In this document: positions 1-47,756 of the stretch, piece after piece
Layout: each line of letters begins with the position of its first letter
Position numbering within the stretch: position 1 is the first letter of the stretch
Virus record (IMG/VR): IMGVR_UViG_3300024232_000019
Coordinates: 1 to 47,756 of that record
Source: a virus
Taxonomy: Duplodnaviria > Caudoviricetes
DNA: 47,756 nt
Reading direction: 5' to 3' (one strand)
Notes under the pieces: model-generated
Databases searched by the model: none
Seen by the model: only the letters and a program-made list of their open reading frames with translations
Told to the model about the DNA's origin: nothing
Program-made: the position numbers and the translations under genes

Positions 1-16
1 GATGTGGAACCGCTTA

Positions 17-142
17 CTGGGATTCGAATCCGACAGCGTCATCCCTTCGCCTCCTCCGGGATCTCGGTGCGGTTGACAAGCACGAACGCCCCGGCGCGAG
101 CGAGCGCGTGGTAGCGGGTCAGCGCCCCGCCGCCGTCAAGCT
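17..142. repeat. Terminal redundancy, identical to 47631-47756 (circular or circularly permuted assembly)
   Basis: 126-bp exact match to the window end; bases 1-32 also match 47505-47536. Confidence 0.9.
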
Positions 143-707
143 CAAAGGCGGCGCAGACGCCGTCCACGATGTCATCGAGAACCTGGGCGCCGTCCTCCTC
201 GTCGGCGGGAACCTGCACCGTCCAGGTCTTGCGCTTGCGGGCCGGGTGCTTCTTCTTCGGCGCCTGGTGGGTGTGGCCGCAGGTGGGGCAGGTTGTCGGC
301 GCCGCGTCGAGGCGGAAGATGTCGAGGTCGTTCCCGAACGGCACCTGCGCCGAGCAGGGCGCGACGGGCACGTAGTAGATGTCGCCCGTGTGGCTTCCCG
401 TCTGCACGTCGCACCACCAGAGCGCCTGGTCGAGCCAGCGGATCGCCGCCCCGTGCCCTCCGCCCTTGCCGCCCTGGTTGGTGACGAGCGCGTGGCAGGG
501 GGCGCAGAGGCCGATCACGTTGCCGATCACCATCATGTCCGGCAGCCGGATCCACCACACGTCGCCCTTGATCTGGGAGCGGCGGACGAGATGGTGCCCG
601 TGCTCGGCGTCGCTGGAGCAGCGCGGGTTCGCGCAGACGGTGTTCACCGGGTAGACCGCGCCCTTCACCGGCTCGATCTCCCAGGAGTCGATCAGCGGCA
701 GGGTCAT
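39..707 (-). CDS. HNH endonuclease-like protein with C-terminal CxxC motif
   Basis: CANPRC...HGHHLV...NVIGLCAPCH pattern; ATG overlaps the upstream stop (ATGA). Confidence 0.75.
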   Translation of the reverse strand: MTLPLIDSWEIEPVKGAVYPVNTVCANPRCSSDAEHGHHLVRRSQIKGDVWWIRLPDMMVIGNVIGLCAPCHALVTNQGGKGGGHGAAIRWLDQALWWCDVQTGSHTGDIYYVPVAPCSAQVPFGNDLDIFRLDAAPTTCPTCGHTHQAPKKKHPARKRKTWTVQVPADEEDGAQVLDDIVDGVCAAFELDGGGALTRYHALARAGAFVLVNRTEIPEEAKG

Positions 708-1021
708 GTCGGACAGCACCCGTCCCAGGGGCACCAGGCGCTCATGCCGTAGCGCCTCCAGAGCAGCCAGGCGCGGTAGTGCTGCTCCTCGTAGCTCGCG
801 TTCCACGCCGAGCCTCGGCCACCGGCCTCGGCCCAGCCGTCGAGCATGCCGTACAGGTTCCTGCTCGCCCTGCCGTTGCCCGACTCGATGTTGCGGACGC
901 ACTTCATGCCGGGCGAGTTGAGCCACCAGGAGGGTGGCTTGGGCCAGCGTTTCGCGTCGGCTTCGGTGGCGAGCAGCAGGGTGAGCACGGCGAGGATGCA
1001 GAAGCGTTTGACGAGGGTCAC
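704..1021 (-). CDS. Secreted resuscitation-promoting-factor (Rpf)-like lytic transglycosylase
   Basis: Signal peptide (KRFCILAVLTLLLATEADA); IESG...GGRGSAWNASYEEQ...G..AW resembles the Rpf core; GTGA coupling. Confidence 0.7.
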   Translation of the reverse strand: MTLVKRFCILAVLTLLLATEADAKRWPKPPSWWLNSPGMKCVRNIESGNGRASRNLYGMLDGWAEAGGRGSAWNASYEEQHYRAWLLWRRYGMSAWCPWDGCCPT

Positions 1022-1422
1022 GATCCGACCTCCCACACTTGGAAGACATGGTCCTGCTGCGGCACGTTCACGTACTCGGCGGCGGGTGGCAGGAACATCG
1101 CCGCGTTCAGGTCGGGGCCGAGCAGGCGGTAGCGTGCCGTCTTGATCTCGTCCCAGGTCGGGTGGCGGTCGAGGCAGGAGATCGTCATGTGCCAGCGAAG
1201 CTCGCCGCTGTCGAATGGCTCATGGCCGAGCATGATCCGGCACTCGCCCATCGTGAAGGCGTGCAATTCGAAGTCGCCGGGGATCAGGTCACGCGCCTGC
1301 TCGACCAGATCGAACTGCTCCACGATTGGCTGCTCGGTGAAGCTGGGTTCGTGGGTGCCGGGGATCGGCCCCGGCCAGATCTTCGCCCGCCTGCTGTCGT
1401 AGGTGCCGGGGACGCGGCTCAT
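1018..1422 (-). CDS. Conserved phage protein (WHxxIS...PTWDE...EYVN family)
   Basis: GGAGG RBS; motif WHMTISCLDRHPTWDEIK...LPPAAEYVN. Confidence 0.7.
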   Translation of the reverse strand: MSRVPGTYDSRRAKIWPGPIPGTHEPSFTEQPIVEQFDLVEQARDLIPGDFELHAFTMGECRIMLGHEPFDSGELRWHMTISCLDRHPTWDEIKTARYRLLGPDLNAAMFLPPAAEYVNVPQQDHVFQVWEVGS

Positions 1423-1571
1423 GGCCGACCTCCGATCCTCGGGGACTTCCGCGCCGGGGCTGTCAGTCCAACCTCCTGCCCCGTCTTGACCGTTCTCGGC
1501 TCGGTCGGCTGAGCCTGAGCGCCGGACTCGGCGCACGCTCCCTCCACCCCACCGGCCCCGGCGCAGGTCAT
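1419..1571 (-). CDS. Hypothetical 50-aa protein
   Basis: Fills the gap with ATGA overlaps at both ends; no motif. Confidence 0.35.
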   Translation of the reverse strand: MTCAGAGGVEGACAESGAQAQPTEPRTVKTGQEVGLTAPARKSPRIGGRP

Positions 1572-2035
1572 CTTCCCACTCCCAGGGCGGAGGCCGTCGC
1601 CTTCGTGATCTGCTCCGGGGTGAGCAACTCCGCCTCCTCGACCCAGGCGTTCTCGGGCATCCAGCCCTCCGCCGGGACGAAGCCCTCCGGGCAATCGCCC
1701 TCCTCCTCATGGAAGACGCGCAGGTCGGGCGGGTCAGCGATGAAGCGGGCCACGATCCAGCGCTTCACCCAGAAGGGCGGGGGTACTGCCCGCTGCCTGG
1801 CCGGGCGTGGCGTGGCCGATGCCTGGGCGCGGGTGATCATCCTGATCCGCTCCATGATCTCCGCGTACTTGGGGCAGAACTTCCACTCCTTGATCCCGTC
1901 GAGGATCGCCTTGGATGCCACCCTCGCGTCCTCGTAGGCGAGGTTCGCCTCGTACAGCCCCATCTGCTCCTCGGTCATGGAGGGGAAGGCGGACTTGAGG
2001 AAGCCGACCAGGGTGGCTGCCTCCTCGGCCTTCAT
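1568..2035 (-). CDS. Helicase loader/inhibitor-like protein (SPP1 G39P-like N-terminus)
   Basis: EEAATLVGFLKSAFP...AILDGIKEWKFCPKYAEI pattern; replication-module context. Confidence 0.6.
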   Translation of the reverse strand: MKAEEAATLVGFLKSAFPSMTEEQMGLYEANLAYEDARVASKAILDGIKEWKFCPKYAEIMERIRMITRAQASATPRPARQRAVPPPFWVKRWIVARFIADPPDLRVFHEEEGDCPEGFVPAEGWMPENAWVEEAELLTPEQITKATASALGVGR

Positions 2036-2472
2036 CCCATCGCCTCCCGGCCTCGCTCGGTGATGATGTAAACGTCGCGTTCGACCCCCGCCTCTCCCTT
2101 ACGTGTGCCCCCCGTGGGGCGCAGCATCCCGAGCCGCTGAAGCTCGGAGCATCGGGTCGAATACTCGGAGCGGATGCTTACGCCGGGGGCCAGTGTCGCC
2201 GCCTCCTCCGAGGTCAGCCCCTCCTCCCCGAGGCTCGATGCGAAGACCTGAAGCAATTGCCACCTCTGGTTCTTCGCCCTGCCCATCTTGGCGACGGCGT
2301 CGGCGGCGTTGTGCGCCGTCCAGGGGTCGGTGGCGCGAGCCTTCGTTGACGGCTTGATGTCGAGGCTTGGGGCGGCGATCTCCGGGTCGGGCACGGTGCC
2401 CGTCCCCCCGCAGTCGGGGCACGGTGCGCCGTCGCGCCAGCCGACGCCGTAGCAGTCCGGGCAGCTAGCCAT
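2032..2472 (-). CDS. DnaJ-type zinc finger plus winged-helix DNA-binding protein
   Basis: CPDCYGVG and CPDCGGTG; C-terminal GLTSEE...TRCSELQRLG. Confidence 0.6.
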   Translation of the reverse strand: MASCPDCYGVGWRDGAPCPDCGGTGTVPDPEIAAPSLDIKPSTKARATDPWTAHNAADAVAKMGRAKNQRWQLLQVFASSLGEEGLTSEEAATLAPGVSIRSEYSTRCSELQRLGMLRPTGGTRKGEAGVERDVYIITERGREAMG

Positions 2473-2755
2473 CCTCGGCCATCCTGCGGACGACGGAGAG
2501 CGAGGACTCGACGGGCTTGCTCCATTCGAACAGCGCCCTGCCGAAGTACTTCGCCACGGCCATCTCGGTGAAGAACGTGTCCCCGAAGCTCTTCTGGCAC
2601 CACACGAAGGCGATGCCGATCTGCTCGGGGGTGGCGTTGGCCTCCCGTAGCTCGCGCACCGCCGCGTTGCGAAGCCCCCGCCCCGACGGCGAGGGCACGG
2701 GGCCGAAGCGCTCCTCCAGTGCATCCCAGATCTCGTCACGCGGGCGCTCGGTCAT
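2465..2755 (-). CDS. Putative replication protein (DnaD-like helical domain)
   Basis: GGAG RBS; EERFG...ATPEQIGIAF pattern; near the loader-like gene. Confidence 0.45.
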   Translation of the reverse strand: MTERPRDEIWDALEERFGPVPSPSGRGLRNAAVRELREANATPEQIGIAFVWCQKSFGDTFFTEMAVAKYFGRALFEWSKPVESSLSVVRRMAEDG

Positions 2756-3701
2756 CGCTCTCCTCCTGCTGCGCGGCCAGTGAGGCCCGAAGCTGGTCGG
2801 CCAGGTCTGTCTCGTTGACGACGGCGCCCGCGCCTGCGGCCGGACAGACGTTGGCCCAGCCGCAGTAGCCGCAAATCGGCTTGTTGTACTGCTCGTAGAT
2901 CGCGCCGAAGGTGGGCCACGTCTCAAACGGCCCGTACTCCGCCATGTAGCGGTTCGCCCGCAGGCCAAGCTCCTGCACCATCGCCAGCGTCGAGGTCTGC
3001 TGCGGAGCGGTGGGGATGACCGAGAGCGCCGGGAACTCCAGCGGGGTGATCACCTTCTTCGGGCTGACGATGTGGAAGTCCACCGGCAGGTTGCGGGCCA
3101 TGCCGTAGATGCGGGCCTGAAGCTGCCAGTCCGGCTTCACCTCCCGCCGCGCCGTCTTCGTGGTCTTCATGTCCACGATCACGTTCGTGGTGCGCACGTC
3201 GGTGTAGCCAATCAGGCTGATCGGCAGGCCCACGTCGATGTCTAGCTGCTCCTCGACGGCGAGCGGCTGAACCCGGGGCATGACCTCCGCGTGATAGTTG
3301 CCGACCATCGTCAGCGTGTTGGCAAGGCAGTCGTCCTGGCTGTCGTCCCACTCCACCTCGCCGCCGTACTCCTGCTGCTCCGCGATCTGCTCTGCCCAGA
3401 GCTTGTCGGTCAGCATCTCGTTCAGCGTGTCGAGCGGGAGGTCTTCGTGGCTCTCGATCTTCTGGCTGAAGTTCGCCTCCGCGACGGAGTGGAAGGCGCC
3501 GCCCATCACAAGCTGCTGGCCCGGTCGTCGCTTCTCGCCCAGCACGTAGCGGTGGCGGAACTGCTCCGGGCAGCGGGCGAACATGGCGAGCGAGGTGGCG
3601 CTCCAGGAGCGGTTCGGGATCAGCCACCAGTCCGGGATGGGCTTCTCGACGGGGGCTGGTGGTGCCGTCTCGATGTTGAAGTCGTCCAGGTTGAAACTCA
3701 T
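2736..3701 (-). CDS. Cas4/RecB-like PD-(D/E)xK exonuclease
   Basis: SATSL..F.RCP, GYTD, IVDMKT, QARIY and CGYCGWANVC (1+3 Cys arrangement). Confidence 0.85.
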   Translation of the reverse strand: MSFNLDDFNIETAPPAPVEKPIPDWWLIPNRSWSATSLAMFARCPEQFRHRYVLGEKRRPGQQLVMGGAFHSVAEANFSQKIESHEDLPLDTLNEMLTDKLWAEQIAEQQEYGGEVEWDDSQDDCLANTLTMVGNYHAEVMPRVQPLAVEEQLDIDVGLPISLIGYTDVRTTNVIVDMKTTKTARREVKPDWQLQARIYGMARNLPVDFHIVSPKKVITPLEFPALSVIPTAPQQTSTLAMVQELGLRANRYMAEYGPFETWPTFGAIYEQYNKPICGYCGWANVCPAAGAGAVVNETDLADQLRASLAAQQEESDDRAPA

Positions 3702-3735
3702 GCGTCCCCCGTGGGTCGGTGGTGTTTCGTCCGGC

Positions 3736-4074
3736 TCATTTGCTATCGGCCGGAAGAGCATTTCCGTCCGGCTCGTCTGGTAGCGGCGGCAGCGGCGGCA
3801 GCTTCCCACCGGCCGCCTCGTAGATCGTCTGCTCGCCCTCGACGGGGATCTGGTGGATCCAGATGTCCCACTCCAGCTTGTCCGAGTCCCGGGCGGGCTT
3901 GTAGCCGCCGGGGCCTCCATCACCGGCAGACGAGGAGTGGTAGCGACCGCCGAGCTTGATCAGCCCCTCCCGCAGCGTCTCGTCGGTGGTGAGGCAGAAC
4001 ACCATGCGGCTGGGCAGGCAGATGAGGCGCCCGCCTTTCGCCCTGATCCTCTCGACCAGCTTCTCAGCGGTCAT
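3736..4074 (-). CDS. Hypothetical protein
   Basis: Tightly packed in the operon. Confidence 0.6.
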   Translation of the reverse strand: MTAEKLVERIRAKGGRLICLPSRMVFCLTTDETLREGLIKLGGRYHSSSAGDGGPGGYKPARDSDKLEWDIWIHQIPVEGEQTIYEAAGGKLPPLPPLPDEPDGNALPADSK

Positions 4075-4267
4075 CGGGGACGAAGCCGAAGTAAAAGCGG
4101 GGCATGTGGGTGAACTCCATCCAGCCCTCGACGCCGTCCGCCCTGCGGATGACGCGCACGTGCGGGGCACGGAAGGCGACGACTTCGAAGTCCTCTCGTA
4201 GCTGATCGGTCGTCCAGAGGCGCTCGCCCTCGGGTGGCTCCGGCCTGCCGTAGTCGTGGATCGTCAC
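4064..4267 (-). CDS. Hypothetical protein
   Basis: 67 aa, starts 2 nt after the SSB-like gene stop. Confidence 0.65.
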   Translation of the reverse strand: MTIHDYGRPEPPEGERLWTTDQLREDFEVVAFRAPHVRVIRRADGVEGWMEFTHMPRFYFGFVPDDR

Positions 4268-4269
4268 GG

Positions 4270-4989
4270 TCAGAAGGGGAAGTCTTCGTCGCCGGGGGGC
4301 GGGGTGTCGTACTCGTCAACCTGGGCGGTTTGCTGCTGGGCCTGGGGCTGAAGGTCGAAGCCATTCTGGCCCCGCATGATCGCCGTCCTGGCGAAGAAGT
4401 CCGCCATCTTGATCAGAGCGGGCACGCCGTGCTGCTCCTCGGGCAGGTAGGCGAGCATCTTGACGGCAGGCTCCAGCGCCGCCAGGAAGGAGACGCGGCG
4501 GATGAAGGCGTCGTCGGTGACCTCCTGCGGCTGGGGCGGGGGAGGCGGAGGGCTGCCCTGGTTCAGGGCGGGCTGCCCCATGCCGCCGATGGTGTTCGGC
4601 TGGAGGCCCTGTTGGGGCTGCTGCTGCCAGCCCTGGGCCTGCTGCTGGGGCGGCTGCTGCTGCCAGCCCTGCTGCTGCGGTTGCTGCTGCATCTGCGGCT
4701 GGCCCTGCATCGGCGCCACGCCGTTGATCCACTTCGACGTGACCGGCTGGCCCGTCTGGTTCGTCCAGTGGGAGAGGCCGCAGACGAAGGAGAAGCTCTG
4801 GCCGATGGCGCCCATCATCTGCTGGGCGAGGCCCTGCTCCTTCGTGTTCAGGTTGAGCGCGTACTGGCCGGTCGAGCCGAACTCCCTGACCTTGACCACG
4901 AAGCGGCCGTTCGGCTTGATCTCGACACCCTCGACGGTGCCGTTGACGACAACGCTCTCGCTGCCGCCCCCCTGTTCCTGGTAGCTCAT
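4270..4989 (-). CDS. Single-stranded DNA-binding-like protein
   Basis: Beta-rich N-terminus, Q/P-rich linker, acidic tail DEDFPF typical of SSBs. Confidence 0.65.
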   Translation of the reverse strand: MSYQEQGGGSESVVVNGTVEGVEIKPNGRFVVKVREFGSTGQYALNLNTKEQGLAQQMMGAIGQSFSFVCGLSHWTNQTGQPVTSKWINGVAPMQGQPQMQQQPQQQGWQQQPPQQQAQGWQQQPQQGLQPNTIGGMGQPALNQGSPPPPPPQPQEVTDDAFIRRVSFLAALEPAVKMLAYLPEEQHGVPALIKMADFFARTAIMRGQNGFDLQPQAQQQTAQVDEYDTPPPGDEDFPF

Positions 4990-5213
4990 CGGTTCCTTCC
5001 TGTCAGTAGGTAGCCGACCGTCGTGCCGAGAGCAGCGGCGGTCTTGATGATCGGGTCGCCGGGATTGGGCAGGCTCCTGCCCGTCTCCCAGAACCCGATG
5101 GTGCGGTAGTGGACGCCGACGATGTCCGCGAGCGCCCTCTGCGTGTAGCCGTGCTGCCTGCGGAGCTTGCGCAGCCTCGTCGGGAACCCACGCGGAGATG
5201 GTGTATGCGCCAT
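4986..5213 (-). CDS. XRE-family HTH regulator (Cro-like)
   Basis: LRKLRRQHGYTQRALADIVGVHYRTIGFWETG. Confidence 0.9.
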   Translation of the reverse strand: MAHTPSPRGFPTRLRKLRRQHGYTQRALADIVGVHYRTIGFWETGRSLPNPGDPIIKTAAALGTTVGYLLTGRNR

Positions 5214-5289
5214 TCCTCCATCCTACTGCCAGCACCGGACGGTGCGCTAGCCCCGCTGCCCATCTGTGCTGGGTGTTACGGTCTGCGGA
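5214..5289. promoter_or_regulatory. Putative divergent promoters: leftward -10 TAGGAT (5225-5220) and rightward extended -10 TGtTACGGT (5274-5282)
   Basis: TANNNT hexamers, each 6 nt upstream of an in-frame ATG (5213) or ATC (5289), which fits leaderless transcripts. Confidence 0.45.
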
Positions 5290-5372
5290 TCGCCAGCAGA
5301 CTCACCGCCAAGCTGCTCATCGCCACGCTCGTCGTCGCGGTTCTCGCCGCGCTCGTTCTCGGCGGGAGATAG
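5289..5372 (+). CDS. Possible ~27-aa single-TM peptide (start uncertain)
   Basis: IASRLTAKLLIATLVVAVLAALVLGGR; followed by an 11-bp hairpin at 5418-5446. Confidence 0.35.
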   Translation: MASRLTAKLLIATLVVAVLAALVLGGR

Positions 5373-5791
5373 AGATAGGGTGTCCAGCAGGAGGCAGTCG
5401 GGATTGGCCTACTGTCAGACGGCCCGCGCTGCTAACGCGGGCCGTCGCTCTGAGGCGGTGCTGTTTCTTTCCCTGATAGGGATGCCGGATCGGAGTGCAT
5501 AGCTCTCAGCGTCCGAGGTCTTGAGGCGGATCCCACTCGCTTATTCTGCGAAGCCCCTCTTGGTCTGGAGGGCAGTCGGCGGTGGCCCGCTGGCTCCGCT
5601 CTCGCCACATCCTCCTTCGCCTCACGCCCCTGCCGTGTCCCTTGTAGGGCGATCCTGCCGCTTCGCGGAGCCTCGACTCGACTCTCGCTGGAGATGTAGG
5701 GGGCGGATGCGTTAGGCTTCGTCCAGGTTCTTCTTTATCGTCAAGGGGCGAACCTACCACCTTCTCCTGACAGGTGGGTCTGTAGGTAGAC

Positions 5792-5823
5792 GACAGAGGC
5801 TCCTTCGGGGGCCTCTTCGTTTT
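5792..5823 (+). terminator. Rho-independent terminator, plus strand
   Basis: AGAGGCTCC-TTCG-GGGGCCTCT then TCGTTTT; G-U pair only on the plus strand. Confidence 0.7.
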
Positions 5824-5830
5824 CCCGTGG

Positions 5831-5866
5831 AAACGACGAAAGCCCCCCGCGTGAGCAGGGGGCCTC
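5831..5866 (-). terminator. Rho-independent terminator of the accessory operon
   Basis: Minus strand GAGGCCCCCUGC-UCAC-GCGGGGGGCUUU then CGUCGUUU. Confidence 0.7.
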
Positions 5867-5918
5867 GGTCGGGGGGGAAGGACGGTATTCCTTGCGGGAA
5901 TATCGTCCTTCGGCTAGG

Positions 5919-5936
5919 CGGGCAACTACCTCCCCC
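5919..5936. repeat. Long-range inverted repeat, left arm (partner 14548-14565)
   Basis: CGGGCAACTACCTCCCCC vs reverse complement CGGGCAACTACCTCCTCC, 17/18 identical. Confidence 0.6.
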
Positions 5937-5939
5937 GGG

Positions 5940-6119
5940 CTACTTCTCCAGTTCCAGCCTGGCGTGGTGCAGGCGGCGGCGCAGGCCGTAGAGCCTCACC
6001 CGCCTCTTGTGCTGGCCGGTCTTGATCTCATGCGCCAGCGTGTACGCGACGGCGCTGATGAGCGCGTCGATGTCCTCCGAGTTGAGCGTGACGGGCACGA
6101 CCTTCTGGCGGGTAGCCAT
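5940..6119 (-). CDS. Hypothetical basic protein
   Basis: TAATG coupling to the upstream gene. Confidence 0.65.
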   Translation of the reverse strand: MATRQKVVPVTLNSEDIDALISAVAYTLAHEIKTGQHKRRVRLYGLRRRLHHARLELEK

Positions 6120-6316
6120 TACGCCGCCCTCGCCTCTCCCCAGGCGCGGATCTCCTCTGCGTTCCACAGCCGGGTGCCGTCCTCCAGCACCTTCACGGGC
6201 GCCGGGAAGTGCTGCTCCGGCGTCCGCATGATCTCGTTCAGCCTGGTGGGTCGAAGCGAGAGGATGTACTCCAGTTCGCGGCGCCCCACCAGGGCGTCGA
6301 GTGTTGCCTGATCCAT
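6119..6316 (-). CDS. AlpA/excisionase-like HTH protein
   Basis: LVGRREL...FPAPV...RLWNAEEIRAW; strong RBS. Confidence 0.75.
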   Translation of the reverse strand: MDQATLDALVGRRELEYILSLRPTRLNEIMRTPEQHFPAPVKVLEDGTRLWNAEEIRAWGEARAA

Positions 6317-6328
6317 GATTCTCCTCTC

Positions 6329-6580
6329 CTAGTTCCGGGCTGCGAGCGCGGCCATGTAAAGCTCATGGCCCCGCTCCGCCTCCGCGATCATCTCCGGGTC
6401 GGAGGTCGTGTACACGGCCTCCTCGCCGTCGTCGGTGATGAAGATGCAGAGCCGTAGCCCGTCGCCGTCGGCGTCGAGCCTCCTCTGTATCTCGCTGTCG
6501 GGGGCCATCCAGGTGTCCCCGACGTTCGTGCCGTAGGGGCCGCGCTTGACCCCCTTGCCGTGGTTGCCGTGCTGATCCAT
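6329..6580 (-). CDS. Hypothetical protein
   Basis: Preceded by the ACCCACGAAAGGAG box. Confidence 0.75.
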   Translation of the reverse strand: MDQHGNHGKGVKRGPYGTNVGDTWMAPDSEIQRRLDADGDGLRLCIFITDDGEEAVYTTSDPEMIAEAERGHELYMAALAARN

Positions 6581-6598
6581 GTTCTCTCCTTTCGTGGG

Positions 6599-7000
6599 TT
6601 ATCGAGTGCGCTTCCGGGCCAGGTACTCCCGGTCACGCTGGTTCGCGCAGAGCCGACACACGACTGTCCCGTTCTTCCTGGCCTTCAGGTTTTCGGGCAG
6701 CGTGATGTCGTGGCTGCGTGAGCAGCGACCGTCCGGCCAGCGGTGCAGCCGGACATGCTCGCGTCGTGTTACCGCGAGCAGGTGCGTCGGGTTGAAGCAG
6801 GTTCGACGCTCGCAGGCGTGATGGACAAGTTCGGCTTCACCAATCCAGATCTCGTAGGCGAGTCGATGAACGAGCCTGAGGCGACCGTCGATCTTGACGT
6901 GTCCGTAGCCATGAGTGTCGAGTGCTCCTGTCCAGATCCAGCACTCACCATCGAGGGTGCGGTTCCGCAGCAAGCGCTTGGCTACCTGTCCCAAATCCAT
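6599..7000 (-). CDS. HNH homing-endonuclease-like protein
   Basis: CWIWTG...GYG...VHRLAYE...HHAC...CFNPTHL and C-terminal CxxxH...CxxC. Confidence 0.85.
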   Translation of the reverse strand: MDLGQVAKRLLRNRTLDGECWIWTGALDTHGYGHVKIDGRLRLVHRLAYEIWIGEAELVHHACERRTCFNPTHLLAVTRREHVRLHRWPDGRCSRSHDITLPENLKARKNGTVVCRLCANQRDREYLARKRTR

Positions 7001-7929
7001 ACACGCTCCTTCTCCATGAAGGCAGCGTCGTCCGGCCCCTTGATGTAGGGCGAGATCCACTTCTGGCGGTGGATCCCAAGCGACGGGTACCACTGGTCAC
7101 GCCAGTGGCCCCGCACCATGAAGCGGTGCGAGTAGTGCGCCTCGCCCGGCTCGCCGTCGTGCTTGGTCGTGACGCGGCGAAGCTCCACCACGATCACGTC
7201 CTTCACCTCCGGCATCCCTCGCCGCTTCGCCTCGCGCCACACCGGCCGCGAGGTGCGCTGCCGCGCCTTGGCGACGATCCTCTCCGCCATCAGGCGGTGC
7301 AGGACACGCAGGTAGGTGATCCAGTCGGCGTTCCTGTCTCCCTCGCCCCGGGTGTGGGCGAGTTGGTTGGCGAACGCGAGCGGCATCGTCGTGGCGTGCA
7401 GGACGCCCCAGGGGCCGGGGACGCCCGCGTTCCAGACCTCGCTGTAGTCGTCCTTGTCGCCCGTGTTCGACCAGAGCGTGATCGTCAGGCACATCGTCGG
7501 GCCTGCCTCGCCGCCGTTGGCCGTGGCGAAGCTCTCGGGCAGGTCCACGATCCCCATGCGCCAGTGGATCGCCCGGAACGCGGCCGTCTTCCCGGCCATG
7601 TCGGGGCCGAGGAACGGCTCCGACAGGTAGGCGAACCCGCAGCGGAAGAGCACGTCCTCTTCGTGCAGCGGCTCCCTGGCGTCGAAGCTCTGCATCGCGT
7701 CCAGGACGAGGTGGTGCATCTCCGGGGCGACGTAGAGCGGCTCCGCCACGATCAGGTCATCGACCATCGTGGCGAAGGCCATCGCGGAGGGCTGGGCTGC
7801 CCCGCTGCCGTACTTCCTGGCCCGGTCGAACAGCCAGAAACGCTCGTACTGCTTGCCCGTGGCGGATGTCATCAGCGCCAGCACCTCGCTCTGGGCCGAC
7901 AGGGCCGTCTCCCAGTTCTGTCGTTGCAT
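6982..7929 (-). CDS. Conserved phage protein with C-terminal VRGHWR motif
   Basis: Start follows a repeat unit; HRFMVRGHWRDQWY...WISPYIKGP. Confidence 0.8.
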   Translation of the reverse strand: MQRQNWETALSAQSEVLALMTSATGKQYERFWLFDRARKYGSGAAQPSAMAFATMVDDLIVAEPLYVAPEMHHLVLDAMQSFDAREPLHEEDVLFRCGFAYLSEPFLGPDMAGKTAAFRAIHWRMGIVDLPESFATANGGEAGPTMCLTITLWSNTGDKDDYSEVWNAGVPGPWGVLHATTMPLAFANQLAHTRGEGDRNADWITYLRVLHRLMAERIVAKARQRTSRPVWREAKRRGMPEVKDVIVVELRRVTTKHDGEPGEAHYSHRFMVRGHWRDQWYPSLGIHRQKWISPYIKGPDDAAFMEKERVWIWDR

Positions 7930-8009
7930 GCTTGCCTCCTTCGTGGGTGGACTCCCCTGCTGGGGAGCCTGGAGAGGGGCAGGCGCCGCAAGGCCCGCCC
8001 CCTCCCCTG

Positions 8010-8348
8010 CTAGCGCTTGCGGCCGATGCCGTGCGCCCCGATCTCCACCTCGTAGCTTCCGTCGTCGGTCTTGCGGACGGACGAGAGCGCGTTGAAGTTG
8101 TCGAGCGTCATGTCGAGCGTCACATCGACGCCCTTCTCCTGGCCGCTCACCTTCGCCAGCCACATCGTCCTGACGTGTGGCTCGACCCGCTGACCGGCGA
8201 TGTGTTCGTGCGGCATGTTGAACGTGAGGATGTGGACGCCGTCCGGGTCGAGCGAGTCGAGGAACTCGTCCGGGAGGAGCCGGTTGAAGCCCCGCTTGAT
8301 TGAGTCCCTGCCGATCCGAACGAACTCGTCGGTGTAGGCGATCTTCAT
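8010..8348 (-). CDS. Hypothetical cassette protein
   Basis: Bounded by repeat units. Confidence 0.8.
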   Translation of the reverse strand: MKIAYTDEFVRIGRDSIKRGFNRLLPDEFLDSLDPDGVHILTFNMPHEHIAGQRVEPHVRTMWLAKVSGQEKGVDVTLDMTLDNFNALSSVRKTDDGSYEVEIGAHGIGRKR

Positions 8349-8429
8349 CTCTACCTCCTTCGTGGGTTCACTCCCCTCGCGGGGAGCCTGGAGCGGCAGG
8401 GAGTCCCGAAGGACTCCCCACCTCCCCTG

Positions 8430-9518
8430 CTACTTGACGGTCAGGGCGACCTTCTCCCAGGCCCGGTCGGTCATGTTGGCGACCTGCCAGCCGATGCCCT
8501 CCAGGTCGGCCTGCCGGTCGAAGCTCTCGACCGTCTGGGCCACCGCCGTGATGGCGTTGAGTGCGCCCCACTGGCCCTTGCCGATCCCGTTCGGGTCGGC
8601 GGCCAGCGACAGCATCACGGCCTCCTGCTCCTCGTCGGTGAGGCCGTACTCCGTCGCCAGCACCTTCGTGGCGGCGACGGGCGAGACGACCTGGACCTCC
8701 GAGAGGCCGTCGAGGCGGTCGCAGATCTCCGCGAACGTCGTCTCGGAGCAGGTGTGGCGAAGCGTGTCGCGGGCGGCGAGCCAGAAGGCCACGTCGTCGG
8801 CGGCGAGCGCCTCGTTCGACAGGATGCCCTCGCCCTCACGCTTGCCGACGTGGCGGGCGTTGAGCGCCTTGGTGGTGGTCATGCCGTTGGTGCAGACCAG
8901 GACGAGCATGAAGCCGCTGATCGTCAGCGACCCCGCGCCGATCTCGGAGTTCTTGATCTCGACGCCCCAGCGCACCGTGTCACCGACCTTCTTCACGTCC
9001 CGCTCGATGGCCGGGAACGTGGCCCGGATGTAGAGCTTCGACTCGGTGATCGCGGCCTGGTGGAACTCCACGTCGGTGCCGAGGTTGTCGAACTCCGGCA
9101 GCAGCGTCCGGGCGATCTCCATGTTGTCGAGCCGCCGGAACTTGTCGCTCATCCAGGCGCGGCCGGTCATGGGGCCGTCCGGGTTGGTGAGGCCGCGCAC
9201 CATGCGGGCCTTCGGGTCGGAGTACATCCAGTGGTGCAGGTTGGTCTTGAACAGGTCGGGCGCGTCGTCCCGCATGCGGTCGAAGTAGCGCTTGGGGATG
9301 CCCAGGTCGGTGCTGACCTGCCCGAGGGCGTAGTCGGTCATCACGTACTCGTCCATGCCCTCCAGCCCGTCGAGCAGGAGCCGGATGCTCAAGTCCTCGT
9401 CGCCCGTCTCGGGCGTGACGACGGACATCTTGCGCGTGTCCGCGATCACGTCGTGCTTGCGAGCGTCCTCCGCGACGATCCGCGCAAGAAGCTGCTCGAT
9501 GTTCTCCATCGTTCTCAT
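8430..9518 (-). CDS. DUF932-family phage/plasmid protein
   Basis: NSEIGAGSL...LVCTNGM...RH.G motif. Confidence 0.8.
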   Translation of the reverse strand: MRTMENIEQLLARIVAEDARKHDVIADTRKMSVVTPETGDEDLSIRLLLDGLEGMDEYVMTDYALGQVSTDLGIPKRYFDRMRDDAPDLFKTNLHHWMYSDPKARMVRGLTNPDGPMTGRAWMSDKFRRLDNMEIARTLLPEFDNLGTDVEFHQAAITESKLYIRATFPAIERDVKKVGDTVRWGVEIKNSEIGAGSLTISGFMLVLVCTNGMTTTKALNARHVGKREGEGILSNEALAADDVAFWLAARDTLRHTCSETTFAEICDRLDGLSEVQVVSPVAATKVLATEYGLTDEEQEAVMLSLAADPNGIGKGQWGALNAITAVAQTVESFDRQADLEGIGWQVANMTDRAWEKVALTVK

Positions 9519-9600
9519 GGTCTTCCTCCTTCATGGGTGATCCCAGCGAGTGCTGGGCCTGGAGGGAGCGTACCACCGTGACGGCGATACGCTCCTCCTC

Positions 9601-9897
9601 TCAGTCGTGCTCAAACGTGTCCGTGGTGTCGTAGGTGGTGATCCCGGCCTTCTTCATGTAGCGCTGGATCGCCTGGAAGTCACCGGCCTGCTGTTCGAAC
9701 AACTGCCGGGGCGTCAGCGGCATGGCCGGGTCGTGCGGCATCACGCTGGTGAGCGCCAGCGTCTTCTCGCCCATGCGGGTGAAGACCAGCCCGGAGCGCG
9801 GGACGCCCCAGACGCCGCCGACGCGGAGCGCGGTGAACATCGACCGCGACCACTCGACCCACTGCTCGTCGCTGCCGAGGCCGAAGGCGCCGCTCAC
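9601..9897 (-). CDS. Hypothetical protein (second gene of a two-gene cassette)
   Basis: GTGA overlap with 9894-10106. Confidence 0.7.
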   Translation of the reverse strand: MSGAFGLGSDEQWVEWSRSMFTALRVGGVWGVPRSGLVFTRMGEKTLALTSVMPHDPAMPLTPRQLFEQQAGDFQAIQRYMKKAGITTYDTTDTFEHD

Positions 9898-10106
9898 GAT
9901 GGCGCCTCGGCGTTGAGGATGATCTCGCCGTCCGCCTCGCTGTCGTCGGCGCCGTTCGTGCCGACCACCGCTGCCCCCGTGGGGACGAGCGCGATCTGGA
10001 CGAAGCCGACGAGGAGGTTCTGAGTCTGCTCGCGCACCTCGACCGTGATCGTCTGCTTGTCGTCGCGGCTGACCGTCCAGGCCAGCGTTCCGGTTGCAAT
10101 GCTCAT
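9894..10106 (-). CDS. Hypothetical cassette protein
   Basis: Starts after a repeat-unit RBS. Confidence 0.75.
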   Translation of the reverse strand: MSIATGTLAWTVSRDDKQTITVEVREQTQNLLVGFVQIALVPTGAAVVGTNGADDSEADGEIILNAEAPS

Positions 10107-10178
10107 GCCGTACCTCCTTCGTGGGTGAACCCGGGCGGTGCCCGGGCCTGGAGGGCGGAGCCGAAGCCCCGCCTCCCC

Positions 10179-10352
10179 TTAGCGCTTGCCCTGGTCGAAG
10201 CAGTCGATGCAGAGAAGCTTGCTGCGCCGCTTGCCCCGGCAGGGCTTCATCTCCCCGCAGCCCGCGCAGGCCGTGGTCATGGCCCACTCGCTGCCCCAGG
10301 TCTTCCAGGCGGCGAGCGCCGCCAACTCCAGGGCCGTCAGCTTCTCGGCCAT
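10179..10352 (-). CDS. Small Cys-rich protein
   Basis: TGATG coupling; CAGC...CIDC. Confidence 0.65.
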   Translation of the reverse strand: MAEKLTALELAALAAWKTWGSEWAMTTACAGCGEMKPCRGKRRSKLLCIDCFDQGKR

Positions 10353-10693
10353 CAGTGCCGCCCGTGCTCGTCGGTGGGCGTGGCCTCGACGCTGGAGCGG
10401 GTGTAGCCGACGCTGCCGTTGATCGACCACCCGAACGGGCCGTAGAAGACCGCGAGCAGGATGGCGTAGAGCGGCAGGATGACGAACACCGCCACGCTGT
10501 TGCCGACCATCCAGGTCGTCACGACAGCCGCCGCGTAGGCGACCACCAGGAGAACGAGCGCGGCCACGAACCGGCGGTTGCGATGGCCGGTGGGGTCTTG
10601 ACACTGACGGCAATACCAGCCGCCGGTACAGGCATCGAGACGGCGAAGATTGCCGCACCAGTCGCAGTGTCCACGCTTGTTGATGTTGGACAA
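10352..10693 (-). CDS. Zn-finger plus two-TM membrane protein (TTG start)
   Basis: CDWC...CRQC, two hydrophobic segments, repeat-unit RBS. Confidence 0.7.
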   Translation of the reverse strand: MSNINKRGHCDWCGNLRRLDACTGGWYCRQCQDPTGHRNRRFVAALVLLVVAYAAAVVTTWMVGNSVAVFVILPLYAILLAVFYGPFGWSINGSVGYTRSSVEATPTDEHGRH

Positions 10694-10765
10694 AGTGGTA
10701 CCTCCTTCGTGGGTGTGACCCAGGTTCCCTGGGCCTGGAGGGGGCGCTCGCGAGCGCCCCTCCCC

Positions 10766-10960
10766 TCAGGTGGTCGGTCCCACTTCCTCGATGACGACCG
10801 GGGCGATGTGCGAGCCAAGCTCGGCCAGCATCTCGGCCACCTCGACGGCGATCTGCTCCGGTGTCCAGCCGCGCACGATGCTGCGGGCCACCGTCTTGCC
10901 CCAGAGGCCGTATTCGCCCTGGGCGCCGTAGTCGCGATACTCGATCTCGATCACGGTCAT
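10766..10960 (-). CDS. Hypothetical cassette protein
   Basis: Bounded by repeat units. Confidence 0.8.
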   Translation of the reverse strand: MTVIEIEYRDYGAQGEYGLWGKTVARSIVRGWTPEQIAVEVAEMLAELGSHIAPVVIEEVGPTT

Positions 10961-11030
10961 GGTCTTCCTCCTTCGTGGGTGAACCCTCCCGTCGGGAGGG
11001 CCTGGAGGGGGCGCCTGAGCGCCCTCCCTC

Positions 11031-11213
11031 TTAGGTGTTCAGCGACATCAGGACATCGCTGAGCAGGATGGCCTCGGTGCGGGCCTCGGAGCGCAGCTTC
11101 ACGTCGGTCGAACTGTCCTTCGCCACCGACTCGGCGTTGGACTTGGCGAACTCGACGGCCTTGCGAAGAGCATCGAACTGCGTGGGCGGGAGTGAGATGG
11201 TGATCTTCGTCAT
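11031..11213 (-). CDS. Hypothetical cassette protein (RHH-like N-terminus)
   Basis: KITISLPPTQFDAL; bounded by repeat units. Confidence 0.75.
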   Translation of the reverse strand: MTKITISLPPTQFDALRKAVEFAKSNAESVAKDSSTDVKLRSEARTEAILLSDVLMSLNT

Positions 11214-11280
11214 GGTCTACCTCCTTCGTGGGTGTGACCCTCCAGCGGAGGGCCTGGAGGAGGGGCCGAAGCCCCCTCCC

Positions 11281-11568
11281 CTACGAGCCGACGTTGTAGC
11301 GCCGGACGCGGTTGTCGTAGTAGTCGTTGCGCTTCACGTCGGCGGGGGTCTGCGACCCCTTGCCGCCGCAGCGGAAGCAGGTGCCGGTGAAGCCCTGGAA
11401 GACGCCGTTGACGACGCTGCCACGGCCGTAGTAGACGCCGTCGCCCCGGCAGCCGTCGCAGTCGACGTTGCCCTCGGGCATGTCCTTGACCGGCGCCCAG
11501 GTGGAGGCCGGGTCGTTGGCGGGGTTGGCGACGTGCGCGGCGGTGAAGCTCTCGGGCAGGAAGCTCAT
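11281..11568 (-). CDS. DnaJ-type zinc-finger protein
   Basis: CDGCRGDG...CFRCGGKG. Confidence 0.8.
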   Translation of the reverse strand: MSFLPESFTAAHVANPANDPASTWAPVKDMPEGNVDCDGCRGDGVYYGRGSVVNGVFQGFTGTCFRCGGKGSQTPADVKRNDYYDNRVRRYNVGS

Positions 11569-11745
11569 GGTGATCTCCTTCGTGGGTGTGGGTGAGGTCG
11601 GCCCCAGGGGCAGGGAGGCGGGACGAGTCCGGCGCGGCGCCTGGGCATAGCGCAACAGAGCGTTACCCGTTGGCGGTGCGACCCGGAGCGTCGAACGTGG
11701 CCTCCCTCCCCTGGGTGCCTGGAGGGCCTCGCGGCCCCCCTCCTC

Positions 11746-12165
11746 TTACGCCGTGACCGGCGCCGTGCTGCGCTCGTAGATGCGCTTGCTGTCGTCCAGG
11801 AAGCTGGCGGCGTGGCGCTTCAGGAAGCTCGCACGGCTCTCGATCTTGAAGCTGGCGTTCGTGTACAGGCCGACGTGGGCGGCCACGTCCTCGGCCGTGA
11901 TCGGCCGGGGGTCGCCCTGGCCGGTCATCAGCGAGGCCCCGTGCAGCTTCTCGACCAGGCTGATGCGGGCGTACACCTCGGCGGCGTTCTCCTCGGTGAT
12001 CGTTCCGATGCCGGTCGAGAGCGAGTGCCAGATCAGCGCCGAGGTGGCCGGGTTGAGCACCCTGTCGCCCTTCGTGATGCCCTGCGTGGGCGCGTCCTCG
12101 GTCGCCGTGAGGAAGCACACCTCGGCGCCGTTCTTCACGTTCTTGGTGTCCCAGTTGAGACTCAT
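11746..12165 (-). CDS. Hypothetical cassette protein
   Basis: Bounded by repeat units. Confidence 0.8.
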   Translation of the reverse strand: MSLNWDTKNVKNGAEVCFLTATEDAPTQGITKGDRVLNPATSALIWHSLSTGIGTITEENAAEVYARISLVEKLHGASLMTGQGDPRPITAEDVAAHVGLYTNASFKIESRASFLKRHAASFLDDSKRIYERSTAPVTA

Positions 12166-12239
12166 CTTCGATCCTCCTTCGTGGGTGTGACCCGGGGTGT
12201 CCCCGGGCCTGGAGCGGGGGCCTTCGCGGCCCCCCTCCC

Positions 12240-12467
12240 CTAGCGGCCGAAGCTCGCGGCTCCGACCATCGACTGCGCGGCGGCGACCAGCGCCGCCACG
12301 CTCTCCTCGGGCAGCGCGAGCAGCGTCTGGGCCTGAGGGACGAGCGCGGCGAGCGGAGTGCCCTCGGCGTGCTCGATGATGCGCTGAAGCTCCGCGTGGA
12401 ACGTGCCCTCGGCCTCGTCGTCGCAGACGCTGAAGTCCGGGTACTCGGGGGTGTCGTAGTTGCTCAT
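12240..12467 (-). CDS. Hypothetical acidic cassette protein
   Basis: Bounded by repeat units. Confidence 0.8.
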   Translation of the reverse strand: MSNYDTPEYPDFSVCDDEAEGTFHAELQRIIEHAEGTPLAALVPQAQTLLALPEESVAALVAAAQSMVGAASFGR

Positions 12468-12536
12468 GTCTTCCTCCTTCGTGGGTGGTGTCCCGGGTGA
12501 ATCCCGGGGCCTGGAGGGGCGCCGCAGCGCCCTCCT

Positions 12537-12776
12537 CTAGGTGATGGGGTTGGAGCGCGAGAGGTCGATCCCGACCATCATCGCGTACAGGAAGTCGGCC
12601 ACCTCGCGCTTCGTGCCGACCGTGATCGTGCGGATGCAGGCCGCGCCCTGGTACTCGTCCAGGGCGACGTAGCCGTTGCGCTGCTGGGCCTGGACGTGGC
12701 GCCCCGTGCTCACGATCCGCCGGTTCAGGTTGATGGCCCGCTCGCGGACATCGGTGATGGTGATGCGTTCAGACAT
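12537..12776 (-). CDS. Hypothetical cassette protein
   Basis: Bounded by repeat units. Confidence 0.8.
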   Translation of the reverse strand: MSERITITDVRERAINLNRRIVSTGRHVQAQQRNGYVALDEYQGAACIRTITVGTKREVADFLYAMMVGIDLSRSNPIT

Positions 12777-12833
12777 GGCTTCTCCTTCGTGGGTGGGTAC
12801 TGGAGCGGGGCCGGTGTGGCCCCTCCCCTGGCT

Positions 12834-13037
12834 CTAGGCAGCAGGCGTCTCGATCTTCACGACCTTGACGCTGGTGTAGTCGCTGTACTCGGCCAGCAGC
12901 TTGTCGCGGTAGGCCGCCGCGTCGGTGACGGTCTTGAAGCCGCCGTGCAGTTCAACGAACGGGTTGGCCGAGTGGGCCTCGACGCCGTAGCAGTAGCCGC
13001 CCTGGGGCAGCAGGATGCAAGGGAACTCGCGATGCAT
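12834..13037 (-). CDS. Hypothetical cassette protein
   Basis: Bounded by repeat units. Confidence 0.8.
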   Translation of the reverse strand: MHREFPCILLPQGGYCYGVEAHSANPFVELHGGFKTVTDAAAYRDKLLAEYSDYTSVKVVKIETPAA

Positions 13038-13109
13038 GGTCTGTCTCCTTCGTGGGTGTCGGCCCCTCGGTGTGAGGGGGCCTGGAGGGGCGCGTCGGCG
13101 CCCTCCCGG

Positions 13110-13391
13110 CTAGAGCAGCCCGCTGAGCAGTGGGCCGTCGTAGCTCATCTCGATGTTGCCGAGGTCGATCCAGCGCTGGAGGTTGAGGTCCCAGCGGGAG
13201 AGCTTGGAGTCGCCGTAGTAGGAGTCGCAGGCGAGGCGGTGCGTGGCGGCGCTCAGGGAGCCGCTCGGGGTGGAGATGACCCGCTCGTAGACGCGGATGA
13301 AGTAGGGCGAACCGTCGTGCTTGCTGGCCGTCTCGGGCTGCGCGTTGCGCCAGAGCTTGCTGGCGAAGACGCGGGATTCTGCCTTGGTCAT
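13110..13391 (-). CDS. Hypothetical cassette protein
   Basis: Bounded by repeat units. Confidence 0.8.
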   Translation of the reverse strand: MTKAESRVFASKLWRNAQPETASKHDGSPYFIRVYERVISTPSGSLSAATHRLACDSYYGDSKLSRWDLNLQRWIDLGNIEMSYDGPLLSGLL

Positions 13392-13460
13392 GGTGTGCTC
13401 CTTCGTGGGTGTGTCTCCCTCGACTGAGGGAGCCTGGAGAGGGGGCCGAAGCCCCCCTCC

Positions 13461-13727
13461 TCAGACCGCGTAGGAGTAGCCGACCTGGCTGTTCTCGTCG
13501 CGGACGATGCGCTTGGTGTCGGGGGAGATCCTCAGGTCGAGGATGACGACCTCGATCCGGTCGTAGTTGCGGTCTTCCTTGGCGAGGTCGTGGGCGTAGG
13601 TGTTGGCCGCGTTCTCACCGTTGAAGGGGCCGTGGATCTCGATGCTGCCGAACGGCTTGACGGCCTCGACCGCGTACACGTCGCCCGTGTGCAGGTTGCC
13701 GATGGTGAAGAGTTCCTTGCGCTGCAT
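13461..13727 (-). CDS. Hypothetical cassette protein
   Basis: MQRKELF start after a repeat-unit RBS. Confidence 0.8.
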   Translation of the reverse strand: MQRKELFTIGNLHTGDVYAVEAVKPFGSIEIHGPFNGENAANTYAHDLAKEDRNYDRIEVVILDLRISPDTKRIVRDENSQVGYSYAV

Positions 13728-13798
13728 GGTGCCTCCTTCGTGGGTGAGTCCCCTCGCGTGAGGGGCCTGGAGAAGGGGGCCGAAGCCCCCCTCCTCTT

Positions 13799-14344
13799 CT
13801 ACGCCTCGGTGGCGGTGTTCGTGACGGTGGCGGTGAGGGCGTCGATGCCCTCCTGGCAGGCCCGTGCGGCGGCCTGGGCGACCCGTGCGTTCTCCTGGGC
13901 GGCGAGCGAGGCGGCCTTCGCCTGCTCGGCCGTCTCGGTCAGGCCCTTGATGTGGGCCAGCAGGAAGTCGAGCGCCTCGACGGCGTCCTCGTCGGCCGCG
14001 TTGTCGACCAGGGCCGAGAGGATCTCGACGGCGCGGTCGAACGTCATCGGCTCCTCGATCTTCTCGACCGAGATGCTCACGCTGCTGACGAGCCAGGTGG
14101 TGCCGTTGTAGTCCTCGACCTCCATGCTGTCGTAGACGACATCTCTGGCCGAGTCCTCGGCCGCGTCCTCGTCCTCGGCCTCGATCACGTAGTTGATCTC
14201 GCCGCCGTCGCACTCGACTTCGTTGCTGGAGAAGTACGAGTTGTCGATGAAGTCCTCGGCGCCCTCGGGCGTGTCGAAGCGGATGCCGTCGCACTCGACG
14301 CTGGTCGAGAGCGAGAACTCGATGGTGACCTGGAACTTGCTCAT
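13799..14344 (-). CDS. Highly acidic protein, first gene of the accessory operon
   Basis: About 40 D/E vs about 9 K/R in 181 aa (hand count). Confidence 0.8.
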   Translation of the reverse strand: MSKFQVTIEFSLSTSVECDGIRFDTPEGAEDFIDNSYFSSNEVECDGGEINYVIEAEDEDAAEDSARDVVYDSMEVEDYNGTTWLVSSVSISVEKIEEPMTFDRAVEILSALVDNAADEDAVEALDFLLAHIKGLTETAEQAKAASLAAQENARVAQAAARACQEGIDALTATVTNTATEA

Positions 14345-14390
14345 GGTGTTCCTCCTTCGTGGGTGTGATCGCCAGAGTGGCGACCTGGGG

Positions 14391-14830
14391 ACGGAGGAGA
14401 AGCTCACCGAGGCCCATGCGGCCCCGGCTTCCCCCGCTCTTCGGCCCTGTAACCCGTCGTTGGATCCGCCCCAGGGCCAGACGACGCGATGGGCTGCGTC
14501 GAATCCGGTGTCCCGGTCATCAGAGGCTAAGGCGGACGACGTGTGAAGGAGGAGGTAGTTGCCCGGCTCGCATTGGCCGGGAGGCTCTCATCGACCCCGT
14601 AGGACGCAGCGCCTACCCCGACCTCGGTCGGACGCGGCTCAACACCGCTTCGGCGCCACGCCCCCCGCAGGGGGAGGCTGGCATGTAGGCGGGTACTCGG
14701 CTGGCGGACTTCGCGGGCCTTTCCTCCGGCTTCCCCGGGAGCAGAGCGCCCTTCACGTTGGGCGGTGCTTCCCGGCTGGCAGGGGCCACGTTACCGACAC
14801 GGCGGCACACCGCAAGGGTGAAACGGAGTG
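14391..14830 (-). ncRNA. Putative long structured leader RNA
   Basis: No credible ORF; dense run of hairpins upstream of the first cassette. Confidence 0.4.
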
Positions 14831-14921
14831 ACGGAGAACAAGAATGTCGCAATTTGCGGGTTTTTCGTGTTTGGGCCTGCTGGCTGGCGCCCGTCTGCTG
14901 CGGGGCGTAGAATCGGCTCCA

Positions 14922-15476
14922 GTGGCCGATTTGACGATCATCGAGGGCGGCCGGGGCTGGCATCCGTCGGTGGATCAGTCGGCGGAGGATCCGGCGCTGC
15001 GGCCGGACGGGAAGCGCCAGTGCGTGGACGTGAAGCAGGGCGGCGGCCGGTGCGGCGCCTACGCGGTCACGGGCCTTGCTCGCTGCGCCTTCCATGCGGG
15101 CATGGCCGACCCCGCAGTCGGGGGGCGAGCGAAGGGCGCGGCGATCCGGGCGAGCAAGGAGCGTGCCCGCGAGCTTGACGCGATCTCGCGCCTGGGGACG
15201 AGGGCCATCGTCGCCCAGGTGTTCACGGAGCGGGCGAGCGACGTGCGCAGCGTGGTGGGGGCGATCCTGGACGATGCGCTCGACCTGGACGCACCGGCGG
15301 CGACACGCAGGGCGGCGAGGACGGCGCTGCTGCCCTGGCTCGATCAGGCGCTCGGGCGCCCGAAGGAGAGCGTGGAGGTGACGCTGCCCGGGAGCGTGGA
15401 GGAGATCGAGGGCATGGAGTACACGGCGCTGCTGGCCGCCAGGGACGCCCTGCGCCAGGCCGCCGGGGGCGCCTGA
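14922..15476 (+). CDS. Probable terminase small subunit
   Basis: C...GGRC...RCAFHAG zinc motif then a helical region; TAGAAT at 14908-14913 precedes the GTG; first gene of the rightward arm. Confidence 0.5.
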   Translation: MADLTIIEGGRGWHPSVDQSAEDPALRPDGKRQCVDVKQGGGRCGAYAVTGLARCAFHAGMADPAVGGRAKGAAIRASKERARELDAISRLGTRAIVAQVFTERASDVRSVVGAILDDALDLDAPAATRRAARTALLPWLDQALGRPKESVEVTLPGSVEEIEGMEYTALLAARDALRQAAGGA

Positions 15477-15880
15477 CGAACCCCCTCGGGGCGCCTTCCT
15501 GCGCTTGGGCACGAAGCCAGTAGAGGGTCGGAGCCTGAAGCCAAACCGGACAGGCGGAGCAGGGCGTACAGACAGGCTGGGGTGAGGCGTGGGGTGGCGC
15601 CCGGGCCACGCTCGGGGCAGCGGGTCAGGCCCAGCCTCGGGGGTGCTGCACAGGGCCGATCCTGCCCTCCCCACACGCCTCCGCAGCGCCCCGCAGACAG
15701 CCTCGTAGATGGCTCAACAGAGCCAAACGAGGCCGTTCTGGCCGACCTCGATCCGGCCAGGCCGGACAGCCCGATCCGCAGGGCGAGCGCGAGCCGGGTA
15801 CCACCCCCCCGGCGCGTGGCGCGGGGCGGCTGCGCCCGTGTCCCGCACCCCACCCCCACACGAAAATGCCCCCACCATCA

Positions 15881-15915
15881 TGCCGTCATGCCATGTGCCA
15901 TACTGCCGTCATGCC
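15881..15915 (+). promoter_or_regulatory. Extended -10 (TGcCATACT) overlapped by periodic TGCC repeats, putative operator
   Basis: TGCCGTCATGCC twice; TGCC at 15881, 15889, 15896, 15904, 15912. Confidence 0.55.
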
Positions 15916-16084
15916 GACTGAGAGTGGGGTGGCGAAGGTGACGGTTCGGATCCCCCCGGATCTGCACCGTCGCTTGCGTCAGGTCGTGTTCGACCAGGAC
16001 ACGTCGATCCAGGCGGAGGTGGCGAATCTGATCGTCATGTATGTGGAGCACCATGAGGGGCAGAAGGTGGTGAAGCATGGGTGA
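15911..16084 (+). CDS. Arc-like ribbon-helix-helix regulator
   Basis: KVTVRIPPDLHRRLRQ...TSIQAEV. Confidence 0.75.
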   Translation: MPTESGVAKVTVRIPPDLHRRLRQVVFDQDTSIQAEVANLIVMYVEHHEGQKVVKHG

Positions 16085-16565
16085 GAAGTTCGATCCGTTC
16101 AAGTCTCGACCCGACCCGGGGCGTCCTCTGGCGGGCCTCTCCAACGAGGAGCTTGCGGCACTGGGGGAGGAGGTCGGGGTGCATGTCGGCTTCCCGGATC
16201 CGATCCCCCCGCCGACGCCTCCTCCGCCCCCGCCCAGGGACGCCGACCCGGACGAGGAGCCTCCCGAACAGGAGGGCCATGTGCTCTCCAAGACGGTGGC
16301 GGACTGGATCGCCTTGAACTCGGGCGGGCAGGAATTCTTCCACGGCCCCCTGCCCCCGGACGTGGCCGCGATCTGGGGCCACCCCCCGCACCGGGCTGCC
16401 GACGAGGCGACGGCGCGAATCCTGATCTCCACCTGGGGCCTGGACGAGTTCAGGAGTTCCGCCCTGCACAAGACCGCCCTGGCCGAGAAGGCCCGGACTG
16501 CGAATACGGCGGGGGTCACCGCCCGTTTCAAGGCGGAGCGCGAGCAGAAGGCGAAGAGGAGGTGA
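16077..16565 (+). CDS. Hypothetical protein
   Basis: Packed in the operon. Confidence 0.7.
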   Translation: MGEKFDPFKSRPDPGRPLAGLSNEELAALGEEVGVHVGFPDPIPPPTPPPPPPRDADPDEEPPEQEGHVLSKTVADWIALNSGGQEFFHGPLPPDVAAIWGHPPHRAADEATARILISTWGLDEFRSSALHKTALAEKARTANTAGVTARFKAEREQKAKRR

Positions 16566-16768
16566 GCGAACTGTCGATGATCGAGCGCCAGGGGGCTGAT
16601 GTGGCGGTGTCCGCCTGTCCGGAGTGCTGGACTTTGCTCTGCCTGGAGCGCCCCTCCCAGGCGCAGCGCTTCGACTGCCCGCTCTGCGCAGCAGCCCTGC
16701 GCGTGAGCGGCGCCTTCGTAGAGGCGCTCGCCTACGGCACCAGCAACCGCATCCACCCGCTCACATGA
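16562..16768 (+). CDS. Zn-ribbon protein
   Basis: CPEC...CPLC; GTGA overlap. Confidence 0.7.
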   Translation: MSELSMIERQGADVAVSACPECWTLLCLERPSQAQRFDCPLCAAALRVSGAFVEALAYGTSNRIHPLT

Positions 16769-16780
16769 ACGGAGGCCGAG

Positions 16781-16858
16781 ATGGGCTACGGACTCGTTGG
16801 CATTCTCGTAATCATCCTGCTGATCCTGCTGATCATCTACTTCGCCAGACGTGCCTAG
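16781..16858 (+). CDS. 25-aa single-TM peptide
   Basis: GGAGG RBS; MGYGLVGILVIILLILLIIYFARRA; fills the gap exactly. Confidence 0.7.
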   Translation: MGYGLVGILVIILLILLIIYFARRA

Positions 16859-17047
16859 ATGAACATCAGGCTCGCGAAGTCGGGCGACGTGATCACCGTC
16901 AAGGTCGGAAGGATGGTTGAGCACGTCGACACCTTCGGCAAGGACAAGGCCCAGGTCTTCGACGCCGTCAGGTGGGCGTTGATCTCCAAGGGGGCAACAC
17001 TGTCGGAGATTCAGATCACCGAGGAGCTTCAGCGCCTCCATGCCTGA
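16859..17047 (+). CDS. Hypothetical protein
   Basis: Abuts the previous stop. Confidence 0.7.
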   Translation: MNIRLAKSGDVITVKVGRMVEHVDTFGKDKAQVFDAVRWALISKGATLSEIQITEELQRLHA

Positions 17048-17234
17048 CGAGCGGGCCATGCGCTTCGGCTACCTGATCTCGGAGATCGAGGTCAGAGCAC
17101 GACGACTGCTCGACGGGCAAGCACCCGACATCATCGCCGCGCTTGGCGTCATGCAACGTGATCTCACCGAGGCGAAGGAGATCGCAGCCGAGGTCAGCCG
17201 CGAGGCGCTCGACAAGACCGTGAGCGACCTGTGA
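17040..17234 (+). CDS. Hypothetical protein
   Basis: Overlapping coupling. Confidence 0.65.
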   Translation: MPDERAMRFGYLISEIEVRARRLLDGQAPDIIAALGVMQRDLTEAKEIAAEVSREALDKTVSDL

Positions 17235-17353
17235 GTTGGCTCGCGTTGCTCGGACTCGCCGTGCTGCTCCGGGGAGGCGGCCACGACCTGCTTGCGCTCG
17301 GTGTCGGCATCGTCGGCATCGTCTGGACGATCCAGCTTTTGAGGGCCTTGTGA
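17231..17353 (+). CDS. 40-aa two-TM peptide
   Basis: GTGA overlaps at both ends; MSWLALLGLAVLLRGGGHDLLALGVGIVGIVWTIQLLRAL. Confidence 0.55.
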   Translation: MSWLALLGLAVLLRGGGHDLLALGVGIVGIVWTIQLLRAL

Positions 17354-17985
17354 AGAAGACCCCGAACGACGTAGCCGTACCCGAAGCACAAGCGCTGGCC
17401 GAGCAGGCGAACCGTCTGTCCGCCGCGTGCTCGTTGCGTCCGTTCACGCCCGAGGAGGCCGAGGAGGCAGTGGACGTGCTGCTTGCGATCCCCGGGCTTC
17501 TGTCCGTTGTGGCGACGCTGCAACAGGAACGCGACGAGCGGCTGACGAGGGAAAGCGGCCTGGCGCTCATCGAGGAGGCGCAGCGGTGGCAGCGTGCCTA
17601 CGACGAACGGTGCCGCGAGTTGGTGGCTGTCCGGGAAGACGTAACACGGCTACGCGAAGCGCTTTCAGAAATGCGAACCTGGGCCGGAGCCTTGGAGGCA
17701 ACTCTAGGTTCAGCTAAACGAGCGAAAGCTAAAGCCATCGGGGAGTTGGCTGACGCCGCGCTCGTCGTGTCGTCGCCCCCACCCGGAGCGCCGCTGACGG
17801 AGCCGGAGGCCCATACGGCATCCACACTGCCCGCCTCCGGCTCCGTGAGCGTGTCGCCCCCACCCGGAGAACGAGCAGCACCGCATGACGACGATTTCAA
17901 CCCGAGTCCCACAGCGCACCTCCAAGGCTTCGGAGAGGCGAGCACCGCCCCCGGCGTTCCTGATGGTTCACCGGAGACAGAGTGA
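17350..17985 (+). CDS. Hypothetical coiled-coil protein
   Basis: GTGA coupling; heptad-rich middle. Confidence 0.55.
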   Translation: MKKTPNDVAVPEAQALAEQANRLSAACSLRPFTPEEAEEAVDVLLAIPGLLSVVATLQQERDERLTRESGLALIEEAQRWQRAYDERCRELVAVREDVTRLREALSEMRTWAGALEATLGSAKRAKAKAIGELADAALVVSSPPPGAPLTEPEAHTASTLPASGSVSVSPPPGERAAPHDDDFNPSPTAHLQGFGEASTAPGVPDGSPETE

Positions 17986-18188
17986 GCGCACCGCGCTGGC
18001 TCTGCCTGGAGTGCGGACGGCCCCGCCCCGTCGCCACCTGGGCGACGCCGTGTGTGTGCGGTGCGACCCTGACGGCGGAGCTAGCTGACCGTGCCGGTGC
18101 CAAACAGGAAGATCAGCCAGAGCGCGAGCGCGATCAGGAACAGGCAGATGTCACCGAGACTGAGAGTCATCGCCTCCTTCTACCCTGA
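17982..18188 (+). CDS. Hypothetical Cys-rich protein
   Basis: CLEC...CVC; GTGA overlap; 3' half overlaps an antisense ORF. Confidence 0.45.
   Translation: MSAPRWLCLECGRPRPVATWATPCVCGATLTAELADRAGAKQEDQPERERDQEQADVTETESHRLLLP
18081..18170 (-). CDS. 29-aa single-TM peptide, antisense to the late arm
   Basis: GAAGGAGG RBS; MTLSLGDICLFLIALALWLIFLFGTGTVS. Confidence 0.55.
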   Translation of the reverse strand: MTLSLGDICLFLIALALWLIFLFGTGTVS

Positions 18189-18201
18189 CGGCCGGACGGA
18201 T

Positions 18202-18435
18202 ATGTCACGCGACAGGCAACTGGTGATTCGCCAGGACGAGCGGGAGCACCTGCTCTGGGAGCATCGCGCCTACGAGCGCGGCATGACCGTCTCCGAGATG
18301 GTGCGCAAGGCCGTGGACGCCTACTGCGACGGTCACGTCGGCGTCCCCTTCGCCGCCACCTGCCACTGGCGCGAGCGGCACCGGGACGGGCACACCTGCC
18401 CCGGCTGCGGAGGATCTGCCCGGCCTGCGGCGTAA
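18202..18435 (+). CDS. RHH-like plus Zn-finger protein
   Basis: RQLVIR...GMTVSEMVRKAVD; CH...H...CPGC. Confidence 0.55.
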   Translation: MSRDRQLVIRQDEREHLLWEHRAYERGMTVSEMVRKAVDAYCDGHVGVPFAATCHWRERHRDGHTCPGCGGSARPAA

Positions 18436-18448
18436 CATCGGAGGCGAT

Positions 18449-18673
18449 GTGCCTGTCGCCGTCGCCTACTGGCCCGATGTCATCCTCGCCGTGGCCGCGC
18501 TCGTCACCGCGATCGCCGGTCTGCTCGCAGGCTGGGCGGCGCTTCGCCGCACCAAGTCGAACGCGATGAAGACGGCGGAGGAGAACTGCCTCGACCGCCT
18601 CAAGCAGGCCCGTGAGGAGGCCGAGCAGACGGCGCTCGCCCTGCACAACGAGCGCATGGAGAAGCTCGCGTGA
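18449..18673 (+). CDS. Membrane protein, holin-like
   Basis: N-terminal TM plus charged coiled tail; GGAGG RBS. Confidence 0.55.
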   Translation: MPVAVAYWPDVILAVAALVTAIAGLLAGWAALRRTKSNAMKTAEENCLDRLKQAREEAEQTALALHNERMEKLA

Positions 18674-18963
18674 AAGCCTCCCCCGGCCTGCTGCTCGCGG
18701 CCGGACTCGCCCTCGCCGCCGTCTCCGGGGGCCTCGGCGCCGCCGCGCTCGGCACCACAAGTGCCGACCCTTCCCGCACCGTCACCATCGAGGTGGGCAC
18801 CGGCGCCACCGGGCCGCAGGGGCCAGCGGGGCCACCCGGCCCGGAAGGCCCACCCGGCCCCGGCGGTGTGGGGAATTGCCCACAGGGCAGCACATTCGGG
18901 GAGGCCGTCTTCGTCCAGCAGGGCAAAGGCCCCACCACGCTACTCACCTGCATCAAGGACTAG
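18670..18963 (+). CDS. Exported protein with short collagen-like repeat
   Basis: Signal peptide; GATGPQGPAGPPGPEGPPGPG. Confidence 0.7.
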   Translation: MKASPGLLLAAGLALAAVSGGLGAAALGTTSADPSRTVTIEVGTGATGPQGPAGPPGPEGPPGPGGVGNCPQGSTFGEAVFVQQGKGPTTLLTCIKD

Positions 18964-18971
18964 GAGGAACC

Positions 18972-19286
18972 GTGACGTTCAAGCCAGCCGAAGACGCACA
19001 AGGCCCCGCCGCCAAGGCGGGCACCGGCCCCCAGACGCTCGTCGTCCCCACCGGGCAGCGCGGCGTCATCACCGACATCCACGGCTCCTCGGTCACCGGG
19101 GGGGCGGTCACGATCAACCTCGGCCCCGGTGCGCTGCCCCTCGGGATCCTGCCCGCGAACGGGCGCATCGACGCCAGTTTCGAACCGGGCGTGCTGATGG
19201 GCGACCCCGACTTCGACATCGTGCTCGCAGCCCCCGCCGACTTCAACGGCGGCATCTTCGGCTACATCACGTCCGGCTCCTCCTAG
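18972..19286 (+). CDS. Hypothetical beta-rich protein
   Basis: AGGAGG RBS, GTG start. Confidence 0.7.
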   Translation: MTFKPAEDAQGPAAKAGTGPQTLVVPTGQRGVITDIHGSSVTGGAVTINLGPGALPLGILPANGRIDASFEPGVLMGDPDFDIVLAAPADFNGGIFGYITSGSS

Positions 19287-19294
19287 GAGCGAAG

Positions 19295-20980
19295 GTGAGC
19301 ACCGCCGTCACCTCCCTGTCGGAGATCGAGAGGGTCGTCAACCTGCGCCTGCTGGAGATGGAGATCGAGCGCCGCGACGCCGCCACGCACCCCTCCCACC
19401 TGCTCGACCGCGTCACCTGCCTCGACGCCAAGACCGGCGAGAAGTTCCGCTTCCACCTGAACGACCCCGACTCGGGCTGGTACTGGCAGCGCGGCGTGCT
19501 CGACGGCTGGCTGGAGCACGACCGTTCGCTGGAGTTGAAGGCGCGGCAGATCGGGGTGACCTGGCTCGCCGCCGGGCTGGCGCTCTGGTATGCGCTCTAC
19601 CAGCCCGGGGCGAGGATCCTGATCATCTCCATCAACGAGGTGGAGGCGGTCAAGGTCGTCAACCGCATCTGGGACATGTGGCGCAGCGTGCCCGAGCACC
19701 TGCGAAACGGCAGGCAGGTCGTCAAGCCCTCCCGGGGGATCCGCCCCACCACGGAGATTCAGTGGGGCGACCCGGACGGAACCGTCTCCTCCATCCTCGC
19801 CATGCCCGCCACCGCCACCGCAGGGCACGGGGAGACGGCCACGCTTGTGATCCTGGACGAATACTCACGCCAGGAGTATGCGCAGCCCACCTGGAAGTCG
19901 ACCTTCCCCACCATCGACGGCGGCGGGCGGGTGATCGTCATCTCCACCGCCAACGGCGTCTCCAACCCCAACACGGGGGAGGGCAACTATTTCCACTATC
20001 TGTACGTCAACGCGGAGACGCTCGGGATCAACGCCAACTTCCTGCCCTGGAACCTGCATCCGCTCAGAGATCAGAACTGGTACGACACCAAGGCCAACGC
20101 GCTCCCCCCCAACGACAGGGCCGAGCAATACCCGACCGATCCCGACGATGCGTTCATCAACACCGGGGAGACATGGTTCGACGTGGAGGCGATCAATAGC
20201 TACGCGAAACACAACCGCTCCCCCGACGCCGTCATCCCGCTCTACCGGATGAGAATCATCGAGAAAATCGGGCGGGCCAAGGTGGAGAAGACCGTCAACG
20301 GGCCGATCAGGATCTACCGGGAACCCGTGCCGGAAAGGCAGTACGGAATCGGGGCGGACGTAGCCACGGGGCGGGCAGCCGACTTCAGCGCCGCCTACGT
20401 GATCGACTTCACCAACATGGAACTCGTTGCCGAATACCACGCCTCCATCGACCCCGACCTGTTCGGCACCGACCTCTACTACCTGGGCCGCTACTACAAC
20501 GACGCGCTGCTCGCCGTCGAGATGGGCGGCGGCTACGGCGAGCCGGTGATCATCAACCTGCGCTCCACCGACAGGGGCAGGCCCGCCTACCGGCGCCTCT
20601 ACCGCCACCGCGAGCAGACCAAGCTCGATGCGCCCGAGACGAGCCAGTGGGGCTTCCCCATCAACACCAAGACCAGGCCGCAGATCATCTCCGCGCTCGG
20701 CTCCGCGATCCGCGAGCGCAGCCTCCACTGGATGCCACCGGGCCTCGTCTCCGAGGCCCGCACCTTCGTCCGCGCCAAGTCCAACCCCTCGCCCCGCGCC
20801 CAGGACGGCTGCAACGACGACCGCGTCATGGCTGCCTGCCTCGCCCTGCACCTCTACTCGCTGCGCGGCTACCACCCCAACGCGAAACAGCGGCGCAAAG
20901 AGAAGAAGGAGCGCTGGCGCCAGATCGGGATCGACGGCGCCCCCTCCCCGGCCAAGCGCCGCCACGACCTCCGCCGCTAG
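19295..20980 (+). CDS. terL: Terminase large subunit
   Basis: KARQIGVT Walker A, ILDE Walker B, STANG, GADVATG, DDRVMA. Confidence 0.95.
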   Translation: MSTAVTSLSEIERVVNLRLLEMEIERRDAATHPSHLLDRVTCLDAKTGEKFRFHLNDPDSGWYWQRGVLDGWLEHDRSLELKARQIGVTWLAAGLALWYALYQPGARILIISINEVEAVKVVNRIWDMWRSVPEHLRNGRQVVKPSRGIRPTTEIQWGDPDGTVSSILAMPATATAGHGETATLVILDEYSRQEYAQPTWKSTFPTIDGGGRVIVISTANGVSNPNTGEGNYFHYLYVNAETLGINANFLPWNLHPLRDQNWYDTKANALPPNDRAEQYPTDPDDAFINTGETWFDVEAINSYAKHNRSPDAVIPLYRMRIIEKIGRAKVEKTVNGPIRIYREPVPERQYGIGADVATGRAADFSAAYVIDFTNMELVAEYHASIDPDLFGTDLYYLGRYYNDALLAVEMGGGYGEPVIINLRSTDRGRPAYRRLYRHREQTKLDAPETSQWGFPINTKTRPQIISALGSAIRERSLHWMPPGLVSEARTFVRAKSNPSPRAQDGCNDDRVMAACLALHLYSLRGYHPNAKQRRKEKKERWRQIGIDGAPSPAKRRHDLRR

Positions 20981-20995
20981 GGGCAGAATCAGGCC

Positions 20996-21337
20996 GTGCC
21001 CCCGCCGAAGCGCAGATCGAGGCCGCGCCCGCCCGCGCCGATCAACCCGCGCTTCGACCCGCGCCTCAACCCGTGGCCGCTGCCACCCGGCTGGATGACC
21101 CCGCACACGCGCCTCTTCGCGCCCCTGAACCCCGGCTTCTACCCGCCGCCCGGGAGGGAGCCGCCCGCGTTCGGCAACGCGCTCGGCTGGGGCGGGCACC
21201 CCGGCGTCGAGGGCAACCTCTTCATCGGCAAGGACAAGGCGCCGCAGACCGGCGGCTGGGTCTACGGACTGGAGAACAACTACCCTGGCCCCCGCCAGAA
21301 CCCCTATCGGGAGGGTGGCCCGACAGGGCGGGCCTGA
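20996..21337 (+). CDS. Pro-rich hypothetical protein
   Basis: ORF filling the gap after terL. Confidence 0.5.
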   Translation: MPPPKRRSRPRPPAPINPRFDPRLNPWPLPPGWMTPHTRLFAPLNPGFYPPPGREPPAFGNALGWGGHPGVEGNLFIGKDKAPQTGGWVYGLENNYPGPRQNPYREGGPTGRA

Positions 21338-21392
21338 CCCTATCCGTTCCAGGGCGTAGCATCACCCGCAAAACCTTCCAGGAGGCAAGCGC

Positions 21393-21806
21393 ATGTCGAT
21401 GATGGACCTCATGGCTCAGGGCGGCGCCCCCCCGGATCAAGCGCCGCCGCCCGACCCGGGTGCAGGCAACCCGATGGCGGCCCTGATGGGCGCAGCCCCC
21501 GGCCCAGAAGCTGCTCCGGGCGGCGCCGCACCGCCCGGAGCGGACCCCTACGCCGGGACACCCGGCCCCGAGAGCGAAGGGCCAGCCCAGGGCGACGGGG
21601 GCGACGAGTCCTCCGACTACCAGGACGCGATCACGGCGCTCACCTCGGCGCTCAACCGCCCCACCACCGACCAGCAGGAGATGGCGGAGATCCAGAAGTG
21701 CATCGCCGCCATCCAGGGCCTGCTCGGCAAGAACGAGAAGGCGCTCGACTCCGCGATGGGCACCAGTCCCCAACTCAGGAAGGCCCTCGCTGGCGGCGGG
21801 GCCTAG
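21393..21806 (+). CDS. Hypothetical protein
   Basis: AGGAGG RBS. Confidence 0.75.
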   Translation: MSMMDLMAQGGAPPDQAPPPDPGAGNPMAALMGAAPGPEAAPGGAAPPGADPYAGTPGPESEGPAQGDGGDESSDYQDAITALTSALNRPTTDQQEMAEIQKCIAAIQGLLGKNEKALDSAMGTSPQLRKALAGGGA

Positions 21807-21819
21807 AAGGAGAGAAGCC

Positions 21820-22011
21820 ATGACAGAGCCTGCGCCCGAACCCCAGGCGGCAGCCACGTTCACCCGCGCCTGCAAATGCACGCCCGGCGCCCCCGGTGTG
21901 GTCACCTTCAGCTACGACGACGCCGTCCCCTCCACCCCCGTCACCGCCGCCTGCTCCAAGTGCTCGACCTCCTCGACGGCGCTGAAGATCCAGAGCGGCT
22001 TCCAGCCCTAG
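21820..22011 (+). CDS. Small Zn-binding protein, paralog A
   Basis: CKC...YDD...CSKC...QSGFQ. Confidence 0.7.
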   Translation: MTEPAPEPQAAATFTRACKCTPGAPGVVTFSYDDAVPSTPVTAACSKCSTSSTALKIQSGFQP

Positions 22012-22019
22012 GAGGGGAG

Positions 22020-22193
22020 ATGGCGCAGACCTCCATCACCTACTCCTGCCGGTGCTCGCCCGAGGCAATCGTCTACGTCCTCTACGACGACGACCCGGAG
22101 ACGGCGAAGGACAACCCGCCCATCGCCAACTGCGACAGATGCACTACCCCTTCCGAGGCCCTGCTCTACCAGACCGGTTTCCAGACGCGCTAG
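22020..22193 (+). CDS. Small Zn-binding protein, paralog B
   Basis: CRC...YDD...CDRC...QTGFQ. Confidence 0.7.
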   Translation: MAQTSITYSCRCSPEAIVYVLYDDDPETAKDNPPIANCDRCTTPSEALLYQTGFQTR

Positions 22194-22196
22194 CCG

Positions 22197-24098
22197 GTGG
22201 CGCTCCCGACATCCACCAGCGTCTACTCGCCCAGCGAAGAGGACCGCAAGGCGATCAACCTCGTCGTCAAGGCGGTCGAGTCATGCGAAAGGGACTGGCA
22301 CGACGCCTTCTGCGCGAAGGTCGAGCAGCGCTACTCCGCCTACCGGGGGATCCGCCAGCAGGCGGAGGGCACGGCTGGCTGGCGCTCCAACGTGACCGCC
22401 CCCTATCTGCTGAACATCGTGGAGGGGATGCTCGCCACCCTGGTCGACCCGAACCCGTACATGATGGTCACCCCGATGCCGACCCCCGGCGAGGATCTGC
22501 TGGCGGTGATGGCGCGAATGCAGAACGCGGAGAAGGCGGAGGCGAAGCTCAACACCGACCTGAACCGTGACCGCTTCGCGGAGAAGCAGCGGCCCTTCAT
22601 GCAGCAGGATCTGATCGCCGGGTTCACCGTCTCCAAGCAGCACCGCCTGCGCGAGAAGCAGACGCGCAAGTACCTCTCGCTCGGGACCGAGATCGTCTAC
22701 GACGAGTTCGGCGGATCCATCGACATCGTGGACGGCCTCCAGGAGGCGATGGACGAGGGTGTCGTGATGCGCGACTCGCCCACGATGGAGGTGCGGGACG
22801 TGCGCGACTTCATGCTCCCCGGCTCGGCCACCTCGCTGGCGACGGCGCCATACCTGATCGACCGCACCTGGGCGACGATGGACACGCTGCGGCGCATGGA
22901 GGCGATGGGCGTCTACGACAACGTCGACCACTGCTCCACCACCAACGTCCCCCGCAAGGCGGCGCGTCAGCGCGAGATGAAGCTCCGCAACGTCGACAGG
23001 ACGAAGGGCCTGATCGAGGTGATCGAGTTCTGGACGGGCGAGGATGTCGTCACGGTTGCCAACAGGAAGGTGCTGCTGCGCAAGACCACCAACCCGTTCT
23101 GGCACGGCACCTATCCCTTCGTCGCCACCTCCGCCATGCCCGAGGCGTTCCAGGTGCCGGGAGTGTCGGTGATCGAGGGCCTCGCCCAGATGCAGGACAT
23201 GCTCTGGACGTTGCAGAACACGCGCATGGACACCACGCGGATGCAGGCGAACATGATCACGCTGATCCGCTCCGACGTGGACGACCCCGACGACTACGAG
23301 TGGGCGCCGCTCGCCCAGTGGATCGTGGACGATCCCAATCAGGTCACGACGCTCCAGATCGACCCGAACGTCGCCGGGGTGACGCTCCAGGCCGAGGAGC
23401 TACTGAAAGGCGACATCCAGAACATCATGGGCGGGCTGCCGTTCCAGGGCGGCGCCAACTCCGGGATCGACCAGACGACCGCGACCGGAGTCTCGATCAT
23501 CAACAGCATCGCCCAGCAGCTACTCGCCGCCCGCAAGCAGCAGTACCTGTGGGCCTACGAGCGGATCGGCACCCAGTTCCTCTCCATCTCGCAGCAGTTC
23601 ATGCGCGAGAAGGAGACGCTCACCAAGGTCGGCCCCGAGGGCGGGATGCTGGGGATGGAGGTCGACCCGCTCGACATCCAGGGCGTCTTCGACGTGAAGC
23701 TCCAGGCGGCCACCGAGTCGATGATGCGCCAGGAGCGCAGGGCCGAATGGCAGACGCTCTTGAACATGGCGCTCCAGGGCGCCGGGATCTCCGAGCAGCT
23801 TGGCGCCCCCCTCAACATCAAGGCGTTCTGGGAGAGCCTGCTGAAGAGCTACGACGTGCAGGACTCGGATCGCTACTTCCGGCCCAAGTCAGCCCAGCCC
23901 CCGCAGCAGCAGCAGGCCCAGCAGATCCCGGGCATGGGATCCCCGCCCGCGCCCGACTCTGCCGGAGGCCCGGGGGTGACGAACCCGGCGCTCGCCGCAG
24001 GCCCCTCGTCGCCATCCTCGGCCGTGTCGATGTCCCCTGTCGCCGCGCAGCAGCAGATGGCCGCGATGACGGGCGCCGGGATGAATGGCGCCGGATAA
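22197..24098 (+). CDS. Portal protein (podovirus/P22-like)
   Basis: 633 aa after terL; NPFWHG..PF, TATGVSII, Q/P-rich tail. Confidence 0.85.
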   Translation: MALPTSTSVYSPSEEDRKAINLVVKAVESCERDWHDAFCAKVEQRYSAYRGIRQQAEGTAGWRSNVTAPYLLNIVEGMLATLVDPNPYMMVTPMPTPGEDLLAVMARMQNAEKAEAKLNTDLNRDRFAEKQRPFMQQDLIAGFTVSKQHRLREKQTRKYLSLGTEIVYDEFGGSIDIVDGLQEAMDEGVVMRDSPTMEVRDVRDFMLPGSATSLATAPYLIDRTWATMDTLRRMEAMGVYDNVDHCSTTNVPRKAARQREMKLRNVDRTKGLIEVIEFWTGEDVVTVANRKVLLRKTTNPFWHGTYPFVATSAMPEAFQVPGVSVIEGLAQMQDMLWTLQNTRMDTTRMQANMITLIRSDVDDPDDYEWAPLAQWIVDDPNQVTTLQIDPNVAGVTLQAEELLKGDIQNIMGGLPFQGGANSGIDQTTATGVSIINSIAQQLLAARKQQYLWAYERIGTQFLSISQQFMREKETLTKVGPEGGMLGMEVDPLDIQGVFDVKLQAATESMMRQERRAEWQTLLNMALQGAGISEQLGAPLNIKAFWESLLKSYDVQDSDRYFRPKSAQPPQQQQAQQIPGMGSPPAPDSAGGPGVTNPALAAGPSSPSSAVSMSPVAAQQQMAAMTGAGMNGAG

Positions 24099-24372
24099 GC
24101 CGCTCACCCGCGAGGCGCTTCAGCGCGGCGACAGGCTGATCGCCCTCCAGGAGCACCCCGGCTTCGCCGCCCTGGTCGAGGAGGCGGCCAGGAAGGCGGC
24201 GCGGGACGAGAAGACCCTGACCGTTCGCGCCAAGAGCGAGGAGGGCGTCAGCCATGCAGAATGGCGCTACTGGGCCGGGTTCCAGGCCGGGATGGAGTAC
24301 CTGCTGAACCTCCCCGGCCACGCCCAGCGCAAGCTCGACAAGCACAACGACTCAGCCGGGAGTGAGACATGA
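24085..24372 (+). CDS. Small head-module protein
   Basis: Between portal and scaffold. Confidence 0.7.
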   Translation: MAPDKPLTREALQRGDRLIALQEHPGFAALVEEAARKAARDEKTLTVRAKSEEGVSHAEWRYWAGFQAGMEYLLNLPGHAQRKLDKHNDSAGSET

Positions 24373-25367
24373 ACCTGCCAGAGGCGCAGAAGCGGATCGA
24401 GGAGATCAACGAGGAGCAGGGGATGACCGACCCGTTCCCGAAGTTCGACCAGCCCGATCCTCCGCCCCCCGTCGAGGCCGCCGAGCCGGAGCAAGCCCCC
24501 GAGGAGGTCGAGGCCAGCGAGGCGGAGACGCCCGAGGCCGAGGGTGGGGGCGAGGCCGCAGGTGCGGCCAGTGTAGAGGCCGAGGATGACGACATCGCCT
24601 GGGTCAGGGCGAACAAGGGCTTCGATGTCAGCGACCCGGTCGTGGCGAAGACGCTCCGCAACCAGGAGGAGATGATCCGCCGCCAGGGCACCGAGGTGGG
24701 TGAGGCCCGCAAGCTGATCGAGCGGGAGCGCCAGGAGCGGGAGGCGTTCCAGGCGCAGATCGAGCAGCGGCTGGAGCAGGATTTCGAACCGGACGAGTCC
24801 TGGGAGGAGTGGGCCGACGAAGGGGTGACCATCGACCCGCTCCAGACGATCATCGAGGCGGGCAATGCGGGAGGCCCCGCCGCCGCCCGCTTCGCGCTGT
24901 CGCGCTGGCACGCCTACGACCCGGCGGGCGCGACCGCCTTCCAGGTGGAGGCGGCGCAGCAGCAGCAGTGGGCACAGGCCCAGCCCACCCAGACCGACGC
25001 GGACGGCGCCTGGGAGCGGGTCGGGAGCCGTCACCCAGACCTGCTTGACTACAAGGATTCCATGACGAGCCTGCTGGATGACCCGGAGACACTCGACCGC
25101 ATGAACGCGCTCGCCTCCGTCAATCCTGACGCCGCCCTGGAGAACCTCTACCTGCAAGCGCGGGTGGGGCAGACCGACAAGCAGCGGTCGGATGCGCTGG
25201 CGAAGGCGAACGCGGCCAGGGCCGCGCAGGCCGACGCCTCGGCGCGGGATGCCACCGTCGCCTCAGCGACAGCATCCGCAGGGCACGGTGAGGGGCGCCC
25301 GCTCACCGAGGCCGAGCAGGTCAGGGCGAACATTCGCGCAGAGCTTGGCCTCGTCATCCCAGACTGA
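24369..25367 (+). CDS. Capsid scaffolding protein
   Basis: Acidic, coiled-coil, directly upstream of the capsid gene. Confidence 0.75.
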   Translation: MNLPEAQKRIEEINEEQGMTDPFPKFDQPDPPPPVEAAEPEQAPEEVEASEAETPEAEGGGEAAGAASVEAEDDDIAWVRANKGFDVSDPVVAKTLRNQEEMIRRQGTEVGEARKLIERERQEREAFQAQIEQRLEQDFEPDESWEEWADEGVTIDPLQTIIEAGNAGGPAAARFALSRWHAYDPAGATAFQVEAAQQQQWAQAQPTQTDADGAWERVGSRHPDLLDYKDSMTSLLDDPETLDRMNALASVNPDAALENLYLQARVGQTDKQRSDALAKANAARAAQADASARDATVASATASAGHGEGRPLTEAEQVRANIRAELGLVIPD

Positions 25368-25422
25368 GGACACCCTTGCTTCTTGCGGTTGAACCGCAAC
25401 AAACAACCGACAGGAGCTAGAG

Positions 25423-26601
25423 ATGCCAGCAATCGGATCTGGCCTCGTCTCGACCGCTGACGTTCTCCCCGACGAGAAGGTCGTGGACATGCGCGAGGAC
25501 TTCTACGTCCTCGACCCGGACGAGTCCCAGTACACCACCTACGTGATGGCGACCGAGAAGAAGACCGCCACCCGCGAGATCGTCAACTGGCTGGAGGACG
25601 AGTACATGCCTCGCCTCTCCACCGTCGCGGGCGCCGGGTACGCCACCGGGGCCGCAGTCGCCATCACCGTCACTACCGGCCAGGGGCCGTACTTCGTGGT
25701 CGGCAACATGATCAAGAACATGCGGACGGGCGAGGGCCTCTGGGTCACCGCCATCGCAGGCGACGTGCTCACCTGCACCCGCAGCATCGGACGCATCGCC
25801 GCGACGGCGGGCCTGGCCGGGGACCAGCTTCTGATCGCAGGCTCCGGCTACGCGCAGGGCGCCGACTTCCCGCAGACCGCCGTGGTCAAGCGGGTGCTCG
25901 GCTTCAACTACACCCAGATCTTCCGCAACGGGTGGAATTTCTCCCGCACCGAGACGAAGATCAAGGAGTACGGCGGCGCCAACCCCGCCAAGGAGCAGGC
26001 GAAGAAGTTCGTGGAGCACAAGCGGGGCATCGAGTACAACGGCTTCTGGGGCGGGCGCGAGCAGATCGTGGACGGCGTCACCGGAGAGCCGGTCGGCTTC
26101 GCGGGTGGCCTGGACGACTTCATCACCTCGATCCGCCGCGACGTGAACGGCAGCCTCACCGCCGACTACCTGGACGACTTCCTCCGTGACGCGCTCGCGC
26201 ACGGCTCCAAGAACAAGGTGTTCTACGTGGCGCCGCTGCTGGCGCTCCAGATCTCCAAGTTCAACCGCTCGGGCCAGGGCGGGCAGTGGAGGGCGGAGCC
26301 GCAGAACAAGGCGGGCCTCAAGGTGGACGCCTTCATCTCGGGCGCCTACGGCTACGAGATCCCCGTCGTGGTGAAACGCGACTGGAACTCGTTCTCGACG
26401 GCGGGCAAGCAGTACGGCGGCTGGGGCTTCCTGGCCGACCACGACTACATTGCCGCACGCCCGCTCACCGACTCCGACACGCAGCTTCTGCTCAACCGCG
26501 AGCCGCGTGGCCGGGACGCCACCGCAGGCGAGTACCTGACGGAGATGACGTGGGAGATCGGCTGGGAGGCGGTTCACGCGATCCTCTACGGCGTCGTCTA
26601 G
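25423..26601 (+). CDS. Major capsid protein (DUF5309/SU10-like)
   Basis: WLEDE, NYTQIFR...SRTE, EHKRGIE, GGL..FI, GEYLTE. Confidence 0.9.
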   Translation: MPAIGSGLVSTADVLPDEKVVDMREDFYVLDPDESQYTTYVMATEKKTATREIVNWLEDEYMPRLSTVAGAGYATGAAVAITVTTGQGPYFVVGNMIKNMRTGEGLWVTAIAGDVLTCTRSIGRIAATAGLAGDQLLIAGSGYAQGADFPQTAVVKRVLGFNYTQIFRNGWNFSRTETKIKEYGGANPAKEQAKKFVEHKRGIEYNGFWGGREQIVDGVTGEPVGFAGGLDDFITSIRRDVNGSLTADYLDDFLRDALAHGSKNKVFYVAPLLALQISKFNRSGQGGQWRAEPQNKAGLKVDAFISGAYGYEIPVVVKRDWNSFSTAGKQYGGWGFLADHDYIAARPLTDSDTQLLLNREPRGRDATAGEYLTEMTWEIGWEAVHAILYGVV

Positions 26602-26620
26602 CCGGGGAGCCACAAACCGA

Positions 26621-26648
26621 GCGGGGGCGTCCCGGCTGGCGCCCCCGC
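26621..26648 (+). terminator. GC-rich hairpin after the capsid gene
   Basis: GCGGGGGCGTC / GGCGCCCCCGC. Confidence 0.5.
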
Positions 26649-26687
26649 CCGGTACAGCCGGAAACAGCCGACGACGAGAGGATGGGG

Positions 26688-27257
26688 ATGCGCTTCATCA
26701 GCCAGTACAAGCAGTTCGGGATGCAGGTCAGGGCGATCCGCGAGATGGTTCTCGCGACCGGCCAGGTGCAGGTTCAGGTGGAGCCGATCTACATCCAGTT
26801 CTGGCAGGGCGATGTCTCCGAGGCGGAGGTCGCCGCAGCCGAGTCCCACTGGGGCGTCTTCGCGGGGCGCACCGTCGAGCGCGACCAGATGACGCCCACC
26901 CCGCTGGTCAGCCGCCTCTCGGCCTTCGACACCGACGCCGACCACCACCCCTGGGCGAACGACCCGGCGGTGAAGGAGATGGTGGAGGAGACGCTGCTCA
27001 GGAAGGCCGGGGGCAAGGACTTCATCTACGTCCCCAGGCCGACGACGCTGCCGCCGTGGCCGAGCTACGACGAGTTCGCGGGCAACCTGAACGCCCTGCT
27101 GAAGCGCATCGAGGAGGACGGCTACACGCTGGAGTCCGTGCTCGCCTACGAGCAGTCGCCGGACGGGCCGCAGCGGGACGCCCACATCGCCTTCCTGGGC
27201 GAGGAGATCCTGAAGCGTGACGCTGCCGAGGAGGGCGGCGACTTCATCGGGGCGTGA
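26688..27257 (+). CDS. Hypothetical protein
   Basis: Follows the capsid gene; start at 26682 or 26688. Confidence 0.7.
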   Translation: MRFISQYKQFGMQVRAIREMVLATGQVQVQVEPIYIQFWQGDVSEAEVAAAESHWGVFAGRTVERDQMTPTPLVSRLSAFDTDADHHPWANDPAVKEMVEETLLRKAGGKDFIYVPRPTTLPPWPSYDEFAGNLNALLKRIEEDGYTLESVLAYEQSPDGPQRDAHIAFLGEEILKRDAAEEGGDFIGA

Positions 27258-27640
27258 GCGACCGCACCCTGAAGCCAGCGAAGATCATCTCGGCCGAGAA
27301 CGACCCGGCCCGCCTCGTCCTGGAGGACGGCCGGATCAGGCATGACGTTCTGCTGACCGTGGACGCCGAGACGCTGGAGCGGATGTCGCAGGGCTGGATC
27401 TGCGCCTACTGCACCGAGCCGCTCGCCCGTGCGTTCCCGCAGGAGTGCAACTTCTGCCGCTTCCCCGTTGCCGACCAACAGACCGACTACCTCACCAGGC
27501 GCTACGTCGGGGAGGTGCGGATCGGGTCGAAGATCAAGCTGGCCGACGAGGTGGAGCGGATGAACGAGCTTGTCGCTTACGAGCAGCGGACAGGGATCGC
27601 CCTGCCCGACTCCGTCTGGAATGGGAAGGGAGAGATCTGA
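27254..27640 (+). CDS. Zn-finger protein
   Basis: CAYC...CNFC. Confidence 0.7.
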   Translation: MSDRTLKPAKIISAENDPARLVLEDGRIRHDVLLTVDAETLERMSQGWICAYCTEPLARAFPQECNFCRFPVADQQTDYLTRRYVGEVRIGSKIKLADEVERMNELVAYEQRTGIALPDSVWNGKGEI

Positions 27641-27834
27641 TGGGAAAGGTGAAGATGATCAACTCGGTCGGGGAGTACGTTGCCGGGCAGGAGTACAACC
27701 TGGACGACGAGACATCTGACCGCTTCCTCGCGCTCGGCTACGCCGAAGGCGACGTGGCCGGGGACTACTCCATCGAGGAGTGGGAGGCGTTCGTGGCCGA
27801 GCAGGAGCAGGGTGTCCAGAGGGTGGATGCCTGA
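27640..27834 (+). CDS. Hypothetical protein
   Basis: TGATG coupling at both ends. Confidence 0.7.
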   Translation: MGKVKMINSVGEYVAGQEYNLDDETSDRFLALGYAEGDVAGDYSIEEWEAFVAEQEQGVQRVDA

Positions 27835-28250
27835 TGGCCTCCCAGCACTACAACTTCGCGCTCCAGGAATTCTGGAAGGGCACGCTCGGTGACATCACCT
27901 CGGCAGGCGTCCCGGTCAAGGTTCGGCTGATGCGCGTGTCGGCCTACACGATCTCGCAGGCGCACCAGTTCGCCTCGTCGCTCCCGGCCGCCATCGCCAC
28001 CGACGTGACGCTCGGCAGCAAGACCGCCAACGGGGCGGGAGCCGACCCCGGCTGCTTCGACGCCGCCGACGGCACCTTCCTCGCCGTGCCCGCAGGTGCT
28101 GCCATCGACTGCCTCGCCGTCTTCAAGGACACCGGTAACCCGGCGACCAGCCCGCTGCTCTTCTACATCGACGGCTTCACCGTGACGCCCAACGGCGGCG
28201 ACATCACGGTGCAGTGGCAGAACAGCGTCCCCTGGATCGCGAAGCTCTAG
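27834..28250 (+). CDS. Virion structural protein
   Basis: FDAAD...TPNGGDITVQW motif typical of phage structural proteins. Confidence 0.7.
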   Translation: MASQHYNFALQEFWKGTLGDITSAGVPVKVRLMRVSAYTISQAHQFASSLPAAIATDVTLGSKTANGAGADPGCFDAADGTFLAVPAGAAIDCLAVFKDTGNPATSPLLFYIDGFTVTPNGGDITVQWQNSVPWIAKL

Positions 28251-28261
28251 AGGAGCAGGCG

Positions 28262-28849
28262 GTGGCGGCGTTCACCGGCAACAGTGTCGTCGGCCAGGTC
28301 ATCGTCGGTGACGGCCACGTCGTCTCAAGTGGTCAGCACGGCGTCGTCAACGGCGTAGCGAGCGCTCAGGCGTTCGGGGCGCTCTACATCGCGATCACGC
28401 AGACGACAGGCGCGGGTGGCGTCCTCTCGGCCCAGAGCTTCGGGACGCCGAAGATCGCCTGGTCGCAGATCGTTCAGGTCCCCGGCCTGCCGCAGCAGAC
28501 GGGGCTGCGCTCCATCGTCGGCGGGGTCATCTCGGGCGACGGCCATCTCGTCGGCGGCACGGGGCTTCAGTTCGGCTTCGTCAAGCTCGTACCCGGCAGA
28601 GTCACGGTCGGCGTGCCTGGGCTGGGTTCGGCGCAGCAGTTCGGCAAGCCCTGGATCGCCTTCTGGCAGCCGCTGCCCGTGCTCGGCGTCCCCTCGGCGC
28701 AGCAGTTCGGCAAGCCGCTCGTCTTCAAGGTCTGGGTGCGGCCGATCTCCTGCATCAGCATCGACCTGCTCGCCGCCGTCCAGACTAATCTCGACCTGAC
28801 CGCCTCCGAGGCGGAAGACCTCGATCTTCAACCAGCGGGGTGCGACTGA
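28262..28849 (+). CDS. Fibre-like structural protein with SAQxFG repeats
   Basis: Four SAQ(A/S/Q)FG repeats. Confidence 0.7.
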   Translation: MAAFTGNSVVGQVIVGDGHVVSSGQHGVVNGVASAQAFGALYIAITQTTGAGGVLSAQSFGTPKIAWSQIVQVPGLPQQTGLRSIVGGVISGDGHLVGGTGLQFGFVKLVPGRVTVGVPGLGSAQQFGKPWIAFWQPLPVLGVPSAQQFGKPLVFKVWVRPISCISIDLLAAVQTNLDLTASEAEDLDLQPAGCD

Positions 28850-30171
28850 TGCCATACACAGGACAGACATGGACGGACGGTGTGACGCCGCTGGACTCCG
28901 TGCATATGAGCGCACTGGACGCGGGCGTCGTGGGTGCGGTGGACGTGGACAACCTCGCCGCCGCCGCCAGCCAGATCGTCGCCAACAAGCTGCTGGCCGG
29001 GGATGCCCAGCCCGCCTTCAAGATCCTTGGTGACGGCGCCCATTCCTGGGGGCCGGGAAGCTCGACTGCGCCGGACACGAACCTCTACCGCGCGGCTGCG
29101 AACACGCTCAAGACCGACGGCGCGTTCACGTCGGCGCTCGACGTGATCTCGCAGATCAACGCGACGGGGATGACACGGCTCGGCGGTGCAGGCCCGGGCG
29201 GCGAGGCCGGGATCAAGCTCGGCAACGCGGGCGACACGAACCTCTACCGCAGCGGTGCGCAGATCCTCAAGACCGACACCAACTTCCGCGTCGGCCAGTA
29301 CCTCGACGTGGACTTCGCCGGTGCCGGGTACCAGATCCGCTTCGGCAGCGCCGTGGACACGAACCTCTACCGCTCGCAGGCGGGCGTGCTCAAGACCGAC
29401 GGCCAGTTCTGGGCTAGCACCTACCTCGCTGCCAACAAGGGCACGGCGAATGAGGTTACGGTCGGCCACAACGGCGGCGCGGCGGCGGCAGGTTTTTACT
29501 TCAGCAACACGGGCGATACGAACCTCTACCGCTACGGGGCGAACCAACTCATGACCGACGGCTACCTCTACACGGGGCAGGCCGCGTACTTCATGCGAGG
29601 GTCTGCAACCCAGGTCGGCATCGTGGCCCAGGGCGGTTCGCAGGCCGCTCTCACTTTCGCGGGCGACACGAACCTGTACCGCTCGGCTGCGAACGAACTC
29701 AAGACCGATGGGGCGTTCAAGGCGGGGGGCGAAATCTGGGCTAGGCCGGGGGCTGCTGCCCAGGTCGTGATCGGGTCGAACGTCGGCGGCAACGCGGGCA
29801 TCTACTTCGGCAGCGGGTTCGACACGAACCTTTACCGCTACGCGGGGGCCGTGCTCAAGACCGACGGCCAGTTCTACGTCACTAGCTACGTCGCCGCCGC
29901 TCAGGGGACTGCGGGGCAGGCGACCACGGGAGGGGTAGGCCCGTCAGGAGCGGCCGGTATCCAGCTTGGAGGGGCGGGCGACGTGACGCTCTATCGCAAC
30001 TCGGCCACCGAGTTGAAGTCGAACGTCACCATCACCGCGCCCAACGTGAACGTGCAGGGCACGAACGGCGTCATGCTCTTCGGTGAGGCCGGTGTCCCGA
30101 AGGCCGGGAGCGCAGGCTCGTTCAAGATCACCGTGGACGGGGCCACCTACTACGTCCCCTTCTACCCATGA
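28849..30171 (+). CDS. Tail fibre/spike with DTNLYR repeats
   Basis: Six DTNLYR...L(K/M)TD units plus one degenerate. Confidence 0.8.
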   Translation: MPYTGQTWTDGVTPLDSVHMSALDAGVVGAVDVDNLAAAASQIVANKLLAGDAQPAFKILGDGAHSWGPGSSTAPDTNLYRAAANTLKTDGAFTSALDVISQINATGMTRLGGAGPGGEAGIKLGNAGDTNLYRSGAQILKTDTNFRVGQYLDVDFAGAGYQIRFGSAVDTNLYRSQAGVLKTDGQFWASTYLAANKGTANEVTVGHNGGAAAAGFYFSNTGDTNLYRYGANQLMTDGYLYTGQAAYFMRGSATQVGIVAQGGSQAALTFAGDTNLYRSAANELKTDGAFKAGGEIWARPGAAAQVVIGSNVGGNAGIYFGSGFDTNLYRYAGAVLKTDGQFYVTSYVAAAQGTAGQATTGGVGPSGAAGIQLGGAGDVTLYRNSATELKSNVTITAPNVNVQGTNGVMLFGEAGVPKAGSAGSFKITVDGATYYVPFYP

Positions 30172-30425
30172 TCGAGCCTTTCAAGTACCTGATTCAGCCT
30201 GTCGCTATCGAGCGCGACAGGAGCGGGCGTGTTGTGGCCGAGCGACCCGGCGAGATTTTCACCGTCTTCAGCGCAGCCCAAGCAGCGGAAGCGATCAACG
30301 ACTTCGAAGCTCAGCTTGAACGGCTGAGCGAGGAAGGAGAAAGACATGCCGGTGACCGAAACGATGGTGCTGGAGATCGTGTGCGACAACCCGAACTGCC
30401 CGGGCAACCAGCTAGATCCGGCTGA
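30168..30425 (+). CDS. Hypothetical protein (possible fibre chaperone)
   Basis: ATGA overlap with the fibre gene. Confidence 0.55.
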   Translation: MIEPFKYLIQPVAIERDRSGRVVAERPGEIFTVFSAAQAAEAINDFEAQLERLSEEGERHAGDRNDGAGDRVRQPELPGQPARSG

Positions 30426-30582
30426 CCGCACGGACTGGTTCTTCGTCAACCGTGAGGTCTACGGCTCGGTGACCGAGCAGTTCGTCTACTGCTGCGCCGC
30501 GTGCTCGGGGACGTTGCAGGCCGTCCCGGTCCCGCCGCCGACCGGGCCGCCCGTCGAGCTTCCTCCGCCCGAACCGGGCTAG
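30346..30582 (+). CDS. Cys-rich small protein
   Basis: AAGGAG RBS; CDNPNC...CCAAC. Confidence 0.65.
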   Translation: MPVTETMVLEIVCDNPNCPGNQLDPADRTDWFFVNREVYGSVTEQFVYCCAACSGTLQAVPVPPPTGPPVELPPPEPG

Positions 30583-30597
30583 GGGAAGGAGACTCCG

Positions 30598-31566
30598 ATG
30601 CCAGCGAACACGTCCGACTCCTACACCTGGAACGACGCTCCGCCGCGGGGTCATCCGATGGAGGGATCGGACGACTTCCCCGGCCCGCTCTACCCCCCTG
30701 ACGCCGCGCCCGCCTACACGCCCTCCAAGGACAGCCCGTTCGTGGTCGCGGTCAAGCGGGCCTGCGCCCACCTGGGGGCGTGGCCGTGGGATCCGCCCTC
30801 CTGGGACGACAGCTACTCCAACACCTTCGCGCACGGGCATGCGACAGACGCGCGGAAGGCCGGGGTGGAGGCGGTGCAGCGCTGGGCGGGCACGATGGAC
30901 GACACCGGCTTCGTCGGGGTCAAGACCTACAACTTCCTGCGCTCGGTGCTGATCCCGCAGGGGCGCACGCACGCCGGAGAGCCTGCCTGGGACTCGGTCT
31001 GCATCAGCCTCACCGAGCAGGCTTTCGACCTTGCGTATCCTCCCGAGCCGGACACGCTGATCCGTGAGGCGGCGCTCGACCTCGCCATCGCAGACATCGG
31101 CTACACCGAGGGCGGCAACAACGACAACAAGTACGGCCGCGCCTACGGTGAGAACAATGTCGCCTACTGCGCCATCGCCGCGACGATGTGGTATCTCGAC
31201 GCGGACCACCCGGTCGGGCTGAGCTTCCAGACCGTGAAGCAGGCCGGAGCGAACGACCGGCACGACTTCGTCCCCTACGTCGTCTCGGACGCCCGCAACG
31301 GCCGCTACGGCTTCTCGGTCACGTCCGACCCGCAGCGGGGCGACATCGTCGCCTACAACTGGGGCGGCTCAGCGAGCGCGAGCGAGTGGGAGTTCGACCA
31401 CGTCGGCCTGTTCGAAGAGTGGCTCGGCGGAGGCTCCTTCCATGCGGTCGAGGCGAACACCTCGCCCGACAGCGGCGGCAGCCAATCGAACGGCGGCGGC
31501 GTCTGGCGGCGCTCGCGCTCGACCTACGGGCAGGGCACGGTCTTCGTTCGGGTGCGAGAGCCATGA
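30598..31566 (+). CDS. Endolysin with CHAP domain
   Basis: NKYG..YG...YCA (Cys), DHVGL (His), EANT. Confidence 0.85.
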   Translation: MPANTSDSYTWNDAPPRGHPMEGSDDFPGPLYPPDAAPAYTPSKDSPFVVAVKRACAHLGAWPWDPPSWDDSYSNTFAHGHATDARKAGVEAVQRWAGTMDDTGFVGVKTYNFLRSVLIPQGRTHAGEPAWDSVCISLTEQAFDLAYPPEPDTLIREAALDLAIADIGYTEGGNNDNKYGRAYGENNVAYCAIAATMWYLDADHPVGLSFQTVKQAGANDRHDFVPYVVSDARNGRYGFSVTSDPQRGDIVAYNWGGSASASEWEFDHVGLFEEWLGGGSFHAVEANTSPDSGGSQSNGGGVWRRSRSTYGQGTVFVRVREP

Positions 31567-32243
31567 CCCGGGGCCAGATCACGAAGCGCGTCATGCAGAT
31601 CCTCGGCCTGGACGACACGGTGGGCGGGGAGGAGGCCACGCTCCTCCAGGACCTGCTCAACGAGGCGATCCTGGACATCTCGCGCCGCACCAAGCTGAAC
31701 ATGCGCTGCGTCGTCATGCACGTCCCGGCGGGGAACTCCTACTTCGACATGGATGTTCAGATCCTGACGATGATGGATCTGCGGCTGATGCCGGGCGAGG
31801 TTGCGCTGACCCAGCGACACGCCGACGAGGTGCTGGCCGACACGACCGGCTTGAGCTACTCCATCGTCGGCTACAACAGCCTGCTGCTCGCGGGAGGCAC
31901 CGAGAGCGACCGCACCCTGAAGGCGTGGTACGTGCCCAGGCCGATGAAGATGACCGATGACATGCAGACCCCTGCGGACAGTCTCTACGGGGGGATCCCG
32001 GAGGAGTTCCACTACACGGCGATCCTCAACTACATGCTCTGGAACGGGGCCGACTACGGCGACGACATCACCTCGCAGTCGGGTGAGCGCTACCGCCTGC
32101 TCTACGAGGGGGAGGACGGCCGTGGTGGCAACCTGCGCGACATCCACAAGATGATCAACCGCAGGGCCACCCCGGGAGGGCGCAGGGGCAGCCTCACCGA
32201 CAGCTACGTCTCCCACGACTACATCACCGTCGGGGGCCAGTAG
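31563..32243 (+). CDS. Head-tail adaptor-like protein
   Basis: LLNEAILDI...IPEEFH; position before the nozzle-like gene. Confidence 0.65.
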   Translation: MTRGQITKRVMQILGLDDTVGGEEATLLQDLLNEAILDISRRTKLNMRCVVMHVPAGNSYFDMDVQILTMMDLRLMPGEVALTQRHADEVLADTTGLSYSIVGYNSLLLAGGTESDRTLKAWYVPRPMKMTDDMQTPADSLYGGIPEEFHYTAILNYMLWNGADYGDDITSQSGERYRLLYEGEDGRGGNLRDIHKMINRRATPGGRRGSLTDSYVSHDYITVGGQ

Positions 32244-33833
32244 GTGCCGAAGGTCGCAGAGCTTGTCGGGCAGATCAAGGGCATGAACCAGGACGCCCCC
32301 AGGGACAACCTCCCCAAGGGCACCGTCTGGAACCTGCACGACATCCTGCCCTCCTCGCGGGGCGCGAACCTGCGCGGGCGGGGCGAGTGGCTCTTCCGCT
32401 CCACTGCCTTCCCCGGCGCCAGCTACCCGGACGTGGGCCTGTTCGCCAACTTTGAGAACCTCGTCTCCAAGCTGCTCTTCATCGCCAACGACGGGAACCT
32501 CTACGACGTGGACCCGAACGCCGCCGACACGACGGCCGCCTCCCTGGTGGGGATGGCCTGCCAGTCGTGGCAGAACCCGGTGCAGCACCGCTTCCGGGTG
32601 ATCGTGCCGAACTACACGGGCAACGCCCCCGGCAAGGTGGTGACGAACCCGGGGAGCTTCACCATCGCTGATCTGCCCGGCTCGGCGCTCACCGGGCGCT
32701 ACGCCACCGTCTTCAAGGACAGGGTGATCCTCGGCAACGCGGTCGGCAAGGAGCAGCAGGTCGCCTTCTCCAAGCCGGGTGACCCGACGGCGGCCTGGGA
32801 CCCGATCTCGATCATCAACACCTCGCTGCCGCTGACCGGGCTGGCGTCCCTGCGCGGCTCCATCCTCTGCTTCCACCGTGGCTCGATGGAGCGGCTGCGC
32901 GGCACCACCCCGCCCGACTCGACGCTCTCCAACCAGACCGGCGACATGGTGCTGGAGCCGTTCCCGGAGCGGATCGGCTGCGCCTCCCCGCGCTTCATCA
33001 CCTACTGGCGCGAGAACGTCGTCTGGGCGGACGAGCGCGGCGTCTACATGACGGACGGCTCGGTGACGACGAACCTCGCCACCACGGGTGGCGTCTCCCG
33101 GGCCTGGAAGAAGCTCTGGGAGTACAACCCGACGATCATGTCCGCCACCATGTACGGCGACTTCTACGTGATCTCCATGTACCTGGGGTCGGAGCCGACC
33201 GCCTACGACTCCAGGAGCGGCGAACCCTCCCCCGACCCGCTGGCGTCACCGCCCGTCTCCAACAGGGCCTTCACCTTCGTCTGCGACATCCCGACGCGGG
33301 CCTGGTTCACGATGGGCAACTTCAACGCCGCCACCTACGTCGCCACCCAGGGCGTCGGTGGCGAGAAGCTCTTCCTGGGCGACCACCTGAACCGCCGCGT
33401 GGTCGATCTGACGGAGACGTTCGACCCGGGGTTGGGGGGCAACCGCACCGACGGCGACGGGAGCAGGGTCAACCCGATCCTGGAGACAGGCTGGAATCGT
33501 CTTGGCCCCGCAGGCCAGAAGAGGGCCGTGATGATCTACCCCGGATACAACCTTGTGTTCTTCACGGGCCAGCAGTCCCCCCCCGTGATGAAGATCGAGA
33601 TGAACACCTCCCTCATCTCCCCGGAGTCGATCCGGTGGGTCGAGCTTCCGAAGAAAGCCAAGGCGAACCCGGAGTACATCCGGGCCAGGATCCCGGTGCG
33701 GAGGATGCACGACGGCTTCGCCTTCCGCTTCTCGATCCTGAACGACTACATGGACTTCAACCTGTTTGAGGTCGGCTTCGAAGGCTTCTCGGTCGAGCAG
33801 ATGCGCGTGCATGCGCAGGCAAGCAAGCCCTGA
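32244..33833 (+). CDS. Tail nozzle/stabilisation protein (P22 gp10 / T7 gp12-like)
   Basis: 529 aa, beta-propeller-like; IGCASP, WADERGVY. Confidence 0.65.
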   Translation: MPKVAELVGQIKGMNQDAPRDNLPKGTVWNLHDILPSSRGANLRGRGEWLFRSTAFPGASYPDVGLFANFENLVSKLLFIANDGNLYDVDPNAADTTAASLVGMACQSWQNPVQHRFRVIVPNYTGNAPGKVVTNPGSFTIADLPGSALTGRYATVFKDRVILGNAVGKEQQVAFSKPGDPTAAWDPISIINTSLPLTGLASLRGSILCFHRGSMERLRGTTPPDSTLSNQTGDMVLEPFPERIGCASPRFITYWRENVVWADERGVYMTDGSVTTNLATTGGVSRAWKKLWEYNPTIMSATMYGDFYVISMYLGSEPTAYDSRSGEPSPDPLASPPVSNRAFTFVCDIPTRAWFTMGNFNAATYVATQGVGGEKLFLGDHLNRRVVDLTETFDPGLGGNRTDGDGSRVNPILETGWNRLGPAGQKRAVMIYPGYNLVFFTGQQSPPVMKIEMNTSLISPESIRWVELPKKAKANPEYIRARIPVRRMHDGFAFRFSILNDYMDFNLFEVGFEGFSVEQMRVHAQASKP

Positions 33834-34531
33834 TGGCGGACGAGGATCGTTCCTACGATCCCGCGAAGGACGCGACCGCCCAGGAGCCGCTGACCGCGAA
33901 CGAGAAGAGGCTCGTCACCCGCCTGTTCGGGGATCCGTTCGCTTTCCCGATGGAGTTCAAGGCGTGGCTGCGTGGCTGGCTGGAGGAGGAGTTCCCCCGG
34001 ATCGGCACCCTTTCCACCCCCGCCGACTCGGGCGCGGCGGGCGCGTTCGTGCCCCCGGCGGGAGCGATCCTCGACTACGGCGGCGACACCGCCCCGGGTG
34101 GCTACGTGATGTGCGACGGGGCGGAGTACGACAAGACCTCACTCGTCTACCAGCGCCTCTTCAACGCCATCGGCTTCAAGTACGGGACAGGCTCGACCGG
34201 GAACATGTTCCGGGTGCCGGACTTCCAGGGCCGGGTGGCGGTCGGCAGGGGTGCCCACGCGGACGTGGACACGATGGGAGACAGCGACGGCCTCGCCATC
34301 GGGGCACGCTCTCCGAGGCATCGAAGCTCGGTGGGCGAGGCCACGATGGGATTCGACAACCAGGGCATTACCGCCGGTGCGGATGCGAATGTCACGCTCG
34401 GCTCCTCTACGGCTGTCCAGGAGTCATCTGTTCACCGCCACAACGTCACGGTCGGCCCGCAGACGGGCAACGAGCCTGTCGATACGCCCGCCTTCCTCGT
34501 CGTCAACAAGATCATCTCCCTCGGCTCGTAG
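33833..34531 (+). CDS. Tail collar domain protein
   Basis: PAGAILDYGG..APGGY..CDG...LFNAIG..YG...FRVPDFQGRV. Confidence 0.85.
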   Translation: MADEDRSYDPAKDATAQEPLTANEKRLVTRLFGDPFAFPMEFKAWLRGWLEEEFPRIGTLSTPADSGAAGAFVPPAGAILDYGGDTAPGGYVMCDGAEYDKTSLVYQRLFNAIGFKYGTGSTGNMFRVPDFQGRVAVGRGAHADVDTMGDSDGLAIGARSPRHRSSVGEATMGFDNQGITAGADANVTLGSSTAVQESSVHRHNVTVGPQTGNEPVDTPAFLVVNKIISLGS

Positions 34532-34545
34532 ACTAGGAGGTCTTC

Positions 34546-35574
34546 ATGGCAGTCGCCAAAGCTCAGCCGAAGCCGAAGGTCGTACTGTCACCAGGGCCTG
34601 CGCCCATCGTGAAGGCCGTCGTGCCGAAGGTCGTTGCACCTGCGCCGAAACCCGTCCAGCCTGCGCCGACCCAGCCGTTCTTCACTTACAAGCCTGGTGT
34701 CGGCGGCAGCAAGCTCGTCCTGAAGCCGGGGGAGACGCTCGGGTTCCAGGCGGGCAAGGGCTACTACGCGAAGCCCGCGCCCGTGGCGCAGCAGGAACCC
34801 GGTGACAGCGGCGGTGGCCCCGACTGGACCGAGAGCGACTGGGCGAACTGGGACACGGGCCAGAACTGGAACCCCGGCCCGAACTACGGCGCCGACCTCG
34901 TCGGCTCGCCGGACTTCACCGAGGCGAACGCCGCCTACGAGCAGAACGTGCGGCTGGCCCACGACCAGCGCCGCAACCGCATCCGGGCGGCGCTGATCAA
35001 GCTGGGCTTCCAGCCTGGGGGCGTGGACGCGAAGGCGCTGGAGGGGATCGACCCCTCGACGGCGGAGTTGGCACAGAACAACTCGGCCTCCGCGCTGGCG
35101 AGGCTGGGCCTGAAGCGCGGGACGGACCGCGCCGACCTCGCCGCCGACCTCGCCAGCCGGGGCCTGCTCGACTCGGGGGCGCTGCGCGGGGGTGAGAACA
35201 TGGTGCAGACCTCCTACGACCAGGGCCTGCTGGGAGCCACCCAGGACTACCTGAGCGAGCAGAATACGGCGCTCGGGGACGAGGCGCAGTCGCTCGCCAC
35301 CGGGCAGAACGTGTTCACGGCCGCGAAGGCTCAGGCGGCGCAGGCGGCGGCGCAGAACCCGCTCTTCACTCCGACCTGGCAGGCGGGGCCGCAGGGGCCG
35401 ACGCTCGCCCCCGGCCAGGGGACGAGGCCCGACCAGACCCCGGTGCTGGCGAAGCCCCCGCCGTTGGCGAAGCCCCAGCCGAAGGCTCCGGTCATCGTGA
35501 AGCCGAAGCCGAAGATCATCGTGAAGCCGAAGCCGCCGGGCGGGTCGAAGCTGGGATTCAGAGGGCTGCTCTGA
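34546..35574 (+). CDS. Putative internal virion/ejection protein
   Basis: LASRGLLDSG motif; K/P-rich ends. Confidence 0.6.
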   Translation: MAVAKAQPKPKVVLSPGPAPIVKAVVPKVVAPAPKPVQPAPTQPFFTYKPGVGGSKLVLKPGETLGFQAGKGYYAKPAPVAQQEPGDSGGGPDWTESDWANWDTGQNWNPGPNYGADLVGSPDFTEANAAYEQNVRLAHDQRRNRIRAALIKLGFQPGGVDAKALEGIDPSTAELAQNNSASALARLGLKRGTDRADLAADLASRGLLDSGALRGGENMVQTSYDQGLLGATQDYLSEQNTALGDEAQSLATGQNVFTAAKAQAAQAAAQNPLFTPTWQAGPQGPTLAPGQGTRPDQTPVLAKPPPLAKPQPKAPVIVKPKPKIIVKPKPPGGSKLGFRGLL

Positions 35575-37211
35575 TGGCCCTCCAGCCGGGGCCGGGTGGC
35601 CCGATCCCCAAGACAGCGGTGCTGACAGCGGCGGCAGCGGCGAAGCTGAATCCGAAGCCGAAGCCGAAGCCGACGGCTGTCGTGGTGAAGGCAAAGCCCC
35701 TCACCGTCAAGCAGCAGGCGATCCAGCAGGTGCAGGCGGTCAACCAGGCGAGCATGGCTCAGGTGAATCAGACGGCGGCGAAGGCGATGAAGGATGCGAA
35801 GGCGCAGGCGCAGCAGGCGCTCGGCTTCGAACACGCCCTGAACGAGATCACCCAGGGGGACGCCGGACGGATCTACGACGCCTACGGGAACGCCGCCGAC
35901 AAGGTGAGCGCCTACGGGAACCTCGCGCTCGCCTCCACCGGGGACTCTTCGCGCAGCGCCGCCGAGCAGGCGCAGAACTACCTGGCCTCGGTCGGCCCCG
36001 ACGTGGGGGCCGAGACACGCCCCGACATCGCCGGTGCGCTGCGGGCGCTGGGCGCGACGGCCGTGGGTGACGTGGCTGGCGACCTGGCATCGCAGGGCGC
36101 CTACGCGCAGGAGCGTGCTCGCCAGGTTCGCAACGCCCAGTTGATGCGGCTCTCGGACATCGGCGCGAACGCCATGTTCCAGGGCGCCGACAGGGCCGGT
36201 CAGCTTCGCTCCGACGAGCTTGCCCGTGCGTCCGGCTCCCGGCAGGCGGACGTGGACGCGGCGATCAGGGCGATCAACGAGGAGGGCCGCGCCAAGAAGA
36301 CGGAGATTCGCGCCGAGAAGGGCGAGACTCGCGCCCAGGCCGCCGAGAGGCGTGCCCAGGGCGAGTACGCCCGCGAAGGCACGCTGGCAACCAACACGGA
36401 GAAGCGGGCTGCCGCTGCGGAGGCCCGCGCCAAGGCGGAGGAAGGCCGCGCCGTGACGGGGGAGGAGCGTGCCGCAGACGACCAGCGCATGAAGGATCTG
36501 GCCTTCGATGTCGAGCTTCAGCAGAGGAAGGTGGATCTGGCGGCGGCGAAGCTCGCCAACGCCACGGGCGAGATCGCCAAGAAGAAGGCCCAGTTCGAAC
36601 TGGACAACGCACAGAAGGTGCTGGACGCCTCCCTGGCCCAGCAGTCGGCGGAGACGGCGGGGACGAGAGCGTCGACCGCCGGGACGGAGGCCACCACCGC
36701 AAACACGAAAGCGCAGACGGCGGCGACGAAGCTGGAGACGGCCATCGCCAAGAAGACCGGCGGCAAGACGCTCACCCCCTACGAGCAGGCCCAGATCATG
36801 CAGAGCGCCCACGACGAGGCGAAGGAGATGTTCAGCCCGCCCCCGCCGAAGAACCCGCTTGCGCCGAAGCCGCAGCGGACGAACTACAAGGACGCGATGA
36901 ACCGGCTGATGGGCAAGTACGGCCTGACGAAGATGGAGGCCACCAACGTCCTGGACGTGTACTACAAGACGCCGGGTGTGGACGGCCGTCCCGTCTTCGA
37001 CCCGGGCGAGCAGGCGCAACTGCTGAAGCTCGGCTTCACGAAAGCCGAGATCAACCAGGCATCCAACGGCTACGGCAAGGCGAAGCGGACGGGCGTGAGA
37101 GGCCCCGGGTACACCCTGTTCGAAAGGATGCTGGACAGGCTGGGCGGCGGCGGGAAATTCGGTGACGTGACGGGCGGGTCAATCTTTGGTGGCAACGGCC
37201 CGGGAGGCTAG
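35574..37211 (+). CDS. Putative internal virion/ejection protein
   Basis: Ala-rich coiled coil; podoviral synteny. Confidence 0.6.
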   Translation: MALQPGPGGPIPKTAVLTAAAAAKLNPKPKPKPTAVVVKAKPLTVKQQAIQQVQAVNQASMAQVNQTAAKAMKDAKAQAQQALGFEHALNEITQGDAGRIYDAYGNAADKVSAYGNLALASTGDSSRSAAEQAQNYLASVGPDVGAETRPDIAGALRALGATAVGDVAGDLASQGAYAQERARQVRNAQLMRLSDIGANAMFQGADRAGQLRSDELARASGSRQADVDAAIRAINEEGRAKKTEIRAEKGETRAQAAERRAQGEYAREGTLATNTEKRAAAAEARAKAEEGRAVTGEERAADDQRMKDLAFDVELQQRKVDLAAAKLANATGEIAKKKAQFELDNAQKVLDASLAQQSAETAGTRASTAGTEATTANTKAQTAATKLETAIAKKTGGKTLTPYEQAQIMQSAHDEAKEMFSPPPPKNPLAPKPQRTNYKDAMNRLMGKYGLTKMEATNVLDVYYKTPGVDGRPVFDPGEQAQLLKLGFTKAEINQASNGYGKAKRTGVRGPGYTLFERMLDRLGGGGKFGDVTGGSIFGGNGPGG

Positions 37212-37214
37212 GCC

Positions 37215-40200
37215 GTGGCCGCCCCCAGGCTGAACTTCGCAGACGAGGAGGAGAGGAGGAAGGAGGAGGAGCAGCGCAAGCGTGGCTACGTCCCCCCTCC
37301 CCCCCGGAAGCACTGGTCTTTCGATGACCTGGCGGCGGAGGAGAAGAAACGCCGCGCCCTTGCTCCGCCCGACCCGATCCGCGACCCGAAGAAGCACTCG
37401 ATCTTCTCCAACCTCTGGTCGGGGCTGGAGTCGATCCCGGGGGGTGTGAAAGACCAGGAGGAGACGCTTCGCCACGCCGTTGCGAGTGACATCGCCACGG
37501 GCCACGGTGCTTTCGGCCTTGTCTCCACGCCCGCCAGCATGATGGTGCAGGCGAGCAAGTACGTGATCACGGGCGACAAGAAGGACCTGGAGAAGCTGAA
37601 GAAGATGCCCCTGCGGCCGTGGGAGCATGAGCGCAGCGCTCTCGACAAGGCGGCCGAGCCAATCGTCAAGGAGAGCTACGAGACGACGCGGCGGGCGACC
37701 GGCACCCGGGGCCTCAAGAAGTTCGAAGAGATCTGGCACGACAACCCGGTGGCAGCCATCGGCGGGGTGGCGGTGCTCGCGCCCCCGGCCTTCCGCCTCG
37801 CCGGGATCACCAAGATGTCGAAGGCGATCAGGGCTGCCAACGAGGTCCCGCTGAAGGGCGGCGGCACCCGCAGGATGACGAAGACGGAGGCGGTGAAGGC
37901 CGCCACGGTCGAGACGTACTACCCGGGGTCGCTGGACAAGCTGGGTATCCAGGGCAGCCCGTTCACGCCCCGCTTCTCCGGGAGGCGGATCTCGCGCACC
38001 CCGACGGGACGCGCAGCCCAGAAGGCGTTCGACTGGGCGAGCGAGAAGATCGATGAGGGCGTCGGGGTCGGTGAGCGCAGGACGGGGCCGGACACGCCCC
38101 TCTCCAAGACCCGCCGGGAGGCGGCGGGCAAGCGCCGCGCCGACGACCTGAACCGCAGTCGCCTCGTCACGAACGCGATGCGTCACGTCTCTACTTTTGC
38201 CGACTACCTGAACGACGGCCTGGGGGAGCGGCTGGGCACCGCGTTCGGGCGCCGCAAGGAGACGCTGGCTGCCCGGGACGCTGCGGTGGGCGCCGCACTC
38301 CACGCCTCCACGGAGGTCGATCCGGTCGAGGCGGTCCGCCTTGCGGCGGAGGACACGAAGCAGATCCTCCAGTCCGGCAGGCGTGACGCCCACAACGGCG
38401 ACATCGGGGACGTGCCCCCGGACAAGCGTGAGGGCCAGACCGTCTATGTCAGCCACGGCATGGACGAGGAGGGCAACCCGCTCCGCGAGCAGGCCACGGT
38501 GACCGCCGACCACGGCGACCGGGTGACCGTCACCACCCCGGACGGCGGCGAGCGGACGATCCCGCACGCGAGAGCGCACCTGCTCGGCCCGAACGGGGAG
38601 GGGGACATCCCCCTGAACAAGGACGAAATCGCGATGCTGGAGCGTCGCTACGACCACCTGACCTACGCCCACGAAGAGTTGACCTCGGAGCCGCGCCTGG
38701 AAGCGAAGTTCCGTGCGGCCGTCCAGACGATGACCGATCTCGGCCAGATGAACGAGCAGCTTGGCGTCGACTATTTCACCCGGGGACTCGACCCGACCGG
38801 CTCGGAGGCGCTGGGGATCCGGGAGCGGCTCGACGCCCGCCGCAACCAGTTCCTCGGCCGCCTCGGTGGGGAGGGCGCCCAGATCGACTACTACTCGGGC
38901 CTCTGGGGCCAGCTTCAGAACGCGATGCAGAAGTCGGGCAAGTACACGGACGAGCAGCAGCTTGTGTTCATGTCGGTGCTCGACCGGCAGGCCCGGCTCT
39001 GGGCGAACGAGGTGGAGGGCCGCGACCCGGCCGACTACCTCGCCTCCCCGGAGGGGGCGAACCTGGGCGGGATCGACTTCTCCAACTCGGCCGACCTGGA
39101 GGCGACCGCCAACCGTTTCTTCCAGACCGAGGGCGAGCGCTTCTCTCTGGTGAAGCGCCTCACCACCGCCGTGATCAAGGCGGATCCGCAGGTGGGCGAT
39201 CTCGTCTCGACCCCGAAGGGAATGGGCTGGGTCAAGAACATCACCGACGTGTCGGAGCCGGACGGGCGGGTGGTGCGGATCGAGATGGCGGAGGGCGGGC
39301 ACGTCACCCGGGACTTCAACATCGGGGAGGTGCGCGTCTCCGAGTTCCCCTGGACGGGGCACCCCCAGCCGGACGACTACGTGATCACCCCCGACGGCCC
39401 GGGCCGGGTGGAGAGGACGGTGGAGGGGCCGGGGCCGGACTTCGACACCTTTTACGAGGTCACGCTGTTCGATGAGGTGAACGGCATGTTCGTGGACGGG
39501 GAGCGCAGGACCTTCGCGCCCGGCCAGGTGCAGCGGGTCGAGGATCCCCGCGACCTGGACAGCGAGGTCTTCCATCTCGCCTCCCAGCAGGCGCTCGGCA
39601 CTCCCGGCTTCCCGAAGAAGGCGACCTCGGAGCAGTACCTCAAGGAGTTGAGCAAGCAGGGCGTGAAGTCGGACGAGTTCTTCTGGATGGGCCTGTCACG
39701 CCGCCCGATCATGGAAGACCAGTTGCGGGCTGCGGAGGCCGAGGTGAAGGCGGTGGAGAAGAGGCTCGCGGCCGACCCCGGCCACGACGCCGTCTACGGC
39801 GCCGAGGAGCGCGACAGAGCGCTGCTGGAGGTTCAGCGGTGGCAGGCGATCCTGGCGGACTACACCGTCAACCCCGACCCGAATTTCATCCTGGACGCCA
39901 ACTGGACGACCGGCAGCTTCCCTGTCGCCGCCCTGGAGGATGCGGTCAAGAGCAGTTCCAACTTCCTCAACGTGAAGGAGACGCTCTACTCCTCGGAGGC
40001 GGGGAGCTACCAGTGGCGCGACAAGTGGGGGCCGAACCGTGACAGCGGCGACACCGACGGGGGCCTGATCATCCGCGAACCGCACTCCCGCGAGCCGTAC
40101 TACGAACTCGTCATGGCCCTGCCCGAGAGTGACCTCTACACCCACGGCCACTACACCCGCCACGGCAACGAGTCGCACCTGCTGCACATCCGCTTCCATG

Positions 40201-43200
40201 AGATCACCGACCTGGAGGGGAACAAGGCGCTCCTGATCGACGAGCTTCAGTCCGACTGGAACAACGTGGGGCGTTCGCATGGCTGGAAGGGACTGCTCTC
40301 CCCCCTGGACGAGCGCACCCTGCGCCATCTGCGCGACCGGGAGCGGCGAATCCTGGCAATCCGGCAGGCGTACCTCGACAGGCTCGGGGTCAACCACCAT
40401 CAGATCTTCGACTACTACGACAACGCGATGCGCGAAGCGCAGAGCCAGTTGAACAACGAGATCGACCAGCGCAACCAGGCCCGGTTCGATGCCAGGGAGG
40501 CGATGGGCCTCGACGTAGGTCCCACCCCGGACGACCCGAACGAGCCGCTCCTTTACGTCCACAGCAACAACGACGTTCCGGCGATCCGGCAGCGGGCGGA
40601 CGAGAACCACGTCGGTGATGCGACCTACCAGTCGATGATGGAGGCGCGGGACAAGGTGCTCTCCTACAACGAGCGGGCGACCGCTGCCCGCTCGGCGGCG
40701 GACTCCATCGAGGGAAGCTCCCACGGGACGAACCGTGGCCCGCTCGTCATGGGGGACGGGCCGAAGTACCTCGGCATGAAGCGGCTGATTCGCTGGGCTG
40801 CCGATCACGGGCAGACCCGGATCATCTGGGTGCGCGGCCATGAGCAGGGGGTGCGTTACAGCCTCTTCAATGATTTGCCGATCCAGGAGCGCCACGGGGC
40901 TAGCGGGGCAGGGGATCCCGAAGACCACGGCAACACCTTCTACTACCCCTACAACAACGAGATCATCGACGCGGGCGGTTACTACCAGGACATCGGCGGC
41001 AACACGGGCCTGTCCGAGGGCGTGTTGCAGGAGATGCGCAACGTCCCGCCGATGGAGGTGCGCTGGGACAACCCCGACCTCGATGAGGACTTCACGGGGG
41101 AGCAGTACATCCTGATCCCCCGGTCGAGCCTGAGGGAGAACCCGGGCCTCTCGGGGCAGACGATGCTCGGGCAGGAGGACGTTCTGCCTCCGCCCTACTC
41201 CAGCTACGGCGCCCCCCACCAGTTCCCCCGCTACGGCAAGGTGATCAGGGACGACGGCGAGACGATGCTGGTGAAGCCGCTCGACCCGGAATGGGATCCG
41301 GCCCGCCTCAGGGTGGACTTCCGGGGGGACACGGGCGAGAGCGACTACTCGCACTTCGACATCAACATCGTCAACCGCGCCGGGGTGTCGATCTTCAACG
41401 ACTCGGTCGACGGGCAGATCGGGCGCGACCTGGACAGCGTCCTTGCTGCGGTGGGGGACTCCTGGGAGCGGCAGATCCGCTACCGCTACATGGAGGGTGG
41501 GGATGCCGTCCCGGCCAACGTGGCCGCGAAGAATGCGGAGGTCGCCAAGATGTACGACACCCTGGATGCGTTGCGCGGGACGCCGCATGTGGGCAGCGAG
41601 TTCGAGCGCATGATCGACAACGCCGACCACGCGCTTGACGAGTACGCCTGGGACGATTACGTCGCTGAGCACGCGAGCGAATACGGCGACAGGGAGGCCG
41701 AGGGCGACTTCCGGGAGATCCGCGACCATGAAAGTCGCGGGCACCGCCGCATCCGCGAGCTACAGGCCGACCTGGCACGGGTGAAGGAGAAGCAGGCGCT
41801 CGACCGCGAGCGCGGCGTCGAGACGCAGGACTACGCCGCCCAGATCGAGGCGACTGAACGCGAGATCGCCTCTGCGAAGGAGTACCTCCCGAACAAGGGG
41901 CACTCCTACGGCTACGACGTGATGCTGCCGAAGATCGCGAAGGAGCTTCTGAAGCCCTACAAGAACGAGGCCGACATCAGTCCAGTCGAGTTGCAGCAGG
42001 AGGTCTACACCGGGCGCTACTCCTCGGAGACGCACGGGGTCATCACCAACGAGGGGCCGATGCACGGCTGGGTGATGAAGCTGCCGAAGAAGATGATCGA
42101 GGACGCGAAGGACACCCAGGGCCTCTTCCAGCGTGGCAACGACATCGTCAAGGGCGCCTCCACCTGGGTGGGCGGCCCGGAGGGGAAGCGCTTCATCGCA
42201 CTCACCGAGCACGCCGACTTCTCCACCCTGATGCACGAGTTCATCGGCCACGCCACCGAGGAGATGAAGCGCCGCTACCCGGAGCTGTGGGAGACGGTGG
42301 AGCGCGACATGGGCAAGCCGCTGGAGGACTGGAAGGTGGCCGACCATGAGCGGTTCGCCAAGTGGGTGGAGCGCTACTGGATGGAGGGCAAGGCCCCGTC
42401 GCCGGAACTGCACACGGTGATGAAGATGATCAAGGAGTGGATGAAGGGCGTGTACGCCTCGATCACCCAGCTTGGGCGCCCGATGCCGGACTCCACCAGG
42501 ATCCTGCTGAACCGCCACCTCGGCCAGGGCATCTCGGCCCGCCCCGGCGCCCGCGCCTACGTGCCGCACGTCTCCCAGTTCGACACGATGATGGACACCG
42601 CCCCGGGCGGCACCCGGTTGGCTGCCGGGGGCAACGTCGTCGGCGTCCCCCAGGTGGACAGGCGCAACTTCGGGGCGAGGCGCAACCGGGGGATCCTCTG
42701 GCAGTCCGGCGAGCTTGCCCTCTCGGCCCGCCCGATCATCGACCAGTACTTCCGGCGCACGAAGTTCATGGAGACGGAGGCGCTGCGGCAGGAGTTGTTC
42801 GATGAGGGCCACCCGCTGCCGAAGAACGGCAGGGCGCCCGAGGGGGCGTGGCTTGTGCGCAACCCACAGGCCGCCCCGGAGCGGCTGAGCGCCCGCAACA
42901 AGTCGAGGCTCTCCGAGGAGGACTTCAGCCGCCTGACCGGGGAGGGCGACACCCCGGAGGAGTTCGTCACGAAGATGGAGGAGATCCGCAAGGACCACTA
43001 CGCCGCCCCGGGCGAGCATCCCGAGTGGGCGAACGATCTGGAGAACGTGCGCTGGGTGGAGGCCGGGAAGATCAATCAGCGGATCCAGAACGTGTTCCCG
43101 ACCGCCCCTCGCGGCAGGGTGGCGGCGAGCGCAGGCTCCCTCAACACGATGGCGCGGCTGACCGGGATCTACCTGCGGCCCCTGCACTACCTCGTCGGCA

Positions 43201-44561
43201 ACATCCCCCAGAACGTGCTGATGGTGGCGCTGACGAACCCGTCCGCGCTCGTCAACTCGGCCAAGTACGGCGCCTACTCGTTCCTGCCCCGGGTGGTGCG
43301 GGAGCTAGGGATGCAGCCCCGCGACCTGTTCGCCCACGACCGCCACCTCTACAACCAGATCAAGACGGAGACGGGCGACATCCAGGCGGGGGCCGGTCTG
43401 CCGGACTTCTACACGATGGCGAACAACCGCTTCCAGAAGGGCGAGCGGCGCCTGAACAAGATCTCGCAGGGATCGGCGGAGAAGCTGGGAGAGCTAGCCG
43501 ACCAGCCTTACCGTGTCTCGGTCTGGATCGCACACGCGAAAGGCTACGGCTACAACACGCCGGACGAGTGGCGCGAGTTGCTCAACTCGGAGCGCGGCAC
43601 ACCGGAGGCGCGGATCCGGGACGACATCGCCCAGCAGACCCGCGAGGACATGATCGACTTCAACACGCTCTCGCCGGGGGAGCGCCAGAACGTGTCGCGC
43701 TTCTTCTACCTGTGGGCGTTCACCCGTGGCTTTGCCAAGTGGCCGCTCACCTTCGCCCGCGAGTACCCGGGCAGGACGGGCCTCGCCATGTTGCAGTCCG
43801 ACGCGAGCCAGACCGACGACAACGGCCTGCCGCTCTCCTGGCTGCCCGCCTCCGGGGTGCTGAAGTCGAACCAGCGGCCGGGGCAGGTCCGCGACCTCGG
43901 CTTCCTCGACCCGACCGGCGGCCTGCGCCAGCAGATCGAGACGGGCATCCAGTTGGCCCACGGCAACTTCCAGGGGATCGGGGGCATGACCACCCCGCCG
44001 CTGGAGACGGGCCTCCAGGCGATCACCGGGGGGCCTCGCGCCCCCAAGGGTGGTCTGCGCGGCCTGGCCGACCAGCTTGCCCGGGACGTGGTGCCCGGCT
44101 ACGACATCGGCAGGAAGGCGGCGACGCCGGGGCTGAGTCCGTCGGCGCGGGTGTCGCGGGCGCTCGACTTCAGCGACCGCTTCGGGGTGAAGCCGGAGAT
44201 CGGCCGGGGCAAGAACGCGGAGAAGAAGCGGCTGGAGGACGAGAAGATCCGCCGCGTGCTCCAGGGCGCCAACCGCATGGACGCGCTGCCGCTGGTGACG
44301 CAGCAGCAGGACGCCTACTGGCACCACAAGTACCTGGAGCAGCAGATCCGCTTCGGCGCCCAGGCCCGGCGTAAGGGCACGGCGCTGACCAATGAGGAGA
44401 AGCTGGTGATCCTGTACGCGACCGCCGCCGTCTACTTCCCGCAGGCGAACCTGCCGAAGCTGTCGGTGGCGCTGAAGGAGAGTGGGGCCTACCAGGAGGC
44501 GCTGCGCACGGCGCTCAGTGACTCGATGTTCGGGGCGAGGAATCAGGTGGTGAACGGATGA
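37215..44561 (+). CDS. 2448-aa multidomain internal virion (polyvalent-type) protein
   Basis: LIDELQSDW motif; STLMHEFIGH zincin-like motif. Confidence 0.7.
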   Translation: MAAPRLNFADEEERRKEEEQRKRGYVPPPPRKHWSFDDLAAEEKKRRALAPPDPIRDPKKHSIFSNLWSGLESIPGGVKDQEETLRHAVASDIATGHGAFGLVSTPASMMVQASKYVITGDKKDLEKLKKMPLRPWEHERSALDKAAEPIVKESYETTRRATGTRGLKKFEEIWHDNPVAAIGGVAVLAPPAFRLAGITKMSKAIRAANEVPLKGGGTRRMTKTEAVKAATVETYYPGSLDKLGIQGSPFTPRFSGRRISRTPTGRAAQKAFDWASEKIDEGVGVGERRTGPDTPLSKTRREAAGKRRADDLNRSRLVTNAMRHVSTFADYLNDGLGERLGTAFGRRKETLAARDAAVGAALHASTEVDPVEAVRLAAEDTKQILQSGRRDAHNGDIGDVPPDKREGQTVYVSHGMDEEGNPLREQATVTADHGDRVTVTTPDGGERTIPHARAHLLGPNGEGDIPLNKDEIAMLERRYDHLTYAHEELTSEPRLEAKFRAAVQTMTDLGQMNEQLGVDYFTRGLDPTGSEALGIRERLDARRNQFLGRLGGEGAQIDYYSGLWGQLQNAMQKSGKYTDEQQLVFMSVLDRQARLWANEVEGRDPADYLASPEGANLGGIDFSNSADLEATANRFFQTEGERFSLVKRLTTAVIKADPQVGDLVSTPKGMGWVKNITDVSEPDGRVVRIEMAEGGHVTRDFNIGEVRVSEFPWTGHPQPDDYVITPDGPGRVERTVEGPGPDFDTFYEVTLFDEVNGMFVDGERRTFAPGQVQRVEDPRDLDSEVFHLASQQALGTPGFPKKATSEQYLKELSKQGVKSDEFFWMGLSRRPIMEDQLRAAEAEVKAVEKRLAADPGHDAVYGAEERDRALLEVQRWQAILADYTVNPDPNFILDANWTTGSFPVAALEDAVKSSSNFLNVKETLYSSEAGSYQWRDKWGPNRDSGDTDGGLIIREPHSREPYYELVMALPESDLYTHGHYTRHGNESHLLHIRFHEITDLEGNKALLIDELQSDWNNVGRSHGWKGLLSPLDERTLRHLRDRERRILAIRQAYLDRLGVNHHQIFDYYDNAMREAQSQLNNEIDQRNQARFDAREAMGLDVGPTPDDPNEPLLYVHSNNDVPAIRQRADENHVGDATYQSMMEARDKVLSYNERATAARSAADSIEGSSHGTNRGPLVMGDGPKYLGMKRLIRWAADHGQTRIIWVRGHEQGVRYSLFNDLPIQERHGASGAGDPEDHGNTFYYPYNNEIIDAGGYYQDIGGNTGLSEGVLQEMRNVPPMEVRWDNPDLDEDFTGEQYILIPRSSLRENPGLSGQTMLGQEDVLPPPYSSYGAPHQFPRYGKVIRDDGETMLVKPLDPEWDPARLRVDFRGDTGESDYSHFDINIVNRAGVSIFNDSVDGQIGRDLDSVLAAVGDSWERQIRYRYMEGGDAVPANVAAKNAEVAKMYDTLDALRGTPHVGSEFERMIDNADHALDEYAWDDYVAEHASEYGDREAEGDFREIRDHESRGHRRIRELQADLARVKEKQALDRERGVETQDYAAQIEATEREIASAKEYLPNKGHSYGYDVMLPKIAKELLKPYKNEADISPVELQQEVYTGRYSSETHGVITNEGPMHGWVMKLPKKMIEDAKDTQGLFQRGNDIVKGASTWVGGPEGKRFIALTEHADFSTLMHEFIGHATEEMKRRYPELWETVERDMGKPLEDWKVADHERFAKWVERYWMEGKAPSPELHTVMKMIKEWMKGVYASITQLGRPMPDSTRILLNRHLGQGISARPGARAYVPHVSQFDTMMDTAPGGTRLAAGGNVVGVPQVDRRNFGARRNRGILWQSGELALSARPIIDQYFRRTKFMETEALRQELFDEGHPLPKNGRAPEGAWLVRNPQAAPERLSARNKSRLSEEDFSRLTGEGDTPEEFVTKMEEIRKDHYAAPGEHPEWANDLENVRWVEAGKINQRIQNVFPTAPRGRVAASAGSLNTMARLTGIYLRPLHYLVGNIPQNVLMVALTNPSALVNSAKYGAYSFLPRVVRELGMQPRDLFAHDRHLYNQIKTETGDIQAGAGLPDFYTMANNRFQKGERRLNKISQGSAEKLGELADQPYRVSVWIAHAKGYGYNTPDEWRELLNSERGTPEARIRDDIAQQTREDMIDFNTLSPGERQNVSRFFYLWAFTRGFAKWPLTFAREYPGRTGLAMLQSDASQTDDNGLPLSWLPASGVLKSNQRPGQVRDLGFLDPTGGLRQQIETGIQLAHGNFQGIGGMTTPPLETGLQAITGGPRAPKGGLRGLADQLARDVVPGYDIGRKAATPGLSPSARVSRALDFSDRFGVKPEIGRGKNAEKKRLEDEKIRRVLQGANRMDALPLVTQQQDAYWHHKYLEQQIRFGAQARRKGTALTNEEKLVILYATAAVYFPQANLPKLSVALKESGAYQEALRTALSDSMFGARNQVVNG

Positions 44562-45643
44562 AGGGCCTCCCTCCCGGCTGGCAGACGGACATCATCAAGG
44601 CCCTCGGGGGCCAGCACTCCGCCCCGGGGGAGCATCTCCTGGGTGCGTGGCAGCAGTGGGAGGGCGGCGGCACCGCGAACGACGCCGACTACAACCCGCT
44701 GAACACCACCATCGGCAGCTACCCGAAGATGAACTCGGTGGGCGTGTCCGTCTTCCCGAACTGGCAGACGGGGGTGAAGGAGACGGTCAGCACCCTGAGC
44801 GCGTACCCGGCGCTGTCGGAGGCGATCCGCACCGGACGGGTGGACTTCTCCGACCCGAAGCTCCAGGCAGACTTCAACTACTGGCTGACCGGGAAACGGA
44901 CTCCGGGCATGACCCCCTACGTGTCGAAGATCGCCCGCAGCTTCGGCCAGAACGTGCCGCTGTCGGAGACGAAGGCGACGACGAACTCCGCCTACGCCGC
45001 CCCCACGACCCCGCCGCCTCCGCCCGTGAAGGCAGCCGCAGCGAAGCCGATCAGCCTGATGGACATCGCGCTGGGCAAGAGGTCGATCATGGACATGTTC
45101 TTCCAGAAGCGGCCCTCGGCCACCACCCTGGAGAAGCCCGCGCTGCCCGCCTTCAGCGCCGAGGATGCGCTCACCGGGACGGAGGCGGGGCAGGGCGGAT
45201 GGACGGCGATGCCGACGAACAGCCAGTGGCAGGACATGAAGCCGGGCCAGTTCAAGGCGGGCTTGCCGGTGCCGAAGAACGGACTGCTTGAGATCCAGGG
45301 ACTCCATGACACCGGAGGTCTTCCCGGCTACCCGGCGCACGACTACATGGCGAGGGCGGGGACGCCCGTGGTCGCGCCGGTCGGCGGCAAGATCGTGAAG
45401 CTCTCCGGCCACGATCCGGCGCTTGGCCCGGTGGACGGCGTTCACGGCCCGTTCGGGCTTTCGCTCTACTTGCAGGGCACCGACGGCCGGACGTACTACA
45501 TGACCCATCTCGGCAGTCGTGACGTGCAGGACGGCCAGCGGATCGCACCGGGTCAGGTGCTCGGCACGGTCGGCAACTACGCCAAGTGGGGCGGCGCCGA
45601 TCACGTCCACATGGGCATCCACGACGGGGGCTTCGGCAGCTAG
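44558..45643 (+). CDS. Cell-wall hydrolase: lysozyme-like N-domain plus M23 peptidase
   Basis: WEGG...YNPLNTT; D..ARAGTPVVAP, YYMTHL, DHVHMG. Confidence 0.8.
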   Translation: MKGLPPGWQTDIIKALGGQHSAPGEHLLGAWQQWEGGGTANDADYNPLNTTIGSYPKMNSVGVSVFPNWQTGVKETVSTLSAYPALSEAIRTGRVDFSDPKLQADFNYWLTGKRTPGMTPYVSKIARSFGQNVPLSETKATTNSAYAAPTTPPPPPVKAAAAKPISLMDIALGKRSIMDMFFQKRPSATTLEKPALPAFSAEDALTGTEAGQGGWTAMPTNSQWQDMKPGQFKAGLPVPKNGLLEIQGLHDTGGLPGYPAHDYMARAGTPVVAPVGGKIVKLSGHDPALGPVDGVHGPFGLSLYLQGTDGRTYYMTHLGSRDVQDGQRIAPGQVLGTVGNYAKWGGADHVHMGIHDGGFGS

Positions 45644-45685
45644 CCACCGGCCGACCCCCCGGCTGGGGTCAGCCAGCGGATCCGT

Positions 45686-46219
45686 CTACGACTTGCTGGT
45701 GGTCACCTTCTTCTGCGAGCGCTGCTTCGGCTTCGCCTCGATGTCGCCCTCCTCCTTGTCGGAGGGAGGCAGCGAGTTGTCCACGAAGTCGTCCCAGCCG
45801 TGGCTGGTGCGCTCGGGCTTGCCGAGGATCTCGACGGGCGCGGCGCAGTGCGTGGCGTAGGCCATCGCCGGGGCCTGCACGTTCGTCAGTTCGGCGTAGC
45901 CGTCCTGCTCCTTGCCGAACGCAGGCTCGATCCCGGGGAACTGATGCGCGACGGTCGGCCACTCCGCGTCGAACTGCTCCTTGTTCACCATCACCGGGTT
46001 CCGCGCCTTCGCCTCGACGGAGGGATCCTCGGGCTGGCCCTCCGCTTCCTTGCGGGCGGCGTCCTCGGCCTCCTCCTTCGCCTTGCGCTGCTCCTCCAAT
46101 TCCTCCTCGCTGAGCGGGCGCGGCTCGGGCGAGGTGGCGGGCGGGCCGGGGTCGGGAACCAACTCCGACTCATCGACCTTCTCGACCTCGGCCTCCTCGA
46201 CCTTCTCTTCGTCCGACAT
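45686..46219 (-). CDS. Acidic hypothetical protein
   Basis: GAAGGAG RBS; E-rich N-terminus. Confidence 0.7.
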   Translation of the reverse strand: MSDEEKVEEAEVEKVDESELVPDPGPPATSPEPRPLSEEELEEQRKAKEEAEDAARKEAEGQPEDPSVEAKARNPVMVNKEQFDAEWPTVAHQFPGIEPAFGKEQDGYAELTNVQAPAMAYATHCAAPVEILGKPERTSHGWDDFVDNSLPPSDKEEGDIEAKPKQRSQKKVTTSKS

Positions 46220-46324
46220 GTCTCTCCTTCCGGGAGCGGGACTACCACCCGATGATAAGGGGGTGGGGTGACGAGCGCCCCCTACCCCTTCCTTCGGTTA
46301 TCCATCCCGTGCTAGGCTCTTCCC

Positions 46325-46385
46325 AGATTTCTTTCGTGGGTGAAAGAAACGAAACGGCCTCACCTCGGTGGGGCCGTTTCTCGTT
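46325..46385 (+). ncRNA. Candidate antisense sRNA targeting the CACCCACGAAGGAG boxes
   Basis: TGcTAGGCT at 46310-46318; hairpin UUUCUUUC-GUGGGU-GAAAGAAA; terminator hairpin 46351-46380. Confidence 0.55.
46351..46380. terminator. Probably bidirectional terminator
   Basis: GAAACGGCCTCAC-CTCG-GTGGGGCCGTTTC with U-rich runs on both strands; overlaps the VRR-NUC stop. Confidence 0.7.
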
Positions 46386-46851
46386 CCGGGAGCGCCCCGA
46401 AGATGCGCGTGGCCTGCACCTCGTCGCCGCTGCACGCCTTGAGCAGGCGCCGGTACCGCTCCGGGTCGTCCTCCACGTCCCGGGGCGGGAACACGACCGA
46501 GGGCAGGGCGCCCAGGATCGTGTCGATGCTGCCGTCGAACCACTGGGCTGGCCGCCAGCAGTACCACTCGCCCCCGGCGTCGAGGATCCAGTCCCGCCAC
46601 ATCTTCTGCTCGGCGCTCAGGTACTTGCCCTGCGCCTTCAACTCCACGAACACGATCCGCTCGCGCACCAGGGTGAGGTCGGGGAAGCCCTTCCCGTCCC
46701 CCTGGGTGGCGGTGGCCCAGCCCGAGCCGCGAGCGGTCTGCCCGGGCAGCGGGTGCATCACCTTCCAGCGAAGCTGCTGCGCCCGCTCGATCACGCCCCG
46801 CTGGAGGTCGGCCTCGCTGAGCTTCGCCCCCGGCTCCCGCCTGATCTTCAC
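46360..46851 (-). CDS. VRR-NUC domain nuclease
   Basis: SEADLQ...GFPDL...FVELK...LSAEQKMW. Confidence 0.9.
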   Translation of the reverse strand: MKIRREPGAKLSEADLQRGVIERAQQLRWKVMHPLPGQTARGSGWATATQGDGKGFPDLTLVRERIVFVELKAQGKYLSAEQKMWRDWILDAGGEWYCWRPAQWFDGSIDTILGALPSVVFPPRDVEDDPERYRRLLKACSGDEVQATRIFGALPERETAPPR

Positions 46852-47015
46852 GTCGGCTTCGGCGTGGACGTATTGACGATCAGGGTGGTTTCGAAGTAGA
46901 CGCGACAGCAGACGGTGGAGCAGAAGGCGTCACCCCCGTCGCGGGGAAGCAGCGGCACCTTCTTCCCGCAGACGACGCAGAGGCCGTCGGCGCGGGGCCG
47001 AGGCTCACGCTTCAT
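46848..47015 (-). CDS. YacG-like zinc-finger protein
   Basis: CVVCGK...FCSTVC. Confidence 0.55.
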   Translation of the reverse strand: MKREPRPRADGLCVVCGKKVPLLPRDGGDAFCSTVCCRVYFETTLIVNTSTPKPT

Positions 47016-47340
47016 CGTCATCGAAGCGAACGAACGACTCCGCCTCCTCGTCAAGCAGCATCGCCGCAACCTGCTTGCGCTGGCGGAGGCTGAGCGCCAT
47101 CACCGCATTGATGGAGGCGGTGAGCATGATCTCCTCCCCGAGCGCCTCCATCGCGTAGTGAAGATCCCGGTTTGCGCAGGAGGCGATGACGCGGGTAGAG
47201 CGGTGCTGGTGCATCACCTCGCAGAACGGGTTGTCGCACTGCTTCTCCGGGAAGTGGATGAGGATGAACGAGTCCGCCTCTTTCAGCACGTCGAGGGCAT
47301 GGGCCTGTTGTTGATCATGTTCAGCGGGGAAGGGATGCAC
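47005..47340 (-). CDS. Hypothetical protein
   Basis: GTG start after a CACCCACTGAAAGGAG box variant. Confidence 0.7.
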   Translation of the reverse strand: MHPFPAEHDQQQAHALDVLKEADSFILIHFPEKQCDNPFCEVMHQHRSTRVIASCANRDLHYAMEALGEEIMLTASINAVMALSLRQRKQVAAMLLDEEAESFVRFDDDEA

Positions 47341-47369
47341 GATTCTCCTTTCAGTGGGTGGTCACTTCG

Positions 47370-47546
47370 TCAAGCCTCGACCACTTCGAAATCCTGCGGA
47401 CGATGCTGCTGTCCGATCCAGTTGTAGGCGTCGGAGAGCCAGTGGAAGGTGCGCGGCCCCCGGCGTCTGTCGTCGGGGACGAGTAGGCCGCTGACGACGT
47501 TGCGGATGTGGAACCGCTTACTGGGATTCGAATCCGGAAGGCTCAC
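47370..47546 (-). CDS. Hypothetical 58-aa protein
   Basis: GTGA coupling; MSLPDSNPSKRFHIRN. Confidence 0.6.
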   Translation of the reverse strand: MSLPDSNPSKRFHIRNVVSGLLVPDDRRRGPRTFHWLSDAYNWIGQQHRPQDFEVVEA

Positions 47547-47656
47547 GGCTTCGGACTCCCGCACCAGCAGACGCCATTCACGATGTACCACCAGCAGCGG
47601 CGACACATATGGATCGTTTCCGGCCGCTTTCTGGGATTCGAATCCGACAGCGTCAT
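47543..47656 (-). CDS. 37-aa Cys-rich protein, absent from the allele at the window start
   Basis: MTLSDSNPRKRPETIHMCRRCWWYIVNGVCWCGSPKP; coupled at both ends. Confidence 0.55.
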   Translation of the reverse strand: MTLSDSNPRKRPETIHMCRRCWWYIVNGVCWCGSPKP

Positions 47657-47756
47657 CCCTTCGCCTCCTCCGGGATCTCGGTGCGGTTGACAAGCACGAA
47701 CGCCCCGGCGCGAGCGAGCGCGTGGTAGCGGGTCAGCGCCCCGCCGCCGTCAAGCT

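What the first reader, a model, noticed from the sequence alone, without database searches (positions are those of the whole stretch)
7930..14390. Gene-cassette array punctuated by a co-varying two-hairpin repeat
Seen: 14 intergenic units plus a leader copy read, on the coding strand, stop, hairpin P1 (GGAG...CUCC, often with a UUCG loop), AG(G), hairpin P2, (C)ACCCACGAAGGAG, then a short spacer and the start. P2 stems differ in sequence but always pair (plus strand CTCCCC/GGGGAG, CCCAGC/GCTGGG, CCCGGGC/GCCCGGG, CCCAGG/CCTGGG, CCCTCCC/GGGAGGG, CCCCTC/GAGGGG, TCGCCA/TGGCGA), so structure is being conserved. Each cassette holds one or two unrelated ORFs. Known analogues: integron attC arrays, T4-type PeSL elements, mycobacteriophage start-associated sequences and T7 early RNase III sites, but I do not recognise this motif. 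Inference: a modular expression or processing unit that may also seed gene shuffling of host-takeover genes, with no dedicated recombinase encoded.
Basis: partly seen in the sequence, partly recalled or inferred. Interest (0 to 1): 0.9.

Follow-up and report, generated by a model that had tools for sequence, protein, structure and literature searches.

The report
One ribozyme, many phage cut sites
A soil phage separates its early genes with 15 copies of a folded spacer, and the untranslated stretch upstream carries a hammerhead-ribozyme-like core whose two arms match 13 of those spacers, so one RNA enzyme likely cuts the long message into single-gene pieces.

Summary
The repeat is real: 15 units on the coding strand, folding as RNA, no Rfam match. 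The window is a ~47.6-kb podophage; relatives share the unit with different cassettes. New: the leader (14430-14531) holds a hammerhead-like core (CUGAUGA, G10.1-C11.1, GAA) with stem II replaced by a predicted four-way junction and no matched cut site of its own. Its arms predict the target CUC-H/AGGC, found in 13 of 14 window units (about 4 in 10,000 by chance). A sister lineage changed three target bases and the three partner bases in its leader; three leaders swap C3-G8 for G3-C8. I infer one ribozyme cutting many sites into single-gene mRNAs (0.6). Against: no RNA data, very short arms, costly target opening, a non-canonical G15.1-C16.1 pair in this lineage, only two arm types. Cassettes are gained, lost and replaced at units; no excision joint seen. 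Earlier scan notes hold no look-alike, one analogous note.

The parts
14788..14815 (-). Putative housekeeping promoter of the early operon (TTGCGG, 16 nt, TAACGT)
   Evidence: Read by eye; similar -35/-10 pairs lie upstream of leaders in L258, L249, L256. The consensus scan found none; not clear in L124. Inferred.
14545..14558 (-). Conserved anti-Shine-Dalgarno stretch of the leader; predicted distal helix with GAAGGAG(G) of every unit
   Evidence: Identical in window, L124, L191; duplex -11.3 to -17.5 kcal/mol with 15 of 15 unit cores; not present in the D-lineage leaders
14524..14527 (-). Arm I (GCCU), predicted to pair with AGGC just after the cut
14517..14523 (-). Hammerhead-like core CUGAUGA (C3-A9)
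   Evidence: GUGAUCA in 3 of 7 distinct leaders
14443..14516 (-). Three helices in series (a with GACA loop, b, c closed by G10.1-C11.1): predicted four-way junction in place of stem II
   Evidence: Folds (7 of 8 leaders fold so by MFE; L326 has helix c with 5 of 6 pairs by eye); covariation
14437..14442 (-). G12-A13-A14 and arm III (GAG), predicted to pair with CUC before the cut
14351..14439 (-). Leader copy of the unit; its junction mismatches arm III at 15.2 and its P2 is fully paired, so likely a poor substrate
   Evidence: inference
13799..14344 (-). Cassette ORF, 181 aa, unknown; homologs in L125-L128, L316, L151 (end)
13732..13798 (-). Unit 1; predicted cut after 13769
13397..13464 (-). 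Unit 2; predicted cut after 13436
13044..13111 (-). Unit 3; predicted cut after 13084
12781..12830 (-). Unit 4; no P2, only 2 pairs to arm I, not matched by the predicted pattern
12473..12540 (-). Unit 5; predicted cut after 12513
12173..12239 (-). Unit 6; predicted cut after 12211
11574..11745 (-). Unit 7; predicted cut after 11721; P2 expanded to a long irregular hairpin with a 24-nt apex (11644-11667) shared with unrelated phages
11220..11284 (-). Unit 8; predicted cut after 11256
10967..11032 (-). Unit 9; predicted cut after 11004
10701..10767 (-). Unit 10; predicted cut after 10737
10113..10180 (-). Unit 11; predicted cut after 10150
9525..9602 (-). Unit 12; predicted cut after 9561
8430..9518 (-). 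Cassette ORF, 362 aa, phrog_1362 (unknown function); marker used to fetch relatives
8354..8424 (-). Unit 13; predicted cut after 8390
7935..8004 (-). Unit 14; predicted cut after 7971
6982..7929 (-). Last cassette ORF, 315 aa, phrog_15934 (unknown function)
5829..5863 (-). GC-rich hairpin with a T-rich tail, likely end of the early transcript
   Evidence: Read from the sequence; below the threshold of the scan. Inferred.

Best explanation
The 15 repeats are RNA spacers in one early transcript, and the leader upstream of them carries a hammerhead-like core whose arms match 13 of them, so the leader likely acts as a single ribozyme that cuts each spacer at CUCC/AGGC. Shown: the core letters, the arm-to-unit complementarity and its compensatory change between two lineages. 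Inferred steps: (1) one promoter near 14800 makes a long transcript; (2) the leader folds into the core with a four-way junction in place of stem II; (3) it docks on a unit through GAG:CUC, GCCU:AGGC and, in this lineage, a 7-10 bp helix on the ribosome-binding site, helped when a ribosome at the stop codon opens the base of P1; (4) it cuts after the last C of CUCC; (5) P1 recloses flush over the new 3' end, its GGAG displacing arm III, and P2 caps the 5'-OH end, which would release the enzyme and leave single-cassette mRNAs protected at both ends with a strong start site. The shared 8-14 nt blocks would also serve as exchange points for cassettes, as a by-product.
For: Complete core in all 8 leaders found (7 distinct): C3-A9, G10.1-C11.1, GAA. 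Target predicted from the arms alone lies in 13 of 14 window units; 6 of 16,384 possible patterns do as well; 31 of 34 non-leader units of this lineage carry it. Sister lineage D: leader arms GACU and ACG predict CGU-H/AGUC, in 12 of 13 (L258) and 9 of 10 (L259) intergenic gaps, with 10, 6 and 7 downstream copies in L300, L316, L326, which were fetched after the idea was formed. Three of seven paired target positions differ between lineages and all three partners differ to match; each leader predicts its own lineage only (A pattern 13 and 8 in A arrays, 0-2 in D; D pattern 6-15 in D arrays, 0 in A). The unpaired position 17, left free in the search, is C in 71 of 72 sites, U once, never G. Core C3-G8 is G3-C8 in 3 of 7 leaders; C3-G8 is a known pair that co-varies in nature (PMC3088659 passages). 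A shape-only search that ignored the arms passed 7 of 1006 candidates, 6 of them these leaders. Units fold as RNA on the coding strand with a one-sided bulge (23 on the 3' side, 0 on the 5' side) and lack promoter and U-tract. Clustered self-cleaving hammerheads that flank single prophage genes do cut polycistronic RNA (PMC3088659 passages).
Against: No cleavage or RNA-end data. In this lineage pair 15.1-16.1 is G-C, not A-U; changes there cost at least tenfold in earlier work, and cutting after NCH was obtained with inosine (PMC8879150 passages). Two hairpins between A9 and G10.1 are not a form I found described. Arms are 3 + 4 bp (3 + 5 in D); opening the 8-nt target costs 5.1-12.8 kcal/mol (4.1-8.8 with the stop-proximal strand held open; higher rather than lower in 2 of 13), more than the arms return; D median 5.6 over 48 sites, with no distal helix. 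Only two arm types are known, so the three compensatory pairs are one event (1 in 64 if independent). In the window the leader candidate ranked third of 52 by raw genome-wide hit count. The 8-nt target is not avoided in the phage's own genes (5 seen, 5.2 +/- 1.9 expected). 3 of 34 units lack the match. The sister clade (L246-L257) has punctuated arrays but no such leader.
Confidence: 0.6

Rival explanations
1. The leader pairs with the units but no longer cuts in this lineage: a slowed or dead ribozyme acting as a base-pairing repressor that covers the ribosome-binding site of each cassette.
For: G15.1-C16.1 is non-canonical; the anti-SD helix (-11 to -17.5 kcal/mol) is far stronger than the arms and is found only in lineage A.
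Against: Core, GAA and G10.1-C11.1 are intact in 3 of 3 A leaders and both arm III pairs changed together, which points to selection on active-site geometry.
Confidence: 0.15
2. The units are cut or protected by host RNases (RNase III on stacked P1/P2, RNase E 5' of C) and serve as stabilisers plus start-associated sequences; the leader match is incidental.
For: Related arrays without the leader use long irregular hairpins (L246-L257) or tRNA-like units (L253, weak mascRNA hits E 0.25-0.84); mycobacterial RNase E cuts 5' of C (PMC10641625 passages).
Against: Does not explain the three compensatory arm-target changes, the G3-C8 swap or C at position 17. Host is unknown.
Confidence: 0.12
3. Each unit is a translational switch: a ribosome at the stop codon opens P1 and the freed CUCC covers the next Shine-Dalgarno sequence.
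For: With the stop-proximal strand held open, CUCC:SD pairing probability is 0.6 or more in 5 of 14 units; RNAalifold picked this pairing on a rough alignment.
Against: It is 0.06 or less in 6 of 14 units; D units have no CUCC; follows mechanically from two GGAG copies.
Confidence: 0.05
4. PeSL-like terminator plus promoter in every gap, transcribing cassettes separately.
For: Stem-loop after each stop, SD at the 3' end, variable gene region (PMC4122927).
Against: 0 promoter-like sites in 5200-15200 and no U-tract terminator at any unit; 2448-aa virion protein gave no RNA polymerase match.
Confidence: 0.04
5. attC-like single-strand DNA sites for site-specific cassette excision.
For: Array of unrelated ORFs between structured repeats; content differs among relatives.
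Against: No GTT/AAC cores at unit ends (by sight), RNA tetraloops on the coding strand, no integrase, no unit-to-unit joint in 8 runs.
Confidence: 0.02

Closest known systems
Clustered self-cleaving hammerheads flanking single prophage genes (Perreault et al. 2011, PMC3088659; passages seen)
   Same: Hammerhead core; cut between unrelated phage genes; polycistronic RNA to single-gene mRNAs.
   Different: There each gap holds a whole ribozyme acting in cis; here one core sits in the leader and the gaps hold only target half-sites; stem II is a predicted four-way junction; this lineage has G15.1-C16.1.
Discontinuous Clec2 hammerhead and Schistosoma SINE hammerheads (as reviewed in PMC6765202; passages seen)
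   Same: Enzyme and substrate parts apart in the RNA; cleavage in trans seen in vitro for Schistosoma.
   Different: One enzyme part per site there; here one for 13 sites up to 6.5 kb away, with arms too short to hold the product.
PeSL elements of T4-type phages (PMC4122927; parts 1-2 of 3 read)
   Same: Stem-loop, SD and start in gaps of a variable region; exchange points for unrelated ORFs.
   Different: No sigma-70 promoter in these units.
SAS/ESAS of cluster K mycobacteriophages (PMC3203893; passages seen)
   Same: 13-nt asymmetric motif holding the SD, a few bases before the start, in non-structural genes.
   Different: Different sequence; here stems vary in sequence while pairing is kept, and an 8-nt block matches the leader.
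T7 early RNase III sites (recalled, no call)
   Same: One early transcript cut between genes, leaving hairpin-ended mRNAs.
   Different: Host protein enzyme there; P1 here is mostly 8-11 bp with one bulge.

Membership tests
Hammerhead ribozyme | Core C3-U4-G5-A6-N7-G8-A9 with C3-G8 pairing | tested here: met
   CUGAUGA at 14517-14523; CUGAAGA in 2 and GUGAUCA in 3 of 7 distinct leaders
Hammerhead ribozyme | G12-A13-A14 after a helix closed by G10.1-C11.1 | tested here: met
   8 of 8 leaders (L326 by eye)
Hammerhead ribozyme | Stem II joins A9 directly to 10.1 (three-way junction) | tested here: not met
   Two hairpins lie between A9 and G10.1 in all leaders
Hammerhead ribozyme | A15.1-U16.1 pair | tested here: not met
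   G-C in the window's lineage (3 leaders); A-U in 5 D leaders
Hammerhead ribozyme | Position 17 is A, C or U | tested here: met
   C in 71 of 72 sites, U in 1
Hammerhead ribozyme | Stems I and III pair next to the core | tested here: met
   With the distant units: at least 3 + 4 pairs at 13 of 14 window units; imperfect with the leader's own junction
Hammerhead ribozyme | Match to an Rfam hammerhead model | tested here: not met
   No hit in window or in L258, L259
Hammerhead ribozyme | Cleavage giving 2',3'-cyclic phosphate and 5'-OH | not testable with these tools
   Needs bench assay or RNA ends. Verdict: works like a hammerhead; not filed as a canonical member.
PeSL | Stem-loop upstream, SD and start at the 3' end | tested here: met
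PeSL | -35/-10 promoter inside each element | tested here: not met
   0 sites; at most about 50 nt between P1 and SD, filled by P2
PeSL | Mini-circle excision between tandem elements | tested here: inconclusive
   No unit-to-unit joint in contigs of 8 runs; contigs drop rare forms
SAS/ESAS | 13-nt motif holding the SD a few bases before the start, one orientation | tested here: met
   (in kind; the sequence differs from the cluster K consensus)
SAS/ESAS | 17-bp inverted repeats conserved in sequence | tested here: not met
   Stems vary in sequence and keep pairing
Integron attC array | RYYYAAC/GTTRRRY cores closing one nested hairpin (features recalled) | tested here: not met
   Not in the unit sequences, by sight
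Integron attC array | IntI integrase nearby | tested here: not met
   No integrase family among 66 ORFs
RNase III site (T7 early type) | Long helix with internal loop cut by RNase III (features recalled) | tested here: inconclusive
   P1 mostly 8-11 bp; longer only if stacked on P2; cleavage not testable

The most novel reading that the evidence does not exclude
These phages encode a natural multiple-turnover RNA endonuclease: one four-way-junction hammerhead that, after release from the leader, cuts a dozen or more co-evolving target sites in trans, with P1 and P2 built to eject the products. The window's lineage has reprogrammed it to cut after NCH through a G15.1-C16.1 pair and anchors it on Shine-Dalgarno sequences, which could also let it act on host mRNAs.
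Probability: 0.35. Interest if true: 0.97.

Novelty: new variant of a known kind. Interest (0 to 1): 0.88.

Why it matters
Reviews describe natural small nucleolytic ribozymes as acting in cis and trans-cutting forms as engineered (passages of PMC6765202 and PMC12192606), and note a standing search for genomic trans-cleaving ribozymes. A phage RNA that cuts many separate sites would answer that search with a system testable in a day with two short transcripts, give a biological role to a bacterial-virus ribozyme, and show a new fold (four-way junction in place of stem II) and possibly a natural exception to the NUH rule. It would also offer a protein-free way to split synthetic operons. It explains why the 8-nt block and the SD-bearing 13-mer stay fixed while genes and stems turn over.

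Tried and rejected
Rfam: no hit at gathering score in the window; only chance-level hits at E <= 5 in 5200-15000; none relevant in L256-L259 or around the apex motif in 10 loci. tRNA/tmRNA: 0 genes in 10 loci, one of which covers window 1-15974. Expression: no RNA holder listed, so nothing on RNA ends. Excision: no unit-to-unit joint in contigs of 8 of 16 listed DNA runs. Host: no close cultured phage (best major capsid identity 28-31%), endolysin relatives unnamed, none in genome contigs; an actinobacterial host is only a guess from GC and TANNNT-type -10 boxes. Virion RNA polymerase with hairpin promoters: no such match for the 2448-aa protein. Cas6/type I-E repeat mimicry and HK022 put-like antitermination (both recalled): dropped because P2 varies freely or is absent and one put-like site per operon would suffice; not tested further. 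First automatic parse of units mis-cut 6 of 37 and was redone (where 2 of 34 P1 parses are still wrong and the 3 leader P1s were left out). Of 119 and 106 pattern loci most were chance matches without the hairpins; 6 of 9 leader-pattern loci were unrelated; of 23 terminase loci 6 reached a leader, 2 of them new. Search for a matching ribozyme or guide in lineages B/C and L253: none. T-loop repeats in L333/L334 are ordinary tRNA genes. PMC11014351 gave nothing on 15.1/16.1; Ludwig et al. 1998 is not held. Paper searches for a prior description: searches listed none; subscription papers are not covered.

Full report
Setting. The window is one virus record with a 133-nt end repeat, 66-70% GC, SU10-type portal, capsid and adaptor, a terminase, a CHAP endolysin and a 2448-aa virion protein, and no integrase among 66 ORFs: a podophage. 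It occurs in soil runs (five hold over half of the words, one may be the source). The array is the first part of a leftward operon that diverges from the terminase side near 14.85 kb. The host is unknown.

Observation. 15 cores, chance at most 1, each between a stop and a start. One unit lacks P2 and one has a 125-nt P2. Over 32 distinct P1 hairpins from 8 loci, 14 loops are cUNCGg and 5 GNRA on the coding strand, none on the template strand; 23 single bulges lie on the 3' side and none on the 5' side; cognate arms beat swapped arms in all 10,000 permutations for P1 and P2 (2 of 34 parses faulty). Pair counts on 29 units give a covariation score of 0.441 against 0.148 (alignment fitted to the model). 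The weakest pairs are the two at the base of P2 (22 of 27 and 13 of 28 paired). In 22 aligned units the block CUCCAGGC and the core are invariant. No Rfam family, no promoter or U-tract terminator in the units.

Relatives. The same unit occurs in L124/L245, L149, L151, L168, L185, L191, L223: lineage A. The 362-aa cassette protein fetched 16 viral loci; 11 of these records share the capsid protein at 45-54%. On the capsid tree (12 rows, long branch for the window) the window groups with L258 and L259, whose gaps carry hairpin + GUCAGUCAACCC + SD: lineage D. The other branch uses long irregular hairpins; L253, outside the capsid clade, uses tRNA-like units. So punctuation of the early operon is general and its form follows the lineage. 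Cassette content differs widely; homology blocks often start or end at units. Among 11 A/D loci there are 0 pairwise order conflicts but one three-way one (f2 before f3 in the window, f3 before f5 in L151, f5 before f2 in L245); order differs between A and B. A near-identical strain keeps the order and no unit-to-unit joint was seen in 8 runs. Exchange at units is thus real over evolutionary time, not shown to be fast or enzyme-driven.

The leader. Between the putative promoter and the first gene lie about 430 untranslated bases, conserved in L124 and L191 and in D. In all 8 leaders found (window, L245, L191, L258, L259, L300, L316, L326; 7 distinct) the order is: arm I, CUGANGA or GUGAUCA, hairpin a with a GACA loop, hairpin b, helix c closed by G10.1-C11.1, GAA, arm III, helix d. 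This is a hammerhead core (consensus as given in PMC3088659) with a, b and c forming a four-way junction where stem II stands; the helices co-vary (score 0.248 against 0.126 on 7 rows, rough alignment). A shape search that ignored the arms passed 7 of 1006 distinct candidates in 5.07 Mb of redundant loci, 6 of them these leaders, and missed L326; model R2 finds only the 8 leaders below E 0.04 in 52 sources (7 were training rows).

Arms and targets. Reading 3 bases after GAA and 4 before the core gives the target. Window: CUC-H/AGGC, 16 minus-strand hits, 13 in units; 6 of 16,384 patterns reach 13 of 14 units. D: CGU-H/AGUC, in 12 of 13 and 9 of 10 gaps of L258 and L259 (2 and 1 of 16,384 patterns do as well). 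The leader candidate ranked first in 5 of 6 loci and third of 52 in the whole window. I noticed the match by eye in the window, L258 and L259 before writing the scan; L300, L316 and L326 came later and fit, but all have D-type arms. Pairs 15.1-16.1, 15.2-16.2 and 2.3-1.3 changed on both sides between A and D; cross-matches are 0-2. Position 17 is C in 71 of 72 sites. C3-G8 becomes G3-C8 in three leaders; the paper reports the pair and a U3-A8 variant, that G3-C8 keeps activity is recalled. The leader's own junction mismatches arm III in A and arm I in D, and L326 has no GUC there, so the motif is not an ordinary self-cleaver. Lineage A adds an anti-SD stretch that pairs with all 15 cores.

Mechanism (inferred). 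The cut falls flush at the 3' base of P1 and just before P2, so each product would carry a hairpin at both ends and its own start site; P1's GGAG copies arm III and the weak base of P2 competes with arm I, which would release the enzyme. 5'-OH ends would resist 5'-monophosphate-dependent decay (recalled; the abstract of 10.64898/2026.04.06.716707, says mycobacterial RNase E prefers monophosphate to triphosphate ends). The job equals that of clustered cis hammerheads in prophages, which cut polycistronic RNA in vitro.

Against. No RNA data. G15.1-C16.1 in this lineage departs from a pair whose change costs at least tenfold; NCH cutting was engineered with inosine. The junction insert is not a form I found in print. 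Opening the target costs 5.1-12.8 kcal/mol, 4.1-8.8 with a ribosome mask, against a few kcal/mol from the arms (D median 5.6), so distal or tertiary contacts, tethering or co-transcriptional capture are needed. The target is not avoided in the phage's genes. Three of 34 A units lack it. Lineages B/C show no such leader. A ribosome-triggered CUCC:SD switch is possible in 5 of 14 units.

Papers seen. PMC4122927 parts 1-2 of 3; passages of PMC3203893, PMC10641625, PMC6765202, PMC3088659, PMC12192606, PMC8879150, PMC11014351; abstract of 10.64898/2026.04.06.716707 (66); no supplements. T7 RNase III sites, attC cores, put RNA and type I-E repeats are recalled. Searches listed no description of this unit or of a one-to-many natural hammerhead; the library lacks most subscription papers.

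Verdict. Observation confirmed; interpretation partly supported and extended. Best reading: a leader-encoded hammerhead-like ribozyme cutting an array of co-evolving targets (0.6; higher for lineage D, which keeps A15.1-U16.1). It works like a hammerhead but fails two defining features, so it is rated a new variant; shown turnover in trans would make it a new category. Interest 0.88.

Noticed in passing
window 11644-11667 (-); L234-L244, L273, L290: A 24-nt apex on a long variable stem recurs unchanged in 11 viral contigs, 10 with unrelated flanks and without this capsid gene; two more keep 20 nt with the closing pair swapped (13 of 20 hits of a 16-nt pattern). Often just before an SD. No Rfam hit, none in genome contigs. 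In L124 it sits between other genes than in the window. Likely an undescribed phage RNA motif, perhaps a protein-binding decoy.
   Followed up: partly
L253 350-6900 (+); single copies in L246 ~4290, L247 ~4288: At least 9 T-loop hairpins in tRNA-like units (acceptor-like stem, GG linker, T-arm) fill the gaps of an unrelated 61-kb phage's array; weak mascRNA hits. Likely RNase P/Z punctuation.
   Followed up: partly
L246-L257 intergenic gaps: Units with two mutually exclusive folds: a long irregular stem that starts at the stop codon, or a separate second hairpin; tandem G-U pairs kept. Possibly RNase III sites.
   Followed up: partly
L258, L259, L300, L316, L326, first unit after the leader: The first D unit carries a second UGACU in its loop, a copy of arm I that could shield that site.
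   Followed up: no
window 12781-12830; L151 96-144: The same P2-less P1 follows different genes in two genomes and could pair 8 bp with an extended arm III (by sight).
   Followed up: no
window 37215-44561 (+): 2448-aa virion protein, only hit phrog_9880; an HExxxH stretch near residue 1690 resembles polyvalent-protein peptidase domains (label recalled).
   Followed up: no
window 29074-29998 (+): Six to seven 120-160 nt coding repeats in a 429-aa tail-region gene.
   Followed up: no
window upstream of genes starting at 6580 and 47340 (-): Variants of the start-associated core without hairpins.
   Followed up: no
window 47505-47663: A 49-nt partial repeat next to the 133-nt end repeat.
   Followed up: no
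window 8415, 8420: Strain variants in P1 of unit 13 keep pairing (U-G to C-G, A-U to G-U) in runs X3, X4.
   Followed up: yes

Follow-up and report, generated by a model that had tools for sequence, protein, structure and literature searches.

Multi-target bacterial sRNAs with C/U-rich loops complementary to the Shine–Dalgarno (SD) sequence use one seed against many ribosome-binding sites, in variable host leaders. Phage antisense RNAs, as treated in review, have one or a few phage mRNAs as their targets and mostly concern lysogeny (PMC12197685). P1 and P7 encode the C4 RNA, which works in trans, through its loops, against an mRNA of the phage itself and occludes the ribosome-binding site (RBS). 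It has three stem-loops and two recognition loops, is released from a precursor by RNase P and targets the ant mRNA in the control of lysogeny (PMC5320573, PMC12197685). Silencing on a broader scale is described for T4, in which RegA represses about 30 mRNAs and RegA and RegB silence early mRNAs at their initiation regions; both are proteins, which recognise GGAG or loose A/U-rich sites (PMC3014915). In cluster K mycobacteriophages and cluster EF Microbacterium phages, the start-associated repeat (SAS) is an asymmetric sequence of 13–14 nt at the RBS of non-structural genes, and the ESAS is a promoter with 17-bp DNA inverted repeats upstream of the SAS; papers of 2011 to 2025 call the role of the SAS unknown (PMC3203893, PMC7302621, PMC11373665, PMC12699233). 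A single SAS in opposite orientation is reported in four K1 phages (PMC3203893).

The stretch of DNA analysed here, referred to as the window, is a complete virus record of 47,756 nt with a GC content of 68%. A preliminary description of its sequence had proposed that it encodes a plus-strand small RNA (sRNA) antisense to a standard box in the leaders of many of its genes (Table 1). Like P1/P7 C4, such an RNA is predicted to block the RBS by loop-initiated pairing. Unlike C4, the locus has two hairpins and one antisense loop in each of two phages, its own predicted promoter and 15–18 sites; a search of Rfam with the window at E values up to 1 returned no match to C4 and no family at the sRNA locus (one Pab19 match elsewhere is below gathering), and contigs L140 and L187 of a relative gave no match. 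Family scans, covering 69 ORFs in PHROGs and 68 + 76 in Pfam, detected no antirepressor, integrase, ParA/B partition, recombinase or polymerase family. In purpose the proposed RNA is comparable to T4 RegA/RegB, one phage factor acting on many mRNAs, except that an RNA with a dedicated 14-nt site would replace the protein. It differs from multi-target bacterial sRNAs in having its seed upstream of the SD and a site that comes as standard with the gene cassette. The box is, as a kind, a SAS-type repeat, being asymmetric, present in one orientation at the RBS, conserved beyond the SD and associated with non-structural genes. However, the cluster K consensus GGGATAGGAGCCC is not matched within 2 mismatches and has only the SD core in common with CACCCACGAAGGAG; the upstream elements here are a pair of RNA hairpins, unlike those of ESAS; and, unlike the orphan SAS copy, the partner locus has a predicted promoter and terminator of its own.

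Table 1. Positions of the sRNA locus, its neighbours and its predicted targets in the window.
Feature	Position	Strand	Details
Extended -10 promoter-like element TGcTAGGCT, TGCTAGGCT	46310..46318	+	One of only 4 TGnTAnnnT sites (whole window, both strands)
Predicted sRNA (seed hairpin and terminator-like hairpin)	46325..46385	+	61 nt; fold z = -5.85
Hairpin 1, perfect 8-bp A/U stem	46328..46349	+	Closes loop GUGGGU, 46336-46341
Hairpin 2, 13-bp GC stem	46351..46380		VRR-NUC stop codon (minus strand) inside; U-rich tails on both strands
VRR-NUC nuclease gene	46360..46851	-	Converges on sRNA; PF08774, E 8.6e-5, 23.0 bits vs cut-off 23.8; phrog_93
Acidic gene, 177 aa, of no known family	45686..46219	-	Homologue search: 15 proteins including itself
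-10-like TATCAT of acidic gene	46252..46257	-	Divergent from predicted sRNA promoter
Cassette array with 15 leader boxes	7936..14365	-	Box scan, 14 nt each
Array box starts	7936, 8355, 9526, 10114, 10702, 10968, 11221, 11575	-	14 nt each
Array box starts, continued	12174, 12474, 12782, 13045, 13398, 13733, 14352	-	14 nt each
Conserved non-coding leader of array	14370..14780	-	Two-genome alignment and fold; relative L140 7300-7740
Outlier box	6586..6599	-	Start of ORF 6329-6580; duplex -22.9, net -14.1
Outlier, ACCCAC seed	3705..3716	-	Precedes PD-(D/E)XK exonuclease gene; net -3.8 (weak)
Third outlier box, T-insertion form	47345..47360	-	Start of ORF 47005-47340; net -5.6 (weak)

The elements from which the locus had been recognised, namely the extended -10, the A at 46325, the GTGGGT loop and the 13-bp hairpin, are all present at the positions claimed. 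The A at 46325 follows the extended -10 after a 6-nt spacer; no recognisable -35 accompanies that element, and a consensus promoter scan found nothing at the locus. The 5′ arm and the loop of hairpin 1 are antisense to the box and to the SD. GTGGGT is closed by a stem of at least 5 bp in only 1 of its 30 occurrences on the plus strand of the window, which is this locus, and 8-bp stems close 0.3% of arbitrary hexamers. Hairpin 2 is probably a bidirectional terminator, flagged by a simple terminator scan on the minus strand only. Its U–G pair, advanced earlier as a plus-strand feature, does form on that strand and gives the more stable fold (-25.4 vs -19.5 kcal/mol on the minus strand), but the argument is weaker than it had seemed, since in both phages the base facing this U on the complementary strand is the A in the stop codon of VRR-NUC. 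A small plus-strand ORF beginning at 46340 was discarded for lack of conservation: its counterpart in the relative is only 6 codons long. Reads from 4 of 18 DNA sequencing runs assembled into one contig spanning 46214-46407 that shows 0 differences from the window and is free of variants. An imperfect G/C palindrome (46260-46289) separates the divergent -10 elements; in this region the relative has about 100 extra nucleotides with hairpins.

The proposed targets form a coherent family. The box CACCCACGAAGGAG, CACCCA(C/T)GAAGGAG, is matched 17 times in the window with up to 2 mismatches, against a mean of 0.83 in shuffled sequence; of these matches, 15 are in array leaders, one is at the sRNA locus and one falls inside the portal gene. 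All 15 array boxes lie on one strand, with a start codon 4–8 nt downstream. A typical leader runs from the upstream stop through a GGAG..CUCC hairpin, AGG and a second hairpin to the box and the start codon, and the hairpins, variable in sequence, carry UNCG- or GNRA-type loops on the mRNA strand. A CTCCAG-linked leader pattern fits 13 of the 15, and in 5 of those 13 the mRNA strand carries a C-UUCG-G loop, so that the cassette leaders look like RNA structures; this leader of two hairpins joined by AGG is itself a structured repeat of undescribed appearance. Departures from the box within the window are all U for C and remain pairable as G–U, as had been claimed for the target variants. The earlier tally of 16 array leaders and two outliers is corrected to 15 and three, the array-wide occurrence of the box being confirmed and two of the outliers being weak. 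The outlier seeds precede the starts at 6580, 3701 and 47340. Only the seed before the exonuclease gene is kept in the relative, with different flanks; the outliers at 6586..6599 and 47345..47360 have no counterpart among the relative's boxes. Scattered repeat copies are also seen at 47345 and 5765-5779.

Predicted pairing separates these leaders from other starts of the window. The 14-nt duplex between the sRNA segment and the box forms as claimed, with an energy of -24.1, and sRNA–array box duplexes extend over 14–16 bp. Among 87 SD-bearing candidate starts, spurious ORFs included, the 18 that carry the ACCCAC seed have a mean predicted net binding of -11.3 kcal/mol. For the 69 starts without the seed, among them those of the capsid and other virion genes, the mean is -1.0 kcal/mol (best -6.1). 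In duplex energy the locus ranks first of 46,834 windows outside leaders (-24.8 vs -24.6 for the portal-gene match); as this lead amounts to only 0.2 kcal/mol, the argument draws on architecture and conservation instead of energy.

Conservation was assessed in a relative found through two routes: a cassette pattern gave one 21-kb contig (among 21 stretches), and the acidic gene gave contig L187. Contigs L140, L135 and L187 were joined, with an overlap of 8,889 nt and 0 mismatches. Orthologous proteins are 50–88% identical between the two phages (61% for VRR-NUC), and the relative's array has 9 boxes; of the array ORFs of the window that were tested, it contains only 4. This largely different gene content suggests that cassettes are exchanged through their leaders. 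The sRNA orthologue (L187 9680-9755) likewise folds into two hairpins (z -6.21). Its TGcTAGTCT, one of 3 TGnTAnnnT sites of the relative, lies 18 nt from the loop compared with 17 nt in the window, the difference being one extra A, and this spacing is kept although the distance to the acidic gene is 193 nt instead of 91 nt. The loop region GTGGGTGAA is unchanged, and letters of the first stem are replaced with pairing kept. In the orientation of the window's plus strand, the relative's hairpin 2 has 12 bp, a U–G pair and a GCAA loop, and in both phages hairpin 2 is about 5–6 kcal/mol stabler in this orientation. The relative's 5′ arm still pairs over the SD, with energies of -25.6 to -30.4 in the 4 array leaders tested. 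By sequence comparison of these two genomes, the locus has the character of a promoter-to-terminator non-coding unit with conserved structure.

The core idea of an sRNA antisense to a standard leader box is therefore upheld in part, on the strength of a locus, promoter element, loop, structure and matching insertion that recur in the relative. Array-bearing relatives lacking a complementary locus, which by the preliminary description would speak against the idea, were not encountered: the only relative found to span the locus has both. On co-variation of box and loop the observations point both ways. The extra A in the relative's sRNA matches a T inserted in its first and second leaders, the first being orthologous to the window's first, but 7 of its 9 boxes lack the T, and there the extra A would bulge; this compensatory insertion is a single event in a comparison of two genomes. 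Cognate pairing is better than cross pairing in only 9 of 15 leaders of the window and 6 of 9 of the relative. The suggestion that the site is a relic box in the leader of gene 45686-46219 does not hold: because the acidic gene has its own conserved -10, the locus is not a relic leader. This TATCAT, 32 nt from the start codon in the window and 36 nt in the relative, sits between the box copy and the gene start, and the locus itself is kept in the relative. The acidic gene's leader contains no box (net sRNA binding -4.6), and the gene had no PHROG, Pfam or usable Atlas match.

Searches for further relatives gave the following picture. The box alone yielded scattered single matches among those listed from viral_contigs, and two sRNA patterns gave 42 and 13 matches with no matching hairpin context, which were read as chance. 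Alignments of VRR-NUC and of the acidic gene retrieved nothing from viral_contigs or genome_contigs; that of the exonuclease retrieved the same relative again and 6 loci of 28–34% identity, and a metagenome scan returned 2 loci, one being the window's own contig. Homologues are also encoded on longer contigs of 38.8, 29.6, 48.7 and 68.6 kb. The box is absent from the distant relatives G002 and G003, with capsid identities of 38–39%. G003 has an array of its own at 37990-41050 (L202/L203), in which a hairpin and the motif GGTCGTAGTC precede ribosome-binding sites or lie close to them; the search for an antisense partner gave no clear candidate.

As judged from these comparisons, the locus is very likely a selected element tied to the box, and a plus-strand RNA is likely made from it. 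That this RNA represses through pairing is fairly likely, and it is reasonably probable that a plus-strand sRNA of 60–70 nt pairs with box and SD and represses translation in lytic growth, with a role in early shut-off. The box could instead be the site of an RNA-binding repressor or nuclease in the manner of T4 RegA/RegB, in which case the locus would be a minus-strand 3′-UTR hairpin presenting ACCCAC as a decoy or for autoregulation. In each phage the minus strand does close ACCCAC with a stem 1–2 bp longer than that of the plus strand (window, 9 and 8 bp; relative, 8 and 6 bp); the relative's outer stem contains a G–U pair on the minus strand only and extends past the predicted plus-strand start, the inverted repeat reaching about 5 bp upstream of it; the locus directly follows the VRR-NUC stop; and T4 provides the precedent of early mRNAs shut off by proteins at initiation regions (PMC3014915). 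Left unexplained by a protein site with its decoy, however, are the plus-strand extended -10 at fixed spacing, the plus-orientation GCAA loop and the SD complementarity kept beyond the loop. In the window, moreover, the 5′ arm of the decoy hairpin doubles as the minus-strand U tract, and a minus-strand transcript ending in it would stop inside hairpin 1, before loop closure; no RegA/RegB family was detected among the ORFs scanned in PHROGs and Pfam. A protein site appears unlikely. The claim itself could be sound in mechanism and wrong in purpose, with sRNA and pairing as proposed serving carrier or lysogenic maintenance, superinfection exclusion, or the tuning of cassette mRNA processing or decay. 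P1 C4 acts in immunity (PMC5320573), an HTH_3 gene (Pfam) is present at 4986-5213, the structured cassette leaders could serve as processing sites, and the sRNAs of the two phages pair with each other's leaders. This same cross-pairing argues against heteroimmunity of the P1/P7 kind, and the scanned ORFs include no integrase, ParA/B or recombinase family. The immunity role put forward earlier is left unsupported by the PHROGs and Pfam scans, with no integrase or partition family among the 69 and 68 + 76 ORFs, and since no lysogeny gene was found, immunity or carriage is placed among the rivals; a purpose of this kind is likewise rated unlikely.

Two further readings dispense with antisense control. 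The locus could be a decayed or displaced copy of a cassette leader, beside an ordinary bidirectional terminator and without regulation: its DNA orientation is that of the array boxes, repeat families scatter copies (here at 47345 and 5765-5779), and a chance site matches its duplex energy. Such a copy is already strained by the relative: in both phages a long stem, built of different letters, closes the hexamer (background 0.3–1.6%), and promoter spacing is kept despite about 100 nt inserted alongside. The acidic gene's own -10 between box and start, and the absence of a start codon after the copy, also speak against decay, which we regard as very improbable. Finally, the boxes may be no more than a strong signal for translation initiation, or a protein site at the DNA level, with the hairpin pair serving another purpose. 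The box does include a strong SD, and the SAS have been interpreted as signals for initiation (PMC3203893), but high-output virion genes lack the box, the seed before the exonuclease gene is kept while its flanks change, and an exact antisense loop is conserved; little credence is given to an initiation signal.

Under the preferred reading of pairing-based repression, host RNA polymerase would start at 46325 from the extended -10 and terminate at hairpin 2. The GUGGGU loop would pair first with the ACCCAC just 3′ of each cassette hairpin, and pairing would spread through the weak 5′ arm across GAAGGAG(G) to give 14–16 bp. Exclusion of the 30S subunit would then silence the first gene of each cassette, and perhaps coupled genes too. 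Build-up of the RNA would end an early, host-directed programme in a phage without recognisable lysogeny genes. Acquisition of a cassette leader would by itself bring a new gene into the regulon, with about 16–18 genes repressed together.

In the literature consulted, which covered few subscription papers, no description was encountered of a phage sRNA whose dedicated site recurs across many leaders of the same phage. The present case is set apart by a seed that falls outside the SD, by a unit that stands alone from promoter to terminator, and by conservation in two genomes with a matching insertion. An RNA repressor with 15–18 dedicated sites in interchangeable cassettes would, if true, be a distinct design for the timing of phage expression and would explain the co-regulation of a fast-changing gene array; the 61-nt RNA and its 14-nt site would amount to a compact gene-silencing part for high-GC bacteria. 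We give an even chance to the broader proposition that one RNA of 60–70 nt is the master repressor of a plug-in regulon and that the start-associated repeats of actinobacterial phages are, in some groups, operators for such RNAs.

That proposition offers a testable answer to the role of the SAS, as some cluster K phages growing on M. smegmatis carry a comparable anti-SAS loop. In Anaya (JF704106 59870-59882; L206 34871-34883), the opposite-orientation SAS lies in the gap between genes 96 and 97 and forms the loop CCUCCUAUCC on the rightward strand. Late transcription of Adephagia starts between genes 92 and 93 (PMC11373665), and the Anaya gap, matched by position only, appears to be the same one. 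In Anaya, Pixie and ZoeJ, the anti-SAS scan covered only the 25 kb that run up to the right end. Twelve K phages were checked, namely 10 picked from the 40 listed of 182 matches plus Anaya and Pixie: in the gap examined, 4 have the exact anti-SAS loop, 3 an inexact C/U-rich one and 5 none. A general rule that SAS repeats are antisense targets was dropped, given the absence of the loop from the examined gap in 5 of 12; the parallel between SAS and anti-SAS is partial and would serve as a lead, not as a general rule.

The array is preceded by a long non-coding leader with conserved islands and compensatory stems in the two genomes. Its anti-SD run at 14544-14560, conserved as CCUCCUCCUUC, has the SD of the first gene as its predicted partner, a pairing that would leave ACCCAC open. 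The fold of the whole leader has a z of only -0.59, and Rfam gave no match for it. It is possibly a cis switch or an antitermination RNA. A hammerhead reading of its early part, which contains CUGAUGA, was rejected because the second core motif, GAAA, is absent after the stem in both phages.

As for the phage itself, genes for terminase, SU10-type portal, capsid, adaptor, tail-collar, endolysin and M23 proteins (PHROGs/Pfam) occupy the plus strand, and small non-structural genes the minus strand. No close cultured phage was found, the best terminase match being 33%. The metagenomes that contain the window's sequence are from soil; those listed comprise 18 DNA sequencing runs and no RNA run, which carries no information on expression. 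GC content and TANNNT-type -10 elements suggest an actinobacterial host, while one homologue is labelled as coming from a Gemmataceae MAG. A second extended -10-like site at 5274-5282 (+), kept in the relative, is divergent from the HTH_3 gene and points into the 5300-5900 gap. The window's ends (1-140 and 47500-47756) overlap, with a rearranged short duplication around the palindrome GGATTCGAATCC in 3 copies, which points to a circular assembly, possibly with an end artefact. Within a 443-aa late ORF, a repeat of 14 nt or more occurs four times at 29077-29530 (+), where the sequence departs from that of the relative L120.
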